The notes below the pieces were generated by a model. That model was not told the DNA's origin, ran no database searches, and saw only the letters and a list, made by a program, of their open reading frames with translations. The translations under genes were made by a program, and so were the position numbers. 64,000 nucleotides of DNA from an uncultured Chloroflexia bacterium (lineage in GTDB: Bacteria > Chloroflexota > UBA6077 > JACCZL01), in contig CAVXYC010000027.1 in the NCBI GenBank assembly GCA_963765765.1, forward strand, positions 160,001 to 224,000, read 5' to 3'. Of this stretch, positions 1 to 64,000 are shown in pieces; position 1 is the first letter of the stretch, and each line of letters begins with the position of its first letter.

Positions 1-515
1 AACTTTCGTCCCACTAGGCGGTTTGCTTCCGCCACGTAACAACCGTCCACGTGACGAATCTTTGCCCCCATTGCCTCGAAGCCGCGGACGTCCACGTTGA
101 CCGGTCGCTCACCGATGGCACAGCCGCCCGGATGAGGCGATTCAGCATGACCAACTCGGGCTAGAAGGGGGCCCAGGACGAGGAAGGAAGCCCGCATACG
201 CCTCGCGAGAAGATCGGGAGATCGGGTCTCGGTAATCCGTTCCGCGCGAATGGCTACCTCATGGGGACCGAGGAATCGAATCTCAGCGCCCAGTCCATCC
301 ATGACTCCGGCCATCGTGTGAATGTCTTCGATGTTCGGAATATTGGAGAGGATGCACCAGTCCGGCGTTAGAAGGCAGGCGGCCATCATTGGCAACGCCG
401 CGTTCTTCGCGCCGCCAATCTGGACTGTTCCACGTAGGGGATGTCTGCCTTCTATTCGAAGGCGAACTGGCCGAGCCGGACGACTGCTGTCGGCCTCGCT
501 CGGCTGGACAATCAT
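1..515 (-). CDS. murA: UDP-N-acetylglucosamine 1-carboxyvinyltransferase (5' part, runs off window start)
   Basis: Manual translation MIVQPS...IEGRHPLRGTVQIGGAKNAALPMMAACLL...RMRASFLVLGPLLAR...PGGCAIGERPVNVD shows the MurA motifs GAKNA, MRAS and PGGC. ATG overlaps the atpC stop (ATGA). Confidence 0.95.
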   Translation of the reverse strand, partial: MIVQPSEADSSRPARPVRLRIEGRHPLRGTVQIGGAKNAALPMMAACLLTPDWCILSNIPNIEDIHTMAGVMDGLGAEIRFLGPHEVAIRAERITETRSPDLLARRMRASFLVLGPLLARVGHAESPHPGGCAIGERPVNVDVRGFEAMGAKIRHVDGCYVAEANRLVGRK

Positions 516-943
516 GAGCCCGGCATCCGGCGGCGGCGGCGCACAACCGTCAGCCGCGCCATTGAGCGGCTCAGGGCAACTCGTGCAGCCTGAATCTGAA
601 TTGTCGTTCCGCCCCGCGTGGCCTCTTGCAGAGCAGCGGCGGCGCTGTCCCTGGCTTCCTGGGCTCGTGTCTCGTCGATCTCGTCTTCACGCTCGGCAGT
701 GTCTGCCAATACCAGGACCCTGTCGCGATTTACCTGGAGAAAACCGCCGCCCACGGCCATCTCCGACTCCTGGCCGTTCTTCTTGATCCGCAGTACGCCC
801 GGGCTCAGCAGCGTAAGCAGCGCGGCGTGCTTCGGGAGAATACCGATCGTCCCCTCGCTCCCAGGAGCCACCACCATGTCCACATCGTCTTCGGCCAGGA
901 GCTGTCGCTCCGCCGTAACGATCTCAACGCGCAACTTCGCCAT
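512..943 (-). CDS. atpC: F1Fo ATP synthase epsilon subunit
   Basis: MAKLRVEIVTAER...GILPKHAALLT...GGFLQV; GGAGG SD before ATG at 943. Confidence 0.96.
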   Translation of the reverse strand: MAKLRVEIVTAERQLLAEDDVDMVVAPGSEGTIGILPKHAALLTLLSPGVLRIKKNGQESEMAVGGGFLQVNRDRVLVLADTAEREDEIDETRAQEARDSAAAALQEATRGGTTIQIQAARVALSRSMARLTVVRRRRRMPGS

Positions 944-1056
944 CCATCCTCCGTCCAAAGCCCCGTCTACCGTGCGAAATGAGCATACAGGCTTCAGAAA
1001 TCAGCGAGCAACGCTTAAGAAGTTGCTCAGTATCTCCGGTTCGCCGCCCAGCCGCC

Positions 1057-1521
1057 TCATACGTCACTGGTGCTTTCGATAAATGATTGAAGATTGTGTA
1101 TCGACCTGTCGAAATCCTGCTCAATGCGGTCTCGAGCACCGAATGCGTTGAACAGCATGCCGACGGGCCCACTCGGCCGCTCAAACGCCAACTCGGCATG
1201 TAGCACGGTCTCGGACGGCGTTACAGCCTCCAGCCGCGAATCGGACCGACTCTTGAAGCCAGGCCCCATAACGGTTTCGATGACGATACGAGATGGAGAC
1301 TCCAACACCGCGCATCGACCTCGCGCCTCCCACGACCGACCCAGAGCGTCAACATTGGACAGGGTCTCCGACCCAACTCGAATCTCTCCAGGCGTGAGCA
1401 CTCTGACGGAGCGAACTCCAACAAGCCATTTCGTCGTTTGTTCAGGCGATGAGAGGACGCCGAAGACTCGTTCGATTGGAGCCGCGATTGTCACCGTCCG
1501 ATTGACGCGCTCAATAGACAT
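1057..1521 (-). CDS. SRPBCC (START/polyketide cyclase-like) family protein
   Basis: TVTIAAPIERVFGVLSSPEQTTKWL N-terminal signature; C-terminal helix LQSFIES. Confidence 0.8.
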   Translation of the reverse strand: MSIERVNRTVTIAAPIERVFGVLSSPEQTTKWLVGVRSVRVLTPGEIRVGSETLSNVDALGRSWEARGRCAVLESPSRIVIETVMGPGFKSRSDSRLEAVTPSETVLHAELAFERPSGPVGMLFNAFGARDRIEQDFDRSIHNLQSFIESTSDV

Positions 1522-1539
1522 CTAGTTGAACCAGTCACG

Positions 1540-1563
1540 AAAAAGGGCCGCTGCGGCGGCCCT
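1540..1563 (-). terminator. Intrinsic terminator
   Basis: GGGCCGC-4nt-GCGGCCC stem followed by TTTTT on the minus strand. Confidence 0.8.
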
Positions 1564-1583
1564 CATCTCAGATCGTTGAGAAA

Positions 1584-1718
1584 TTACGCGTCGGGCATGT
1601 CCGGGTTGACGTCGTCCGGAATATCCACACCCTCTTCGGCAGTCTCTTCGCCGTTCATCTTTGCGTCGTCGTCAGCTTCGTCGAAGTACGCTTCCACTAG
1701 ACCAAATGCCTGTGTCAT
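1584..1718 (-). CDS. Small acidic hypothetical protein (44 aa)
   Basis: MTQAFGLVEAYFDEADDDAKMNGEETAEEGVDIPDDVNPDMPDA; GGAG SD upstream, terminator downstream; below the ORF-track cutoff. Confidence 0.65.
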   Translation of the reverse strand: MTQAFGLVEAYFDEADDDAKMNGEETAEEGVDIPDDVNPDMPDA

Positions 1719-1766
1719 GTTCCAATGCTCCGTTCGTTCGCGAGCTTAACGGCTCGCACCGACACC

Positions 1767-1809
1767 ACTCTACCATCACAAGTAGAGAATGTATGTCAAA
1801 TTCGTGACA
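1767..1809 (-). promoter_or_regulatory. Putative promoter (extended -10 TGgTAGAGT) with TGTCA-N6-TGACA operator-like palindrome
   Basis: Minus-strand TAGAGT at 1767-1772 with TG upstream; perfect inverted repeat at 1794-1809. Confidence 0.4.
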
Positions 1810-1815
1810 ATCCGG

Positions 1816-3327
<1,512 letters not shown>

Positions 3328-3334
3328 CTAAGCT

Positions 3335-4210
3335 CTAGCGCGCCGACGCCGCCATTGCTTCTGCCGCCGAGGCAATCTCGGTGACTTCGCGGGTGATCGC
3401 CGCCTGGCGAGCCTTGTTATAGGTAAGGGTGAGCGAGTCTACAATCTCAGTGGCGTTATCTGTGGCATTGCGCATAGCAATCATGCGCGCGCTTTGCTCA
3501 CTGGCCTGGGTCTCGAGCAACGCCTGGTAGACCTGAACCTCAACGAATCGAGGCAGCAGCTCTTCCAGGATAGCGCTCGGGTCTGGCTCGAAGATGTAGT
3601 CCACTGGCTTGGTGTCGCCCGCCCCCGGCGGCTGAAGCGGCAGGAGCTGGTCCACCTGCGGCCGTTGCGTAAGTGTGTTTACGAACTTGGGATACACGAG
3701 GTAGCAACGATCCATGACGCCCGCGTTGTAGCTATCCAGGATCACTCGCGCGATCGGGATGATGTCGTCATATGATGGCGAGTCCGTGATCCCCGTGAAC
3801 GTACCAAGAAGCTCATGCCCCCTGCGAGCCATGAAGTCCTGGCCCTTGCGGCCAACCGTCAAGAGCTCAACAGGATGCGTTTGCTCCAGAATCACTTCCG
3901 AGCTGCGGCGGATCACATTGGTATTGAGACCGCCGCACAGGCCACGATTGGTTGTGAAGAGCACGATCCCAACCGTGTCGATGGGGCGCTGGACGAGGAG
4001 CGGATGAAGCTCGGCCCCGGCGTTAGAGCCGACGGACGCCGCAAGCCCCTCGATGAGCGACCGCATCGTTTCTGAGTACGGTCTAGCGGACGTGACGCGC
4101 TGTTGAGCACGTCGCATCCGCGACGCTGCCACCATTTCCATCGCCTTGGTAATTTGCGACGTATTCTTGATTGACCGAATTCGTCGGCGTATGTCACGAA
4201 GACTAGGCAT
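3335..4210 (-). CDS. atpG: F1 ATP synthase gamma subunit
   Basis: QITKAMEMVAAS, RGLCG, RQAAITRE. Confidence 0.99.
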   Translation of the reverse strand: MPSLRDIRRRIRSIKNTSQITKAMEMVAASRMRRAQQRVTSARPYSETMRSLIEGLAASVGSNAGAELHPLLVQRPIDTVGIVLFTTNRGLCGGLNTNVIRRSSEVILEQTHPVELLTVGRKGQDFMARRGHELLGTFTGITDSPSYDDIIPIARVILDSYNAGVMDRCYLVYPKFVNTLTQRPQVDQLLPLQPPGAGDTKPVDYIFEPDPSAILEELLPRFVEVQVYQALLETQASEQSARMIAMRNATDNATEIVDSLTLTYNKARQAAITREVTEIASAAEAMAASAR

Positions 4211-4233
4211 GCATTCGACTCCTCATCATTGCT

Positions 4234-5763
<1,530 letters not shown>

Positions 5764-5797
5764 TCTGTCCTCTGCCTCCTGTTCGCGCAGCCAGGCC

Positions 5798-6337
5798 TTA
5801 GGCCGACTGCACTAGCGCTGCGCGCAGTCGATCGAGCCGGCCCCTAACGCTTCCGTCGAGCACCTGGTCACCAACGCGAGCAACGAGACCGCCGATAATA
5901 TTTGGATCAACACGAGTCTCGATCACCACCTGGCGACCGAGATGCTGGGCTAGCCGTGCGGCGACTTCGTCTCGCTCGGACGCTTCGAGCGGCTCCGAGG
6001 TCGTGACCTCGACAACCTGAACTCCTCGATGCTCGTTCAGCAACGCCCGAAACGTGGCGAGGATGTCAGGAAGCACACCAAGCCGGTCCTGCCGGACCAG
6101 GAGCACCAGAAAGTTTCGAACTCGCGATTCCATTTCGGGAAATGTGGCTAGAATCAGCTCTTCCTTGCGTTCGCGAGGTACTACTGGACTCGTGAAAGCT
6201 CGATTGAGCGCGGGATCCGCTAGAATGGCCGCGACAGCAGCGAGCTGCTCCTCCCAGTCGTCAAGAGAGCCGCTGCTTCTCGCTACTTCGAACGCGGCTT
6301 CCGCGTACCGCCGCGCACGACCCGAGACCAGTGCCAT
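5798..6337 (-). CDS. atpH: ATP synthase delta subunit
   Basis: ARRYAEA...[22 protein letters not shown]. Confidence 0.97.
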
Positions 6338-6349
6338 TGCTCGGGCCCC

Positions 6350-6865
6350 TTACCGCACCCCGCCATTAGAGACGGGCAGCTCTGCGAGAAATTCTTCAAC
6401 GATTCGGCGATTGGTCTGATGATCGAGATTCGCTCGAATTACTCGCTCCGCCGCGAGAATGCTCAATTCCGCCACTTCCTGGCGAAGCTCTGACATCGCT
6501 TGATTACGCTCCGCGGTGGCCTCGGCCTGTGCCCGCTCGACGATCCGGCGAGCCTCTTCCTGCGCGACTTGCCGTGCTTCCGCCTTTACCTGCTCAGCCA
6601 TGGTCGTAGCCTGTGTGAGCATAGCCTGCACTTGCCGCCGGGCTTCGTCCATCTGAGCGAGTCGCTCCTGCTCATCCCGCTCTGATTGAGCGCGGATCTG
6701 CTCGGCACGCTCCATGCTCTCTCGAACCCGTTCCGCACGGTCGTCGAGAATCTTGACGATTGGCTTGTACAGGATCCTGCTCAGCAGGAACAGCAGAACC
6801 AGGAAGTTCGCGGTATGCCAGAGGAAACCTTGGAGATTGATCCCCAGCGTTTCTAGAACTTGCAT
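6350..6865 (-). CDS. atpF: Fo subunit b
   Basis: N-terminal TM (NFLVLLFLL..LYKPI) plus long coiled coil; operon position. Confidence 0.96.
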   Translation of the reverse strand: MQVLETLGINLQGFLWHTANFLVLLFLLSRILYKPIVKILDDRAERVRESMERAEQIRAQSERDEQERLAQMDEARRQVQAMLTQATTMAEQVKAEARQVAQEEARRIVERAQAEATAERNQAMSELRQEVAELSILAAERVIRANLDHQTNRRIVEEFLAELPVSNGGVR

Positions 6866-6920
6866 AGTTCATTGTCGGCGCGCCCCGTGTTACGTGATCT
6901 TGGGGCGCGCCTACGACAAT

Positions 6921-7172
<252 letters not shown>

Positions 7173-7175
7173 CTA

Positions 7176-7922
7176 TCAATGATGGTGCTCATCGCCGGCC
7201 GCATCATGACCGTGTGCGGTGGCGATGGAAAGAAACGCGAGCGTAAGCATGGCAAAAATGAGCGCCTGAATCATGCCCACGAAGACTTCGAGCCCGAGGA
7301 ACACGAACAAGACATACGGCGCGATGCCAAGCATCGTCTTGAGGAGCACTTCACCGGCGAAGATGTTCCCAAAGAGCCTGAGGGAAAGCGAGACCGGTCG
7401 ACTGAGCTCCGTCAGAATATGGAGCGGATTTGGCACCACAAACTCTTTCAGGTACCCGCCGATGCCCATGCTCCTGATTCCCCAAAACTGGACGGTAAAA
7501 AATACGATGATCGCCATGGCGGCAGTGAGGTTCAAATCACTGTTCGGGGAGCGGAACCAATTGATGTTCCCAAAGATCGGAAGCGTCCCAAGCCAGTTGC
7601 ACATCAATATAAAGAGGAATGCCGTGACCACGAGCGGCAAGAACTTCCTGCCGCGCGCGCCGGCCACCTGTTCAATGATGCCCATCCAGGCTTCGACGAT
7701 GAGCTCAACCAGGTTCTGAAACCCAGAAGGAATCAGTTTCAGATTACGGGTGACCGACCATGCCAAAATGACAAGGACGGCCATGACGCACCAGGCAGAA
7801 AAGACTGTATCCGACACCGGAATGCCCGCGATCGCGAAGATATTCGTGGTCTCCGGACCGACATGTTCCCCGTGCTCGGCTGCAGCTTCCTGGGCGAGCA
7901 GAGCCAGAAAGTTTAGCTTCAC
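7176..7922 (-). CDS. atpB: Fo subunit a
   Basis: SLSLRLFGNIFAGE, IQALIF. Confidence 0.97.
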   Translation of the reverse strand: MKLNFLALLAQEAAAEHGEHVGPETTNIFAIAGIPVSDTVFSAWCVMAVLVILAWSVTRNLKLIPSGFQNLVELIVEAWMGIIEQVAGARGRKFLPLVVTAFLFILMCNWLGTLPIFGNINWFRSPNSDLNLTAAMAIIVFFTVQFWGIRSMGIGGYLKEFVVPNPLHILTELSRPVSLSLRLFGNIFAGEVLLKTMLGIAPYVLFVFLGLEVFVGMIQALIFAMLTLAFLSIATAHGHDAAGDEHHH

Positions 7923-8173
7923 TTCTCCCGTTCCCCGTTGACTTGCCGGGCATTCCGGCGATTGAGCGCACCCATAACCTGAATCGTACTTGCGATGGCG
8001 GAAATGAGACCGGCAAATACGCCCAGAAGCGTGAACACTGGAATAGTATTGAAACCGAGCCGGGTGTCAACTGCGTTACCCAGAAAGATACCCAGCCCTA
8101 CCGCCACCGCAAGGGTGACACCGAACTGGGTTGCGACAGCAATTGCCTGCCAGGCATTCAAGCTGGGCTGCAC
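7919..8173 (-). CDS. AtpZ/AtpI family 2-TM protein
   Basis: GTG start with AGAGG SD; GIFLGNAVDTRLG...FTLLGVFAG; first gene of the atp operon, overlaps atpB. Confidence 0.8.
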   Translation of the reverse strand: MQPSLNAWQAIAVATQFGVTLAVAVGLGIFLGNAVDTRLGFNTIPVFTLLGVFAGLISAIASTIQVMGALNRRNARQVNGEREK

Positions 8174-8364
8174 AAACACCTCTTTGCGGCGCTGGCAGGG
8201 CCAGTATATCATCGGGCATTCAGGGCGGCAAATGAGCGTACGGGCATACCGACGGCCGGCCCCGGAGCAGATTCTGCTCCGCCCATCCATGTTCCACCGA
8301 TTGAGCTCAGTCCCTCAGTCCCATTGTAGGGTCTGAATTTCATGTACGCCCCAGGAGGCAAACT

Positions 8365-10660
8365 ATGACGGCTGGCGCTGTAGGCGACCAGATCATTGGG
8401 TCCCGAGTACGCCGCGTGGACGCCGCGGAGAAGCTCACCGGACTCTCCCGATTCTCCGCGGATCTCAATCTTCCGGGTATGCTCTTCGCTCGATTGGCAT
8501 TGAGCCCGTACGCACACGCACGCATCAACGGCTTCGATACCAGTGAGACGCTCGCCCTGCCCGGGCGTTGTGGCAGTAGTCACCGCGGAGGACCTGGAAG
8601 CCGTTATCAAGGTGGAGCCGAGCTCTCGCGCTCGGGCCATGCTGGCTCACGGAGAGGCGCGCTACTGCGGCGAGCCGGTCGCTGTCGTCCTTGCCGAAAG
8701 TGAAGCCGCTGCCGAAGATGGGGTTACGCGCCTGATCGTCGATTACGAGGAGCTTCCGGCGATCATCGATCCAATCCAGGCCCTGGATCCGAGTTCCCCG
8801 ATGGTCTGGCCCGATGGCTTCCTGGAGGACGAGGGAGAAGGCGCGGCGCACGGCCTCGCAGGCGGTGGGCCTAGCGCGGACGCAAAAGCGACGAATATCT
8901 CGTCAACCGCGAATATGGATCGCGGGGACGTGGACGCCGGGTTTGCCGAGGCAGACGTCACAGTTGAGCGGACCTATCGCATCCCAATCGTTCACCAGGG
9001 CTATATCGAGCCGCATGCGTCGGTCGCAGCCGTCGATTCCACGGGTCGAATCACCGTCTGGACAATGACGCAGGGCATCTGGCGCGTCATGGAAGAGACG
9101 GCCGCTACGCTCGGACTTGCAAGTCACCAGCTCAAGGTTGTCCCGATGCCGGTGGGCGGTGGATTCGGTGGGAAAACGGTCTTGCTGGAGCCGTTGGCAG
9201 CGGCTCTCGCAATGACACAGAAGCGACCAGTCCAGGTAGCTCTGACACGGATTGATGAGTTTCTGACGACCACGCCATCGCCACAAGCCGTCATCAAGGT
9301 GAAGCTTGGCGCCAAGAAAGATGGCACCCTTACGGCCCTGGACTCTGAGGTCGTCTTCGACGCAGGAATGTTCCCCGGGTCACCCATGGCCAATGGATGC
9401 TTGATGGTTGGCGCCTATTACCAGGTACCCAATCTTCGTATTCGCGGCTTTGAAGTGGTGACGAACAAGTCGCCGCAAGGCGCCTACCGTGCACCTGGAG
9501 CGGTGCAGGGTACGTATGCCATCGAGTCAGCCATTGAAGAGCTCGCACGAAAGCTTGATGTCGACCCTATCGGAATCCGGCTCAAGAACGTTTCGATGCC
9601 CGGTGACCCTTTGCCAAATGGTGCCAAGTGGGCACACATGGGCCTGAAGCAGGTGCTGGAGGCGCTCCAGGAGCATCCCGCCTGGAAGAATCGGACCAAA
9701 GAGCCCAACGTGGGCTATGGAGTAGCCGTGGGCGGATGGATGGGCGGCGCCGGCCCTGGGGCGGCAACGACGCGGCTCGAATCCGATGGGACGCTCTCGG
9801 TAATCGTGGGCTCGGTCGATATTTCGGGGACCAATACCGGCATTGCGCTTATCGCCGCCGAGGCCTTCGGCATTCCGTTTGAAAAGGTTCGCGTCGTGAA
9901 CGCGGATTCCGACACGGCCCCATTCTCAGGCATGGCGGGCGGTAGCAAAATCACGCTGACAATCGGTTCGGCGGTCTCGGACGCCTCTGCTGATGCGCGC
10001 CGGCAAGTATTGGCCATTGCTGCCGATCAATTAGAAGCGTCGCCCGAAGACCTGAACATCGTGAACGATCACGTCGAAGTTCGCGGAGCACCGGAGCGCA
10101 CGATCAGCCTCAGCAAACTGGCCAGCATGACAATGTCCATGTCGGCCAAATACCCACCCGTGCAAGGCCGAGGTACCGTCGCAATTACCGCCCGAAACCC
10201 AGGGATCGCCGCTCATCTGGCCACGGTGCGCGTGGACCCAGATACCAGGGTTCCGCGTGTCATCAGTTACGTCGCTGTCCAGGACGTTGGCAAGATCATC
10301 AACCCCTCGGGAATCGAGGACCAGATTCACGGTGGTGTGGCGCAAGGTATCGGCCGCGCTCTCTATGAGGACATGGTGTACGACGAAGATGGCCGGTTAC
10401 TCGCCGGCAGTCTGCTCGACTACACTCTGCCGAACTCGCACCAGATTCCCAACATCGATGTCGTCATGGTCGAGAACCCCGGTCAGGCGGCAGGAGTGGC
10501 ATTTGGTCTGCGGGGTGTGGGCGAGCCGCCCATCGTGCCGGTAGCAGCCGCAGTAGCAAACGCCGTGGCTGACGCATCCGGCTTCCGCGTCACCGAGCTA
10601 CCCGTAACGGCCGAGCGTGTGTTCAGAGCTTCTGAAGACGGAGTGCGCGAGGCCCAATAG
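8365..10660 (+). CDS. Xanthine dehydrogenase family molybdopterin-binding subunit (frameshift near 8563)
   Basis: IGSRVRRVDAAEKLTG...SPYAHARI joins VVAVVTAEDL; VGGGFGGK, AYRAPG, GVGEP. Confidence 0.9.
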
Positions 10661-10678
10661 CGTCTAGTCTAGTTCCTG

Positions 10679-10730
10679 GCCTGGATGAGGGTGAGGAAGT
10701 GATTGATTGCTCACTCACCATCATCCAGGC
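10679..10730. terminator. Hairpin between convergent genes
   Basis: GCCTGGATGA-GGTGAG ... CTCACC-TCATCCAGGC inverted repeat. Confidence 0.55.
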
Positions 10731-10731
10731 A

Positions 10732-12211
10732 TCAAGCGTTTGCGGCTTTCAGCTCGCCGCTCCGACGTGGTCGCCAGGAAACTGCTCGCCTTATCACATC
10801 GTCCACCAACGGGCTTGCCCCAATGGTGAACACCAATAGGGGGAGCAACCGCGTTCCAAAGCGAACCGCGGTCTCCTCACGCAGGGCCAGATCCGTGCGA
10901 CCTGCCAGCAGGAAAGCGTAAAGAGCGATCACGTAGACCGTCGCGTTCATGAGTAGAGCCGCTGAGAGATACAGGCTCGGTGGGCGATCTGGCAGCCCGA
11001 GCGGTATGAGAAGGATCGCCAGGAGCATCACGTAGCCGTAGGTCTGGTTGTACTCGGGAAAAACAAAGCTCACGACCCTGACGAGCGTATTCAGATCAAT
11101 CGATCCGCGAGAGATCGCGGCGAAGACCATTTCCCCGAAGCCGCCGCCAAGATACGTGTCCCGACTGAGAGCGGCTCCCCAAAACATGCTCTTGAAGATC
11201 ACCCAAGGCGAAAAGGCGATGACGAGGCCAGCAACGGCGACGATCATCATCGTCGCGGCCTTCCATTGCCGGATCGTTAAGAGCGCAACGACGCCGAACA
11301 ATCCCAGGTTCATCAGCCCGAAGCTCAGTCCGTCGGGTCTCACAAGACCGGCCACGCCAAGAAGCAGCCCGGCGACCAGCGATAGCTGCACATCGCGGCG
11401 CTTCAATGCTGAAGCCGCGGTGAGCACCCCCAACCCGCCATAGGTTATGAGCGGAAAGTCGATGAGTGATTCCGTGCCACCCCAGAACATGAGAAGGCCT
11501 GCAATGAGCGTGAACAAGACACTCGTCGTAGCGGAGGCGAAGTCGCGAAGGCGGGCATGAAAGAGCGCTAGGAACGAAGCGAACATCGCCCAGCTCACGA
11601 GATGGTTGGGCGATGGATCGTCCGATCCGGTGAGCTCGTACAACCACGTCCGGCTCGAGGGGTACGAATGGGGGATATGTGCGAACGTCCTGCGTCAGCA
11701 TGCCCGACTCTCGCGTCACGCCGCCTTCATGGAAGAAGATCTTTGCCGCCAACATATGATGGCTGAGCTCATCCCAGCGCAACGTGGGTTGATACGTCGC
11801 GACGGCAAGATTCACCACCACAACAATTCCAATCGCGACCTTGAGCAGCCGGCTTAGTACAACGGAGCACAGCGATTGGTCGGCACTCGATGGGGGTGGC
11901 TCAGGCGAAGGCATCGACTCCGGGTGTGCGCCCTGCTGTTTCCTTCGCAGGATCACCAGGGGAACGATCGGCGCGCAAGCAATGAGAGCCGAGATGACAA
12001 ATAGCGGTGCCCGAGCGTAGCGCTGCCCGCTAAGCTGCCAACCGAGCATTGTCGCCACAATGAGAGCCAATCCCAGGAGATAGCCAAGGGCCAGCCGCTC
12101 TATTAGACGCGATCTCGGACGAATCAGTGTTGCCCAACCGAACCCGACGATGGCTGTCCAGCCAACCACCAACATGGCCAGCGTCCAGCTTCCGATTACC
12201 GAGCCGCTCAC
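10732..12211 (-). CDS. Polytopic membrane protein, GT-C/ArnT-like (frameshift near 11650)
   Basis: Joins ORFs 11096-12211 and 10732-11643; RWDELSHH, YPP and RPDG motifs with many TM helices. Confidence 0.6.
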
Positions 12212-13218
12212 CGGGTTCCATCCTCACGACTAATCTCAATGAGCCCCGTGTCCGGATACACAGCGTCCACGCCTGGGGTGAACAGCAAACGAGCTTCGAA
12301 CCGAATTCGGCCCGGAAGTACCCCGCCCTTCCCTGCATCTGCGCTCTCCTGGAACCGACGGACGACATCCTGGATCCGCAGCGTGTGGAGCTTCTCCTCA
12401 CGATCCGCGAATAGCGGCTCAGCAATGAGCGCGGACGCTCCCGACTGGGCCGGCTCGAGTGTAAGAAGCACCCCCGGATCGCGCAACGTGTAGTCGAGCT
12501 CCATATCGATTCGTTGACCCACTCGAGCCTCCAAATCGATCGGCATGCGCCAGACATCGAATTCCGTGGGCTCTCGATACTGAAAATCGAAGACCTCGCC
12601 CACGCCGTACGGACCGTCGACTACTTCATGAGCGCGCGACGTGCGCGTAGCCCGCCCCCCCGTGCGCCGCGCCATCTGCGAGGTCGCATTGGCGTATTCT
12701 ACGGACGCTGTCACAACACCATGCTCGTCCAGCACACGCAGGCCGTAGATCGTCAGGCGAACGTCACGATTCCCCTTGAGAGGTTGCACTGTCTCGTCTG
12801 AGATCCGTCCCGATGCAAATGTGCTCCGCGAGCCGGGAACCAAGAATGACGGCGCGCCATCGGCGGTCACCACATGTGTCGCTCTGGAGCTTGGTGTGAT
12901 GAAGTCAGCCGACATGACCGTTCGTGGGTAGAGAAAGTACCCGGCCAATGAGCGGCGCTCGATGAAGAAGCCAGTCCTTCCTCCCGTGGGGAACATGATG
13001 ACGGCATCCTCGGGGGTGCGTGCATCAATGAATCGCATGAAGCGCGAGAACTCATTCCAGCGGTAATCCACCCTGGCGTCATACGACTGGAACGGATTCG
13101 CCACCATGCGCTGGATGGTCGGGAGGTTCTCTCCAAGAAAGGACCTCACCGAGGCTCCCAGGAGCAGCACGATCAGGAAGCCAGCCGACGCGAGACGGGC
13201 TCGGCGAAGAAGAGTCAC
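12208..13218 (-). CDS. Membrane-anchored hypothetical protein
   Basis: 336-aa ORF with N-terminal TM, FIDARTPEDA and YFLYPR; stop overlaps the next start. Confidence 0.65.
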   Translation of the reverse strand: MTLLRRARLASAGFLIVLLLGASVRSFLGENLPTIQRMVANPFQSYDARVDYRWNEFSRFMRFIDARTPEDAVIMFPTGGRTGFFIERRSLAGYFLYPRTVMSADFITPSSRATHVVTADGAPSFLVPGSRSTFASGRISDETVQPLKGNRDVRLTIYGLRVLDEHGVVTASVEYANATSQMARRTGGRATRTSRAHEVVDGPYGVGEVFDFQYREPTEFDVWRMPIDLEARVGQRIDMELDYTLRDPGVLLTLEPAQSGASALIAEPLFADREEKLHTLRIQDVVRRFQESADAGKGGVLPGRIRFEARLLFTPGVDAVYPDTGLIEISREDGTR

Positions 13219-13269
13219 GATTGCTGCAACGCTCCTGAGTCCGTCAGTCCTCGAATTAGTGTAGACAGT

Positions 13270-13303
13270 CCGGTGGGACAGGCGTCTCTCCCTGTCCCAC
13301 CGG
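13270..13303. repeat. REP-like palindrome / terminator downstream of acnA
   Basis: CCGGTGGGACAGG-8nt-CCTGTCCCACCGG perfect 13-bp stem. Confidence 0.6.
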
Positions 13304-13402
13304 AATCCCTCAGCGTCACCGATATGAAAGACCTCCTCTCAATCGCTGAAAGGAGGTCGCTATCGAAAAACCTTCGATCAACTGGGCCAGACTGACCGAA
13401 GC

Positions 13403-16119
13403 CTACGCCTGCGTGAGCTGCCGAAGCACGTACTGAAGGATTCCGCCGTGTCGGTAGTACTCAATATCGATGGGACTATCGAGGCGCGCATCCGCTTTGA
13501 ACACGATTTCCGAACCGTCAGGGCGCCGAGCGCGAACAGTGAGAATCTTTCGAACGGTGAGTCCTTCGGCAATGCCTTCGATATCGAAGACCTCGTCGCC
13601 GTTGATCCCCAACGTCGTCCGATTCTCTCCTGGCATAAATTGAAGCGGCAGAATGCCCATGCCGACGAGATTACTGCGATGGATTCGCTCGTAACTCTCC
13701 GCGATAGCGACACGAATGCCCTGGAGCATAGGACCCTTGGCTGCCCAGTCGCGTGAGCTGCCCGAGCCATACTCCTGGCCGGCGATCACAACCAACGGAA
13801 CTCCGTCAGCCTGATACTTCATCGCGGCGTCGTAAATGCTCATCACCTCGCCGGTAGGCAGATACGTGGTGACGCCGCCCTCTGTGCCAGGAGCAAGTTG
13901 ATTGCGAAGCCGAACGTTGGCAAACGTCCCGCGAACCATCACCTCGTGATTGCCTCTCCGCGCCCCGTAGGTGTTGAAGTCCACTGGCTTCGTACCGTGC
14001 TCCATCAAGTAGCGACCAGCCGGCCCATCCGTTTTGATAGAACCCGCTGGGGAGATGTGGTCAGTCGTGATCGAATCTCCGAGTACCGCCAACAGCCGAC
14101 CGCCTCGAATATCTTTCAGCTCACCTGGTTCGGGGGTCAGATTGTCGAAGTAATTCGGTTCACGCACGTACGTTGAGTCTTCGTCAAAGCTGTAGAGGTC
14201 ACCTTCGGGCACAGGAAGTCCCTGCCAGACGGCATCGCCCTGGAAGACGTTTGAGTAGCGCGCCTTGAAGATCTCCGGGGAGATACTTCGCTCCATCGCT
14301 TCTCTGACTTCTTCTTGAGAAGGCCAGATATCGCGAAGGTACACGTCTTCGCCATTCTTCCCGGTGCCGATTGGCTCAGTGGTGAGATCGATGTCCACCG
14401 TGCCGGCGAGGGCGTACGCAACGACGAGTGGCGGTGAAGCTAGGTAGGACATCTTGACGACCGGATTGATGCGGCCCTCAAAATTCCGGTTCCCACTGAG
14501 AACCGAGGACATGACGATGTCATGCTCTTCACTCGCAAGAGCAATCGGGTCCAACACGGAGCCACTGTTGCCGATACAGGTGGTGCAGCCATAGCCGACC
14601 AGGTTGAATCGGAGCTTATCGAGATATTCCCAGAGTCCGGCCTTCTCGAGATAGTCGGTGACAACCGTGGAGCCCGGCGCCAGGCTGGTCTTTACCCAGG
14701 GCTTAGATTCCAGGCCGCGCTCAACGGCATTCTTCGCTAGGAGCCCGGCACCGACCATCACCGATGGATTAGTGGTGTTGGTACAACTCGTAATGGCGGC
14801 GATGGAGACCGCGCCATCGCCGATCTCCACCTGCTGACCTTCGATCGTTACCAGGGCCTTACGCGCCGTTACCTTCTCGGCGACAGCGGTGCCGCCGCCG
14901 CTGCTAGGAGTCGAGATGAACGTCGGTAGCACCGCGTCAAATCCGGCTTTCATGTCCGTCAGCGCCACACGATCCTGCGGGCGCCGGGGACCTGCCAGGC
15001 TAGACTCAACAGTACTGAGATCCATCTCCAACACTTCGCTGAAGATCGGTTCTGGTGAGGACGCCTCGCGGAAGAGTCCCTGCTCCTTGGTGTATCGCTC
15101 AACTAGATCAATCTGCTCAGGACTCCGACCGGAAAGAACCATATAGCGAAGGGTCTCGTCATCCACGGGGAAGAAGCCGCATGTTGCACCGTATTCAGGC
15201 GACATGTTGGCGATCGTGGCTCGGTCGAAGAGACTCAAATTATTCAAGCCCGGCCCGGAGTACTCGACGAACTTGCTAACCACACCGTGCTTACGCAGCA
15301 TCTGGGTGATTGTAAGGACGGCGTCGGTGGCCGTGGTGCCTTCTCGGAGCTGGCCGGTGAGACGGACACCTACGACTTGCGGCGCCAGCATGTAGAAGGG
15401 CTGGCTTAACATGACGGCCTCTGCCTCAATGCCGCCCACGCCCCACCCGAGTACGCCAAGACCATTGACCATCGTGGTGTGAGAGTCGGTTCCTACCACG
15501 GTGTCCGGATAGGCTTCCCGACCGCCGTTACCGCGCGCGTCTGGACGACGCTTGCCAGGTACTCGATATTGACCTGGTGAATGATGCCAGTACCCGGAGG
15601 CACCACCTGGAAATTCTTGAATGCCGTTTGCGCCCAGCGGAGGAACGCATAGCGCTCGCCGTTTCGCTCGTACTCTTTTTTGACGTTGAGTTCGAAGGCG
15701 TCATCGATGCCGTAGTAGTCGACCTGTACTGAGTGATCGATAACAAGATCCACGGGAACGGTTGGATTGATCTTCTGAGGGTCGCCACCCATCCGTTTGA
15801 CTGCGGAGCGCATGGCAGCGAGGTCTACGACACAGGGGATGCCGGTGAAATCCTGAAGGAGTGCGCGAGCGGGGCGGAATGGAAGCTCTTGTTCGGCAAC
15901 GCTCTTTGCGTTCCAGCGGGCCAGGTTCACTACGTCATCCTCGTTGACCAGGAAGCCGTCACAGTGCCGCAGCAGGTTCTCAAGCAATACCTTTATTGAA
16001 TACGGAAGTCGGCTCAGGTCGGCTTTATCCGAAAGCGCACCAAGCCGATAGATCGTGTAGGCCCCACCGCGCGTCTGAAGCGTCGTTCGGGCGCCAAATG
16101 GATTTGTCTCACCTGCCAT
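13403..16119 (-). CDS. acnA: Aconitate hydratase A (frameshift near 15533)
   Basis: LLQDFTG, DHSVQVD, (YPDT)VVGTDSHTTM, TSCTNT, GCTTCIGNSG, GSSRDWAAKG. Confidence 0.97.
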
Positions 16120-16131
16120 CAGGAGCTCCCC

Positions 16132-17235
16132 TCACACATCGATGCTCGCTATTGTACTTCGTTCTCTGGGCGCCAGTTCACCCGAGGATCGTAGGTCCGC
16201 GAGCGCCGCCACAAGCCGACGATTCTCACCCGGCCGACGTACTGCGATCCGGATGTATTCCGGCAATCCGAACGATTGGCAGTCGCGCACCAGCAAGGCG
16301 CGCCTGGCCAGGCTCAGCCGAACGTGTCGAGCGGAGCCGACATTTACGATCACGTAGTTGGCTTCGCCCGCCGAAACGTCCCAATGGCCGTTTTCGAGCG
16401 CTCGCACCAGTCCTGACTTCGCTTCTCGCACCTTCCTTAATGTTACGTCAAGATATGCTGAATCTTGCAGCGCGGCGATCCCTGCAGCCTGAGCGAGTCC
16501 ATTGACGCTCCATGGGGGGAGCTGGCAGCGGATCTGCGAGGTCAGGCTCGGGTGCCCAACGGCATATCCAAGGCGGAGCGCCGTGAGTCCGTAATCCTTG
16601 GTCATGGAGCGGACAATCAGAAGATTGCGTTGCTCATCTAGCAGTGATAGTGCTGATGGCGCGCCGCTCACGAACTGGATGTATGCCTCATCAAGGACGA
16701 CCACTCCGGACATCGCGCCCAGCGCCTGCTTTAGCCGGTCTGAAGGAATGAGCTCACCGGTCGGATTGTTTGGGTGACAGAGGAAGAGCAGCGACAGCTC
16801 CGCAAGGTCACTCATGGCGTCGTCGTCCTTTAGACCGATGGCGTGCACGGCCGCGCCGTTGGATCGAGCGGCGGCCTCATATTCGCCAAACGTCGGCGGG
16901 CAGTGACCCACACGGCTGCCCGGAGTAGCCCACGCTCTGGCGGCTGCGTAGATCAGCTCAGTGGCGCCATTGCCGGGGACGATCCAATCGGTTGGAAGAC
17001 CGTGGTGGGCACTCAACGTTTCCACGAGGTCAGTACACTCAACGTCCGGGTACCGATCCAGCCGAACTTCGTGCAACACCTTGCGAACCCGTGGGCTTGG
17101 TCCATAGGGGTTCACGCTGGCGCTGAAATCGATCACGTCATCTGGCGTAAGGCCCAAGGCACGCAGGTCGGCAGTGCGGACGCCACCATGCGCTTCACCG
17201 GCCGCGATGTGCGGATCAGCGGGCTTCGGAGACAT
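16132..17235 (-). CDS. PLP-dependent class I/II enzyme, CobD (threonine-phosphate decarboxylase)/HisC-like
   Basis: HGG...DFSASVNPYGP, HPNNPTG, DEAY, RSMTKDYG..LRLG. Confidence 0.8.
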   Translation of the reverse strand: MSPKPADPHIAAGEAHGGVRTADLRALGLTPDDVIDFSASVNPYGPSPRVRKVLHEVRLDRYPDVECTDLVETLSAHHGLPTDWIVPGNGATELIYAAARAWATPGSRVGHCPPTFGEYEAAARSNGAAVHAIGLKDDDAMSDLAELSLLFLCHPNNPTGELIPSDRLKQALGAMSGVVVLDEAYIQFVSGAPSALSLLDEQRNLLIVRSMTKDYGLTALRLGYAVGHPSLTSQIRCQLPPWSVNGLAQAAGIAALQDSAYLDVTLRKVREAKSGLVRALENGHWDVSAGEANYVIVNVGSARHVRLSLARRALLVRDCQSFGLPEYIRIAVRRPGENRRLVAALADLRSSGELAPRERSTIASIDV

Positions 17236-17335
17236 GCACTCGCGAACCTGCCGGCCCATTTGCTATTGTGATCAGCGGCGATTTCACGCCGGGCATGATC
17301 GAGATCGCAGCGATCACGAGAGGAGCCTTCTCCGA

Positions 17336-19180
17336 GTGAAAATCATTCTTTGCACAAAACAGGTCCCGAACGTTGAGTCGGTGGGCTTTAACGAAGAGAC
17401 TCGGACCATCGTCCGAGAAGGCGTGATGAACGAGATAAACCCGTACGATCGTCGAGCCCTGGGCATGGCCGCCGAGCTCAAGAAGAAGTTCGGCGGAGAA
17501 ATCGTCGCGGTTACGATGGGCCCACCGCAAGCCATTGACGTTCTTCACGAGTGCATGGCCGTTGGCGCGGATCGCGGGGTTCACCTATGTCATCCTGCCT
17601 TTGCCGGCTCGGACACGCTGGCAACGGCGCGGGCATTGGCAGCCTTCATTAAGAAGGAAGAGCCTGACCTCGTCTTCTGTGGAAAGTACAGCGTCGACGC
17701 TGAGACGGGCCAGGTCGGTCCCGAGCTTGCCGAGCTACTTGGAATTCCCCAGGTGACGGGCGCCACCAGCCTGGAGTTCGACGAGGCCGGCAAGAGGGCC
17801 ACGGTTGGTCGGGAGACGGATGAGGGCATCGAAACTGTTGAGGTCAACTTGCCCGTCCTGCTCACCGCCGCCGAGCGACTCATCCGCCCCCCACGCGTTA
17901 CGCCGGATGACATCGATCGCGTGAAAGACTTACCGGTGGAGCGTCTCACTCCTGCCGATCTCGGCCTCTCTCCTGAGGAAGTGGGATTCAAAGGGTCCCC
18001 CACCTGGGTGGCAGAAATCTATTCGGTGAAGCCCAACCGGCAGGGTAAGAAGATCGATGGTGAGGATGCCGAGAGTGCGAGTAAGGAGATCGTCGATCTC
18101 ATGCTTGCTCGAGGGCTCTTTGGCACCTGGGTTGGGGAGTCAGCTCCCCAACCCGTCCCCGCCAACTCCGCATCGGCCGACCCCAGTAAGAGCGTTTGGG
18201 TCGCGGCGGATATCGTGAACGACACGGTCAGCCCAGTCACGCTGGAGTTATTGGGCGGAGCTGTCGAGGTGGCAGGGAAGATCGGCGGTCAAGTCGCCGC
18301 GCTTCTCATCGGGAATGATGTCGCTAAATACGTCGACACACTCGCTGCATTTGGCGCATCTACGGTCTACCTGGCCGAAAGCTCGCGACTGGAATCGTAC
18401 GACACCGAGGCTCACACGGAGATTGTTTCGCGAGCGATCGAGACGCACAAACCGTGGGCGCTGCTGATCTCGGCTCACAGCAATGGTCGCGATTACGCTC
18501 CCCGCGTGGCAGCCAGGCTAGGTCTCGGCCTGACCGGTGACGCCGTAGGCCTGGACCTGGATGCCGAAGGGCGACTCCTGCAGCTCAAACCCGCGTTCGG
18601 CGGGACAATTGTGGCGCCCATCATTTCAAACACCTTCCCGCAAATGGCCACCGTGCGAGGTGGCATGCTGGATCCGAGGATCCCCGACGAGAATCGAGCG
18701 GCGGTCATTGTGAATCTGCCGGTCGACAACCTCCCGGATGCCCGCACTCAAGTGGTCGGTCGAGACGTGGAGGCCGGTGCCGCGGGTCTGGCATTGGACA
18801 CCGCCGATGTCGTGGTCTGCGCAGGCAATGGTCTTGGAGACCCATCGAACCTGCACTACGTGGATGAGCTGGCGCTGGTTCTGGACGGTGCCGTCGGAGC
18901 AACGCGACGCGTCGTCGACGCGGGCTGGCTGCCACGGCAGCAGCAGGTCGGGCTCACGGGCAAGGTCCTCGCACCGAAGCTCTACGTCGGCGTGGGCGTA
19001 CGAGGTGTGTTCAATCACACTATCGGTATCCAGCGAGCCGGCCTGGTGGTGTCCATCAACACCGACCCCGAGGCTCCCATCGTGGAGCACTCGGACTACA
19101 CAATCATCGGCGACTATCAAAAGGTCGTGCCGGCGCTGGTCTCAGCGCTCAAGGAAGCGCGGCTGGCGCGTAAGGGCTAA
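17336..19180 (+). CDS. Fused electron transfer flavoprotein beta-alpha
   Basis: GTG start with GAGGAG SD; EtfB (KQVP, NPYD, GSDTLAT, ETGQVG) then EtfA (PAFGG, QQVGLTGK, INTDPEAPI) in one frame. Confidence 0.92.
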   Translation: MKIILCTKQVPNVESVGFNEETRTIVREGVMNEINPYDRRALGMAAELKKKFGGEIVAVTMGPPQAIDVLHECMAVGADRGVHLCHPAFAGSDTLATARALAAFIKKEEPDLVFCGKYSVDAETGQVGPELAELLGIPQVTGATSLEFDEAGKRATVGRETDEGIETVEVNLPVLLTAAERLIRPPRVTPDDIDRVKDLPVERLTPADLGLSPEEVGFKGSPTWVAEIYSVKPNRQGKKIDGEDAESASKEIVDLMLARGLFGTWVGESAPQPVPANSASADPSKSVWVAADIVNDTVSPVTLELLGGAVEVAGKIGGQVAALLIGNDVAKYVDTLAAFGASTVYLAESSRLESYDTEAHTEIVSRAIETHKPWALLISAHSNGRDYAPRVAARLGLGLTGDAVGLDLDAEGRLLQLKPAFGGTIVAPIISNTFPQMATVRGGMLDPRIPDENRAAVIVNLPVDNLPDARTQVVGRDVEAGAAGLALDTADVVVCAGNGLGDPSNLHYVDELALVLDGAVGATRRVVDAGWLPRQQQVGLTGKVLAPKLYVGVGVRGVFNHTIGIQRAGLVVSINTDPEAPIVEHSDYTIIGDYQKVVPALVSALKEARLARKG

Positions 19181-19196
19181 GTTGCTAGGCGTGAGA

Positions 19197-19230
19197 AGGT
19201 CCTGCAACAGAAATGTTGCAGGACCTTTTT
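19197..19230 (+). terminator. Intrinsic terminator
   Basis: AAGGTCCTGCAACA-GAAA-TGTTGCAGGACCTTTTT. Confidence 0.9.
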
Positions 19231-19239
19231 GTACATTCC

Positions 19240-19398
19240 GTATGCAGGGGCCGGTCGTAGCCGCTGTAATACCGCAGTAGTGGCGATTCGTGACGGGCAT
19301 GAGCTCGAGAGTTAGTTCGCGAGCACGTGTGCGGAAATCTAGATTGCGCCCATGAGGGAACGCCACTACGTCGAGTCGTCGCCTCCAGACACTAGCTC
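19240..19398 (-). ncRNA. Candidate rod-shaped structured RNA (6S-like?), copy A
   Basis: GTAGTGGCG/CGCCACTAC 9-bp stem with nested and outer stems; TACGAT -10-like hexamer upstream on the minus strand; shares motifs with the 23.2 kb element. Confidence 0.4.
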
Positions 19399-19500
19399 AT
19401 CGTAGAGGGGACATTCTCCCCCGATTGAGATCCAACTGACGGAGAGATTCATCGAACTAGGCAAGCAGTCCCGCTCCCGAGGACGATCGGGTGAAATGGC

Positions 19501-19548
19501 CACACAGCAAGGAGCCTCGCGATGATTCGCGGGGCTCCTTGCTGTGTG
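19501..19548. terminator. Long hairpin ending the amt transcript
   Basis: CACACAGCAAGGAGCCTCGCGA / TCGCGGGGCTCCTTGCTGTGTG. Confidence 0.7.
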
Positions 19549-19570
19549 CTCGATTATCGAGAGGTCCAGA

Positions 19571-19702
19571 CTAGGCGGCCATTGCCTCCGGCTCAGCCAC
19601 CACAGGGAACATCTCGGCCGTGCCAGGCCGCTCGGGAAGGCCGAACCACATGAGCAACTGTGCAACGAATCCGATGAGTGCAACTGGGATGAGTGCGTCC
19701 AT
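19571..19702 (-). CDS. Small single-TM protein (43 aa) downstream of amt
   Basis: MDALIPVALIGFVAQLLMWFGLPERPGTAEMFPVVAEPEAMAA; AGAGG SD. Confidence 0.6.
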   Translation of the reverse strand: MDALIPVALIGFVAQLLMWFGLPERPGTAEMFPVVAEPEAMAA

Positions 19703-19736
19703 GTCAGTAAACCTCTCTTGAACCTTTCCGAATCTA

Positions 19737-20966
19737 CTACCCCTGGTATGCCAGCTCGCCGTGCTGGCTACGGTCGAGGCCGAGTACCTCTTCTTCTTCA
19801 CCAACCCGTAGGCCGATGGTCGCGTCGATCACTTTCAGCAGGACAAACGTGACGCCGCCTGCGTAGACCCATGTGACCGCGACCGCCGCGATCTGGATGA
19901 AAAGCTGTCCAGGATTGCCGTAGAGCAGGCCGTCCACGCCAGCGGGATTCACGCTTGTGGTTGCGAATACGCCCGTGAGAATGGCGCCCAGCGTTCCGCC
20001 AACGCCGTGCACACCCCACACATCGAGCGAATCGTCAACACCCAGCTTGGACTTGAGCTCAACAGCAAGGAAGCAGACCACACCAGCGGCGAGGCCGATG
20101 ATGACCGCCGCCGCGGGAGTTACGAAGCCCGCTGCCGGCGTAATGGCCACCAGACCAGCCACCGCTCCGATGGCGGCGCCAATTGCGCTGGGACGACCTG
20201 TCCGCGCCCAGCTCATGGTCACCCACGTTACCGCGGCCATTGCCGCTGCGGTATTCGTGGCGACGAAGGCCGAGGCGGCCAGTCCGCCCGCCGTCAACGC
20301 AGAACCAGCGTTGAATCCGAACCAACCGAACCAGAGCAGCCCCGCGCCAAGGATCGTCATGGTGGAGTCATGCGCATCCATGCTGGCTTCGCCGAAGCCA
20401 ATGCGACGACCAAGGATCATGGCCGCGACAAGCGCAGACACGCCTGAGCTAACGTGCACCACGGTGCCACCAGCAAAGTCCAGGGCGCCCATCATTCGGA
20501 TCCAACCGCCGACGCCCCACACCCAGTGGGCAAGCGGGTCATAGACGAGAGTGGCCCAGAGGAGCGAGAAAATCGCGAAAGCCTTGAAGCGCTTGCGTTC
20601 GGCGAATGCACCCGTAATCAGAGCGGGTGTGATGACCGCGAAGGCCATCTGGAAAGCCATGAATGCAAGGTGCGGAACCGTTGCCGCGTAATCTGCATTT
20701 GGCTCCTGGCCTACACCGTTAAGACCAATCCAATCGAGACCGCCAATGACGCCGCCCACATCGGGGCCGAACGCCAGCGTGTAACCCCACAGGACCCACT
20801 GAACGCTAACAAGGCACAGTATGAAAAAGCTGTGCATGATCGTAGCGAGCACGTTCTTTTGTCGAACGAGGCCGCCATAGAAGAAACCGAGCGCTGGTGT
20901 CATGAGCACGACAAGTGCCGTCGACATCAGAAGCCAAGCCGTATCGCCCGAGTTTATCGCATCCAA
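19737..20966 (-). CDS. amtB: Ammonium transporter
   Basis: [37 protein letters not shown]; probable TTG start at 20966 after a GGAGGG SD. Confidence 0.96.
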
Positions 20967-21266
20967 CAGGATTCCCTCCGTCGCATTCTCTGGTTCGGCA
21001 CGGCTTCGTGCGCTCTGCCCATGGTCAGCGTTCTTGACCAAGAGCCAAGCACCAGATGTTGTTGCTAAGAGTAACGTTGGACCGAGGTTGGAGCCATCGT
21101 ACAAGTACGTGGAAAATGAATGGCCATCCTCTGTGCACACTGCACAAAGGCGGACCATTGTGTTCGATCTCGGGTTTCAGATGCTCGAGCCGTGGAGAGA
21201 GCTACGCCGAGCCGGGTTCGTCGAAGGTTTATCCAGAAGAGGCGCAGCTCATCTGGAAGACGAAAG

Positions 21267-22679
21267 CTATGAGCCGACAGCGAACGCGGCAAATGGATAA
21301 TCGCTGTTCTCCATTGCCTTCATAAGCCTTTCGGCAGAGATCGTCCGTGATGAACCGGGACCGCGGGAGTCAATAGGATCGTGATAGATGAACCGATCGC
21401 CAGCGTAGCCTGTAACGACCACGTAGTGATCGCCCCAGTAGTCGGACCCTTCGCGGCCGCTGAGAAATCGGTACATCACCTGCGGGATCACAGCGCGACC
21501 ATCACGTAGTTGGGCACGCATTTCCTCAGCGGACCAGCGGTGAAACCCGCTCTGCCCGCTCTCGAACAGCCCGAGCGTGCGTGCACCATGCTCATCTGCC
21601 ACCGCCGCAAGATGCTCGATGAACACGCCGCAGTCATCGCATCGATCGATATTCTGGTAGCTCAACGCCTCTGAACGGAGAACCGCAGGAGACGGCACCC
21701 CGGCGACCCGGCCCTGGAGCGCCATCCACAACACCGCCGGCCCACAGTTTGCTGCCTCATAGGATGAGCCGTCTAGCTGCGTCCGGTATGGCACTCGCAG
21801 CCATGCGTCGGGCTCCTGATCCCGCACCAGATCACGCGTCACGGAATACTCCGTGTATTCTGACGGATCGCGCGGTGTCGCCAGGACATCCTCACCATCG
21901 ATCCAGGCGTCCAGAGGTTCGCCATTGTCAGGACGAGCAGCCAGAAAGACGTGCGCCCAATCTCGGCCGGACGTCTCCCGGACCTCAAGATATGTCCTTG
22001 GCGGGATGGCGAGAGCCACAGGCGCCGATTCGGTGGGACTGGTTCGGAGTATTGCCGACGAGCGCGTGCGAACGAACTTCGGCCAGACGGCCTCAGCCGT
22101 GTCTGAGACGTCTAGCCACGCCTCGCCGGGCCGCTTGAGCTCCTCATCTCCGGAGTAAAACACGCGGAACCGATTGCCCTGACGATCGAGCACGCGGACA
22201 GTGGTGGCTTGAGGAATCTTTGTGAAATCAACGCCGCCATCTGCCGCCGACCACAATGCGGACTCTCGAGTGAGTCGGAGCCATCGAGGCAGCTCTCCAG
22301 TCAATCGCGGACGTGCCGGAGCAATGGCCGGCGGGTTGAGTGCGGGAGCCGACGCACCAGGCTGATGGGATACATCGGCTGGCGGCGATACTTCAGCGAG
22401 CGGGGATAGTTCAAGCGGCGGTAATACATCAGCTTGCGCGGATACTCCCACTTCCGCCGATATATTGGCATACGATTCTGGAATTGACTGTAGGTCTTGA
22501 GGACTTGCCGCGAAGGTCTGCGGTGTTTGATCCTCGTACGCATGGCCTGCAAAAGAGCCGTCATCTTGTTGCCAGGCTGCAAGACGTCCCGCTAATAGGA
22601 ACCCCGAGAGGACCGCAATCACGATAGTTATTGGTCCAACAAGCTGCCGCGGACGTATCGTCCGCCCTGTCCTATCCAT
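21267..22679 (-). CDS. Membrane-anchored/secreted C39-like cysteine peptidase with SH3-like repeats
   Basis: VPYRTQ..ANCGPA (Cys), DHYVVVTG (His), HDP (Asp); N-terminal TM and Pro-rich linker. Confidence 0.75.
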   Translation of the reverse strand: MDRTGRTIRPRQLVGPITIVIAVLSGFLLAGRLAAWQQDDGSFAGHAYEDQTPQTFAASPQDLQSIPESYANISAEVGVSAQADVLPPLELSPLAEVSPPADVSHQPGASAPALNPPAIAPARPRLTGELPRWLRLTRESALWSAADGGVDFTKIPQATTVRVLDRQGNRFRVFYSGDEELKRPGEAWLDVSDTAEAVWPKFVRTRSSAILRTSPTESAPVALAIPPRTYLEVRETSGRDWAHVFLAARPDNGEPLDAWIDGEDVLATPRDPSEYTEYSVTRDLVRDQEPDAWLRVPYRTQLDGSSYEAANCGPAVLWMALQGRVAGVPSPAVLRSEALSYQNIDRCDDCGVFIEHLAAVADEHGARTLGLFESGQSGFHRWSAEEMRAQLRDGRAVIPQVMYRFLSGREGSDYWGDHYVVVTGYAGDRFIYHDPIDSRGPGSSRTISAERLMKAMENSDYPFAAFAVGS

Positions 22680-22785
22680 AGACCGATTCTCGGTGTCCCG
22701 ATGCTCCTGTTCAAGTACGTATGTACGGGGGAAAAATCGCGCAGGCTGATTAGCCTGCGCGACTTGCCCACGCCTTGAGGTCCGA

Positions 22786-23050
22786 CTAGTTGCTGTTGTC
22801 GTCCGGCTCACTGATAGAATCAGCCCAGAAGAGCTTTTCATTCTCTTTGTAGCCGCTCACCTCAACATAGTCACGAACTTTCACGCCACTCTGCTTGATG
22901 AGGAACGGCGCGTCCTTACCGTAGAGCTTCACGGTGACAGGTCGGTCTATGTTGGCGAGAATGATCTCGTTCGGCTCGACCAGCGTACGCCGCGAGGGCC
23001 AACGCCAGGAGCGCAGACAGGCCACCGGACCTCGTCAACGACCGCTTCAT
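22786..23050 (-). pseudogene. Small secreted protein, frame-disrupted
   Basis: GGAGG SD plus MKRSLTRSGGLSALLALALAAYA signal peptide; continues in another frame as LVEPNEIILAN...FWADSI. Confidence 0.5.
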
Positions 23051-23205
23051 CGATCCCTCCAATATGGACTGGTCGACTTCTTAAGCACTTCTGCCGCGTA
23101 ACCACCAGTCCATCTTCGGGTAGCCTACGCCCACCCAGAAAGTTGCGCATGCGTACTCTACCATTAACGGGCCCTGTGAGGAATAGTTGCTCCTCAGTCG
23201 CAATT

Positions 23206-23347
23206 GCTCAGAATCAGGGGCCGGTCATCGTAACGTGGAGCGCCACGAGACATGGAATTCGGGCATGTTCACTGCGCATGCGCCAGCTCGAGATCCAGGC
23301 ACAGGGGACGAGCCCAGTACTACAATCGGCCGCCCCTAATTCTGAGC
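23206..23347 (-). ncRNA. Candidate 6S-like rod RNA, copy B
   Basis: GCTCAGAAT/ATTCTGAGC closing stem extends about 25 bp; central bubble with small hairpin; apical stem; TAGAAT -10 at 23352-23357 (minus strand). Confidence 0.5.
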
Positions 23348-23420
23348 TCTCATTCTAGTCTGGCATCACGACTTCGTGAGAGATGCGCGCCTCCTGAGAC
23401 CTGCAGAAACGTGCCGATCC

Positions 23421-25096
23421 CTACTCAATCGCGAAGATGATGGCGGTGCCATCTCGATAAACGATGCGCATCCCGGGGTCCGCCGCTGCAACATCGTAGA
23501 AGGAATAGTGATCGCGATCGGTGAGCACGATCTTGCTTCCGAACGTGTCGCGTATGAGGCTGGATGGCAGGTCAATTTGACCTCGCGTAATGGCGCGCCA
23601 GGTGAGGTAAAGGTCAGGCTGGTATTGGTACATGTACGTGGGGTCTAGACCGATTAGATACGTGTTGTGCGTGTTCTGATAAAAGAGCACCGGAAAGTCG
23701 TCCCAATCCGTAGTGAAGACGCGAGATCCGGCCGGCGTGTTGCCTCCAGCCACTGACCGGCCCCCGCGAACGTATCCGCGGATCGTGAGGCACGCGCCGA
23801 ATTCTGAGCAGAGGTAATGGTAGGCCGCAGCAACGCAACGGTCCCTGCCAGGAGCAGCACCCAGGCAAGAGCCCATAGCCCTGCCTGGACTGATCGTGGC
23901 ACGCGCGCTCGAATTCGCTCTCGAAGCACACTGGGAATTTGAAACGACCAGGCGAATGCGCAAAAAAGAACGGCGAACGCAGGTTGATACTCCACAAACC
24001 TACGTGAGCGGAGAAGCAGCACGGTAAAGAACGTGGCAAGGAGCGCCAGTGCGACAACTCGTCCATCCCAGCGTCGTTCGTACCGTAATGTTGCGATTAG
24101 CGGAATGAAACCAACCGCTACCGCGGCCAGAGAAGCGCCCGCGGCCCGTAGGAGCGCCGAGCGTTCGTACGGGTACCACTCATTACCCACGCCGACGATG
24201 AAGTCCCCGACCGGCACTAACTTGGGCAGCGCATGTTCGATGGCGAAGGTGAGGCTGCGCGGCGTGTAGGGATTAACGATCAAGCCAAGAATCACGCCAG
24301 CCGTCGCAAAGCCCAGGAGCGATAGATGCGGCAAGTTTCTTCGCACCAAATCTCGAATGGCCCCCCGTCCGGAGAAACTCACCTCACCGCGCACTGCGAC
24401 GGAGAGCCAGCGCAACGCCCGTCCATAGACCCCGTCATCCACCCAGCGTCCCAGCATGAGGAACGCAGCCACGATCATGAACAACAAAAACCCGTCGTAA
24501 ACCCACGAGAACACAAACCCCGTGAGGAGGGCGAATCGGTCACGCCGTGAGAAGGCGACTACGATAAGGGCAACAAACAGAATCAATACGATCGCCTGCC
24601 GGCGCGTCATGCTCAATCGATAGAGAAATGCCCCGGATACTCCTAATAGCAGTAGCAGCCAGAGAAGGCTCCAACGCACCCGCTGCCAGTACATCAGCCC
24701 GTAGACGACGAGCGCGGCGATACTTGCGAACGAGGCCGCGGCCAGCTTTGCGCCTAATCGCAGATCGAGAAGCGTGAACGGCTCCAGGAGAATATGGAAG
24801 AGTAAATGGTGATCGGTGAATTGGGCTGGATTCAAGATGGTCAACTGAAGCCACGGGAAATAAATCGGCGCCGGGATCACGTTCTGGCGCATGATCTCGG
24901 CGATTTTTATGTGGAAGTAGCCATCAACTCCCATGATGTTCGGTGTCGACCACTGGATCTCGCTGAAAATCAGCGCGACACACAGAATCGCGGGCGTCAT
25001 TTTGAGCCACGACTCTCTCTCGAGGAGCTCAGAAAGCCAGTCCAACAGGCTCGTAAAGGTTGCGGACTTGGATGTAGAAAGCTCGGATTCACTCAT
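23421..25096 (-). CDS. Polytopic membrane protein, GT-C-like (frameshift near 23745)
   Basis: DGYFH, GNEWYP, SRRFVEY; C-terminal VFTTDWDDFP..GLDPTY segment in a second frame. Confidence 0.65.
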
Positions 25097-25221
25097 AGCA
25101 CTGTTGAGACGTGCGAGCCCGCATGGCTGAGGCCACAGCATCAAGGATACGGGATGTGCAATGGGCTATTCGCATGACTAGCGAAATACCGCGGACGGCC
25201 AGTTTAACAACGAGAGGGAAG

Positions 25222-25914
25222 ATGGATCCCGCGGTCATTCTCGCATCGCAGTCGCCTAGGCGCATGCTCCTTCTTCCAATTGTCTGCGGAGTTGTCGGTA
25301 CCGTTTCGCCCGATGTCGATGAGTCGCCTGCTCTGGGAGAGACGTCCGAGGAGCTGGCCCTTCGGCTGGCAAAAGCGAAACTTGATCGAGCTCGATCGAT
25401 GCTCGAAGTTAGCTTTGACAATGTGAGCATCGTGGCGGCAGACACGGTCGTGGCGCTCAAAGGAATACCGTTGGGCAAGCCAACGTGTGAGTCCGAAGCG
25501 CGCGACATGCTTACGAACCTCAGGGGACGATCACATACCGTCATCACGGCGGTGGCAATGGGCCAAGCTCGCTCAGAGTCTGTCACCGATGACCGAGTAG
25601 CCATCGTGGCCACTGAAGTTGAGATGCGTGAGCTCGACAACGAAGAGATCGAGCAGTACATCGCACGCGGCGAGCCGTTCGACAAGGCCGGCGGCTATGC
25701 AATCCAGGATGCTCAGCTTCGACCAGTCGAGGCCGTACGGGGCTGCTTTCCGAATGTTGTTGGGCTCCCACTCTGTGCCGTCCAGGCGATGCTCGAGAAT
25801 GATTCTGTCTCAGGCTCGTTTGCGCCAACCAATACACCATGCGAGCTATGTAGAGCCGCTTCCGAGGCACTGAACGAGCATGGATTCTGGGCCCTGTTGA
25901 GTAGTTGTCACTAG
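25222..25914 (+). CDS. maf: Maf family nucleotide pyrophosphatase
   Basis: ILASQSPRR, ADTVV, GKP, DKAGGYAIQ, NVVGLP. Confidence 0.93.
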   Translation: MDPAVILASQSPRRMLLLPIVCGVVGTVSPDVDESPALGETSEELALRLAKAKLDRARSMLEVSFDNVSIVAADTVVALKGIPLGKPTCESEARDMLTNLRGRSHTVITAVAMGQARSESVTDDRVAIVATEVEMRELDNEEIEQYIARGEPFDKAGGYAIQDAQLRPVEAVRGCFPNVVGLPLCAVQAMLENDSVSGSFAPTNTPCELCRAASEALNEHGFWALLSSCH

Positions 25915-26113
25915 CTGAAGCCTACCGCGCGACCCGACCGGAGATTGTGGCATTCATGGCAGTAAAGCGAAGGATGACACAGAGACCGGGGTTGCGTGAC
26001 GCGGTTCTTCATCGCTTGGGCAGCAAGAATCGCCCAACGAGCGCGAGTACGGTAACATACGGACAACCGAGCATGAGGCGGCAGCCGGCTTCCATGAAGC
26101 AGCCGAATTATTA

Positions 26114-28339
26114 CTATCGCGAGCGGCTGGTAGCGGTTGGCTGAGTGGCCGGAGCGTTGGTTGGCTTTGCTGGGGCCGGCGTGGGGTTCGCGGCAGCCGC
26201 AGTGGGGTTCGCGGCAGCCGCGGTTGGCTTGGCGGGCGCCGCGGTTGGCGCTGCAGTAGGAGCAACTGACTTAGGCGCGGCCGTAGGCTGCGCCGCTGGA
26301 GGCGCCGTAGGCTTTGCCGCCGAGGGCGCAGAGGTTGGCTGTGATGGTCTCGCGGTCGGTTGAGCCTGCGTTGTGGTTGCCGGTACGGCGGTACCCGATA
26401 CAGCGCTCGAGGCAGGCGCATTGACGCTTTCGGTGCGCGGCGCACTGGCCGGCGCACCGCCGGTGCCAACCATAATGACGTTCCTGGCAGGACGATACCG
26501 ACTCGTCATGCGAAGTGTCCGCTCATCACCGTCATTCGGGATAACACGGCGAACGACTGTCGAAGCAAACCCCGCCTGGGCGCCCTCAACGGCGATTCTC
26601 TGCCCCTTTGGCATTGAAGGCTCTTCTTGAATAAGTGTGCCCACCACCGGATCCACTACATCCGTTTTTGGGAGCGATTCGACTTTTACTGTCCAGGGGG
26701 GTGGTGTTCCGTAAAGCGCGAAATTTACATTCAGCGATGCATCGATCCACGACTGCACCAGCAGGTAATTCTGGGTCGTGTTGATGAATTTGAAATCCAG
26801 ACCCGAATCCTCGTCAACCGTGGCGTCCAAGCCAACGATGTTGCGCGACGTATAGGACGGAATCCAGTAGAGGTGCCAGTTACGCTCCTCAATCTGATAG
26901 CCAGCCCAAAACACGGACTGGAACAGGGTTGTCGCCACCTGGCAGATGCCACCTGCGACGGAAGGAACGGTCTTATGCCCGGTCGAGGACGCGGCAATTC
27001 CCCAACCTACCTGGTATCCCGCGTCAAGACTTGTGGAGCCGACTTCCTTGTTGAAGGAGAACATTTCTCCAGGGGGCACCACAACACCGTTCAAGCGCGA
27101 CGCCGCCAGCTGGATGTTGTGCTTCTTTGGTGGAAGGCCGCTGGCAAAGTTGGTGCGCGAGCTTTCGATGAGAGATGTGATACCCAGCTTCGCCTTGTCC
27201 TCGACACGGACAGCGGCAGGCGCGACGGACACCGGGAGGTTGAGCACCCGCTCAGGGCCGGTGAGCTGAGCGGTCAGCAGATCCATCGTAGCGGGCCGTT
27301 CTAACTTTTGACCGTCCTTGGACTCGCGCAACACGTCCAGCGCTCCACCGGCCCAGCTGAATCGCGCGTCCTGGGGCTCCTGGTCGATCTCAGCAGCGAT
27401 CTGCTCCGTAAGCTTTTCAATGGCCGCCCGGTCGGTGTCTACGCTGACTCGCCCGTCCGCGTCCGTATTCATCTTCAGTGTCTTGACAAGCGCGCGTGAA
27501 TCCAGCTGCCACTGCTGATTCCCAAAACGCAGCGTAAGCGGCGAGCTCAAAACCTGGACGGCTTTGTTGCTCGCATCCGCAATCTTTTCATCGCCAACAC
27601 GCGGTGCCACCTCATTAACAGCGAGCTCGACTGTCTGCGGGCCTGGATGCGAGAGCGCCTCATCGAGTCGCCGCCAGGTGGCGTCCACATCAAGCTCACG
27701 GCCGACTTGAGAGCCTTGCTGATCGATCGAGCCGTCCGGACGAAATTCCAGCCGGGCGTCCACGACTGATCGATTCACTTGACCAGCCAGCTCCTCCACG
27801 AAGACAAGTCCAGCAGCAGAATCGTAAAGAACTCCTGCCGAATCGAGATTGCGTCCAGTCCGCCAGAGCGACACCTGCTGGACGAGCTGCGAGAGAATAT
27901 TACCTTCACGTCCAAGTTCATAAGCCGATTCAACAAGCGGCCGAACGTCACGCTTAAGTCCGAATTCGCCTCCGCGACGTTGCCATTCTTGATCCTGGAA
28001 GCGAAGCTTGATCACGCGACTGTCGAACGAATCCAGCACCTCGCTCAATGATGCCTGAGCTTGTTCCGGAGTCTGCCCACCCAGATCCACGCCCATGACG
28101 CGCACGCCAGGAAATACTCGTCCGGCGTAGGCGATCTGGAATCCAACGAGGAGCACAATGAGCGCCCCAACAGCCACGATGGCATTGACGCCAATGAAGC
28201 GGCTAGGAGATGTAAGGACCGTTCGAACGCTCTCGACACTGGGAGAATTAAGCTGGAAATCGCGATTCAATCCCGGGCCCTTACACTGAGGACGTGACGC
28301 ATGTCGCGACGGAGCGCGCCACGCTCGCAGCACGACCAC
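26114..28339 (-). CDS. VanW family protein with PG-binding-4 repeats and PTA-rich tail (start uncertain)
   Basis: NIQLAASRLNG..PGEMFSFN, GGICQVATTLF, ERNWH, DATV; N-terminal TM. Confidence 0.88.
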   Translation of the reverse strand: MVVLRAWRAPSRHASRPQCKGPGLNRDFQLNSPSVESVRTVLTSPSRFIGVNAIVAVGALIVLLVGFQIAYAGRVFPGVRVMGVDLGGQTPEQAQASLSEVLDSFDSRVIKLRFQDQEWQRRGGEFGLKRDVRPLVESAYELGREGNILSQLVQQVSLWRTGRNLDSAGVLYDSAAGLVFVEELAGQVNRSVVDARLEFRPDGSIDQQGSQVGRELDVDATWRRLDEALSHPGPQTVELAVNEVAPRVGDEKIADASNKAVQVLSSPLTLRFGNQQWQLDSRALVKTLKMNTDADGRVSVDTDRAAIEKLTEQIAAEIDQEPQDARFSWAGGALDVLRESKDGQKLERPATMDLLTAQLTGPERVLNLPVSVAPAAVRVEDKAKLGITSLIESSRTNFASGLPPKKHNIQLAASRLNGVVVPPGEMFSFNKEVGSTSLDAGYQVGWGIAASSTGHKTVPSVAGGICQVATTLFQSVFWAGYQIEERNWHLYWIPSYTSRNIVGLDATVDEDSGLDFKFINTTQNYLLVQSWIDASLNVNFALYGTPPPWTVKVESLPKTDVVDPVVGTLIQEEPSMPKGQRIAVEGAQAGFASTVVRRVIPNDGDERTLRMTSRYRPARNVIMVGTGGAPASAPRTESVNAPASSAVSGTAVPATTTQAQPTARPSQPTSAPSAAKPTAPPAAQPTAAPKSVAPTAAPTAAPAKPTAAAANPTAAAANPTPAPAKPTNAPATQPTATSRSR
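26130..26380 (-). repeat. Low-complexity (A/K/Q/N)PTAA(P) repeats in the VanW C-terminus
   Basis: QPTARPSQPTSAPSAAKPTAPPAAQPTAAP...NPTAAAANPT. Confidence 0.8.
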
Positions 28340-28421
28340 GATGGTACGAGGTTCGACGGAGCTTCGGCAATTTTCTTGACACCGAATTTATTGGGCGTTA
28401 TCGGGAGCTGGTATGACGCAT

Positions 28422-28790
28422 TCATCGCGATCGATCCCTCAGTATACGCACCGCGATGTCCCCAACCGGAGGCCCCGCAATTGGAGCATTCGGTTTATGG
28501 ACACAAACCTGAACGCTTGCCACGCTCGCGAACGCATTCAGCACTGATTCCGCGATTCTCCCGGCGAGTGTTTCGATGAGTCGAAATGGCTTGCCTTCCA
28601 CGATATCTCGCGCGCATTGAACCACTTGACCGTAGTCGACCCCGTGCTCCAGCTCATCGTGGTTCGATGCCGGCTGAAGATCCAGAAGAAGGACGAGATC
28701 CACGACAAATCGCTGGCCGAGCCGTTGCTCTTCCTCGTGAACACCGTGGTACCCGAAGCATTGAATGCCGCGGATCTCTATCGAGTCCAC
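28422..28790 (-). CDS. folB: Dihydroneopterin aldolase
   Basis: FGYHGVHEEEQRLGQRF, VDYG, LIETLA, HKPNAP. Confidence 0.95.
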   Translation of the reverse strand: MDSIEIRGIQCFGYHGVHEEEQRLGQRFVVDLVLLLDLQPASNHDELEHGVDYGQVVQCARDIVEGKPFRLIETLAGRIAESVLNAFASVASVQVCVHKPNAPIAGPPVGDIAVRILRDRSR

Positions 28791-28998
28791 TAAGAGCTGC
28801 CTCGATAGATGTCCGCGTTCGATACCCAGATCAATTCCTTACTTCCTCGGCACATACTAGCTGCTTTGTCCGGACCCACTGTTGATGCGACATCGATCCA
28901 CACCATGCTCAGCGGCCTGCGCTTGACGCGCGCCAGCCCCCCGGAGATAGTAGTCACGGGTTCCCGAACGGAGCTGTTCTTGTTGGAGAATTCAACGC

Positions 28999-30435
28999 AT
29001 GCCTCTACGCACCACTGCTGAATATCGTGCGAGCCTTCAGGACGCACGTCGCGTCTTCTTTCGCGGACAGCGCGTGGACGACGTTACCACCCATCCTGCT
29101 ATGGCTGAAGCCGTAACCCATGCGGCTATCGATTTCGAAATGGCGGAGCAGCCGGAGTTCCGAGACCTGGCTGTCGTCGGCTCTGGACCTGATGAGTACA
29201 GTCGATACTTCCATCTCCCCACAACGGCAGATGACCTTCTGAAACGTAGCGCTCTCATCGAGTCAGCCACGCGAGAGGGACGAACGCTCGTGGTGCTGAT
29301 CAAGGAAATCGGCACCGACGCCTTGTTCGGACTGCACCTGGCTACCAAGGCGATGGATGATGCCATCGGCACCTCGTATCTCCATCGCGTCCAGAGCTTT
29401 TTAGACATGTGTCGAGAAAAAGACCTTGCCCTCGCGGTAGCTCAAACGGACGTCAAGGGCGACCGGTCGCGCTCGCCCTCAGATCAATCTCATCCAGACT
29501 ACTACGTTCGCATCGTGGAACGAAGGCCGGACGGAATCGTCGTCTCAGGTGCAAAGGTCCACACGTCGGTCTCGGTCAATTCCAATGAGCTCATCGTCTT
29601 GCCCACCCGCGCGATGAGCGAGCGAGATGCCGACTACGCGGTGGCATTCGCGGTAACGCCAGACACGCCAGGGGTCACCCTGATCGCTAGCCCCCACGGT
29701 ACGGGCCCGCGCGATGCGTTTGAGCGTCCACTCTCATCGGGTCGAAAAATGTTCGAGACACTCACGGTGTTCGAGAACGTTTTCGTCCCCAACGAGCGAG
29801 TCTTTCTCGCCGGGGAGTGGCAGTTCGCCGGGCCTGTAGCCGTGGATTTCGTGGAGTTCCACCGATTCACGGCAATTTCATACAAGCTCCCGCTAGTAGA
29901 CCTGCTGGTGGGCTCGGCGTTTCTGCTCGCCCAGTACAACGGGCTGACGCGCGTCAGTCACATTCGTGACAAGCTAGCGCGGCTGGTCGCATACGCAGAG
30001 ACACTGCGAGCGCTCACTCACGCCGCCGCGGCGCAATGCCATATGAAAGCGCCGGGCCTGGCCGTACCCGATCCGATGCTGGTGAACCTTGCCAAGCTGC
30101 ACTTCGCCAGCGGCTACCACCAGGCCGTGAGCTGGGCACAGGACATCGCCGGCGGCTTGCTCGTCACCGGTCCGGCGGCAGAAGACCTCAAGAGCCCCGA
30201 AACGCGCGGCTACATTGAGAAATACTTCGGCGCGGGCGAAGTTACGGCGGAGGCTCGACTTAGGGCCATGAATGTGCTGGCCGATCTCACGGCCTCAGAT
30301 TTTGGCGGCTACCAGGAGGTCCTCGCTGTGCATGCCGAGGGCTCGATCGAGGCGGAGAAGCTCACCGCGCTGCGGAACTACAATTCAAATGAAACCATGG
30401 CCTATGCGATGCGCATGGCTGGAATCGACGAGTAG
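28999..30435 (+). CDS. 4-hydroxybutyryl-CoA dehydratase / HpaB fold flavoprotein
   Basis: AQTDVKGDRS, YVRIVERRPDGIVVSGAKVH, FENVFVPNERVF. Confidence 0.85.
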   Translation: MPLRTTAEYRASLQDARRVFFRGQRVDDVTTHPAMAEAVTHAAIDFEMAEQPEFRDLAVVGSGPDEYSRYFHLPTTADDLLKRSALIESATREGRTLVVLIKEIGTDALFGLHLATKAMDDAIGTSYLHRVQSFLDMCREKDLALAVAQTDVKGDRSRSPSDQSHPDYYVRIVERRPDGIVVSGAKVHTSVSVNSNELIVLPTRAMSERDADYAVAFAVTPDTPGVTLIASPHGTGPRDAFERPLSSGRKMFETLTVFENVFVPNERVFLAGEWQFAGPVAVDFVEFHRFTAISYKLPLVDLLVGSAFLLAQYNGLTRVSHIRDKLARLVAYAETLRALTHAAAAQCHMKAPGLAVPDPMLVNLAKLHFASGYHQAVSWAQDIAGGLLVTGPAAEDLKSPETRGYIEKYFGAGEVTAEARLRAMNVLADLTASDFGGYQEVLAVHAEGSIEAEKLTALRNYNSNETMAYAMRMAGIDE

Positions 30436-30514
30436 CGAGTTGACAGTGAGCTGTCATCATTCCACCGCGAGCCGTTAACTGCCGACTGTGAACGCTTAAT
30501 TGCTGGAGGTATCT

Positions 30515-31855
30515 GTGATCGATCCGCGCGCGGAATTCTGGGACGAAAAGATTGAGACAATCAGCCGCGACGAGCTTGCCAACTTGCAGCTACAAAAGCT
30601 GCAGTGGCAGGTTCAGCGCTGTTGGGATGGCTCTGAATTCTACCGCGCGCGGCTCGAGCAGGTGGGAGCCACTCCATCCGACATTCAATCGCTAGACGAC
30701 GTGCGAAAAATCCCAATCGTTACCAAGCAACAGCTACGAGATGAGCAGCTCGCCCATCCGCCCTACGGTCGGTACACAGTGGGAGCTCGAGCTAACTGGA
30801 GTGAGCTCCATCCGTCCACCGGAACAACTGGGGTCCCGGTGAGCACCATCTGGTCCCAGGCGGATTGCGAGAATATCACTCAGTTCACGGCCAGAACCAT
30901 GTGGTCATTTGGCGTGCGGCCAGGCGCCATCGTGCAGAACGCGTTCGCCTACGGATTGTGGGTGGCCGGCATGTCGGTGCACTATGCCGCCAAGCGGATG
31001 GGCTGCTTCGTCATCCCCATTGGAGCCGCGCTCACCAACAGACAGATCGATTATCTGCTGGCCGGATCCACGGTTCTTCTCGCCACCCCGTCGTACGCGC
31101 TCCACATCGCGGAAGCACTTCGGGAGCATGGCGTAGCGCCGGACGACATTACGTTGGAGCTGGGCTGCTTTGGCGGAGAGGCGGGGACGGAAAATGCGTC
31201 CACTCGCGGGAAGATCGAGCGCGGTCTCGGAATCGATGCGTATGACTACTACGGGTTGGCAGAGATCGGCCCAACCTTCGCCTCGGAATGCGTCGCAAAA
31301 GTCGGCATCCACTGGGCTGAAGACCATCATCTGATTGAGATCATCAATCCCGACACCATGGAACCATGCGCGGAGGGCGAAATTGGCGTGGTAGTCATTA
31401 CTCACCTGAGTCGCGAGGCTACCCCGATGCTTCGCTACTGGAGCAATGACTACGCTCGCTACACATCCGCACGCTGCGATTGCGGACGAACACATGGCCG
31501 CTCCCTGGGCGGCATCATGGGGCGACACGATGATCTGGTGATCTATCGCGGTGCCAAGTTCTATCCCGTGCAGGTTGAAAAGGTCGTCCGATCCTTCGGA
31601 GAGCTCTCAGACGAATTCCGCATTGAGCTCGCTCGCGATGAGAACGTCGGCACGGATCGCTGCACCGTGGTTGCTGAAGTGAACCAGGTCAGCGATGAGT
31701 CCGTCCTTGCACGATTACGTAGCGCCCTACGGGAAGAGCTCCTGGTCACGCCGGACATTCGTTTGGAACAATTCGGGACACTCGAGCGCACGACGTTCAA
31801 GGCACAGCGTATCGTGGACTTGCGACCTAAGAATGAGGGCCCGGGGCAGGCCTGA
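30515..31855 (+). CDS. Phenylacetate-CoA ligase family protein
   Basis: STGTTG, YGLAEIGP, CDCGRT, GRHDDL; GGAGG SD plus GTG. Confidence 0.88.
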   Translation: MIDPRAEFWDEKIETISRDELANLQLQKLQWQVQRCWDGSEFYRARLEQVGATPSDIQSLDDVRKIPIVTKQQLRDEQLAHPPYGRYTVGARANWSELHPSTGTTGVPVSTIWSQADCENITQFTARTMWSFGVRPGAIVQNAFAYGLWVAGMSVHYAAKRMGCFVIPIGAALTNRQIDYLLAGSTVLLATPSYALHIAEALREHGVAPDDITLELGCFGGEAGTENASTRGKIERGLGIDAYDYYGLAEIGPTFASECVAKVGIHWAEDHHLIEIINPDTMEPCAEGEIGVVVITHLSREATPMLRYWSNDYARYTSARCDCGRTHGRSLGGIMGRHDDLVIYRGAKFYPVQVEKVVRSFGELSDEFRIELARDENVGTDRCTVVAEVNQVSDESVLARLRSALREELLVTPDIRLEQFGTLERTTFKAQRIVDLRPKNEGPGQA

Positions 31856-31965
31856 TCAAACTTGAGCTGAGCGAAACTCAGCCTTCCTGGTTTGAGAGTG
31901 GGAAATCAATGAAGCCTCGATTAGTGAGCGCATTTCAAGGTACTCCTCGCGGTTAGACTCTTAGG

Positions 31966-32922
31966 ATGCCTTCGTCACTCCCCTCGACGCAGGTCCGGGG
32001 CATCTACGCCACGGCACTTTCGTCACTGCTCGTCGATCTCGACGTTCCCATTGCCAACCCGTCGCCGGTGATCCAGAAGCGGCTGGGACTCGGCAGCTCC
32101 CCGAACGTTGCTGCCGTGCAGTTGAGGGACCGGGAAGATCGGCAGGGGATCACGTTGGACGGTGGAGAGAGAGATGTCCGCACCCTCCTCGAGTTGCTCA
32201 GGGTGGCGTTCCCGCGCGCGGTAAGCCGGGCAGCGCGCGATCATAGGACATGGTCGTTAGAGTTCCCAGCATCGGTCAAAGCGGAGCTCGACGACCGGAG
32301 GCGCCGGATTCTTCCAACAGTCATGCTCCATCATCAACTCAAGATGGTCGCATCTGAGCGCGTCGATGCTGCCGAACGTCAGCTCGCGAAGGAGCCGGAT
32401 CGGCTCGATACTATAAGTGCTGCGTTGCAACGGGACCTGGTGGATCGACACATTCGACCAGGCACGCGAATAAGTGTCGAGCACGTGAAGCCAGCGGGCC
32501 AGGAGTATGACCTCAAGGGCATGGTGGGCTCATACGACGGGCGAAACCTCCGTGTGGATCGTCGGTTTTACCCCGGGGGAAATTACGACTCGCTTGACGT
32601 TCCGCGCATGTCGGGCGACTTTGGCAGAGTGGACATCGAGATTGGCTCCGGCATTGCCGTCCGACAATACTTTCGCGCCGACGGTCGCCACCTGGGCGAT
32701 CTCTATAACCTGGCCACCGCGGCAGAGCTCTATCCCGGTCGCGTACGCTACGTGGACCTTGAGCTCGATGTCCTGCACATGCCCGGTGAGCCTCCAAGAG
32801 TGGTGGACGAAGCGGACCTGGAACGCGCGTACCAACGTGGCTTCCTCACCGATGCGCTTGTCGATGACGCCTGGTCACTCGCGAGTCAGGTGATGGACAG
32901 GATTGAAAGCCGATCGGACTGA
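31966..32922 (+). CDS. FAU-1-like / DUF402 RNA-binding protein
   Basis: VRGIYATAL N-terminal FAU-1 motif; YNL..AELYP..VRYVDLELDV DUF402 motif. Confidence 0.75.
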   Translation: MPSSLPSTQVRGIYATALSSLLVDLDVPIANPSPVIQKRLGLGSSPNVAAVQLRDREDRQGITLDGGERDVRTLLELLRVAFPRAVSRAARDHRTWSLEFPASVKAELDDRRRRILPTVMLHHQLKMVASERVDAAERQLAKEPDRLDTISAALQRDLVDRHIRPGTRISVEHVKPAGQEYDLKGMVGSYDGRNLRVDRRFYPGGNYDSLDVPRMSGDFGRVDIEIGSGIAVRQYFRADGRHLGDLYNLATAAELYPGRVRYVDLELDVLHMPGEPPRVVDEADLERAYQRGFLTDALVDDAWSLASQVMDRIESRSD

Positions 32923-32940
32923 TCAGCGCGAGGGCCGTGC

Positions 32941-32994
32941 CTCACAAGAGCCGTAGATCGAGGTCGCTACGCGCTCCACGGCTCTTGTGATGAG
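32941..32994. terminator. Hairpin, probable bidirectional terminator
   Basis: TCACAAGAGCCGT ... ACGGCTCTTGTGA. Confidence 0.6.
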
Positions 32995-33006
32995 ATCGAT
33001 TAACTC

Positions 33007-33150
33007 TTAGACCTTCCCGTAATCGTGCTTGACAGCGGCCGGGACGTCTTCGGAACGCACGTTGTAGCCGAGAGCGCCTTCACGTGGAAGAGTGATCCAG
33101 TGGGTATTCCTGGCTGGGTCTCGAACAGTACCGCATGGGGTCCTGGCCAT
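33007..33150 (-). CDS. Possible 47-aa small protein
   Basis: MARTPCGTVRDPARNTHWITLPREGALGYNVRSEDVPAAVKHDYGKV; GGAAGG SD; hairpin follows the stop. Confidence 0.35.
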   Translation of the reverse strand: MARTPCGTVRDPARNTHWITLPREGALGYNVRSEDVPAAVKHDYGKV

Positions 33151-33458
33151 TTTCGACCTTCCCGATCTCCGACATGATCAGACAGCGATCCAGAATCACG
33201 CCCTTGTCGGAGGAGCCAAGACGCTGTGTCTCGCGGGCCGAGATAGCGCCCTGGGTGAGTTTCCACCGGGCGTGCCAGGCCCGACGCGAGGCAGCCGCTC
33301 ATTGGCTTCTTTTGTGAGCTAAAAATCCACTTAGCCCGTACTGGCCTACATGTAACGCAGGCCAGTTCGTGAAAGGGATTTGTTGGCGGTCTGAAGCACT
33401 GCTTAGTGCTTGCTAAAGTGCATTGACTCAAGTTCTGCGCAATGAGGAGCGCGGAGGT

Positions 33459-33839
33459 TCAGACGCTGCCTAGTGCCTCGCGCACGGCCGAGCTGAGCTC
33501 CTCGAGATCGAACGGCTTGGCAACGCAGCCAACCGCGCCGAGACGCTCGGCTCGCTCGGCAATTGTGCCGGCGGCGCTCATGACGATGAGCAGTGGTGGC
33601 CTTGGAGAACGCGCACGCATACCAGCAACGAACTCCTCGCCGGTCATGACGGGCAGCCCCATATCTAGGAGTACGACATCCGGCTTCCAGGAGAGCATTT
33701 TCTCCAACCCGGACTTGCCATCCGACTCGGTCGCAACCTCGAAGCCCTCCTCCTCCAGCACGATCCTGGCAATATCGCGCAGGTCTGGCTCATCTTCCAC
33801 CACGAGCACGCGGGCGGGGGTAACCCGGCTATCGCTCAT
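33459..33839 (-). CDS. Single-domain response regulator
   Basis: VLVVEDE, LLDMGLP, KPF. Confidence 0.9.
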   Translation of the reverse strand: MSDSRVTPARVLVVEDEPDLRDIARIVLEEEGFEVATESDGKSGLEKMLSWKPDVVLLDMGLPVMTGEEFVAGMRARSPRPPLLIVMSAAGTIAERAERLGAVGCVAKPFDLEELSSAVREALGSV

Positions 33840-33872
33840 AGGTATAGAGGGCAATCAAAGACGGTTGCTGGC

Positions 33873-35867
33873 TCACGCATCGAGAGTATAGGGAAGTCGG
33901 ACGGTGAATATGCTGCCACTTCCGAGCTTACTTTCGACGGTGACCTCTCCGCGATGTCGCTCGATGATGTACCTCACGCCCGTCAGTCCGATGCCCGCAC
34001 CGTCAATTCGACTGGAGACATTACTGGCTCTATAAAATCGATCGAATACGTTGGCCAGATCCGATTCAGGGATTCCCATCCCTTGATCGGAAACGCGTAT
34101 CAGGGCCCACGCACCGGTTTCATCCTTTTCCACGTCGATGGAAGTGGTGATGACCCCGCCCTCGGGACTGTATTTCACGGCGTTCGTGAGAAGATTGACG
34201 AGGACGCGCTCGATGCGATCGCGATCCCACTGGCCAGAAATCTTGTCAACGTTCGCGTCAACTTTGAGCTCATGTCGGTCGGTGGAAGCCCGCGTCTCCG
34301 CGACCGTCTCGCGGACCAGCGCCACAAGGTCAATGCGCTTGAGCTCGAGATCGATGGGACGGTCCATCTGCAACCGAGCCACATCTAACAGCTCATTCAC
34401 CATGCCCACAAGACGACTCGTGGCAATGTCGATCGCACGCAGACCATCGATCATTGCCGCCGATTCATCACTCCCAACACGCTCAGCCTGACGTTGTAAA
34501 AGCTGCGCGCGCGCCTTGACGATCGCCAACGGGTTCTTCAGATCGTGGGATGCCGCGGCCAGGAAGTCGTCCTTCTGGCGCTCCAGCTCCTTGAGTGCGG
34601 TGATGTCCTGAAATACGAGGACACCGCCAACGATGGCGCCATTTGAAGCTCGCACAGGAGCGCTATTGAGCAACACTGGGACACGCTCGTTCGTCGAGCC
34701 GTGCGGAAGTGTTATTTGCTCGCCGCGCACGATTTCTCCATCGCGCACCGATCGCACCAGCGCATAGCGTTCGAGCGGGCGCTCCTGTCCTTTGGGATCT
34801 ATACTTCCCATCGTTTGAAGCGCCCAGTGATCTTCAGGTGGCGGCACTCGTCCGAGTAACCCGCGGGCGGCTGCATTGCAGATCGTAACGGTTCCCGTCG
34901 CATTCACCACCAGAACGCACTCGGGAAGTACGTCTACCACTTGCTGAAGCTGATCTCGCGCGCGCTCCGCTTCAGCTCGCGCCGCGCGCTCTTCCAGCAG
35001 CCTCACGGCCTGGCGCTCGGCTTCTCGATGAGCAGTTACGTCCTGGGCAATGGCGACGAAACCAATCAGTGTGCGGTCAGCGCTGAGTCGCTGCTCAAGC
35101 GCAAGCGACACATCGAATCGACGACCCGCGCGAGAGATTCCTTCCAGACTGCCTTCAGCCCGACCGTTACGCTCCACTTCCCGAAGCAAAGCGTCCATTG
35201 ACTCGGTGCCCCCGATTGGCACCTCATGCAGCATCGAGAAGTGCGCTCGACCTACAACTTCAGCGGCATCGTATCCGTAGATTCGTCGGGCGCCCTCGTT
35301 CCACGCCACGACGTTCGCGTTGAGGTCTAAGGCGACGATTGCGAACCCAGTAGCACCCTCGAGGACGCTGTTGAGTAAGGCTGTTGTCTCGGCAAGCTCG
35401 TTCGCCTGTTGGCGAATCTGTTCGGTTTTGCGAAATAGGTCAATGAATACGGTGACTTTCGAGCGAAGGACATCGGGATCGAGCGGCTTGATGAGGTAGT
35501 CCACCGCGCCGATCGAATAGCCTTTGGCCACGTGAGATTCTCCGGTGATGGCCGCGGTGAGAAAGATGATCGGCGTGTGGCGGGACCGCTCGCGACCGCG
35601 AATAAGCTCGGCGGTTTCGAATCCATCCATCTCCGGCATCTGCACATCGAGGAGTATCACCGCGAAGTCATCCTGCAAGAGATGTTTGAGGGCCTGGGGT
35701 CCGGAATCGGCCCGAACGAGGCGGCGATCAGCAGCCGTGAGCAGCGACTCCAGCGCGGTGAGATTCTTCGGCTCGTCATCCACGAGCAGAATATTGACCA
35801 CCCTCGGTTCGGAGATCCCCGGCCTCTGGCTTAAGCCATCTCGAAGCTCGACATCGGTTGGAATCAT
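33873..35867 (-). CDS. Hybrid REC-PAS-PAS histidine kinase
   Basis: ILLVDD..LDVQMP; PAS; SHDLKNPL; NAVKY; DQGMG; GIGL. Confidence 0.93.
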   Translation of the reverse strand: MIPTDVELRDGLSQRPGISEPRVVNILLVDDEPKNLTALESLLTAADRRLVRADSGPQALKHLLQDDFAVILLDVQMPEMDGFETAELIRGRERSRHTPIIFLTAAITGESHVAKGYSIGAVDYLIKPLDPDVLRSKVTVFIDLFRKTEQIRQQANELAETTALLNSVLEGATGFAIVALDLNANVVAWNEGARRIYGYDAAEVVGRAHFSMLHEVPIGGTESMDALLREVERNGRAEGSLEGISRAGRRFDVSLALEQRLSADRTLIGFVAIAQDVTAHREAERQAVRLLEERAARAEAERARDQLQQVVDVLPECVLVVNATGTVTICNAAARGLLGRVPPPEDHWALQTMGSIDPKGQERPLERYALVRSVRDGEIVRGEQITLPHGSTNERVPVLLNSAPVRASNGAIVGGVLVFQDITALKELERQKDDFLAAASHDLKNPLAIVKARAQLLQRQAERVGSDESAAMIDGLRAIDIATSRLVGMVNELLDVARLQMDRPIDLELKRIDLVALVRETVAETRASTDRHELKVDANVDKISGQWDRDRIERVLVNLLTNAVKYSPEGGVITTSIDVEKDETGAWALIRVSDQGMGIPESDLANVFDRFYRASNVSSRIDGAGIGLTGVRYIIERHRGEVTVESKLGSGSIFTVRLPYTLDA

Positions 35868-36697
35868 GACATTCGCCGAAATGTTCCGGCGGGACCGTAT
35901 TGCTGATATCGCATGCCGCTATCAACGCTGGGCGCCTGCTCGGCTTCGCCGAGGCTCAGGAAACCTAGCCGTACCAGGCTTCCACGGAGCAGCTCAATTA
36001 CACGATTCCCCACCGCGGGGTCGAGCATGGAGAACACGTCGCGACACACGATGACGTGGAATTCATTGAACACGCCGTCAGTCATGACGTTGTGCTGAGC
36101 GAAAATCATATTTCGACGCAAAGATGGATCAAATTCCACGTGATCCTGCCCTACCGTGTAATAGTCACGCAATGAAAAGTGACCGCCGGACTCCCGATAT
36201 CCCGCATCCGATCGGGCCAGCGACGCAAGATCGAATACACCCTCACGGGCACGCCGAAGTCCCCTGTCGTCACTATCAGTCGCATAGAGACGGCATCGTT
36301 CGTAAAGACCTGCTTCTCGAAAAAGGATGGCCATAGCGTAGACGTTCTCGCCCGCCCCGCAGTCCATGTGCCAGATTCGGATGAACGGATACGTTCTCAA
36401 CAACGGAACGATGCTTATGAGGAAACTGCGATAGAAATCGGGGTCGTGAAAGATTTGCCGCTGAGGACGAGTGAGCCGCCGGATGAGCCGATCTCGAGAG
36501 CTCGAGTCGTGCAGGAGTTTCTCGCGAAGTCCTCTCGTGGTTTCGAGCCCCTCTCCAAGCACCTGCTCACGAAGCTGACTTCTCAGGTGGACGACATCCA
36601 GCGATCCTGGATCGAACCCTCCGCTTTCGCGCAAGACATCGATAATCTCGGACTCGGTGCTATCCAGCACGCTGGTCACGTGAAGCTGCTTCACCAT
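35864..36697 (-). CDS. cheR: CheR-family methyltransferase (degenerate motifs)
   Basis: FHDPDFY, PFIRIWH, LYATD, FAQHN..DGVFNEF. Confidence 0.75.
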   Translation of the reverse strand: MVKQLHVTSVLDSTESEIIDVLRESGGFDPGSLDVVHLRSQLREQVLGEGLETTRGLREKLLHDSSSRDRLIRRLTRPQRQIFHDPDFYRSFLISIVPLLRTYPFIRIWHMDCGAGENVYAMAILFREAGLYERCRLYATDSDDRGLRRAREGVFDLASLARSDAGYRESGGHFSLRDYYTVGQDHVEFDPSLRRNMIFAQHNVMTDGVFNEFHVIVCRDVFSMLDPAVGNRVIELLRGSLVRLGFLSLGEAEQAPSVDSGMRYQQYGPAGTFRRMS

Positions 36698-36709
36698 CGT
36701 TCAGCACCG

Positions 36710-39700
36710 CTACCGATACAGCCAAACCCGCATAAGTGAGATGAGCTGATCAATGTCGACCGGCTTGGTGATGTAGTCGGATGCGCCGGCCTCAATGCAC
36801 TTCTCTCGGTCCCCCTTCATCGCCTTGGCGGTAAGAGCAATGATCGGCAGATTGGCAAATCGGTCGTCAGTCCGAATATGCTGGGTCGTTTCGAATCCGT
36901 CCATCTCCGGCATCATGATATCCATGAGGACGATATCGGCGGGTTCGTCGGACTGAAGCGCTTCGATACCGTCACGACCGTTCTCAGCGTACGAGATATG
37001 CATCCCGTAGCGCTCCAGGGCACTCGTGAGCGCAAAGATGTTCCTCATATCGTCATCAATGATCAGCACGCTTCGACCTTGCAGGGCCGGATCAAGCCGC
37101 TGAGCGTCTCTGAGGAGCTTTCGCTTTGACTCGGGAAGACGCGCCTCAACACGGTGCAGGAACAGCGCCGTTTCATCGAGCAATCGCTCCGGAGACTTGA
37201 CGTCCTTCACGATGATGGTCTCTGCAAGTGAGCGCAGCTCGGATTCTTCCGCGCGTGTAAGCTCCTTGCCCGTGTACACAACGATAGGAACTGCGACATC
37301 GACATCGTTCTTGATCCGCTGTATGAGCTCAAACCCCGTCATGTCCGGCAGTCCGAGATCGAGCACAACGCAATCAAAGCGCTCATCGGACAGCGCTTGA
37401 AGTGCTTCGGCACCGGTCTGAACGCCGACCACTCGAACATCATCATCGGCAATAAGCGAGATGATCGCGTTCCGCTGAATGTCATGGTCCTCCACCACCA
37501 GCAGGCTACGAAGATCTCGATCTACGAATCCGATAAGCCGATCGAACGCGGCGCCCAGCGTCTCTTTCGTCACCGGCTTCTGGAGATGCGCGATGGCTCC
37601 CTCCTGTAGCGCCCGCTGCTGGTGCTCGTTCGCAGTGATCACGTGAACGGGAATATGCCTGGTAAACGGATCGTGCTTGAGGAGATCTAGAACCTTCCAT
37701 CCGCCCAGCTCAGGAAGCTGGATGTCCAGCGTGATGGCATCGGGTTGATATTCACGCGCCAGCGTCAACCCGACTCGGCCGTCCAGGGCGACGAGGCCGA
37801 GGAAACCCCTCTCTCGCGCAGCAGTCAGAAGAATGCGGGCGAACGCGGCGTCGTCCTCAATGATGAGGAGCACACGATCACCCGCGTTAATCTTGGCACG
37901 ATCGTCATCGAAGTGAGGCGCTTTATCATCCGGCGGGCCGTCACCATCCGAGGTGACGGCACCAGATTGCTGACCACGCGCTGCGGGCAGAACCGGCGTC
38001 CGGTTCGAGCACCGGCGCCGTTCGGCCACGATGATCGCGATGCGGGTCACTCGAGATAGATTCAGGTCGATTCACCACCGCGACGGGCTCTAACGATATT
38101 GGGATATAGAGGGTAAACGTGCTGCCCTGATTGCTGTGGCTAACGAGTCCGATCTCGCCACCCAGCAGCATGGCGATCTCGCGGCTGATGGACAGGCCCA
38201 AGCCGGTGCCGCCGAATCGGCGACTCGTATCCATGTCAGCCTGCTGGAATGCTTCGAAGATGGTTGACTGCTTTTCAGGCGGAATTCCGATTCCGGTATC
38301 CCTCACAGAGAACGCTACGACCGAACGCGCCCGGTTGAGGGTCTCCTGGCTCTCACTCCAACCGCCATCGGCCAGACCGATACGGAGATGTACTCCACCT
38401 GTGTCGGTGAACTTGAATGCGTTGGACAACAAGTTTTTTAAGACTTGCTGGAGTCTGGTAGCGTCGGTCCAGAGGGCCGTGGGCAGGGCAGGGTCCACTT
38501 CAACGTCGAAGTCCAGCGCACGTTGCAACGCTACCTGGCGGAATGTCCGTTCCACCTCATCTCTGATCTCGGCGAACCGAACCTGACCGATATCGATGGC
38601 CGTTGTGCCAGATTCGATCTTGGAGAGATCAAGGATGTCGTTGATCAGGGTAAGGAGGTCATCACCCGCCGACCGAATCGTCTCCGCGAATTCAACCTGC
38701 TTCGGCGTGAGGTTGCCGTCGGGATTATCCGCGAGCTGCTGCGACAGGATCAGAAGGCTGTTGAGCGGGGTTCGCAGCTCATGCGACATGTTCGCCAGGA
38801 ACTGCGATTTGTATTTCGACGTCAGCGCGAGCTGCTCGGCTTTGAGCTCCAGATCGCGACGCGCCTCCTCGATCTCGCGACGACGGCGCTCCACCTCTTC
38901 ATTTTGCTCGGAGAGTAGTCGCGCCTTTTCTTCTAGCTCGAGGTTCGTTTGCTGAAGCTCTTGCGTGAGTGCCTGCGACTGCTTGAGAAGCTCCTCGGTA
39001 CGCAGGTTAGCGACAAGCGTGTTGAGCACGATCCCGATGCTCTCGGCGAGCTGGTCGAGCAGCGAAAGGTGCGACTCGCTGAAGGGCTCGAACGAGGCCA
39101 GCTCGATGACGGCGCGGGTTTCCCCTTCGAAGAGCGCCGGAAGCACCACGATGTTCAGCGGAGCCGCTTCGCCGAGGCCGGAGCTCACACGGATGTAGTC
39201 CGCCGGCAGGTTAGTGAGCAACATGCGCTTGTGCTCTCGGGCACACTGACCAACCAGCCCCTCGCCGAGCTTGAAGTACCGCGGGAGATCGTCACGCCCC
39301 TGGTAGGCGTAGCTTGCAAGGAGGTTCAGGGTTGGCTCGCCATCGATGATCTCGTTGAGATAAAACGCGCCGTGCTGAACCCCGACTAGGGGAGCAAGCT
39401 CAGAGAGAATGAGCCGGCCCACCGTCTGAAGGTCCCGCTGGCCTTGCAGTAGGCTACTGAACCTGGCGAGATTGGTGTTGAGCCAGTCCTGCGCGGTGTT
39501 CTTCTGCGTCGTATCACGCAGATTGCGGATCATCTCGTTGATGTTGTCCTTCAGCAATGCCACTTCACCCTCGGCTTCCACCTGAATAGAGCGCGAGAGG
39601 TCGCCTGAGGTGACCGCGGTTGCCACCTCGCCAATAGCCCGAAGCTGGGTGGTCAGAGTGGCCGCTAGCTGATTCACGTTGTCCGTGAGATCGCGCCACG

Positions 39701-42700
39701 TGCCTGCGGCGCCAGGAACATTGGCCTGGCCGCCCAACTTGCCTTCAGTACCCACCTCACGGGCCACGGTCGTGACCTGGTCGGCAAAGGTGGCCAACGT
39801 CTCAGTCATGCTGTTGATCGTGTCCGCCAGCTCAACGATTTCGCCCTTAGCTTCGAACGTCAGCTTGCGCTTCAGATCGCCGTTGGCCACAGCCGTTACG
39901 ACGCGAGCAATACCACGGACTTGTTCCGTAAGATTGCCGGCCATCGTATTCACGGAGTCGGTCAGGTCTTTCCAGGTGCCGGCCACCCCGCGCACCTGGG
40001 CCTGACCTCCGAGTCTGCCTTCCGAGCCCACCTCGCGAGCCACGCGGGTGACCTCTGATGCAAACGAGTTGAGCTGGTCGACCATCGTATTGATGGTGTC
40101 TTTCAGCTCGAGGATCTCCCCGCGCACATCCACGGTGATCTTCTTGGAAAGGTCGCCGTTCGCCACGGCCGTGGTCACAGTGGCAATATTGCGAACCTGG
40201 CTGGTCAAATTTCCGGCCATCATGTTGACCGAGTCGGTAAGGTCCTTCCAGGTGCCAGCAACGCCAGGTACGTTGGCCTGGCCGCCCAGACGGCCGTCCG
40301 TACCGACCTCGCGAGCCACGCGGGTGACCTCCCACGCAAATGCGTTGAGCTGATCGACCATCGTATTGATGGTGTCCTTCAGCTCCAGGATCTCCCCGCG
40401 CACATCCACGGTAATCTTCTTCGAGAGGTCGCCATTGGCCACGGCCGTGGTCACCTCGGCAATATTGCGAACCTGTCCAGTGAGATTACCGGCCATCATA
40501 TTCACGGAGTCGGTGAGGTCTTTCCAGGTGCCTCCCACTCCACGAACATCGGCCTGGCCGCCGAGCTTGCCTTCGGAGCCCACCTCGCGAGCAACGCGCG
40601 TGACTTCGGACGCGAATGCATTGAGCTGATCGACCATCGTATTGATGGTGTCTTTCAGCTCGAGAATCTCACCCCGCACGTCGACCGTGATCTTCTTGGA
40701 GAGGTCTCCATTAGCCACGGCGGTGGTGACTTCGGCAATGTTTCTCACCTGGCTCGTGAGATTTCCCGCCATGGTGTTCACCGAATCGGTGAGGTCTTTC
40801 CAGGTACCAGCTACGCCACGGACCTGCGCCTGCCCGCCCAGTTTGCCTTCGGAGCCTACCTCGCGGGCGACACGTGTCACCTCGGAGGCGAAGCCGTTGA
40901 GCTGGTCCACCATCGTATTGATGGTGTTCTTCAGCTCCAGAATCTCGCCGCGCACGTCCACCGTGATCTTCTTGGAGAGGTCGCCGTTAGCCACGGCCGT
41001 CGTGACGTCAGCGATGTTGCGGACCTGACTGGTCAGGTTGCCGGCCATCATGTTCACCGAGTCAGTCAGGTCCTTCCACGTTCCGGCGACGCCGGGAACG
41101 TCCGCCTGACCACCGAGCTTGCCTTCCGAGCCGACTTCTCGAGCAACGCGCGTGACTTCAGAAGCGAAGCCGTTGAGCTGGTCGACCATCGTGTTGATGG
41201 TGTCTTTCAACTCCAGGATCTCTCCGCGCACATCCACCGTGATCTTCTTGGAGAGATCGCCGTTGGCCACCGCGGTGGTCACGTCGGCGATGTTCCGCAC
41301 CTGGCTAGTTAAGTTACCGGCCATCGTATTCACGGAGTCGGTGAGATCCTTCCACGTCCCGCCGACATCGCGAACGTCGGCCTGGCCGCCCAGCTTGCCC
41401 TCCGAGCCTACCTCGCGTGCCACGCGCGTCACCTCGGACGCGAATGCGTTGAGCTGATCCACCATCGTGTTGATGGTGTCTTTCAGCTCCAGAATCTCCC
41501 CCCGCACATCCACCGTGATCTTCTTGGAGAGATCGCCGTTCGCGACAGCCGTAGTCACTTCCGCGATGTTCCGTACCTGGCTGGTCAGGTTGCCGGCCAT
41601 CATATTCACGGAGTCGGTGAGGTCTTTCCAGGTGCCTCCGACACCTCGAACATCGGCCTGGCCGCCTAGCTTTCCCTCCGAGCCGACTTCGCGCGCTACC
41701 CGGGTGACTTCCGAAGCGAACCCATTGAGCTGATCGACCATTGTATTGATGGTGTTTTTGAGCTCGAGGATTTCTCCGCGCACGTCCACCGTGATCTTCT
41801 TGGAAAGATCGCCATTAGCGACGGCGGTCGTGACTTCGGCAATGTTGCGCACCTGGCTGGTCAGGTTGCCGCCCATGGTATTGACGGAGTCGGTGAGGTC
41901 TTTCCAGGTTCCGGCTACCCCGCGCACTTCGGCTTGACCACCGAGCTTGCCTTCCGAGCCGACTTCTCGAGCAACGCGCGTCACTTCTGATGCAAATGAG
42001 TTGAGCTGATCCACCATCGTGTTGATGGTGTCTTTCAGCTCCAGGATCTCTCCCCGCACATCCACCGTAATCTTCTTGGAGAGGTCGCCGTTCGCGACAG
42101 CCGTGGTCACTTCGGCGATGTTCCGTACTTGCGCGGTGAGATTGCCGGCCATCATGTTGACCGAGTCGGTGAGGTCCTTCCAGGTGCCACCGACGCCGCG
42201 CACATCCGCCTGACCGCCGAGCTTCCCTTCGGATCCGACCTCGCGTGCCACGCGCGTCACCTCGGACGCGAATGCGTTGAGCTGATCCACCATCGTGTTG
42301 ATGGTGTCTTTCAGCTCCAGGATCTCTCCACGCACATCCACCGTAATCTTCTTCGAGAGGTCGCCGTTGGCAACGGCGGTGGTCACCTCAGCGATGTTCC
42401 GTACCTGGCTGGTCAGGTTGCCGGCCATCATGTTCACCGAGTCGGTGAGGTCTTTCCAGGTACCCGCGACGCCGGCCACGCTGGCCTGTCCGCCCAGCTT
42501 GCCCTCAGATCCAACTTCGCGAGCCACCCGAGTCACTTCCGACGCGAAGGAGTTGAGCTGATCGACCATTGCGTTTACGGTCTTGCTGGAGCGGAGAAAC
42601 TCGCCCTTCAGGGGGCGCCCATCAATCTCATCGGCCATGCGCTGCGAAAGGTCGCCGCGCGCTACTGCTCCGAGCACGCGACCGACTTCAACGGTGGGCT

Positions 42701-43007
42701 TGGTCAGATCGTCGATCAACAGATTGACGTTCTGGACATTGCCGGCCCAGGCTCCCCCAACCTCACCAAGCGTGGCGCGCTGGCCGATGCGTCCATCGCG
42801 TCCTACCACCTTCGATATGCGCTCCAGCTCTTTAGCGGTGCGTTGATTCAATCCCACCAGGTCATTGAAGGCCGTGGCGATCTCACCGGAAATACCCGTG
42901 TGGCTGAGCGGCAGGCGGACGGAAAAGTCGCCGCGTTGTACTGAACGAAGCGCCGCGAGCAATTGTCGTTGATCAAGTTCGTCAGAGAGCGCTACGGCCG
43001 TGGACAC
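36710..43007 (-). CDS. Poly-HAMP/GAF hybrid histidine kinase with three receiver domains (frameshift near 38045)
   Basis: About 11 x 92-aa HAMP repeats, [23 protein letters not shown], then three REC domains in ORF 36710-38050. Confidence 0.92.
39600..42580 (-). repeat. 276-bp tandem HAMP-coding repeats
   Basis: [10 protein letters not shown]-type unit recurs 11 times with 92-aa period; copies differ at synonymous sites. Confidence 0.93.
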
Positions 43008-43238
43008 ACTTCCCCTCCGTGGATCGCCGTGCGCGGCGATGGGAACATGCTTATCAGCGTACAGACGGAAAATAGGGGAATCAACATGACTGTGAGAACG
43101 TTCGCGCTAGTAGAGATGCGGTTGGGCTAAGAGCGGCGGATTTTGGCTCGCAACCCAGATCGAAGTACACTGACATTAGTACATACATAACTTTCGTAGA
43201 TGGGCATTCGTAACTGCCCCTAGTGTTAAGGAGAAATC

Positions 43239-44222
43239 GTGGCCAAGGTCGTAATGGGGCTCGGGACTGCCCATAGTCCGATGCTGAGCACTCCCCCAGA
43301 CATTTATCCGCTGCACGCGGAGCGCGACATGGGCAATCCTGAACTGCTCTGGAAAGACGGCAAGTTCTATTCATATGAAGAGCTCCTCGAGAAAGTACCT
43401 GCAAATATGCAGGAGCTCATTTCGATGGACCGTTGGAATGAGCGTCACGAGGCATCGCAGCGAGCCATTGACCGCGTTGGTGATCTGCTGCGCGAGGCAA
43501 ACCCAGATGTGGTAGTCATCGTTGGTGACGATCAGGAAGAGTTCTTCTTCGAAGACAATCGACCGTCGATCTCTATCTTCCATGGCGACAAGCTCATCAA
43601 CCACGCCCATGACTTCTCCACACTGCCACCGTCGTTCCAAGCGGCTGCGTGGGGCTGGTACTCCGAAACAGAAGAGTCCTACCAGTGCCATCCCGAGCTC
43701 GCCACGCACATTGTGAAGAGCCTTGTCGCCGAGGACTTCGACGTTTCCACAATGAAAATGCAGCCCGAGAAGTACTCAGTGGGTCACGCTTTCAGCTTTG
43801 TTGAGCGGCGCATCATGAAAGATCACCGCATCCCCATCGTGCCGGTGATGCTCAATACCTTCTATCCGCCGAATCAGCCGAATGCCAAACGCTGCTTCAA
43901 TCTTGGCCAGGGCATCCGCCGGGCGATCGAAAGCTGGGACTCGCATCAAAAGGTCCTGGTCATGGCCTCAGGCGGCCTGAGCCACTTCGTGGTACTCGAG
44001 GAGCTGGACCGGATGGTCATCGACGCGTTCGAAGCCAAGGATTGGTCCAGGGTGACCAGCATTCCGGAGACGATGTTTCAGTCCGGAACTTCGGAAATCA
44101 AGAACTGGATTACCGTGGCCGGAGCACTGCAGGATCGAAGCTTCGAGCTCATCGAGTACGTCGCCGGCTACCGATCACCCGCCGGAACCGGTGGCGGCTG
44201 GACCTGGGCGCAGTGGAAATAG
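43239..44222 (+). CDS. LigB-type extradiol ring-cleavage dioxygenase
   Basis: TAHSP, GDDQ.E, GHAF, NTFYPPNQP, SGGLSHF, SGTSEIKNW. Confidence 0.88.
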   Translation: MAKVVMGLGTAHSPMLSTPPDIYPLHAERDMGNPELLWKDGKFYSYEELLEKVPANMQELISMDRWNERHEASQRAIDRVGDLLREANPDVVVIVGDDQEEFFFEDNRPSISIFHGDKLINHAHDFSTLPPSFQAAAWGWYSETEESYQCHPELATHIVKSLVAEDFDVSTMKMQPEKYSVGHAFSFVERRIMKDHRIPIVPVMLNTFYPPNQPNAKRCFNLGQGIRRAIESWDSHQKVLVMASGGLSHFVVLEELDRMVIDAFEAKDWSRVTSIPETMFQSGTSEIKNWITVAGALQDRSFELIEYVAGYRSPAGTGGGWTWAQWK

Positions 44223-44256
44223 GTCATCGGCAAAGCCGCTGAGCACAATAACGTGA

Positions 44257-44283
44257 AGGGAGGGGCACTGCCCCTCCGTTTTT
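44257..44283 (+). terminator. Intrinsic terminator
   Basis: GGAGGGGC-ACT-GCCCCTCC-GTTTT. Confidence 0.7.
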
Positions 44284-44432
44284 ATGTCACCTCATCGCGG
44301 GAATGGGAGGTCTCCAAGGCTCTATACTGCGCAGGCAATCTGCCCGCGTGAGAGACTGAAGAGAGGCATTGTCCGCAATGTGCCGCTCGCCTCGTGCCAC
44401 GCAGTGGCCGTGTACTGATTGAAGGAGGAGGT

Positions 44433-45098
44433 ATGGCAGCGACGACCGAGAATCTCGTCGAGCGACTACTCAAGCTCGATACCTGCGTCGTTTCAGACAC
44501 ACTCGACAAGCTCGGGATCAACGGTGCGGTCATCGGACTTCAGCCTATGTGGCATTGCCCCAAAATTCCCGGGCCAGTTGTGACGGTGAAGCTCAAGACC
44601 AAGGGCGATGAGCCACCGATCCGGCATCTGTGCACAGCGGCGGTTGAGACTTCGAAGCCAGGCGACATCATCGTGATCGATCACGCCGGCCGTGACTACG
44701 CCGCCGGATGGGGTGGCATTCTCTCCCAGGCCGCCAAGGTGAAAGGCGTCGCGGGAGTGATCTGCGATGGCGCCATCCGCGATCTGGACGAGAGTCATGA
44801 GATCCGTTTCCCCGTGTATGCGAAGTGCGCCGTATCGGTAACAGCGCGCGGTCGAATCGTTGAGGAAGACTTCAACATTCCAGTAAGCATCGGCCGCGTG
44901 TCGGTTTCCCCAGGCGATATAGCATTCGCCGATGGAAGCGGAACCGTCTTCTTGCCGAAAGCACGGGCAGAGGAAGTAGTGAACGAGGCGGAAGCCATGG
45001 CGGCACGCGAAGCGGCAATGACCCGCGACGTGCAAGCTGGCAAATCCGTCGTGGAAGTTATGGGCACCAACTACGAGCAAATGACAGGAGCACATTGA
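44433..45098 (+). CDS. RraA family / HMG aldolase-like protein
   Basis: VSDTLD, WGGIL, DGAIRD, PGD..FAD.SG. Confidence 0.88.
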   Translation: MAATTENLVERLLKLDTCVVSDTLDKLGINGAVIGLQPMWHCPKIPGPVVTVKLKTKGDEPPIRHLCTAAVETSKPGDIIVIDHAGRDYAAGWGGILSQAAKVKGVAGVICDGAIRDLDESHEIRFPVYAKCAVSVTARGRIVEEDFNIPVSIGRVSVSPGDIAFADGSGTVFLPKARAEEVVNEAEAMAAREAAMTRDVQAGKSVVEVMGTNYEQMTGAH

Positions 45099-45751
45099 TG
45101 GCAGATCCGATCATCGAGGAATTCAAACGACTTCCGACCGCCGCCGTGTCGGACGCAATCGACCGTGTGGGCATCCACGGCGTCGCCCTCGGCATCAAGC
45201 CTCTGACCCCGAGCTTCAAGCTCTGTGGCCGCGCGTTCACCCTGCAGTACCGGCCGATCGGTTACGTTGAGAAGGGCACCGTTGGCGACTACATCGACGA
45301 TGTGCCCGCGGGAGATGTCGTAGTCCTGGACAATGGCGGCCGCCTGGATGCCACTGTCTGGGGAGACATTCTGACGCTGACGGCGCAAAAACGCGGCGTG
45401 GCGGGCACGGTCATTGACGGCGTCTGCCGTGACGTAGCGCGCGCTATCGAGGTCAACTACCCTATTTACAGCCGCAGCCACACCATGCGAACGGGCAAGG
45501 ATCGCGTTGAGGTGGTGGATGTCAACGTGCCGGTAGGACTCAACGACGTGCAGGTCCGCCCTGGCGATCTGCTCATCGGCGATGCCGATGGCATCGTGGT
45601 AATCCCGTGGTCCCGTGCTGAGGAAGTACTGAAAATCGCGCTCGAGATCGAAGTCGCGGAAAAGGCGATAGAGGAAGAAGTGCTCAAGGGCACGTCGCTC
45701 CGCGAAGCGCGCGTGAAGTTCCGCTACCACTCCCTACAAACCAAAGCCTGA
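45098..45751 (+). CDS. RraA family / HMG aldolase-like protein
   Basis: VSDAID, WGDIL, DGVCRD, PGDLLIGDADG; TGATG coupling to the upstream gene. Confidence 0.88.
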   Translation: MADPIIEEFKRLPTAAVSDAIDRVGIHGVALGIKPLTPSFKLCGRAFTLQYRPIGYVEKGTVGDYIDDVPAGDVVVLDNGGRLDATVWGDILTLTAQKRGVAGTVIDGVCRDVARAIEVNYPIYSRSHTMRTGKDRVEVVDVNVPVGLNDVQVRPGDLLIGDADGIVVIPWSRAEEVLKIALEIEVAEKAIEEEVLKGTSLREARVKFRYHSLQTKA

Positions 45752-45768
45752 TGCTCGGGTAGCGAATT

Positions 45769-45808
45769 AAAAAGGGCATCCGTGCAACTGCACGGATGCC
45801 CTTTTTTG
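45769..45808. terminator. Bidirectional intrinsic terminator
   Basis: AAAAGGGCATCCGTGCA-AC-TGCACGGATGCCCTTTTTT. Confidence 0.9.
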
Positions 45809-45820
45809 CTACTGGATGTA

Positions 45821-45905
45821 TTGGTGGTGTCGGGCAAAATGCCCGACAGTTTGCCGCCGAATAAAAGATGAGTCCGCTGTCGGGCAAGATGCCCGACACT
45901 ACCAA
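45821..45905. repeat. REP doublet (REPIN/BIME-like)
   Basis: Two copies of TGTCGGGCAA(A/G)ATGCCCGACA flanked by TTGGTGG / CTACCAA. Confidence 0.7.
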
Positions 45906-45915
45906 GCTCAACGCG

Positions 45916-46767
45916 CTACGTATGCTCCGCTATGAACGCACGCATTAAATCGATTGCCCGCTCAGTCTCAGGTCCGCCCTTTCTACAAAAGTTGTGCGGC
46001 ATGTCCTGAAACTGCTCCACGGTGGCCGAGCCGCCACGAGCAACGTAGCTGGCTGCGAACCTCAGCGTTAGCATCAGCGGGATATTGGTGTCCGCTGTTC
46101 CCTGGATGAGCAGGACGGGTGGCAGCTCGGCGGGATCGCCGCGATCCAGGATCATGTGGGGATTGCCCTGACGCATCTCCTCTTGATCGTGGAAATAGCC
46201 TTCTGTGCGGGTGATCAGATCCTGGCGACCAGTTTCAATGGCGAAGAAATAACGCGAGTACGGATCCATAATTGGCCAACCGCCGATCACGTATCGAAGT
46301 CGCGCATCGCTGGCCGCCCCAGCACTCACATGAGACGCGAAGCGTGAATCGCCCGGACGCATTGCGACAAGCATAGCCGTGTGCCCGCCGCTGGAGGAGC
46401 CGAATGCTCCGATGGACTCCGCATTGCAGCCAAGCTCGGTGGCATGTCCCTTGAGCCATCGCACAGCAAGATTCACGTCCTGGACCTGAGCCGGGTAGGG
46501 GTGATCAGGTGCAACTCGAAAGTCAGGAGACATGACAACCATGCCGCGCTGGGCGAGACCATGAGCAACGTTGCGGTCGCCGTGACGATCGCCCGTGGTC
46601 CAGGCGCCGCCGTGGACATCCACGATTCCGAGGGCGCGCTCTACACCAATAGGACAGTAAATCGTGGCACTGTACGACGCGCCATCCAGCTCGAGATACA
46701 CGACGTCCATGGTGGTGACGTCAAACCGCGCGGTCAATTCCTGCTCAGGCATCGGTTGCAGCCCCAT
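45916..46767 (-). CDS. Alpha/beta hydrolase (HSL family esterase)
   Basis: HGGAW, GSSSGG, GTAD, MPH. Confidence 0.88.
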   Translation of the reverse strand: MGLQPMPEQELTARFDVTTMDVVYLELDGASYSATIYCPIGVERALGIVDVHGGAWTTGDRHGDRNVAHGLAQRGMVVMSPDFRVAPDHPYPAQVQDVNLAVRWLKGHATELGCNAESIGAFGSSSGGHTAMLVAMRPGDSRFASHVSAGAASDARLRYVIGGWPIMDPYSRYFFAIETGRQDLITRTEGYFHDQEEMRQGNPHMILDRGDPAELPPVLLIQGTADTNIPLMLTLRFAASYVARGGSATVEQFQDMPHNFCRKGGPETERAIDLMRAFIAEHT

Positions 46768-46919
46768 TCAACATGATTGGAGCGAGTGTAACGCACGTGC
46801 GCGAAGGGTCCTGAACCGTGTCAGGTGGGCTTGACGCGGAATCGCCGGGTTCCTTAGACTGGCCCCGTCGTTCATGGACTGAGCGAACGTTTTGCAATCA
46901 GGGGCGATCCTACTTCCAT

Positions 46920-47050
46920 ATTGCCGAATCTCCCGTACGCGGGAGAGCGGGGGAACCATTTTCCTGGGGTGAATCGCGAGGAGGCCCTCTGAGGTCCATC
47001 GCGGCGGGCTAATCTCTCTGTCCGAACCCGTCAGCTAACTCCGCAGGCAC
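46920..47050 (+). promoter_or_regulatory. c-di-AMP (ydaO/yuaA) riboswitch
   Basis: GCCGAATC...GAGCGGGGGAACCA..TGGGGTGAAT...CCGAACCCGTCAGCTAACTCCGCAGGC matches the ydaO consensus blocks. Confidence 0.92.
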
Positions 47051-47103
47051 ACACGTCATAGACGTGCAATTGAGAGAGGGGTAGCGTCGGTCGACACGAG
47101 TTG

Positions 47104-47129
47104 ACCAGAGGCGTGTCCTCTGGTTTTTT
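47104..47129 (+). terminator. Riboswitch expression-platform terminator
   Basis: ACCAGAGG-CGTGT-CCTCTGGT-TTTTT upstream of the CDS. Confidence 0.85.
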
Positions 47130-47203
47130 CATGTCATTTGTTGCGCAGGCAACGTCAATTCGGAGCATGAAACGATTACACGGCTAGCCCGCGGCCGCGA
47201 GGT

Positions 47204-48310
47204 ATGGATTCGATGAAGTCGCTGTTCATCCTACGTCCTCTCGTCCTCAGCACTGTGGCAATGCTGCTGGTCATCTCCACACCGCGCATTGGACTTGGTG
47301 CTGACGAGTTTCAGGCAGGTTCGTCGGCGGTTGTAAGTGGTACAGAGGGAAGCGGACTCAGGGTGCGCTCCGGCCCAGGTACCACGAGCAATGTCCTCAC
47401 CACATTGAAAGACGGTGAAAAGGTTGAGATCACGGGCTCTCCGATGGAGAGCAACGGCTTGACCTGGTATCCGGTTAAGTCGGGACGCGTGTCAGGGTGG
47501 TCGAACTCGCAATTCCTGACTGTGCTGAAAAGCGGCGACTCACAGGATGTGACCGCTTCCACCCGCTCCGACGCCACCTCCGAGCTCAGTGCATCCGATG
47601 CCAAGGATGGCCCAGAGCTGCGCATGGTCCAGATCCTCAATGAGACCCGCGTGGCTCGAGGCCTGAATCCGCTGGCGTGGAACGCGGAGCTAGCAAAAGC
47701 ATCCAACGCTCACGCGGCGGACATGGCCAAGCGCGGGTATATGGAGCACACAAATCCGGAAGGCTTGGACCCACGCGACCGCGCCACAAAAGCAGGATAC
47801 ATCGTCCCACCGCGCACTCCATGGCTTGTCATCGAGACGATCTCTGCACGGCCAACCGTTGAAGCCGCGATGGGGTGGCTCCTCGGCCACCAGCCCCATG
47901 CTGCGGTTCTTCTCAAACCAGTCTGGCGGGAAGTCGGAGCGGCGTATGTCAAGGGCGGCCCCTATGGGCAGTTCTGGGTCATGAACTTCGGCTGTCGGCC
48001 CAATGTCCTTCCAGCATTTGCTTCTACTGGCAAGGTCGACCTGACGGTGGACATCACGCTCACCAATGAGCTGTGTACGCCTGGCGGCCAGGGGAACTAC
48101 ATGGGCAAGGCCGTGGACGTGCAGATCTCACAAAACGAGGACTTCGCCGGCGCGGACTGGGAGCCCTTCGCCTCACAAAAGACGGTGAAGAATCCCGCTA
48201 CGCGCATGTACGTCAAGCTTCGCGACGCTCAAGGTCGGACGACGCAGAACGATCTGAGCGTTTCGGGCATCGTCACGGCAGCCGGCGACTCGACTCCCAT
48301 CAAGCCCTAA
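47204..48310 (+). CDS. Secreted SH3 + CAP (SCP) domain protein
   Basis: Signal peptide; LRVRSGPGT..WY.V...GW (SH3b); NETRVARGLNPL..H..DM..H (CAP). Confidence 0.88.
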   Translation: MDSMKSLFILRPLVLSTVAMLLVISTPRIGLGADEFQAGSSAVVSGTEGSGLRVRSGPGTTSNVLTTLKDGEKVEITGSPMESNGLTWYPVKSGRVSGWSNSQFLTVLKSGDSQDVTASTRSDATSELSASDAKDGPELRMVQILNETRVARGLNPLAWNAELAKASNAHAADMAKRGYMEHTNPEGLDPRDRATKAGYIVPPRTPWLVIETISARPTVEAAMGWLLGHQPHAAVLLKPVWREVGAAYVKGGPYGQFWVMNFGCRPNVLPAFASTGKVDLTVDITLTNELCTPGGQGNYMGKAVDVQISQNEDFAGADWEPFASQKTVKNPATRMYVKLRDAQGRTTQNDLSVSGIVTAAGDSTPIKP

Positions 48311-48352
48311 CAGCCGAGCGACGTTGCCGAAGCGGCCCGTCACGGCGAGGCG

Positions 48353-48620
48353 TTAGGTCGTTACGCGCCGCGCTGCAGAAGCGACGGCGCCCACTTTCCG
48401 TGCTGCGTCGGACGTTGGTCCCGAAAGTGACGAAGATTGGCCGCGCCGATAATGGCGGCAGAACGCAAAGAGCTCGTCATCGTTACAGAGATATTTCTGC
48501 GTGGATGGATCGAGTGGAAGGTCCGACTCAGGTGACGGACGAGCGCCGCATCCGAATGGCTCCTCGTCGATCGTGCTGAGACCGACGCGTATCAAGGTGA
48601 CGCAGATACGGACACGGCAT
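48353..48620 (-). CDS. Small Cys-rich protein (probable frameshift near 48580)
   Basis: MPCPYL... joins in another frame to ..GCGA..P...QKYLC....FCRHY. Confidence 0.45.
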
Positions 48621-48741
48621 TCCAGGAGCGAGTATGCGGGTCCGCGTATCACAATCATATTTCGAGCCGATGAGCTGGTATCACGAAGCCATCACGGCTC
48701 CCGGTTGGGGAGCGATTCCTGGGGTAGCCACGATCTGTTCG

Positions 48742-50283
48742 CTATACATTGCTACGTTTACGCAGTACACCGATCAGGAGTCGTGATTCACTGACCCTGA
48801 GCAAGACCGTAAGGCCGACGTACACCACCAGGCCGAGCCCGCCTAGAAGCGCGAGTACGAACGATGGTGATGCTGAAATGGAAGCAACCGGTTCGAGTGC
48901 AACCGTCTGCACAATAGCCATTGCTATGCCGGCCACTGAGAGACGAGCCATGAATCCGAGGCTGTCGGCGGTAATTACTTTTCCAATCGTACGATGAATG
49001 AGCGCCAGCAAAATGAGGCCGTGCGCACCGTTCTGGACGGCGTTCGCCAATGCCAGTCCCACGACCCCTAGCGGCTGGAGAAGTGCAAGCGCCGTGGCAA
49101 GGTAGAGGGTTACTGTCAGGACGCCCACGATGACCGGTGTCCGAGTATCTTTGCGCGAATAAAACGCCACAATCAGCAGCTGGTCCATCGCCGTCAGCGG
49201 AAGCTGGGGCGCGTACGCGAGTAATACGAGCGCCGTTCGGCTCGTATCACCGGCGGTGAACTGCCCGCGCTGGAAGACGAGCTCCACCAGCGGATCACGA
49301 AGCATCATCATGGCAACCATGGCGGGCACCATCAGAAAGAAGACCAATCGGATTCCCGAGATAAGTGACGTCCGATAGTCTCCCAGGCTGTTCTCGCCGC
49401 CCTCAACCTGCGCGCTTGCGAATCCAGCGAGCGTCGGCAGAATTGCCGACGAGATAGCCACCCCGATAAGCCCAAGTGGAAATTGGATCAGCCTTGTGGC
49501 GTAGCCCATGATCGTCATACTCCCGTCCACGAGCAGCGACGCGAGATATCGATCGATCACAATTCCAACGATAGTGACAACCATTCCGGCTGCGACGGGC
49601 GCGTAGAGCCGCAATGCCGTTCGCACTTCCGGTCGATCCAGCCCGAAGGTGACTCTGAATCGGAGACGTCGAAGGCTCGCCAACTGCAACGCAAGCTGCA
49701 GTGCCGCCCCCAGAACGACACCTACCACCAGTGATTCGACGCCAAGCATAGGGTGCAGCGCAAGCGCCGCGAGAATGATGGCCCCGTTGTAGAGCGCTGG
49801 GGCGAAGGACGGCGCGGCGAAGCGCTGCTGGGCGAACAGGGTCGCCATGAGCACCCCAGCGAGGCCCTGGAAGACGACCGCCACCAACATGACCCTAACC
49901 ATGGAGACGGACTGCTCACGCTGCTGTGGATCGAACCCATTGCCAAGGATGCCCATGATCTGCGGCGCAAACAGCATGAGCACGCCAGTAACAATCCCGA
50001 GCATCACCGCCGCTAGCGTCAACAGTGCGCTCACTGTCTCGCCCAGGCGCTCCTCATCACGCCTTTGGTCCACGAGCACGGGCACTAAGGCGGCGCTGAT
50101 GGCTCCGCCAATGAGCAGGTCGTAAACGATCATAGGCACGGCAGACGCAGCGACGAATGCATCCGTGGCGCCGGTGGCTCCAAAGAGCCAGGCCATGACC
50201 AGCTCGCGGAACAATCCGAGCAGCCGGCTCACAACGTTGCCAACCATGATGAGCAGCGCAGCCAGCGCAACGTGGCGAAGCAT
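48742..50283 (-). CDS. murJ: Lipid II flippase MurJ/MviN
   Basis: SRLLGLFRE, TDAF, GGAISAALVP, RLIQFPLG, FYSRKDTRTP. Confidence 0.93.
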   Translation of the reverse strand: MLRHVALAALLIMVGNVVSRLLGLFRELVMAWLFGATGATDAFVAASAVPMIVYDLLIGGAISAALVPVLVDQRRDEERLGETVSALLTLAAVMLGIVTGVLMLFAPQIMGILGNGFDPQQREQSVSMVRVMLVAVVFQGLAGVLMATLFAQQRFAAPSFAPALYNGAIILAALALHPMLGVESLVVGVVLGAALQLALQLASLRRLRFRVTFGLDRPEVRTALRLYAPVAAGMVVTIVGIVIDRYLASLLVDGSMTIMGYATRLIQFPLGLIGVAISSAILPTLAGFASAQVEGGENSLGDYRTSLISGIRLVFFLMVPAMVAMMMLRDPLVELVFQRGQFTAGDTSRTALVLLAYAPQLPLTAMDQLLIVAFYSRKDTRTPVIVGVLTVTLYLATALALLQPLGVVGLALANAVQNGAHGLILLALIHRTIGKVITADSLGFMARLSVAGIAMAIVQTVALEPVASISASPSFVLALLGGLGLVVYVGLTVLLRVSESRLLIGVLRKRSNV

Positions 50284-50418
50284 CAGGGCTTTATGGCCGC
50301 AAAAATTGACCGAGGTCCCCAAAGGGTTCCGGTGCGATGGACGTCCTCTGCCGCCGAAGCCGTCCACCCCACCGGAGAAGCCCCGCCGGCGCTGACAAAA
50401 CAACGGTGCTTGAAATGC

Positions 50419-51984
50419 TCATCGCTCCAGCCGATACACCTGGTAGTCGCTACCCCGGCCTGTCGCGACACGCCCGCGACCCTCCAACGGAGTGGCGGTC
50501 AGTCGACGTTCCACTTGTTCCAGATCACGACCGTTGAGCACCGCCAGCACGCTGGGCGCGGTTTGCAGCGCATCCTCCAGGCGACGCGGAGCTATCCGCT
50601 CAGCGCGGAACGGCACCTCGTCCATGGCCAGTAAATAACGGAAGCCTCGAATCTCAGTCACACCAGTTCCGGGCAGCTCGGTGCCCATATCCTCGTCCAC
50701 AATGACGAGCTCACCAGGTCGACGGGCTCCCGCGATAGCGCCCTCCAGGCGCAGGATTCGCTCATTGGTGTCGCCAGTGCGAAGCAGGCGATCGTAGTAG
50801 CGCTGCAGCGAGGAGAAGGAGGGCACGAGAATGGCAACAAGGGCAAGAGTCATCACGACTCGCTGTAACGGCACTGATCGCACCCCAAATCGATGCGCGA
50901 GAGCATCGATTGTGACCGCAATACCTATCGCGATCAGTGGGTACAGCGGCATTAGATAGCGAATCGTCACCAACGTTCGAAACTTTGAGTTCACAAGCGG
51001 AAGAAGTACAAGAAACGTCACCACTGCCAGCAGCGGCAATGGCTGGCCACGGCGCCAGAGCAGCAACAGTCCGGCGATTGCCAATATCCCGCCGACGACT
51101 ACGCCGGGATCAACGAGGTAGCTGAACACGTCCGGCCGTTGATCCACGGCTCCGCCGACTAGGCGGGCAAGCAAGAGCAGCATCGAGCCGACTGTTCGCC
51201 AACCTGAATCGGCGTCGTCCGCCAGAGCGTACTCATTGCTGATACGTTGGGCACTACTGAGCGAGTCGAAGTTGCTTGCCAGGTTGTAGGCAATCATGTT
51301 GCCGTATCCAAGCAGGAAGGCCCCGAAAGCAAGCGCCATCCACGAAACAGACAGCGTGCTCCGCCCTCGCCACAGTGTGAAGGCAGCGACGGCCGGTGCA
51401 AGCGCGATCACCGCGGGGTGAGTTTGGAGCGCCAGACCGAATGCGAGCCCAGCTCCGACGAGCGCGGGACCGCTTCCGCGCATTTGTGCACGAACTAGTA
51501 GCCAGAAGGTCAATGTCGTGAACAGTGGAGTGATGCAATTGCTCCAGGCGATGTGACTGTTCACGGCGATGTGGGCGCTGCTTCCTGCTATGAGCAATGC
51601 TGCCACGGCCCCAACCATCCGATTGCCAAGCTCTCGACCGAGCAGGAAGGTGGGTAAAACGGTGAGCGCACCAAGTGCCATGACGATCCATCTCGGAAGA
51701 AGCGGGTCGGTGCCCAACACGGCCATCGGTATGGCAATCAGGTAGTTGAACAGCGCGCCGTAGTAAGTGTCGTAGTTCGTCAGCGGCAGAATCTCACCTC
51801 GGGCAATCGCCGCGCTGTGTAAGACCTCCAGCGTCTCGTCAGTGAAGCGAGGCAGCAACGTCACAAACGGCCAGCGAAGGGCGAATGCCGGCGCCAGAAT
51901 AAGCACGGGGATGAGCCACAGGCCGGACGAGCGACGTGCGTTCGGAGTCACAGCGGCCGGTTTGCCCGCATGGCTGGCGACCAA
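50419..51984 (-). CDS. GT-C (PMT/ArnT family 39-like) glycosyltransferase
   Basis: FTDE acidic motif after TM1, LQTHP, RYLMPLYP, more than 10 TMs. Confidence 0.75.
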   Translation of the reverse strand: MVASHAGKPAAVTPNARRSSGLWLIPVLILAPAFALRWPFVTLLPRFTDETLEVLHSAAIARGEILPLTNYDTYYGALFNYLIAIPMAVLGTDPLLPRWIVMALGALTVLPTFLLGRELGNRMVGAVAALLIAGSSAHIAVNSHIAWSNCITPLFTTLTFWLLVRAQMRGSGPALVGAGLAFGLALQTHPAVIALAPAVAAFTLWRGRSTLSVSWMALAFGAFLLGYGNMIAYNLASNFDSLSSAQRISNEYALADDADSGWRTVGSMLLLLARLVGGAVDQRPDVFSYLVDPGVVVGGILAIAGLLLLWRRGQPLPLLAVVTFLVLLPLVNSKFRTLVTIRYLMPLYPLIAIGIAVTIDALAHRFGVRSVPLQRVVMTLALVAILVPSFSSLQRYYDRLLRTGDTNERILRLEGAIAGARRPGELVIVDEDMGTELPGTGVTEIRGFRYLLAMDEVPFRAERIAPRRLEDALQTAPSVLAVLNGRDLEQVERRLTATPLEGRGRVATGRGSDYQVYRLER

Positions 51985-52122
51985 CGTTCGCCTACCCCGC
52001 GATCTCGGACTTGGTTAGAACCATGCGTGTGGCATTCAACACGATTCCGTCCTCAGCCATAGCGGCTCCGTGCCCTGCGCTAAACATGTCTGCAAACGGC
52101 AAGTTTACCCGAGGAAGCCTGC

Positions 52123-52292
52123 GATGCTCTCCGAGAGTGGGGTCGACCCGCCCTGGGACCGCGGCCGTCGAGGCCGCATCCCCCATCGGCGAACGATTAG
52201 GCCAGGTGGCTGCCTCGACGGCCAGGGGATGGCCGGGACGGCCGCGGTCCCAGGAAGAACCCACCTTGCGGGGCATGACCATCCGGGGCATC
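52123..52292. ncRNA. Candidate structured RNA with mutually exclusive helices
   Basis: 18-bp perfect inverted repeat, a competing 12-bp inverted repeat and an outer stem. Confidence 0.4.
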
Positions 52293-52336
52293 ATCTCTGA
52301 ACTCACGTCATTACGCCGAGGAGCTTAGCCATCGTC

Positions 52337-53530
52337 ATGTCAGGAGCGGCTGAACCTTCCGTTCGCATTGAAGCCATTCGCGAGATCGTGGCGCCCATGC
52401 GCGGCGAGATTCGAAACGCCTATATCGATTTCACAAAGATGACCGCGACGGTTGTCGCGGTGGTCACTAACGTGACACGCAACGGTCGTCGAGTAATCGG
52501 ATACGGCTTCAATTCCAATGGGCGCTATGCGGCAAACGGCATCCTGCGTGATCGGATGATCCCGCGCATCATGGAAGCTGGCGCGCGAGAGCTGGTCAAT
52601 GACGATGGATCCAATCTCGATCCGCACCGCATCTGGCAGCTCATGATGGCAAACGAAAAGCCCGGCGGACATGGGGAGCGGTCAGTCGCGGTTGGCACCG
52701 TGGACATGGCGCTCTGGGACGCAGTGGCAAAGATCGAGGACAAGCCGCTTTATCAGGTGCTCGCGGAACGGTATCGCAATAGCCAGGTCGATGAGAAAGT
52801 GTGGGTCTACGCCGCTGGGGGTTATTACTCGCCCGGAAAAGGCCTATCGGCGCTGCAGGACGAGCTTCGCGGCTACATAGACCTGGGCTATCGCACGGTC
52901 AAAATGAAGATCGGCGGCGCCAGGTTGGATGAAGACATCCGGCGGATCGAAGCAGCACTCGAGGTCGTCGATGGCGACGGGCAGCGTCTATGTGTTGACG
53001 CCAATGGTCGGTTTGACGAGTCCGAGGCAATCGCTTATGGGGAGGCTCTGGCTCCATACAATCTGCGCTGGTACGAAGAGGCCGGCGATCCGCTCGACTA
53101 TGAGCTCCAGGCGAAAGTAGCAGCGGTCTACGATCCGCCGATGGCCACGGGAGAGAACCTTTTCTCTCACCAGGATGCTAGAAATCTTCTGCGCTACGGT
53201 GGGATGCGGCCGGAGAAAGATATCCTCCAGTTCGACTGCGCGCTCAGCTATGGACTGGTGGAATATCTGCGTACGCTGGACGTACTCGCGGAGCACGGCT
53301 GGTCATGGCGCCAGGTTGTGCCGCACGGCGGACATCAGATGTCACTCAACATCGCCGCGGGACTGGGTCTTGGGGGCAATGAGTCCTATCCGGGGGTTTT
53401 CCAGCCGTTCGGCGGATTCGCCGACTCCATCCCGATCGAGGACGGCTACTCGCGACTCCCTGATGCCCCGGGAGTCGGATTCGAGCTCAAACACGAGCTC
53501 ATTTCCTTGATGAGAACCGTCGCAGAATAG
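52337..53530 (+). CDS. tarD: D-tartrate dehydratase-like (mandelate racemase subgroup)
   Basis: IRNAYIDFTKMT, GFNSNGRY, NEKPGGHGERSVAVG, YAAGGYY, KMKIGG, PHGGHQMSL; closely resembles TarD as recalled. Confidence 0.8.
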   Translation: MSGAAEPSVRIEAIREIVAPMRGEIRNAYIDFTKMTATVVAVVTNVTRNGRRVIGYGFNSNGRYAANGILRDRMIPRIMEAGARELVNDDGSNLDPHRIWQLMMANEKPGGHGERSVAVGTVDMALWDAVAKIEDKPLYQVLAERYRNSQVDEKVWVYAAGGYYSPGKGLSALQDELRGYIDLGYRTVKMKIGGARLDEDIRRIEAALEVVDGDGQRLCVDANGRFDESEAIAYGEALAPYNLRWYEEAGDPLDYELQAKVAAVYDPPMATGENLFSHQDARNLLRYGGMRPEKDILQFDCALSYGLVEYLRTLDVLAEHGWSWRQVVPHGGHQMSLNIAAGLGLGGNESYPGVFQPFGGFADSIPIEDGYSRLPDAPGVGFELKHELISLMRTVAE

Positions 53531-53600
53531 CGATCCACGATCCGTAGGGCGGTCTGGTCCGCTGACGGGCGCCTACGGAGACACGCCCCAGGTGGCAACC

Positions 53601-53945
53601 CTAACGAACCGATGCTCGCTTTGCAGGCTTGATGACTTCTGTGCGCTCCGGCGCAACGCGCCTCGGCTCACTCCGCCCAACTTTCCAGCTCGGCACGATA
53701 CCGCGATCGAGCGGGACGTACACCACGAGCACGCCGCTGTCGTGACTTGCCCGGATGCCGCGAGCGATGGCCGGTCGCGGCAGGCGGACAGATTCCACGT
53801 GGCCGTCCGTCGCGATGAGCAGCGTGTCGCCCTGCGCCATGACCTTGATCCCCGAAGCGTTCCGATCGTCCAACGGCATACGTACGAGCACACCACGAGA
53901 GGTATCGAGAACTCGGATCGCGTGGCCATCACAACTGGTCTGCAT
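53601..53945 (-). CDS. Divergent Hsp20/alpha-crystallin-like protein
   Basis: LVRMPL..IKV...TLLI...VRLP...IRASHDSGVLVVYVP; GAGG SD. Confidence 0.6.
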   Translation of the reverse strand: MQTSCDGHAIRVLDTSRGVLVRMPLDDRNASGIKVMAQGDTLLIATDGHVESVRLPRPAIARGIRASHDSGVLVVYVPLDRGIVPSWKVGRSEPRRVAPERTEVIKPAKRASVR

Positions 53946-54102
53946 GGTGAACCTCGACCAGAATTGCGGAGCCCGGAACGGAGCCCTGCACTTCTACTAA
54001 AAGCAAAAGCCATGCCGGGCGTCCCAGACGGCTGCGCGTACCCGTCTTCTCGGCCTGATTCACCGGCTATACTGGGCGTCGAAGCGAGGCGAGGGAGTGT
54101 GG

Positions 54103-54198
54103 ATGGGTCGGCTTCTTCCGACGACCCTGGTGCGGAGCTACCCGCAATCTGACTGGCTGGTCGCCCGAATGGTCCGCTCCGAGCTAGCGGGCCCATAG
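54103..54198 (+). pseudogene. 31-aa uORF homologous to the N-terminus of the downstream MetE-like gene
   Basis: MGRLLPTTLVRSYPQSDWLVAR vs MTLLETTVVGSYPQPDWLVDR; GGGAG SD. Confidence 0.7.
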
Positions 54199-54217
54199 GC
54201 ACACCTCGGAGGCATCT

Positions 54218-55246
54218 GTGACATTACTCGAAACGACCGTTGTGGGCAGCTATCCCCAGCCAGATTGGCTTGTGGATCGCGAAAATCTCGGCGGTCGGCT
54301 ACCACCACGCGTGCGAGCTCGAGAGATTTGGCGAGTTCCCGAGCCCTTTCTCGAGCAAGCCCAGGATGATGCTACGCTGGTGGCGATCCGAGCCATGGAG
54401 CGAGCTGGAATCGACGTTATCTCCGACGGCGAGATCCGGCGAGAGAGCTACTCCAATCGGCTGGCGAACGCGCTGGAAGGACTCGATCCGGAGAATCCAG
54501 GTACGGCGCTAGACCGCACGGGACATCCTAATCCCGTCCCCCGGGTCGTCGGGCCAATCCGTCGCGGACGCCCGATCGAGGTGCGGGATCTCGAGTTCCT
54601 GCGAGCCAACACTGACCGCAAGGTCAAAATCACGTTGCCGGGTCCATTCACCGTCACGCAGCAGGCGCAGAATGATTACTACCCCGACGTCGAAGCCTGG
54701 GCCATGGACGTAGCGGCAGCGATCAATGAGGAAATCAAGGACCTCTTTGCCGCCGGCGCTGACGTCGTGCAAATCGACGAGCCGTACCTTCAGGCCCGAC
54801 CCGAGCAAGCTCGGGCCTATGCATTGAAAGCGATCAATCGAGCGCTCCAAGGGGTCCAGGGCACCACAGCGCTGCATAGCTGCTTCGGCTACGCGCACAT
54901 CGTGCACAACCGCATGCAAGCCTACCCATTCCTGGCTGAGCTCAACGACTCGGCCCTGGATCAGATCTCGATTGAGGCGGCGCAGCCAAGGCTCGATCTC
55001 TCAGTTTTGCGCGCAGTATCGGACAAGATCATCATATTGGGCGTCCTTGACCTGGGCGATCCGACGATCGAACCACCGGAGATCGTAGCCAACCGCATTC
55101 GCGCCGCACTGGAGTACGTGCCCCCTGAGAGGCTCGTGCTTGCGCCGGACTGCGGTATGAAATACTTGCCGCGCAACGTAGCGGACGGGAAATTGAGCGC
55201 CATGGTGAGCGCGGCCAGAACGGTCCGGAAAGAACTGGGGGGCTGA
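54218..55246 (+). CDS. Cobalamin-independent methionine synthase II family (single-barrel) protein
   Basis: TTVVGSYP, SDGE.RR, QIDEP, HSCFG, PDCG. Confidence 0.9.
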   Translation: MTLLETTVVGSYPQPDWLVDRENLGGRLPPRVRAREIWRVPEPFLEQAQDDATLVAIRAMERAGIDVISDGEIRRESYSNRLANALEGLDPENPGTALDRTGHPNPVPRVVGPIRRGRPIEVRDLEFLRANTDRKVKITLPGPFTVTQQAQNDYYPDVEAWAMDVAAAINEEIKDLFAAGADVVQIDEPYLQARPEQARAYALKAINRALQGVQGTTALHSCFGYAHIVHNRMQAYPFLAELNDSALDQISIEAAQPRLDLSVLRAVSDKIIILGVLDLGDPTIEPPEIVANRIRAALEYVPPERLVLAPDCGMKYLPRNVADGKLSAMVSAARTVRKELGG

Positions 55247-55269
55247 TGCGCTATCTGACAAAGCGCAAT

Positions 55270-55370
55270 AAGCTCCCTCGCCCTCTGGGAGATGGCTGGG
55301 ATGAGGGTAGGCTGACGTCCGCCACCGCGAGCCCCTCACCCCGAACCTCTCCCAAAGGGCGAGGGAGCTT
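55270..55370. repeat. REPIN-like inverted repeat element
   Basis: AAGCTCCCTCGCCCTCTGGGAGA..GATGAGGG ... CCCTCACC..TCTCCCAAAGGGCGAGGGAGCTT. Confidence 0.7.
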
Positions 55371-55412
55371 CGGGGACACCTGGACTGCCAGAGCAATCGC
55401 GGAGCACCATCG

Positions 55413-56354
55413 ATGAAATTTGGCATTCAGCTCAACCCGTATTACGCGCGCGAAGGGGAAAGTCCCTGGGACAGCGTGGAGCGTGCGGCACGCGGCCTCG
55501 ATTCGACCCACTTCGACTCGCTTTGGCTGTACGACCACTTTTTGTACGAGGGCGGTTACCCGGCGCATCCGGTGCCAGAGCCGGTGATGGAATGCTTCAC
55601 CACGCTCGGCGCGGTGGCAGCCATCACGCAGCGCATTCGGCTTGGTCAGCTCGTGCTTGGCGTGCCGTATCGCAATCCCGCGCTCCTCACGAAAATGGCC
55701 ACCACGCTGGATCACATCAGCCGAGGTCGTTCCATTCTGGGCGTCGGCGCAGCGTGGCACAAGCGCGAATACGAGGGCTACGGCTGGGGAGCCTTTGAGG
55801 ATGGACCGACACGCCTCAAGAGGCTTGAAGAGGCGCTCCAGATCATACGAGCTCTCTGGACGGAGCGGCCGTCTACGTACAAGGGAAGCTTCTATTCCAT
55901 CGATGAGGTGAAGGATTCACCGCTGCCACTTCAGCAACCGCATCCGCCCATCATGGTCGCCGGCAGCGGGGAGAAAGTAACGCTGCGACTTGTGGCGCAG
56001 TACGGCCAGATGTGCAACGTTCAGGGGACTCCAGAGAACGTCGAGCGACTTTTTGGCCTCTTGCGTGAGCATTGCGAGCGGCTCGAGCGTCCATACGATG
56101 GCATCACAAGAAGCATTTACACCACGCTATTGATCGGTCAGAGCGATGCGGAAATCGCGGCCAAGAAGGAGCGATTGGCGGACATCATTCCGCAGAACAC
56201 ACTTTTTGGCACACCAGATGTCATCATCGATGCACTCGCGCAATATGCAAAGGCAGGCTGCGAGTACGTGATCTACCGCACTCCCGATTGGTTTGACGTT
56301 GAGCCGCTGCAGCTCTTTTCTGAGCGAGTGATTCCAGCCCTGGCCGACGCGTGA
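55413..56354 (+). CDS. LLM class (probably F420-dependent) oxidoreductase
   Basis: SLWLYDHF, YRNPALLTKMATTLDHIS.GR, PPIMVAGSGEK. Confidence 0.88.
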   Translation: MKFGIQLNPYYAREGESPWDSVERAARGLDSTHFDSLWLYDHFLYEGGYPAHPVPEPVMECFTTLGAVAAITQRIRLGQLVLGVPYRNPALLTKMATTLDHISRGRSILGVGAAWHKREYEGYGWGAFEDGPTRLKRLEEALQIIRALWTERPSTYKGSFYSIDEVKDSPLPLQQPHPPIMVAGSGEKVTLRLVAQYGQMCNVQGTPENVERLFGLLREHCERLERPYDGITRSIYTTLLIGQSDAEIAAKKERLADIIPQNTLFGTPDVIIDALAQYAKAGCEYVIYRTPDWFDVEPLQLFSERVIPALADA

Positions 56355-56401
56355 TCAGATAACAGGCCGGGACAAATAGGCAGTACGAGGGGAGAAACGC
56401 A

Positions 56402-57559
56402 GTGAAACGAAGCACGGAACGAATCCTCACCACTCACACCGGCAGTCTTCCACGACCACAAGACCTGGTCGAGCTCATCTACCAAAAGGAAAGCGGTGAA
56501 CACGTCGATGAGCAAGCCCTCGCGGATCGCGTCAAGTCCGCTACGGCGGAAATCGTGCGGCACCAGGTTGAATCTGGCGTCGACGTCGTTAGCGATGGGG
56601 AAACCGGAAAACCTGGGTACTCCAACTACGTCAAGGACCGACTGACTGGCTTCGACGGCGAGGGGCGAGGCGTGCGCCGTCAGGCTGAGGCAGATGAGTT
56701 TCCGGAGTATTATGAGCGACTCAACGAGGACCCATACCGCAAAAATCGTCGCACTCCCGCCTGTACCGGACCAGTGACGCTCAAGGACTCGGAAGCGGTC
56801 CAGCGCGACATCGCCAATTTCAAGGCTGCCATAGAGGTACTTGGACCAAACGGCCCCACGGACGCCTTTATGACGGCCGCCTCTCCGGGAGTGATCGCGC
56901 TCTTTCTCCAGAATCAGTACTACGGCACGATCGAGGAGTATCTTGGCTGCGCTAGCAGAAGCAATGCGCCCCGAGTATGAGGCGATCGCGAACGCGGGCA
57001 TTGTGCTTCAGCTCGATTGCCCTGACCTGGCCATGTCAAGGACTGGCGGAATCTTTGCCGAGATGTCGCTGAAAGAATTCCGCGATCGAATCACGCTTCA
57101 GGTAGAGGCGCTCAACCACGCCGTGGCAAACATTCCTCCCGAGCAAATGCGCATTCACCTGTGCTGGGGCAACTACGAAGGACCGCACCGACGCGACATT
57201 CCGCTCGCCGACATCCTCGACATCGTCGTGACTGCTCGCCCGAGCGCAATCTCGTTCGAGGGCGCCAATCCGCGTCACGGACATGAATGGGCGCTCTTCG
57301 AGAGCGTGAAGCTGCCCGAGGGAAAATGGTGATCCCCGGGGTTCTGGACTCGAGCACGAATTATGTCGAGCATCCCGAGCTGATCGCTCAGCGGATTCAG
57401 AACTACGCACGCCTCGTAGGCCGAGAAAACGTCATGGCCGGTTCGGACTGTGGCTTCGGCACATTCATCGGCCGTAATCGCGTGGACGAGCGCGTGGTCT
57501 ACGCGAAATTCGAGGCGATGGCTGAGGGGGCTAGGATTGCTTCGGAGAGACTCTGGTAA
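56402..57559 (+). CDS. Second MetE-II family protein (frameshifts near 56945 and 57325)
   Basis: TTHTGSLPRP, SDGE; QLDCPDL, HLCWGNYEGPH, EGANPRH; GSDCGF, spread across three ORFs. Confidence 0.85.
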
Positions 57560-57564
57560 GGCCG

Positions 57565-57634
57565 GGTTAAGGGAAGAGTTAAGAGTTAAGGCTGCGCATT
57601 GGTTTCTTAACCTTAACATTCCCTCTTAACTCTT
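57565..57634. repeat. TTAA-heptamer inverted-repeat element between convergent genes
   Basis: GGTTAAGGGAAGAGTTAAGAGTTAAG ... CTTAACCTTAACATTCCCTCTTAACTCTT. Confidence 0.65.
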
Positions 57635-59726
57635 CACGCCCGGTCGAGTGCTTCGGCGACAATCTCGGCAAGATCGCGAACCTGAAACGTCTCTTCCACG
57701 TTCAGCGTGCGCACGCCGTCTTCAAACATCGTCACGCAGAATGGGCAGGCCACGGCTATGCCCTTGGCGGGGGTGTCCAATGCTTCCTTGAGCCGATTGG
57801 TGCTGATGCGCTCACCACGGCTCTCCTCCATGAACGCCCTTGCGCCACCGGCGCCGCAGCAGAACGACTTATCGCGTGATCGACCGAGCTCGATCATCCC
57901 TCCATCCGCCATCTTCAGGACGTTGCGCGGATCGTCGTACACGTCGTTGTACCGGCCGATGTAGCACGGATCGTGGTAGGCGAACTCACCTGCCTCGCCT
58001 TCGGGAAGTTTCAGTCGTCCAGCCGAGACGAGCTCGTTGATGAACTGCGTGTGATGGACAACTTCGAAATGCCCGCCAAACTGCGGGTACTCGTTCTTGA
58101 GTGAGTTGAAGCAGTGGGCGCAGTTGGCCACGATTCGCCTTGGCTTGTACTGATTGAGCGTCTCGACGTTCTGCTGGGCGAGAATCTGGAAGAGATACTC
58201 ATTGCCCGCGCGCCGCGCCGGATCACCGGTGCATGTCTCCTCGAGACCAAGGATGGCAAACGGGACGTCGGCCGCGCGGAAGATCTTGACCAGCGCACGG
58301 GCCAGGCGCTGGTTGCGCGAGTCGAACGATGACATACACCCAACCCAGTAGATGACCTCCAGACTGGACGGGTCCTCCACCTCTGCGAGCATTGGAACGT
58401 CAAGCCCATCAGCCCAATCCGCTCGCGTACTGGCAGGGAAAGAGTATGGATTGCCGTTTCGCTCCAGGTTGTTGAACATCATCGTCAGCTCATTCGGGAA
58501 GCGGCTCTGCTCCAGCACCAGATTGCGTCGAAGCTCAACGATCAGCGGTACGTGCTCGATGAGCACGGGGCACTGCTCCATGCACGCTCGGCAGGTAGTA
58601 CAGTCCCAGATCTCGTCCTCGGACACAACGTCACCTACCAGCGATGCCGCCGGCGAAAGGTCCTTGCAGCGTGGGTTGACCAGGCGCGGTCAACTCGGCG
58701 CCCTTCACTCCGGCCTCAGCCAGGACCGGGCCAGCGGGTCCGGCCAGCATGCTATTCTGGCTGGACATATAGGCCCCGATCTCTACGATGAGCTGCCGAG
58801 GCTTGAGCGGCTTGCCAGTGCTGAACGTCGGACAGAAATCGAGACATCGGCCGCAGCGCATGCAGGCGTCCGTGTTCAGAAGCTGCTTCCAGTTGAAGTC
58901 ACTGATGGCCGCGACGCCGAATCGCTCTTGCTCCTCAATGTTTTCAATTGAGGCCAGGGCCCTGGGCTCTTCCGCGCGCATGTACACGTTTGTTGGTCCA
59001 GTGAACATGTGGAAGAGCTTCGAGACCGGGATGTAGGCGATCAACACCGTCGTAGCTACAAGGTGGAACCACCACGTCCCGCTATGCACGGTCATGAGCA
59101 CACCAGGATCTTGCGCCAGAGAGCGCCAGCACCAGCGGATAGGAGACCCAGTGGATCGCCGCGGAGTCATCTCGGGTCGCTGCCAGCCGCAGTGATTGAA
59201 GGAGAAAACCCGTTATGCCTAGAGCCAGTAGGAGTCCCAGCACGATCGCATCATCGCTCAGGCTCCTGCGGAACTTCGGCAAGTCCTGGCCATATCTGCG
59301 CCAAACAGCCATCAACAATCCAATGATGAACAGTAGGCCGAAGAAGTTGATGATGATCTTGTAGGCAATGTAGAAGGGGCCGTGGAAAAAGCTGATGCCG
59401 AGATACGGCCTGACGATGTCTGCCTCGAGCAGGACAATGAGAGTGCCGATGAACAGGAACACGAAGCCGTAGAAAATAAACAGGTGCATCAAGCCCGCGT
59501 AGACGTAGCCCTTGCGGAGAATCCGCCGATGGAGAAAGACCACCCCCATGGCGCGCTTGAGACGAGACCCAGCATCTCCCAGGGGTTTGAAGGGCTGGCC
59601 TTTTCGCCAGGCTAGGTAGCGCATGGATGCGCCGTAGGCGAGAAACAGGGCCTGCACGGCAACGAGCGCATACATCACCGCAAGTGGTATCTCGCCAACG
59701 TTCCAAGCAATTTCTCGGGTGGGCAC
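57634..59726 (-). CDS. FadF/HdrD-like membrane Fe-S oxidoreductase (NarI-like TM + 2x4Fe-4S + CCG), frameshifted
   Basis: AGLMHLFIFYGF, WWFH, KLFH; CMRCGRC..CP, CTTCRAC..CP; YHDPC, CCGAGG, ACPFC across three ORFs. Confidence 0.88.
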
Positions 59727-59728
59727 GA

Positions 59729-59956
59729 CTAACCGTCGACTTCCGAAGCGCCGGCTCCCCGGGTTGGGATCAGGTGGACACCGTGCCGTGCCATCGCATT
59801 GCCAGTCCATGCGCCGCCGACTGTAATGAACAAGGCGCCGGGTGCCACGAGGAGCGCGGCGTGTGAAAGCACAGCCCATGTTGTCATGACGATGCCGACC
59901 ACCGTGAGCACGATAGCGAGACCGAGCTCGATGCGTGGGTGCTCAATTAGTGACAT
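59729..59956 (-). CDS. Small 2-TM membrane protein
   Basis: 75 aa, two hydrophobic helices, abuts the FadF-like gene. Confidence 0.6.
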   Translation of the reverse strand: MSLIEHPRIELGLAIVLTVVGIVMTTWAVLSHAALLVAPGALFITVGGAWTGNAMARHGVHLIPTRGAGASEVDG

Positions 59957-60046
59957 GCGCCTATCGTAATACGAACATGAATATTGATGCAGCTCGATGT
60001 AGTGTCGGGTCGGTGGAAGGCGGAGTCGCCTGTCCCACCGACTCGC

Positions 60047-61115
60047 CTACACTCGGGCCACTGCTGGCTGGGCCAGGGCCGGCATCACTTCTCGCGCAAA
60101 GAGATCCACCGAGGTGAGGATCTGTTCGCGCGTCAGATCGCCGAAGGCAAATGCTCCCGCGAAGTAGTTGGCCCCGGTTCGCTCGATGTAATCGCCAAGC
60201 TGCTCTCGAACCTTCGGCCGGCGAGCCGACAATGATCTTGCCGCCAGCGATGAGGTCGTCAAATGACGGTGCCGAGGCATATTTGTCGTCGCCACGCTCG
60301 AAATACCGACGGGTGAAATTATCGAACCACTTGGCCTGGCCGGTGCGTGCCTGCTCCAGAGCCTTCGCATCAGTCTCTGCAACGTGAATAAGCGACGAAA
60401 GGGCGTAGAACGGCTCCGCCACGTGCCCATTGACTCGAGTCGGATCTCCGCGATGCGCGTCATACGACTCATGATAGACGCGAATCTGATCCGCTATCTG
60501 CTCCACGCTTCCGTGGAGATTCATGCTGAACGCCGTACTGAAGCCCTGGGCGGCGAGAATCGGCACTGACTCCGGGTTCGTGGTTGGGTACCACATTGGC
60601 GGATACGGCTTCTGATACGGGCGCAGATGGGTCTTCAGATCCTCTAGATGGAAGAACTGGCCTTCATAATCCAGCACTCCGGTTGAGAACCCCTTCACCA
60701 GAATTTGCAGCACCTCTTCGTAGATGCCGCGTGAATCTTCCCGCTTCACGCCCATGCGCGCCGCCTCGTGCGGAGACGAGCCGCGGCTGACGCCTATCTC
60801 AAGGCGTCCGCGACTAAGCTGGTCCAGCATGCACAGCTCTTCCAGCAGGCGAATGGGATGGTAGTGCGGCAGAAGATACGTAAGCGCGCCGAGCCTCAAG
60901 CGCTTGGTGCGCTGGGCCACTGAGCTCAAGAAGACGTTTGGCGATGGTGTTTGGGAGAGCTGGGAGCCGTGATGCTCGGCCAGGTGATAGCAGTAGAACC
61001 CGGCCTGGTCCGCATACTCCAGCATGACGAGTCGGTTCTCGTAGTCGTCGGCCGTTCCGCGTCCCGACTCATCCAGCCAATCGAACATAGAAAACTTGAT
61101 TGGTTTGTTGGGCAC
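60047..61115 (-). CDS. LLM class flavin-dependent oxidoreductase (frameshift near 60220)
   Basis: LAEHH, PSP, HPIRLLEE..MLDQLSRGR; C-terminus LFAREVMP in ORF 60047-60472. Confidence 0.85.
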
Positions 61116-61257
61116 CCTCGCCTCCAGTTGATTCACCGCTTCCTTCAGTTACGGCTAAATTCTACGATCCCCCCGGCCAGTAATGCTTGACCGACATCGA
61201 TACGAGCAATTACACCCACCGGATCAGCGTGTAATGTCCGTGCCAAAGGGGAGATAC

Positions 61258-62988
61258 ATGGCAGGCTCGAAACAATTGATGGGCGCGATCGCGCTCTCGC
61301 TTTTAGTTACGGCGTGCAGCAGCGGCGCGCCAGCAAGCCCGACTGCCGCACCAAAAGCCGCCGCGGACGCCAAGCCGACTACTGCTGCTGCCGCGCCAGC
61401 AGCACAGCCGACCGCCGCGGCAGCAGCACCGGCGGCACCAAAGGTGAACCGTCTGGTGATGGCTGTTACCACGCCCGACCGCGAGACCAACGACGTCCGC
61501 AATCACGGAATGCCCAGCGTTTGGGAATTGCGGCCCATGTACGAATACCTGATCGGTGTAGACCACGAATCGGGCAAGCTGGTCCCTCAGCTTGCCACCG
61601 AGTGGCAGGTGGACCCAGCTGGCCCCACAGTACGATTCAAGCTGCGCCGCGGCGTCCAGTTCCATGACGGCGCCGGCGAGTTTACTGCCAAGGATGTCGT
61701 CTTCTCTCGAGACCAGCTCATTCTCCCCGACTCGCTCCACGCCCAGCGTGGCTACTACGACGAGATCACCAAACAGATTGAGATTGTGAACGACTACGAG
61801 GTGGTCTTTCACCTTAGCCGGCCCGATGCAAATTTCCTGCGTGCGCACTCGGAGAACGAGGGCGGCTTCGAAATCCGCAGCCAGGCATGGTTTGAGAAAA
61901 ACGGCGCGCCCACTATGCAGACCAAGCCGATCGCTGGGACCGGGCCGTATCAGTACAAGGAGCGGGCCCAGGGACAGTACATTCGCTATGAGCGGGTGCC
62001 ATTCCAGCACTGGCGGATCACGCCGGACTTTCCCGAGCTAGAGTTCAGGTATATGAAAGAGTCATCCACTCGGATGGCGGGTGTTCTGGCGAACGAAGTG
62101 CACCTCACTGCACTTCCGGAGGACTTGCTGGCCCAGGCTGAAAGCCGAGGGATGAAGGTGGTCGCGTCGAAGCTTCCCGGCGTCCGTAATATTCTCCACT
62201 CCTACGGTGGCGGCCTCAACGATATCAAGGACCCCAGTAGCGGCGTGCGCGAATCAGCGCTTGGCGACGTGCGCGTTCGTAAGGCGCTCGATAAAGCGAT
62301 TAATCGAGATGAGATGAACAAGGCCTTCCTGGGCGGCAAGGGCGAGATCTATGCCCCAGTGAACTATCACCCCAAGCTCCAGGGCTGGGATCCATCCTGG
62401 CAGACGCGCTTCGCTGATGAGTACGGATACGATCCTGCCGCCGCGCGAGCGCTACTCACAGAGGCCGGGTATGGAGCATCTAACCCCCTCAAGATGACCT
62501 TTCTCATCAACGCGGCAGGTGGCCTGCAAGGCTACGAGGGAGATATGGGCGAGGCGATCGGGGCGTATTGGCGTGCCGCGGGCGTAGATGTTGCCCTCGA
62601 TACCACCGAAGGCTCGTCAGTGGACGCCACCACCCGCGCCCGAGGCTACAATCAGCACTACCGGATGCGGAACACGAGCTCCAGCCAGTACCTCTCCATC
62701 TGGGTGTTCCTATCCTACGGTTATGCCGGCTCCACTCAGATCATGACTCCCTACGATCCTGACGTGGATCGGCTCTTCGGCCAGCTTCGGAGCACTCTGG
62801 ACGAGTCGCAGCAAGACGCGCTATACCGTCAGCTCGGTGAGATCATCTTCACCAGGCACACGAATAGCCCGCTGTTCTGGACATCGGCCCAGGCCGTGAT
62901 GAACCCTAATGTCGTGGCAGACTATGTCTGGCCAGGTTCCATCTCAGGCACCTGGACCCACACGGAGTACATCAAAGCGGCCAAGTAA
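61258..62988 (+). CDS. ABC transporter substrate-binding lipoprotein, family 5
   Basis: LVTAC lipobox, PTAA linker, PQLATEW..LRRGVQFHDG, GTGPY. Confidence 0.88.
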   Translation: MAGSKQLMGAIALSLLVTACSSGAPASPTAAPKAAADAKPTTAAAAPAAQPTAAAAAPAAPKVNRLVMAVTTPDRETNDVRNHGMPSVWELRPMYEYLIGVDHESGKLVPQLATEWQVDPAGPTVRFKLRRGVQFHDGAGEFTAKDVVFSRDQLILPDSLHAQRGYYDEITKQIEIVNDYEVVFHLSRPDANFLRAHSENEGGFEIRSQAWFEKNGAPTMQTKPIAGTGPYQYKERAQGQYIRYERVPFQHWRITPDFPELEFRYMKESSTRMAGVLANEVHLTALPEDLLAQAESRGMKVVASKLPGVRNILHSYGGGLNDIKDPSSGVRESALGDVRVRKALDKAINRDEMNKAFLGGKGEIYAPVNYHPKLQGWDPSWQTRFADEYGYDPAAARALLTEAGYGASNPLKMTFLINAAGGLQGYEGDMGEAIGAYWRAAGVDVALDTTEGSSVDATTRARGYNQHYRMRNTSSSQYLSIWVFLSYGYAGSTQIMTPYDPDVDRLFGQLRSTLDESQQDALYRQLGEIIFTRHTNSPLFWTSAQAVMNPNVVADYVWPGSISGTWTHTEYIKAAK

Positions 62989-63060
62989 GAGACAAGTGGG
63001 GAGCGAATGGTGAATGCAGCAACGAGTCTCTGCTTCTCACGAGTCACTTTCCACTGTTCA

Positions 63061-64000
63061 CTAACTAGCGATCTGATACTTCCTGATCGTCTCCTGGCTC
63101 ACGGCAAGGCCGTGGCCGGGGCGATTGGGTACCACGATCTTGCCGTCCTGCAGGCTGGGTGTCTCTTCCCAGAGCTGAAGTGTCCAGGGCATGTACTCCA
63201 CGGTGAGCCCGTTCGGGATGGCTGAGATCAGATGCACGTGAAGCTCTGGGAGCAAGTGACTCACCACGGGGAGGTTGAACGCCTCGGCCATCCCGGCAAT
63301 CTTGAGCCACTGGGTGACTCCACCCGCGCGCAGCACGTCGATCATGACGATGTCCAGTGAGCGCATCTCCAGCATATGCCGAAAAGGCACGATCCCGTAG
63401 TGATATTCGCCTGTGGCGATGGGCATGGTCAGGGCGTCAGCCACACGGGCGAGCCCCTGGAAGTCGTCATGGGCAACCGGATCTTCAAGCCATGTCAGGT
63501 GATATTGCTCGATCCGCCGGCCGATGTCGATCGCCTGGTTCACGCTCCACATCTGGTTGATGTCGCACATAAGGCGAACGTCCGGACCTATGCCTTCGCG
63601 CACCACGCGGATGCGCTCAACGGATTCAGCAACCGTGGCTTCGGCCCCACAGTTCATTTTCATCTCGCGGAAACCCATCTCCACGAGACGCGGCCCCGCC
63701 TTGCTGAGATACTCCAGATCCAGCTCACGCATCATGGCGCCGCTTGCATAGGCGGGTGCACGGTCTCGCAGGCCACCGAGGAGCGCGGCCAGGGCCTTGT
63801 CCGCGGCTTTTGCCTTCAGGTCCCAGCAGGCGATATCAATTGCCGAAAGCGCCAACGTGAAGATGCCGCCCGGACCAGAGCTACTCGCAGCGGTCCTGAG
63901 CTTGGCCGCGATCGCCTCGGTCCGCGTTGGGTCCTCGCCGATGATCAACTCGCTAAGCGAATCCACGGCGGCCTTGAGCGCCGGCCAGATGGCGCCTCCA
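63061..64000 (-). CDS. Mandelate racemase/muconate lactonizing family enzyme (5' end beyond window)
   Basis: SAIDIACWDLKAK, DINQ, WLEDP, ATGE, SHL. Confidence 0.9.
   Translation of the reverse strand, partial: GGAIWPALKAAVDSLSELIIGEDPTRTEAIAAKLRTAASSSGPGGIFTLALSAIDIACWDLKAKAADKALAALLGGLRDRAPAYASGAMMRELDLEYLSKAGPRLVEMGFREMKMNCGAEATVAESVERIRVVREGIGPDVRLMCDINQMWSVNQAIDIGRRIEQYHLTWLEDPVAHDDFQGLARVADALTMPIATGEYHYGIVPFRHMLEMRSLDIVMIDVLRAGGVTQWLKIAGMAEAFNLPVVSHLLPELHVHLISAIPNGLTVEYMPWTLQLWEETPSLQDGKIVVPNRPGHGLAVSQETIRKYQIAS

Follow-up and report, generated by a model that had tools for sequence, protein, structure and literature searches.

A putative pair of related small RNA genes with pairing ends in an uncultured Chloroflexia bacterium

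Two intergenic elements, their neighbours and promoter-like motifs

Two intergenic elements were analysed in a 64-kb stretch of DNA from an uncultured Chloroflexia bacterium (the whole stretch is hereafter referred to as the window). Element A (19240..19392) and element B (23206..23347) are candidate small RNAs of 153 and 142 nt, both likely encoded by the minus strand. A Pfam scan identified etfBA, amtB, a C39/SH3 peptidase gene and a membrane protein gene beside them. As originally predicted, neither element contains a credible ORF; B lies inside a 202-codon stop-free plus-strand frame, most of which has no usable start. A short peptide common to both was rejected, because the sequence blocks they share fall in different frames in A and in B.

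Element A is flanked by two terminator hairpins that leave about 95 nt of free upstream room on the minus strand only, and it has no co-oriented neighbour. The first, a 14-bp hairpin with a T tract (19196..19230), is the terminator of the fused etfBA and is located about 12 nt past the minus-strand 3′ end of A; it could serve both directions. The second, a 22-bp hairpin after amtB (19501..19548), is a probable terminator and splits amtB from the promoter region of A. A 6-bp hairpin without a T tract (23177..23196) follows B, about 9 nt past its minus-strand 3′ end. On the minus strand, each element thus has a hairpin some 10 nt behind the stem formed by its ends.

The minus-strand −10-like hexamers that had been proposed to precede both elements are present: TACGAT (19399..19404), 6 nt before the end stem of A, and TAGAAT (23352..23357), 4 nt before that of B. 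GAG comes next in both cases, and an ATCTC sequence is found 27 nt upstream of each hexamer (19427-19431 in A, 23380-23384 in B). No good −35 element precedes either hexamer; a consensus promoter scan called neither a full σ70 promoter and found no terminators. The promoter of a c-di-AMP riboswitch in the window, TTGACG-18-TAGACT, makes TAGAAT credible as a −10 element of this host. Given the shared blocks, both elements would also carry a −10-like hexamer and an end stem, oriented alike, with a probability of 3e-4 if TAnnAT and 10/12 pairs are required; this rises to 0.07-0.25 under looser criteria, the criteria having been picked post hoc. About two hexamer-plus-stem units occur per shuffled intergenic set. 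The promoter regions of A and B are identical at 16 of 33 positions in an ungapped alignment; of 5886 pairs of TAnnAT sites, 61 match this level (195-374 with alignments of other lengths). Together with the hairpins, these motifs support stand-alone transcription from the minus strand, which we infer from sequence layout.

Element B lies 155 nt upstream of a co-oriented small gene, which encodes a frameshifted small secreted protein; the C39/SH3 peptidase gene is also downstream on the minus strand. No homologue of the small ORF was found, whereas close relatives of the peptidase have 73-96% identity to it across the peptidase domain. Several frameshifts are present in the window. Elsewhere in the window, another secreted protein is under riboswitch control. 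B could be read as a cis-acting leader of the small gene and the peptidase gene, an arrangement to which the close co-oriented position and the riboswitch-controlled secreted protein would lend themselves. However, no gene in the same orientation follows A, a separate extended −10-like site (23155-23163) is located between B and the small gene, and no riboswitch model matches, so that a leader appears very improbable.

Shared blocks and the strength of the similarity

The blocks reported to be common to the two elements were all located on the plus strand, in the same order. The 12-mer CAGGGGCCGGTC (19245-19256 in A, 23215-23226 in B) makes up one side of the inner end stem, at the same stem position in both elements, and has only these two exact copies within the 64-kb window. 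It is followed by CGGGCATG, starting at 19294 and 23260, AGCTCGAGA, starting at 19302 and 23285, ACTAC (19365 and 23319) and GCC(T/C)C (19381 and 23332). The plus strand of the window contains AGCTCGAGA six times.

An equally good chain of blocks was obtained in 1 of 20000 shuffles of B; within the window, 53 of 117306 tile pairs equalled it. Among 420 intergenic pair-orientations, A and B rank fourth by chains of 5-mers, where shuffled sets routinely reach the same maximum, and first for words of at least 8, i.e. by the three long blocks. With minimum word lengths of 6, 7 and 8, the family-wise P was 1.0, 0.99 and 0.05, respectively. By sequence alone, the similarity is therefore borderline for the three long blocks and non-significant with shorter words. 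Beyond these blocks the two are no more alike than expected by chance (1572 of 5000 shuffles were as good), and chance genome matches scored as well outside the blocks in 44 of 117 cases against A and 17 of 117 against B. With either element as a query, nhmmer did not find the other at an E-value of 10, and A was missed by covariance models made from B, whichever strand was used. Of the original prediction that A and B are two diverged members of one independently transcribed family, stand-alone transcription is supported, and paralogy is plausible but only moderately supported: models made from one element miss the other. The pair stands above chance because of its common layout (TAnnAT-GAG, an end stem in the same register, a hairpin behind), not because of sequence likeness alone.

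The same ends could mark a decayed miniature inverted-repeat (MITE) or REP-like DNA element, whose terminal repeats would be the stems and whose mismatches would be neutral transitions. Terminal inverted repeats are indeed present (27 nt and 78% complementary in B, 10/12 in A), wobble mismatches are about equally frequent on both strands, as under neutral decay, and the window contains further long intergenic inverted repeats. Many dispersed copies would be expected of a MITE, but within the 64 kb there are two; target-site duplications, sought at four offsets per element, are at most 2 nt long, and no transposase was found among the window proteins scanned. The promoter-like motifs that A and B have in common lie beyond the repeat ends, and exact islands within unalignable sequence would be atypical of neutral decay. 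We consider a mobile element of this kind improbable.

Wider searches returned little. A pattern scan of a genome collection matched at least 118 loci, which we read as chance matches: among the matches listed, 116 of 118 loci fall within frames of 150 or more codons without a stop, and none of the 118 has the ACTAC..GCC(T/C)C tail. An HMM search over the 118 listed loci gave nothing below an E-value of 7, the B model run over 83 of them gave one match (E 0.2), and no 6S RNA was present among 12 scan loci that were fetched. Since the pattern was too loose, the scan is no evidence of absence. A blastn search of plasmids and phages with A and B produced no real match. Two further candidates within the window turned out to be coding DNA: an apparent third copy (58627-59081) and a shared leader (687-1056).

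Folding and the choice of strand

Element B is markedly more stable than its shuffled versions, with folding z-scores of −4.2 on the plus and −4.4 on the minus strand and none of 200 shuffles equally stable. Element A, with z of about −0.5 to −1, folds no better than shuffles. The ends of both elements can pair, as had been proposed: on the minus strand 16/16 pairs form in B, with pair probabilities of 0.84-1.0, and enclose three hairpins, and 10/12 pairs form in A, with probabilities of at most 0.49. The proposed irregular rod was not borne out, the minimum-energy folds being branched; an unbranched rod on the minus strand costs 6.2 kcal/mol in A and 5.6 kcal/mol in B. A long helix specific to A (19277..19369, arms 19277-19298 and 19348-19369) is 77% complementary with a perfect 9-bp core.

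A helix common to both elements is located at 19281..19314 in A, where it holds CGGGCATG and AGCTCGAGA, and at 23253..23297 in B, where its loop carries a 17-nt insertion relative to A. It forms 11/12 pairs on the plus strand of each element versus 7/12 (A) and 9/12 (B) on the minus strand, and the strand of A and B is for this reason not settled. Two short helices, each with 5/5 pairs in A and in B, form on the minus strand. No common fold is preferred, a minus-strand consensus costing 9.3 kcal/mol in A and 6.2 kcal/mol in B, and joint folding of the two elements gave P of 0.07 (71/1000).

These observations bear on the possibility that the RNAs are real and related, yet transcribed from the plus strand and folded into a closing stem and a multi-way junction with a TGG..TTCG..GGC/GCTCGAG helix as the main arm. 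In both elements that helix has the same A-A mismatch, and over its 12 bp two G-C to G-U changes and one double change are seen. The inner end stem forms 8/10 and 10/10 pairs on the plus strand, the joint folding energy is −12.2 there versus −7.8 on the minus strand, and the multi-way junction is the minimum-energy fold of B. However, no −10 element precedes B on the plus strand, only about 10 nt separate the etf terminator from A, the plus-strand fold of A itself leaves the ends unpaired (probability 0.0), and the fold of B imposed on A costs 14.5 to 26 kcal/mol. Plus-strand transcription is, in our judgement, rather unlikely.

It is also unlikely, though slightly less so, that B is real (a small RNA or a leader) and its likeness to A coincidental, A being an ordinary spacer or an unrelated RNA between terminators. 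The contrast between the folding z-scores of B and A would be expected in that case, as would the lack of anything similar outside the blocks, the failure of B models to find A, the mostly non-significant family-wise tests and the repeated occurrence of AGCTCGAGA. Coincidence accounts poorly for a 12-mer in the same place of a same-register end stem, a correctly spaced TAnnAT-GAG in both elements, and two independent sets of helices that both can form. We conclude that A and B are probably small RNA genes that stand alone, are related to each other and act in trans through protein binding. The full account, comprising minus-strand genes, distant kinship, a closing stem and protein titration, has about an even chance of being correct.

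A possible mechanism and comparison with known RNAs

According to the preferred account, a weak promoter of the housekeeping type (TAnnAT-GAG with a poor −35 and ATCTC 27 nt upstream) would drive minus-strand transcription of A and of B, with predicted starts close to 19392 and 23347 and predicted ends close to 19240-19196 and 23206-23177. The transcript would end at the hairpin about 10 nt downstream or be trimmed back from there, and its 5′ and 3′ ends would pair into a closing stem that stabilises the RNA. Invariant islands GUAGU, UCUCGAGCU, CAUGCCCG and GACCGGCCCCUG, set amid freely varying segments, would then form a surface for protein binding and not an antisense seed, and the RNAs would titrate a protein in trans. 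The likeliest single partner would be the housekeeping RNA polymerase holoenzyme, bound in a 6S-like manner, in absolute terms still an unlikely one.

That A and B are 6S-type decoys of RNA polymerase is correspondingly doubtful, the chance rising to about one in three should the pair prove real. 6S RNAs are about 160-200 nt long, and Bacillus subtilis has two 6S paralogues (PMC8414754). Like E. coli ssrS, A and B stand alone, are highly paired and have a 5′/3′ closing stem, and two copies per genome have a precedent. In length, overall shape, model matches and neighbouring genes the 6S reading fails. From one stem end to the other the elements measure 153 and 142 nt, or about 200 and 170 nt if extended to the downstream hairpins. 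In place of a shared rod with a central bubble and long helical arms they are branched; the rod of B has no loop of at least 8 nt, and that of A has a large bulge (a 22+3 loop) followed by just 7 bp, against 25-29 bp in E. coli 6S. Product RNAs of 6S start in the bubble, with an upstream A and GG at 4/5 or 5/6 (PMC8414754); by eye on the predicted folds, the positions of A and B with GG at 4-6 are paired or do not have the A.

A search of both regions against Rfam matched no family, with noise only at gathering and E-value thresholds and no match to the 6S models at an E-value of 10. This is a weak negative, since Chloroflexota's one reported 6S candidate, from Dehalococcoides mccartyi, also matches no Rfam family. 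Against a model built from six gammaproteobacterial 6S RNAs, B scored 2.4 bits, all of it from the end stem, and A no more than 0 bits. Two enterobacterial-6S-like blocks are found at matching positions on the minus strand of B (4 to 20 of 1702 tiles were as good); this likeness is lost once Enterobacterales are left out (418 of 1702), and A does not show it. On the plus strand, A resembles E. coli 6S (37 of 1000 shuffles); in local alignments the resemblance was significant only for E. coli and Lelliottia, and in global alignments only for E. coli, Lelliottia and Acinetobacter. It was treated as chance, being confined to narrow taxa, unseen by the block test or the model, and on the opposite strand to the likeness of B. 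6S genes are typically accompanied by 5-formyltetrahydrofolate cyclo-ligase or rarA/uspA; neither these nor the Dehalococcoides tRNA-Arg/hpt pair is beside A or B.

To our knowledge, characterised non-coding RNAs are almost absent for Chloroflexota. Tentatively, A and B could be the first recognised members of a so far undescribed multi-copy RNA family of this phylum with a closing stem, a branched core and co-regulation through ATCTC-N22-TAnnAT-GAG, possibly a short, non-rod equivalent of 6S or Ms1 that sequesters RNA polymerase. If so, a two-copy, promoter-bearing orphan family would be a concrete lead on how Chloroflexota throttle transcription, and a branched decoy of 140-150 nt would extend the known shapes past 6S, Ms1 and CoRP. 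If the pairing of A and B is chance, B alone is left, one more unannotated hairpin element.

The polymerase-binding Ms1 and CoRP RNAs of Actinobacteria are lineage-specific and structured, and searches for 6S RNA had overlooked them (PMC9130861, PMC11077062). They provide a precedent for the preferred mechanism, although Ms1 is about 300 nt long and polymerase binding by A and B, themselves without an Rfam match, is putative. D. mccartyi has sRNA1 (a putative 6S, located between tRNA-Arg and hypoxanthine phosphoribosyltransferase genes), sRNA2 and sRNA3, of 187-188, 210 and 311 nt (PMC12961961); in strain CBDB1, sRNA1 occupies 588900-589086 on the plus strand of NC_007356.1. Compared by description only, A and B are shorter and lack the sRNA1 neighbours; they share with the D. 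mccartyi RNAs the phylum, the intergenic position, monocistronic organisation, a σ70-type −10 element and the lack of an Rfam match. The Chloroflexi-1 motif (RF01698, PMC2864571), also an orphan structured RNA of the phylum, does not match A or B at E-values up to 10. A Ro60 orthologue is expected no more than about 4 kb from a bacterial Y RNA gene (PMC4201824). A Pfam scan of 10 proteins encoded around the locus found no Ro60/TROVE protein, and neither ARAGORN, which found no tRNA or tmRNA likeness, nor Rfam detected a tRNA-like domain in A or B. The elements nevertheless resemble the Y RNAs YrlA and YrlB (PMC4201824) in their size, in a long end-pairing stem and in the occurrence of two RNAs close together, as is often the case for Y RNAs.

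Two intergenic elements and their surroundings

Two candidate small RNA elements about 4 kb apart, A (19240–19392, 153 nt) and B (23206–23347, 142 nt), were delimited by the pairing of their ends. The positions originally given for their shared blocks (three longer words, the longest a 12-mer, then ACTAC and GCC(T/C)C, in the same order) and for the minus-strand −10-like hexamers TACGAT (19404–19399, A) and TAGAAT (23357–23352, B) were confirmed in the sequence. An irregular end-paired rod had also been proposed. The end pairing was found on the minus strand (all 16 first positions of B and 10 of 12 in A), with both stems in the same register inward of a conserved U-G pair. The rod was not supported, as unbranched folds cost 5.6–6.2 kcal/mol on that strand. 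None of 200 shuffles was as stable as B (z −4.2 and −4.4). The folding stability of A compared to shuffles was not unusual (z −0.5 to −1.0), and no fold common to both elements was thermodynamically preferred in A. A second TACGAT followed by GA, an exact match to the hexamer upstream of A, is present inside B (23227–23232, minus strand) and could start a separate transcript heading to the small gene described below.

The local gene order begins with a fused etfBA gene (17174–19180, plus strand) coding for electron transfer flavoprotein beta and alpha, with two ETF domains and an FAD-binding domain. It is followed by a terminator hairpin (19196–19230), A, a hairpin (19501–19548), amtB (minus strand), a C39/SH3 peptidase gene (minus strand), a small frameshifted gene of secreted type (22786–23050, minus strand, start at 23050), B, and a membrane protein gene (minus strand, ending at 23421). 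All named relatives of the C39 peptidase are labelled Chloroflexota or Chloroflexi, which places the window in a Chloroflexota bacterium. The small gene, interrupted near 23000 by a frameshift, has a ribosome-binding site and a signal-peptide-like start; searches for Pfam-type or sequence homologues of its 3′ part were negative. Frameshift-split genes at 10732–12211, 13403–16119, 23421–25144 and 57634–59879 (membrane proteins, aconitase, Fe-S oxidoreductase) suggest that the assembly carries uncorrected indel errors, and single-base details may therefore be wrong.

Likeness of A and B

Taken alone, the sequence likeness of A and B is barely beyond chance. Their local alignment score of 77 was reached by 4 of 5000 shuffles and 8 of 5044 window slices. 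The block chain was matched by 1 of 20,000 shuffles and, with a repeat-rich kinase gene left out, by 53 of 117,306 window tile pairs. Ranked by 5-mer chains, the pair was fourth among 420 pair-orientations of 21 intergenic stretches (two partly coding, kept in), and the family-wise P of the blocks was 1.0, 0.99 and 0.05 at minimum word lengths of 6, 7 and 8. Outside the three longer blocks the alignment was at shuffle level (1572 of 5000 as good); chance genome hits, which carry the blocks by construction, did as well in 44 of 117 cases for A and 17 of 117 for B. Neither element was found by nhmmer with the other as query at E 10, and A was likewise missed by covariance models built from each strand of B. 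That B is a real element and the likeness of A coincidental is, in our judgement, unlikely.

Support for kinship comes from the layout. The blocks were held fixed, the remaining sequence was permuted, and both copies had to show, in the same orientation, TAnnAT followed 4–7 nt later by a stem that ended next to the 12-mer and had 10 or more of 12 pairs. The chance of this was 3e-4; it was 0.005 with TAnnnT, 0.004–0.07 at 9 of 12 pairs, and up to 0.25 under the loosest criteria. Four hexamer-plus-stem units were present in the real intergenic set, compared to about two per shuffled set. The promoter regions are identical at 16 of 33 ungapped positions, equalled by 61 of 5886 TAnnAT site pairs (195–374 with other lengths). 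ATCTC 27 nt upstream, a motif noticed post hoc, occurs at only two of 109 TAnnAT sites, those of A and B. Both elements also have a hairpin about 10 nt past the minus-strand end. Judged from these partly post-hoc tests, A and B are probably related, whichever strand is read. The predicted single ncRNA family with two diverged members agrees with the layout and finds no support in similarity beyond the blocks, nhmmer or the B covariance models. Dispersed MITE copies, which would have contradicted that prediction, were not seen within the 64-kb window; the presence of just two copies, neither with a target duplication, argues against a mobile repeat, and we regard a decayed DNA repeat as quite improbable.

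Probable transcribed strand and proposed action

A 12-position helix common to A and B pairs at 11 of 12 positions in both copies on the plus strand, compared to 7 and 9 on the minus strand. The two plus-strand versions have the same A-A mismatch; between them G-C is replaced by G-U at two pairs, and there is one double change. The 17-nt length difference between the elements sits in the helix loop. This helix speaks for related elements read from the plus strand. However, promoter motifs, upstream room, downstream hairpins and outer end stems point to the minus strand, as do two 5-bp helices that are completely paired in both elements only there. We favour this strand clearly despite the plus helix; related elements read from the plus strand are improbable. 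With 1000 permutations, joint folding reached P 0.07 on the plus strand and 0.03 on the minus strand; taking the better of the two strands gave P 0.07.

We give an even chance to a reading in which A and B are two related stand-alone small RNAs. Each would be transcribed alone from a weak housekeeping-type promoter, stabilized by its closing stem, and would act in trans by protein binding. RNA polymerase would be the likeliest single partner, though a doubtful one. A role of B as a cis leader is very improbable.

Comparison with known RNAs and other features

Rfam 15 revealed nothing credible on A and B down to E 10, including no match for the suggested 6S-type decoy, and both differ in length, rod-and-bubble shape and neighbours from 6S RNA as PMC8414754 defines it. 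With a model built from six gammaproteobacterial 6S sequences (a seventh, partial Acinetobacter copy was excluded), B scored 2.4 bits, via its end stem, and A at most 0. The B minus strand contains the window's best site for E. coli 6S positions 24–41 and third best for 80–92, at matching positions. With all block choices tested, 4–20 of 1702 tiles were as good, rising to 418 of 1702 without Enterobacterales; A had no such likeness in the same test. The resemblance of B to enterobacterial 6S may serve as a weak lead only. The negative 6S result is softened by precedents in the accessible parts of the sources: a putative D. mccartyi 6S RNA (187–188 nt) matches no Rfam family (PMC12961961), and Ms1 and CoRP are lineage-specific polymerase binders (PMC9130861; PMC11077062). 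A and B are at most 6S-decoy-like in action and are not to be classed as 6S. Y RNA was ruled out by the criteria of PMC4201824, since no Ro60 gene was found for the ten proteins around the locus scanned with Pfam and no tRNA-like domain was found in A or B.

Acinetobacter prophages and plasmids (L125 30–213; H31–H34) contain the 3′ part of the host 6S RNA gene as an extra copy, which would fit use of this gene as an integration site.

A genome scan with the three blocks was too loose: the matches listed included at least 118 loci from unrelated high-GC taxa. Long open reading frames enclose 116 of these 118 matches, and the 3′ tail of A and B (ACTAC, then GCC(T/C)C) is missing from all of them. 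Profile searches over these loci, one of the searches covering 83 of the 118, found nothing, and no real match turned up in plasmid and phage collections. No description of the motif was found in literature listings, and none is named in the accessible parts of PMC11109978, PMC4779614, PMC8632094, PMC12306157 and PMC2864571. The accessible text of bioRxiv 10.64898/2026.10.21.760802 likewise names none; it describes a database of 5.14 million intergenic clusters, which may already contain A and B without a name.

The sole Rfam 15 find outside A and B is a c-di-AMP riboswitch (46912–47064, plus strand, 89.6 bits) upstream of a gene for a secreted CAP/YkwD-like protein. It has a clear promoter, TTGACG-18-TAGACT, at about 46831–46860 and a terminator behind. 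Ten nucleotides at the start of its leader (46897–46906, plus strand) are identical to part of the B end-stem arm (23212–23221, plus strand), probably by chance. A hybrid sensor kinase of 1688 aa (37941–43007, minus strand) contains about a dozen internal repeats; behind it come response regulator, CheR-like and kinase genes. Long intergenic inverted repeats lie at 55270–55370, 45821–45905, 52152–52254, 10679–10730 and 32942–32990, the first two of which we take to resemble the REP-like palindromes of many environmental bacteria.
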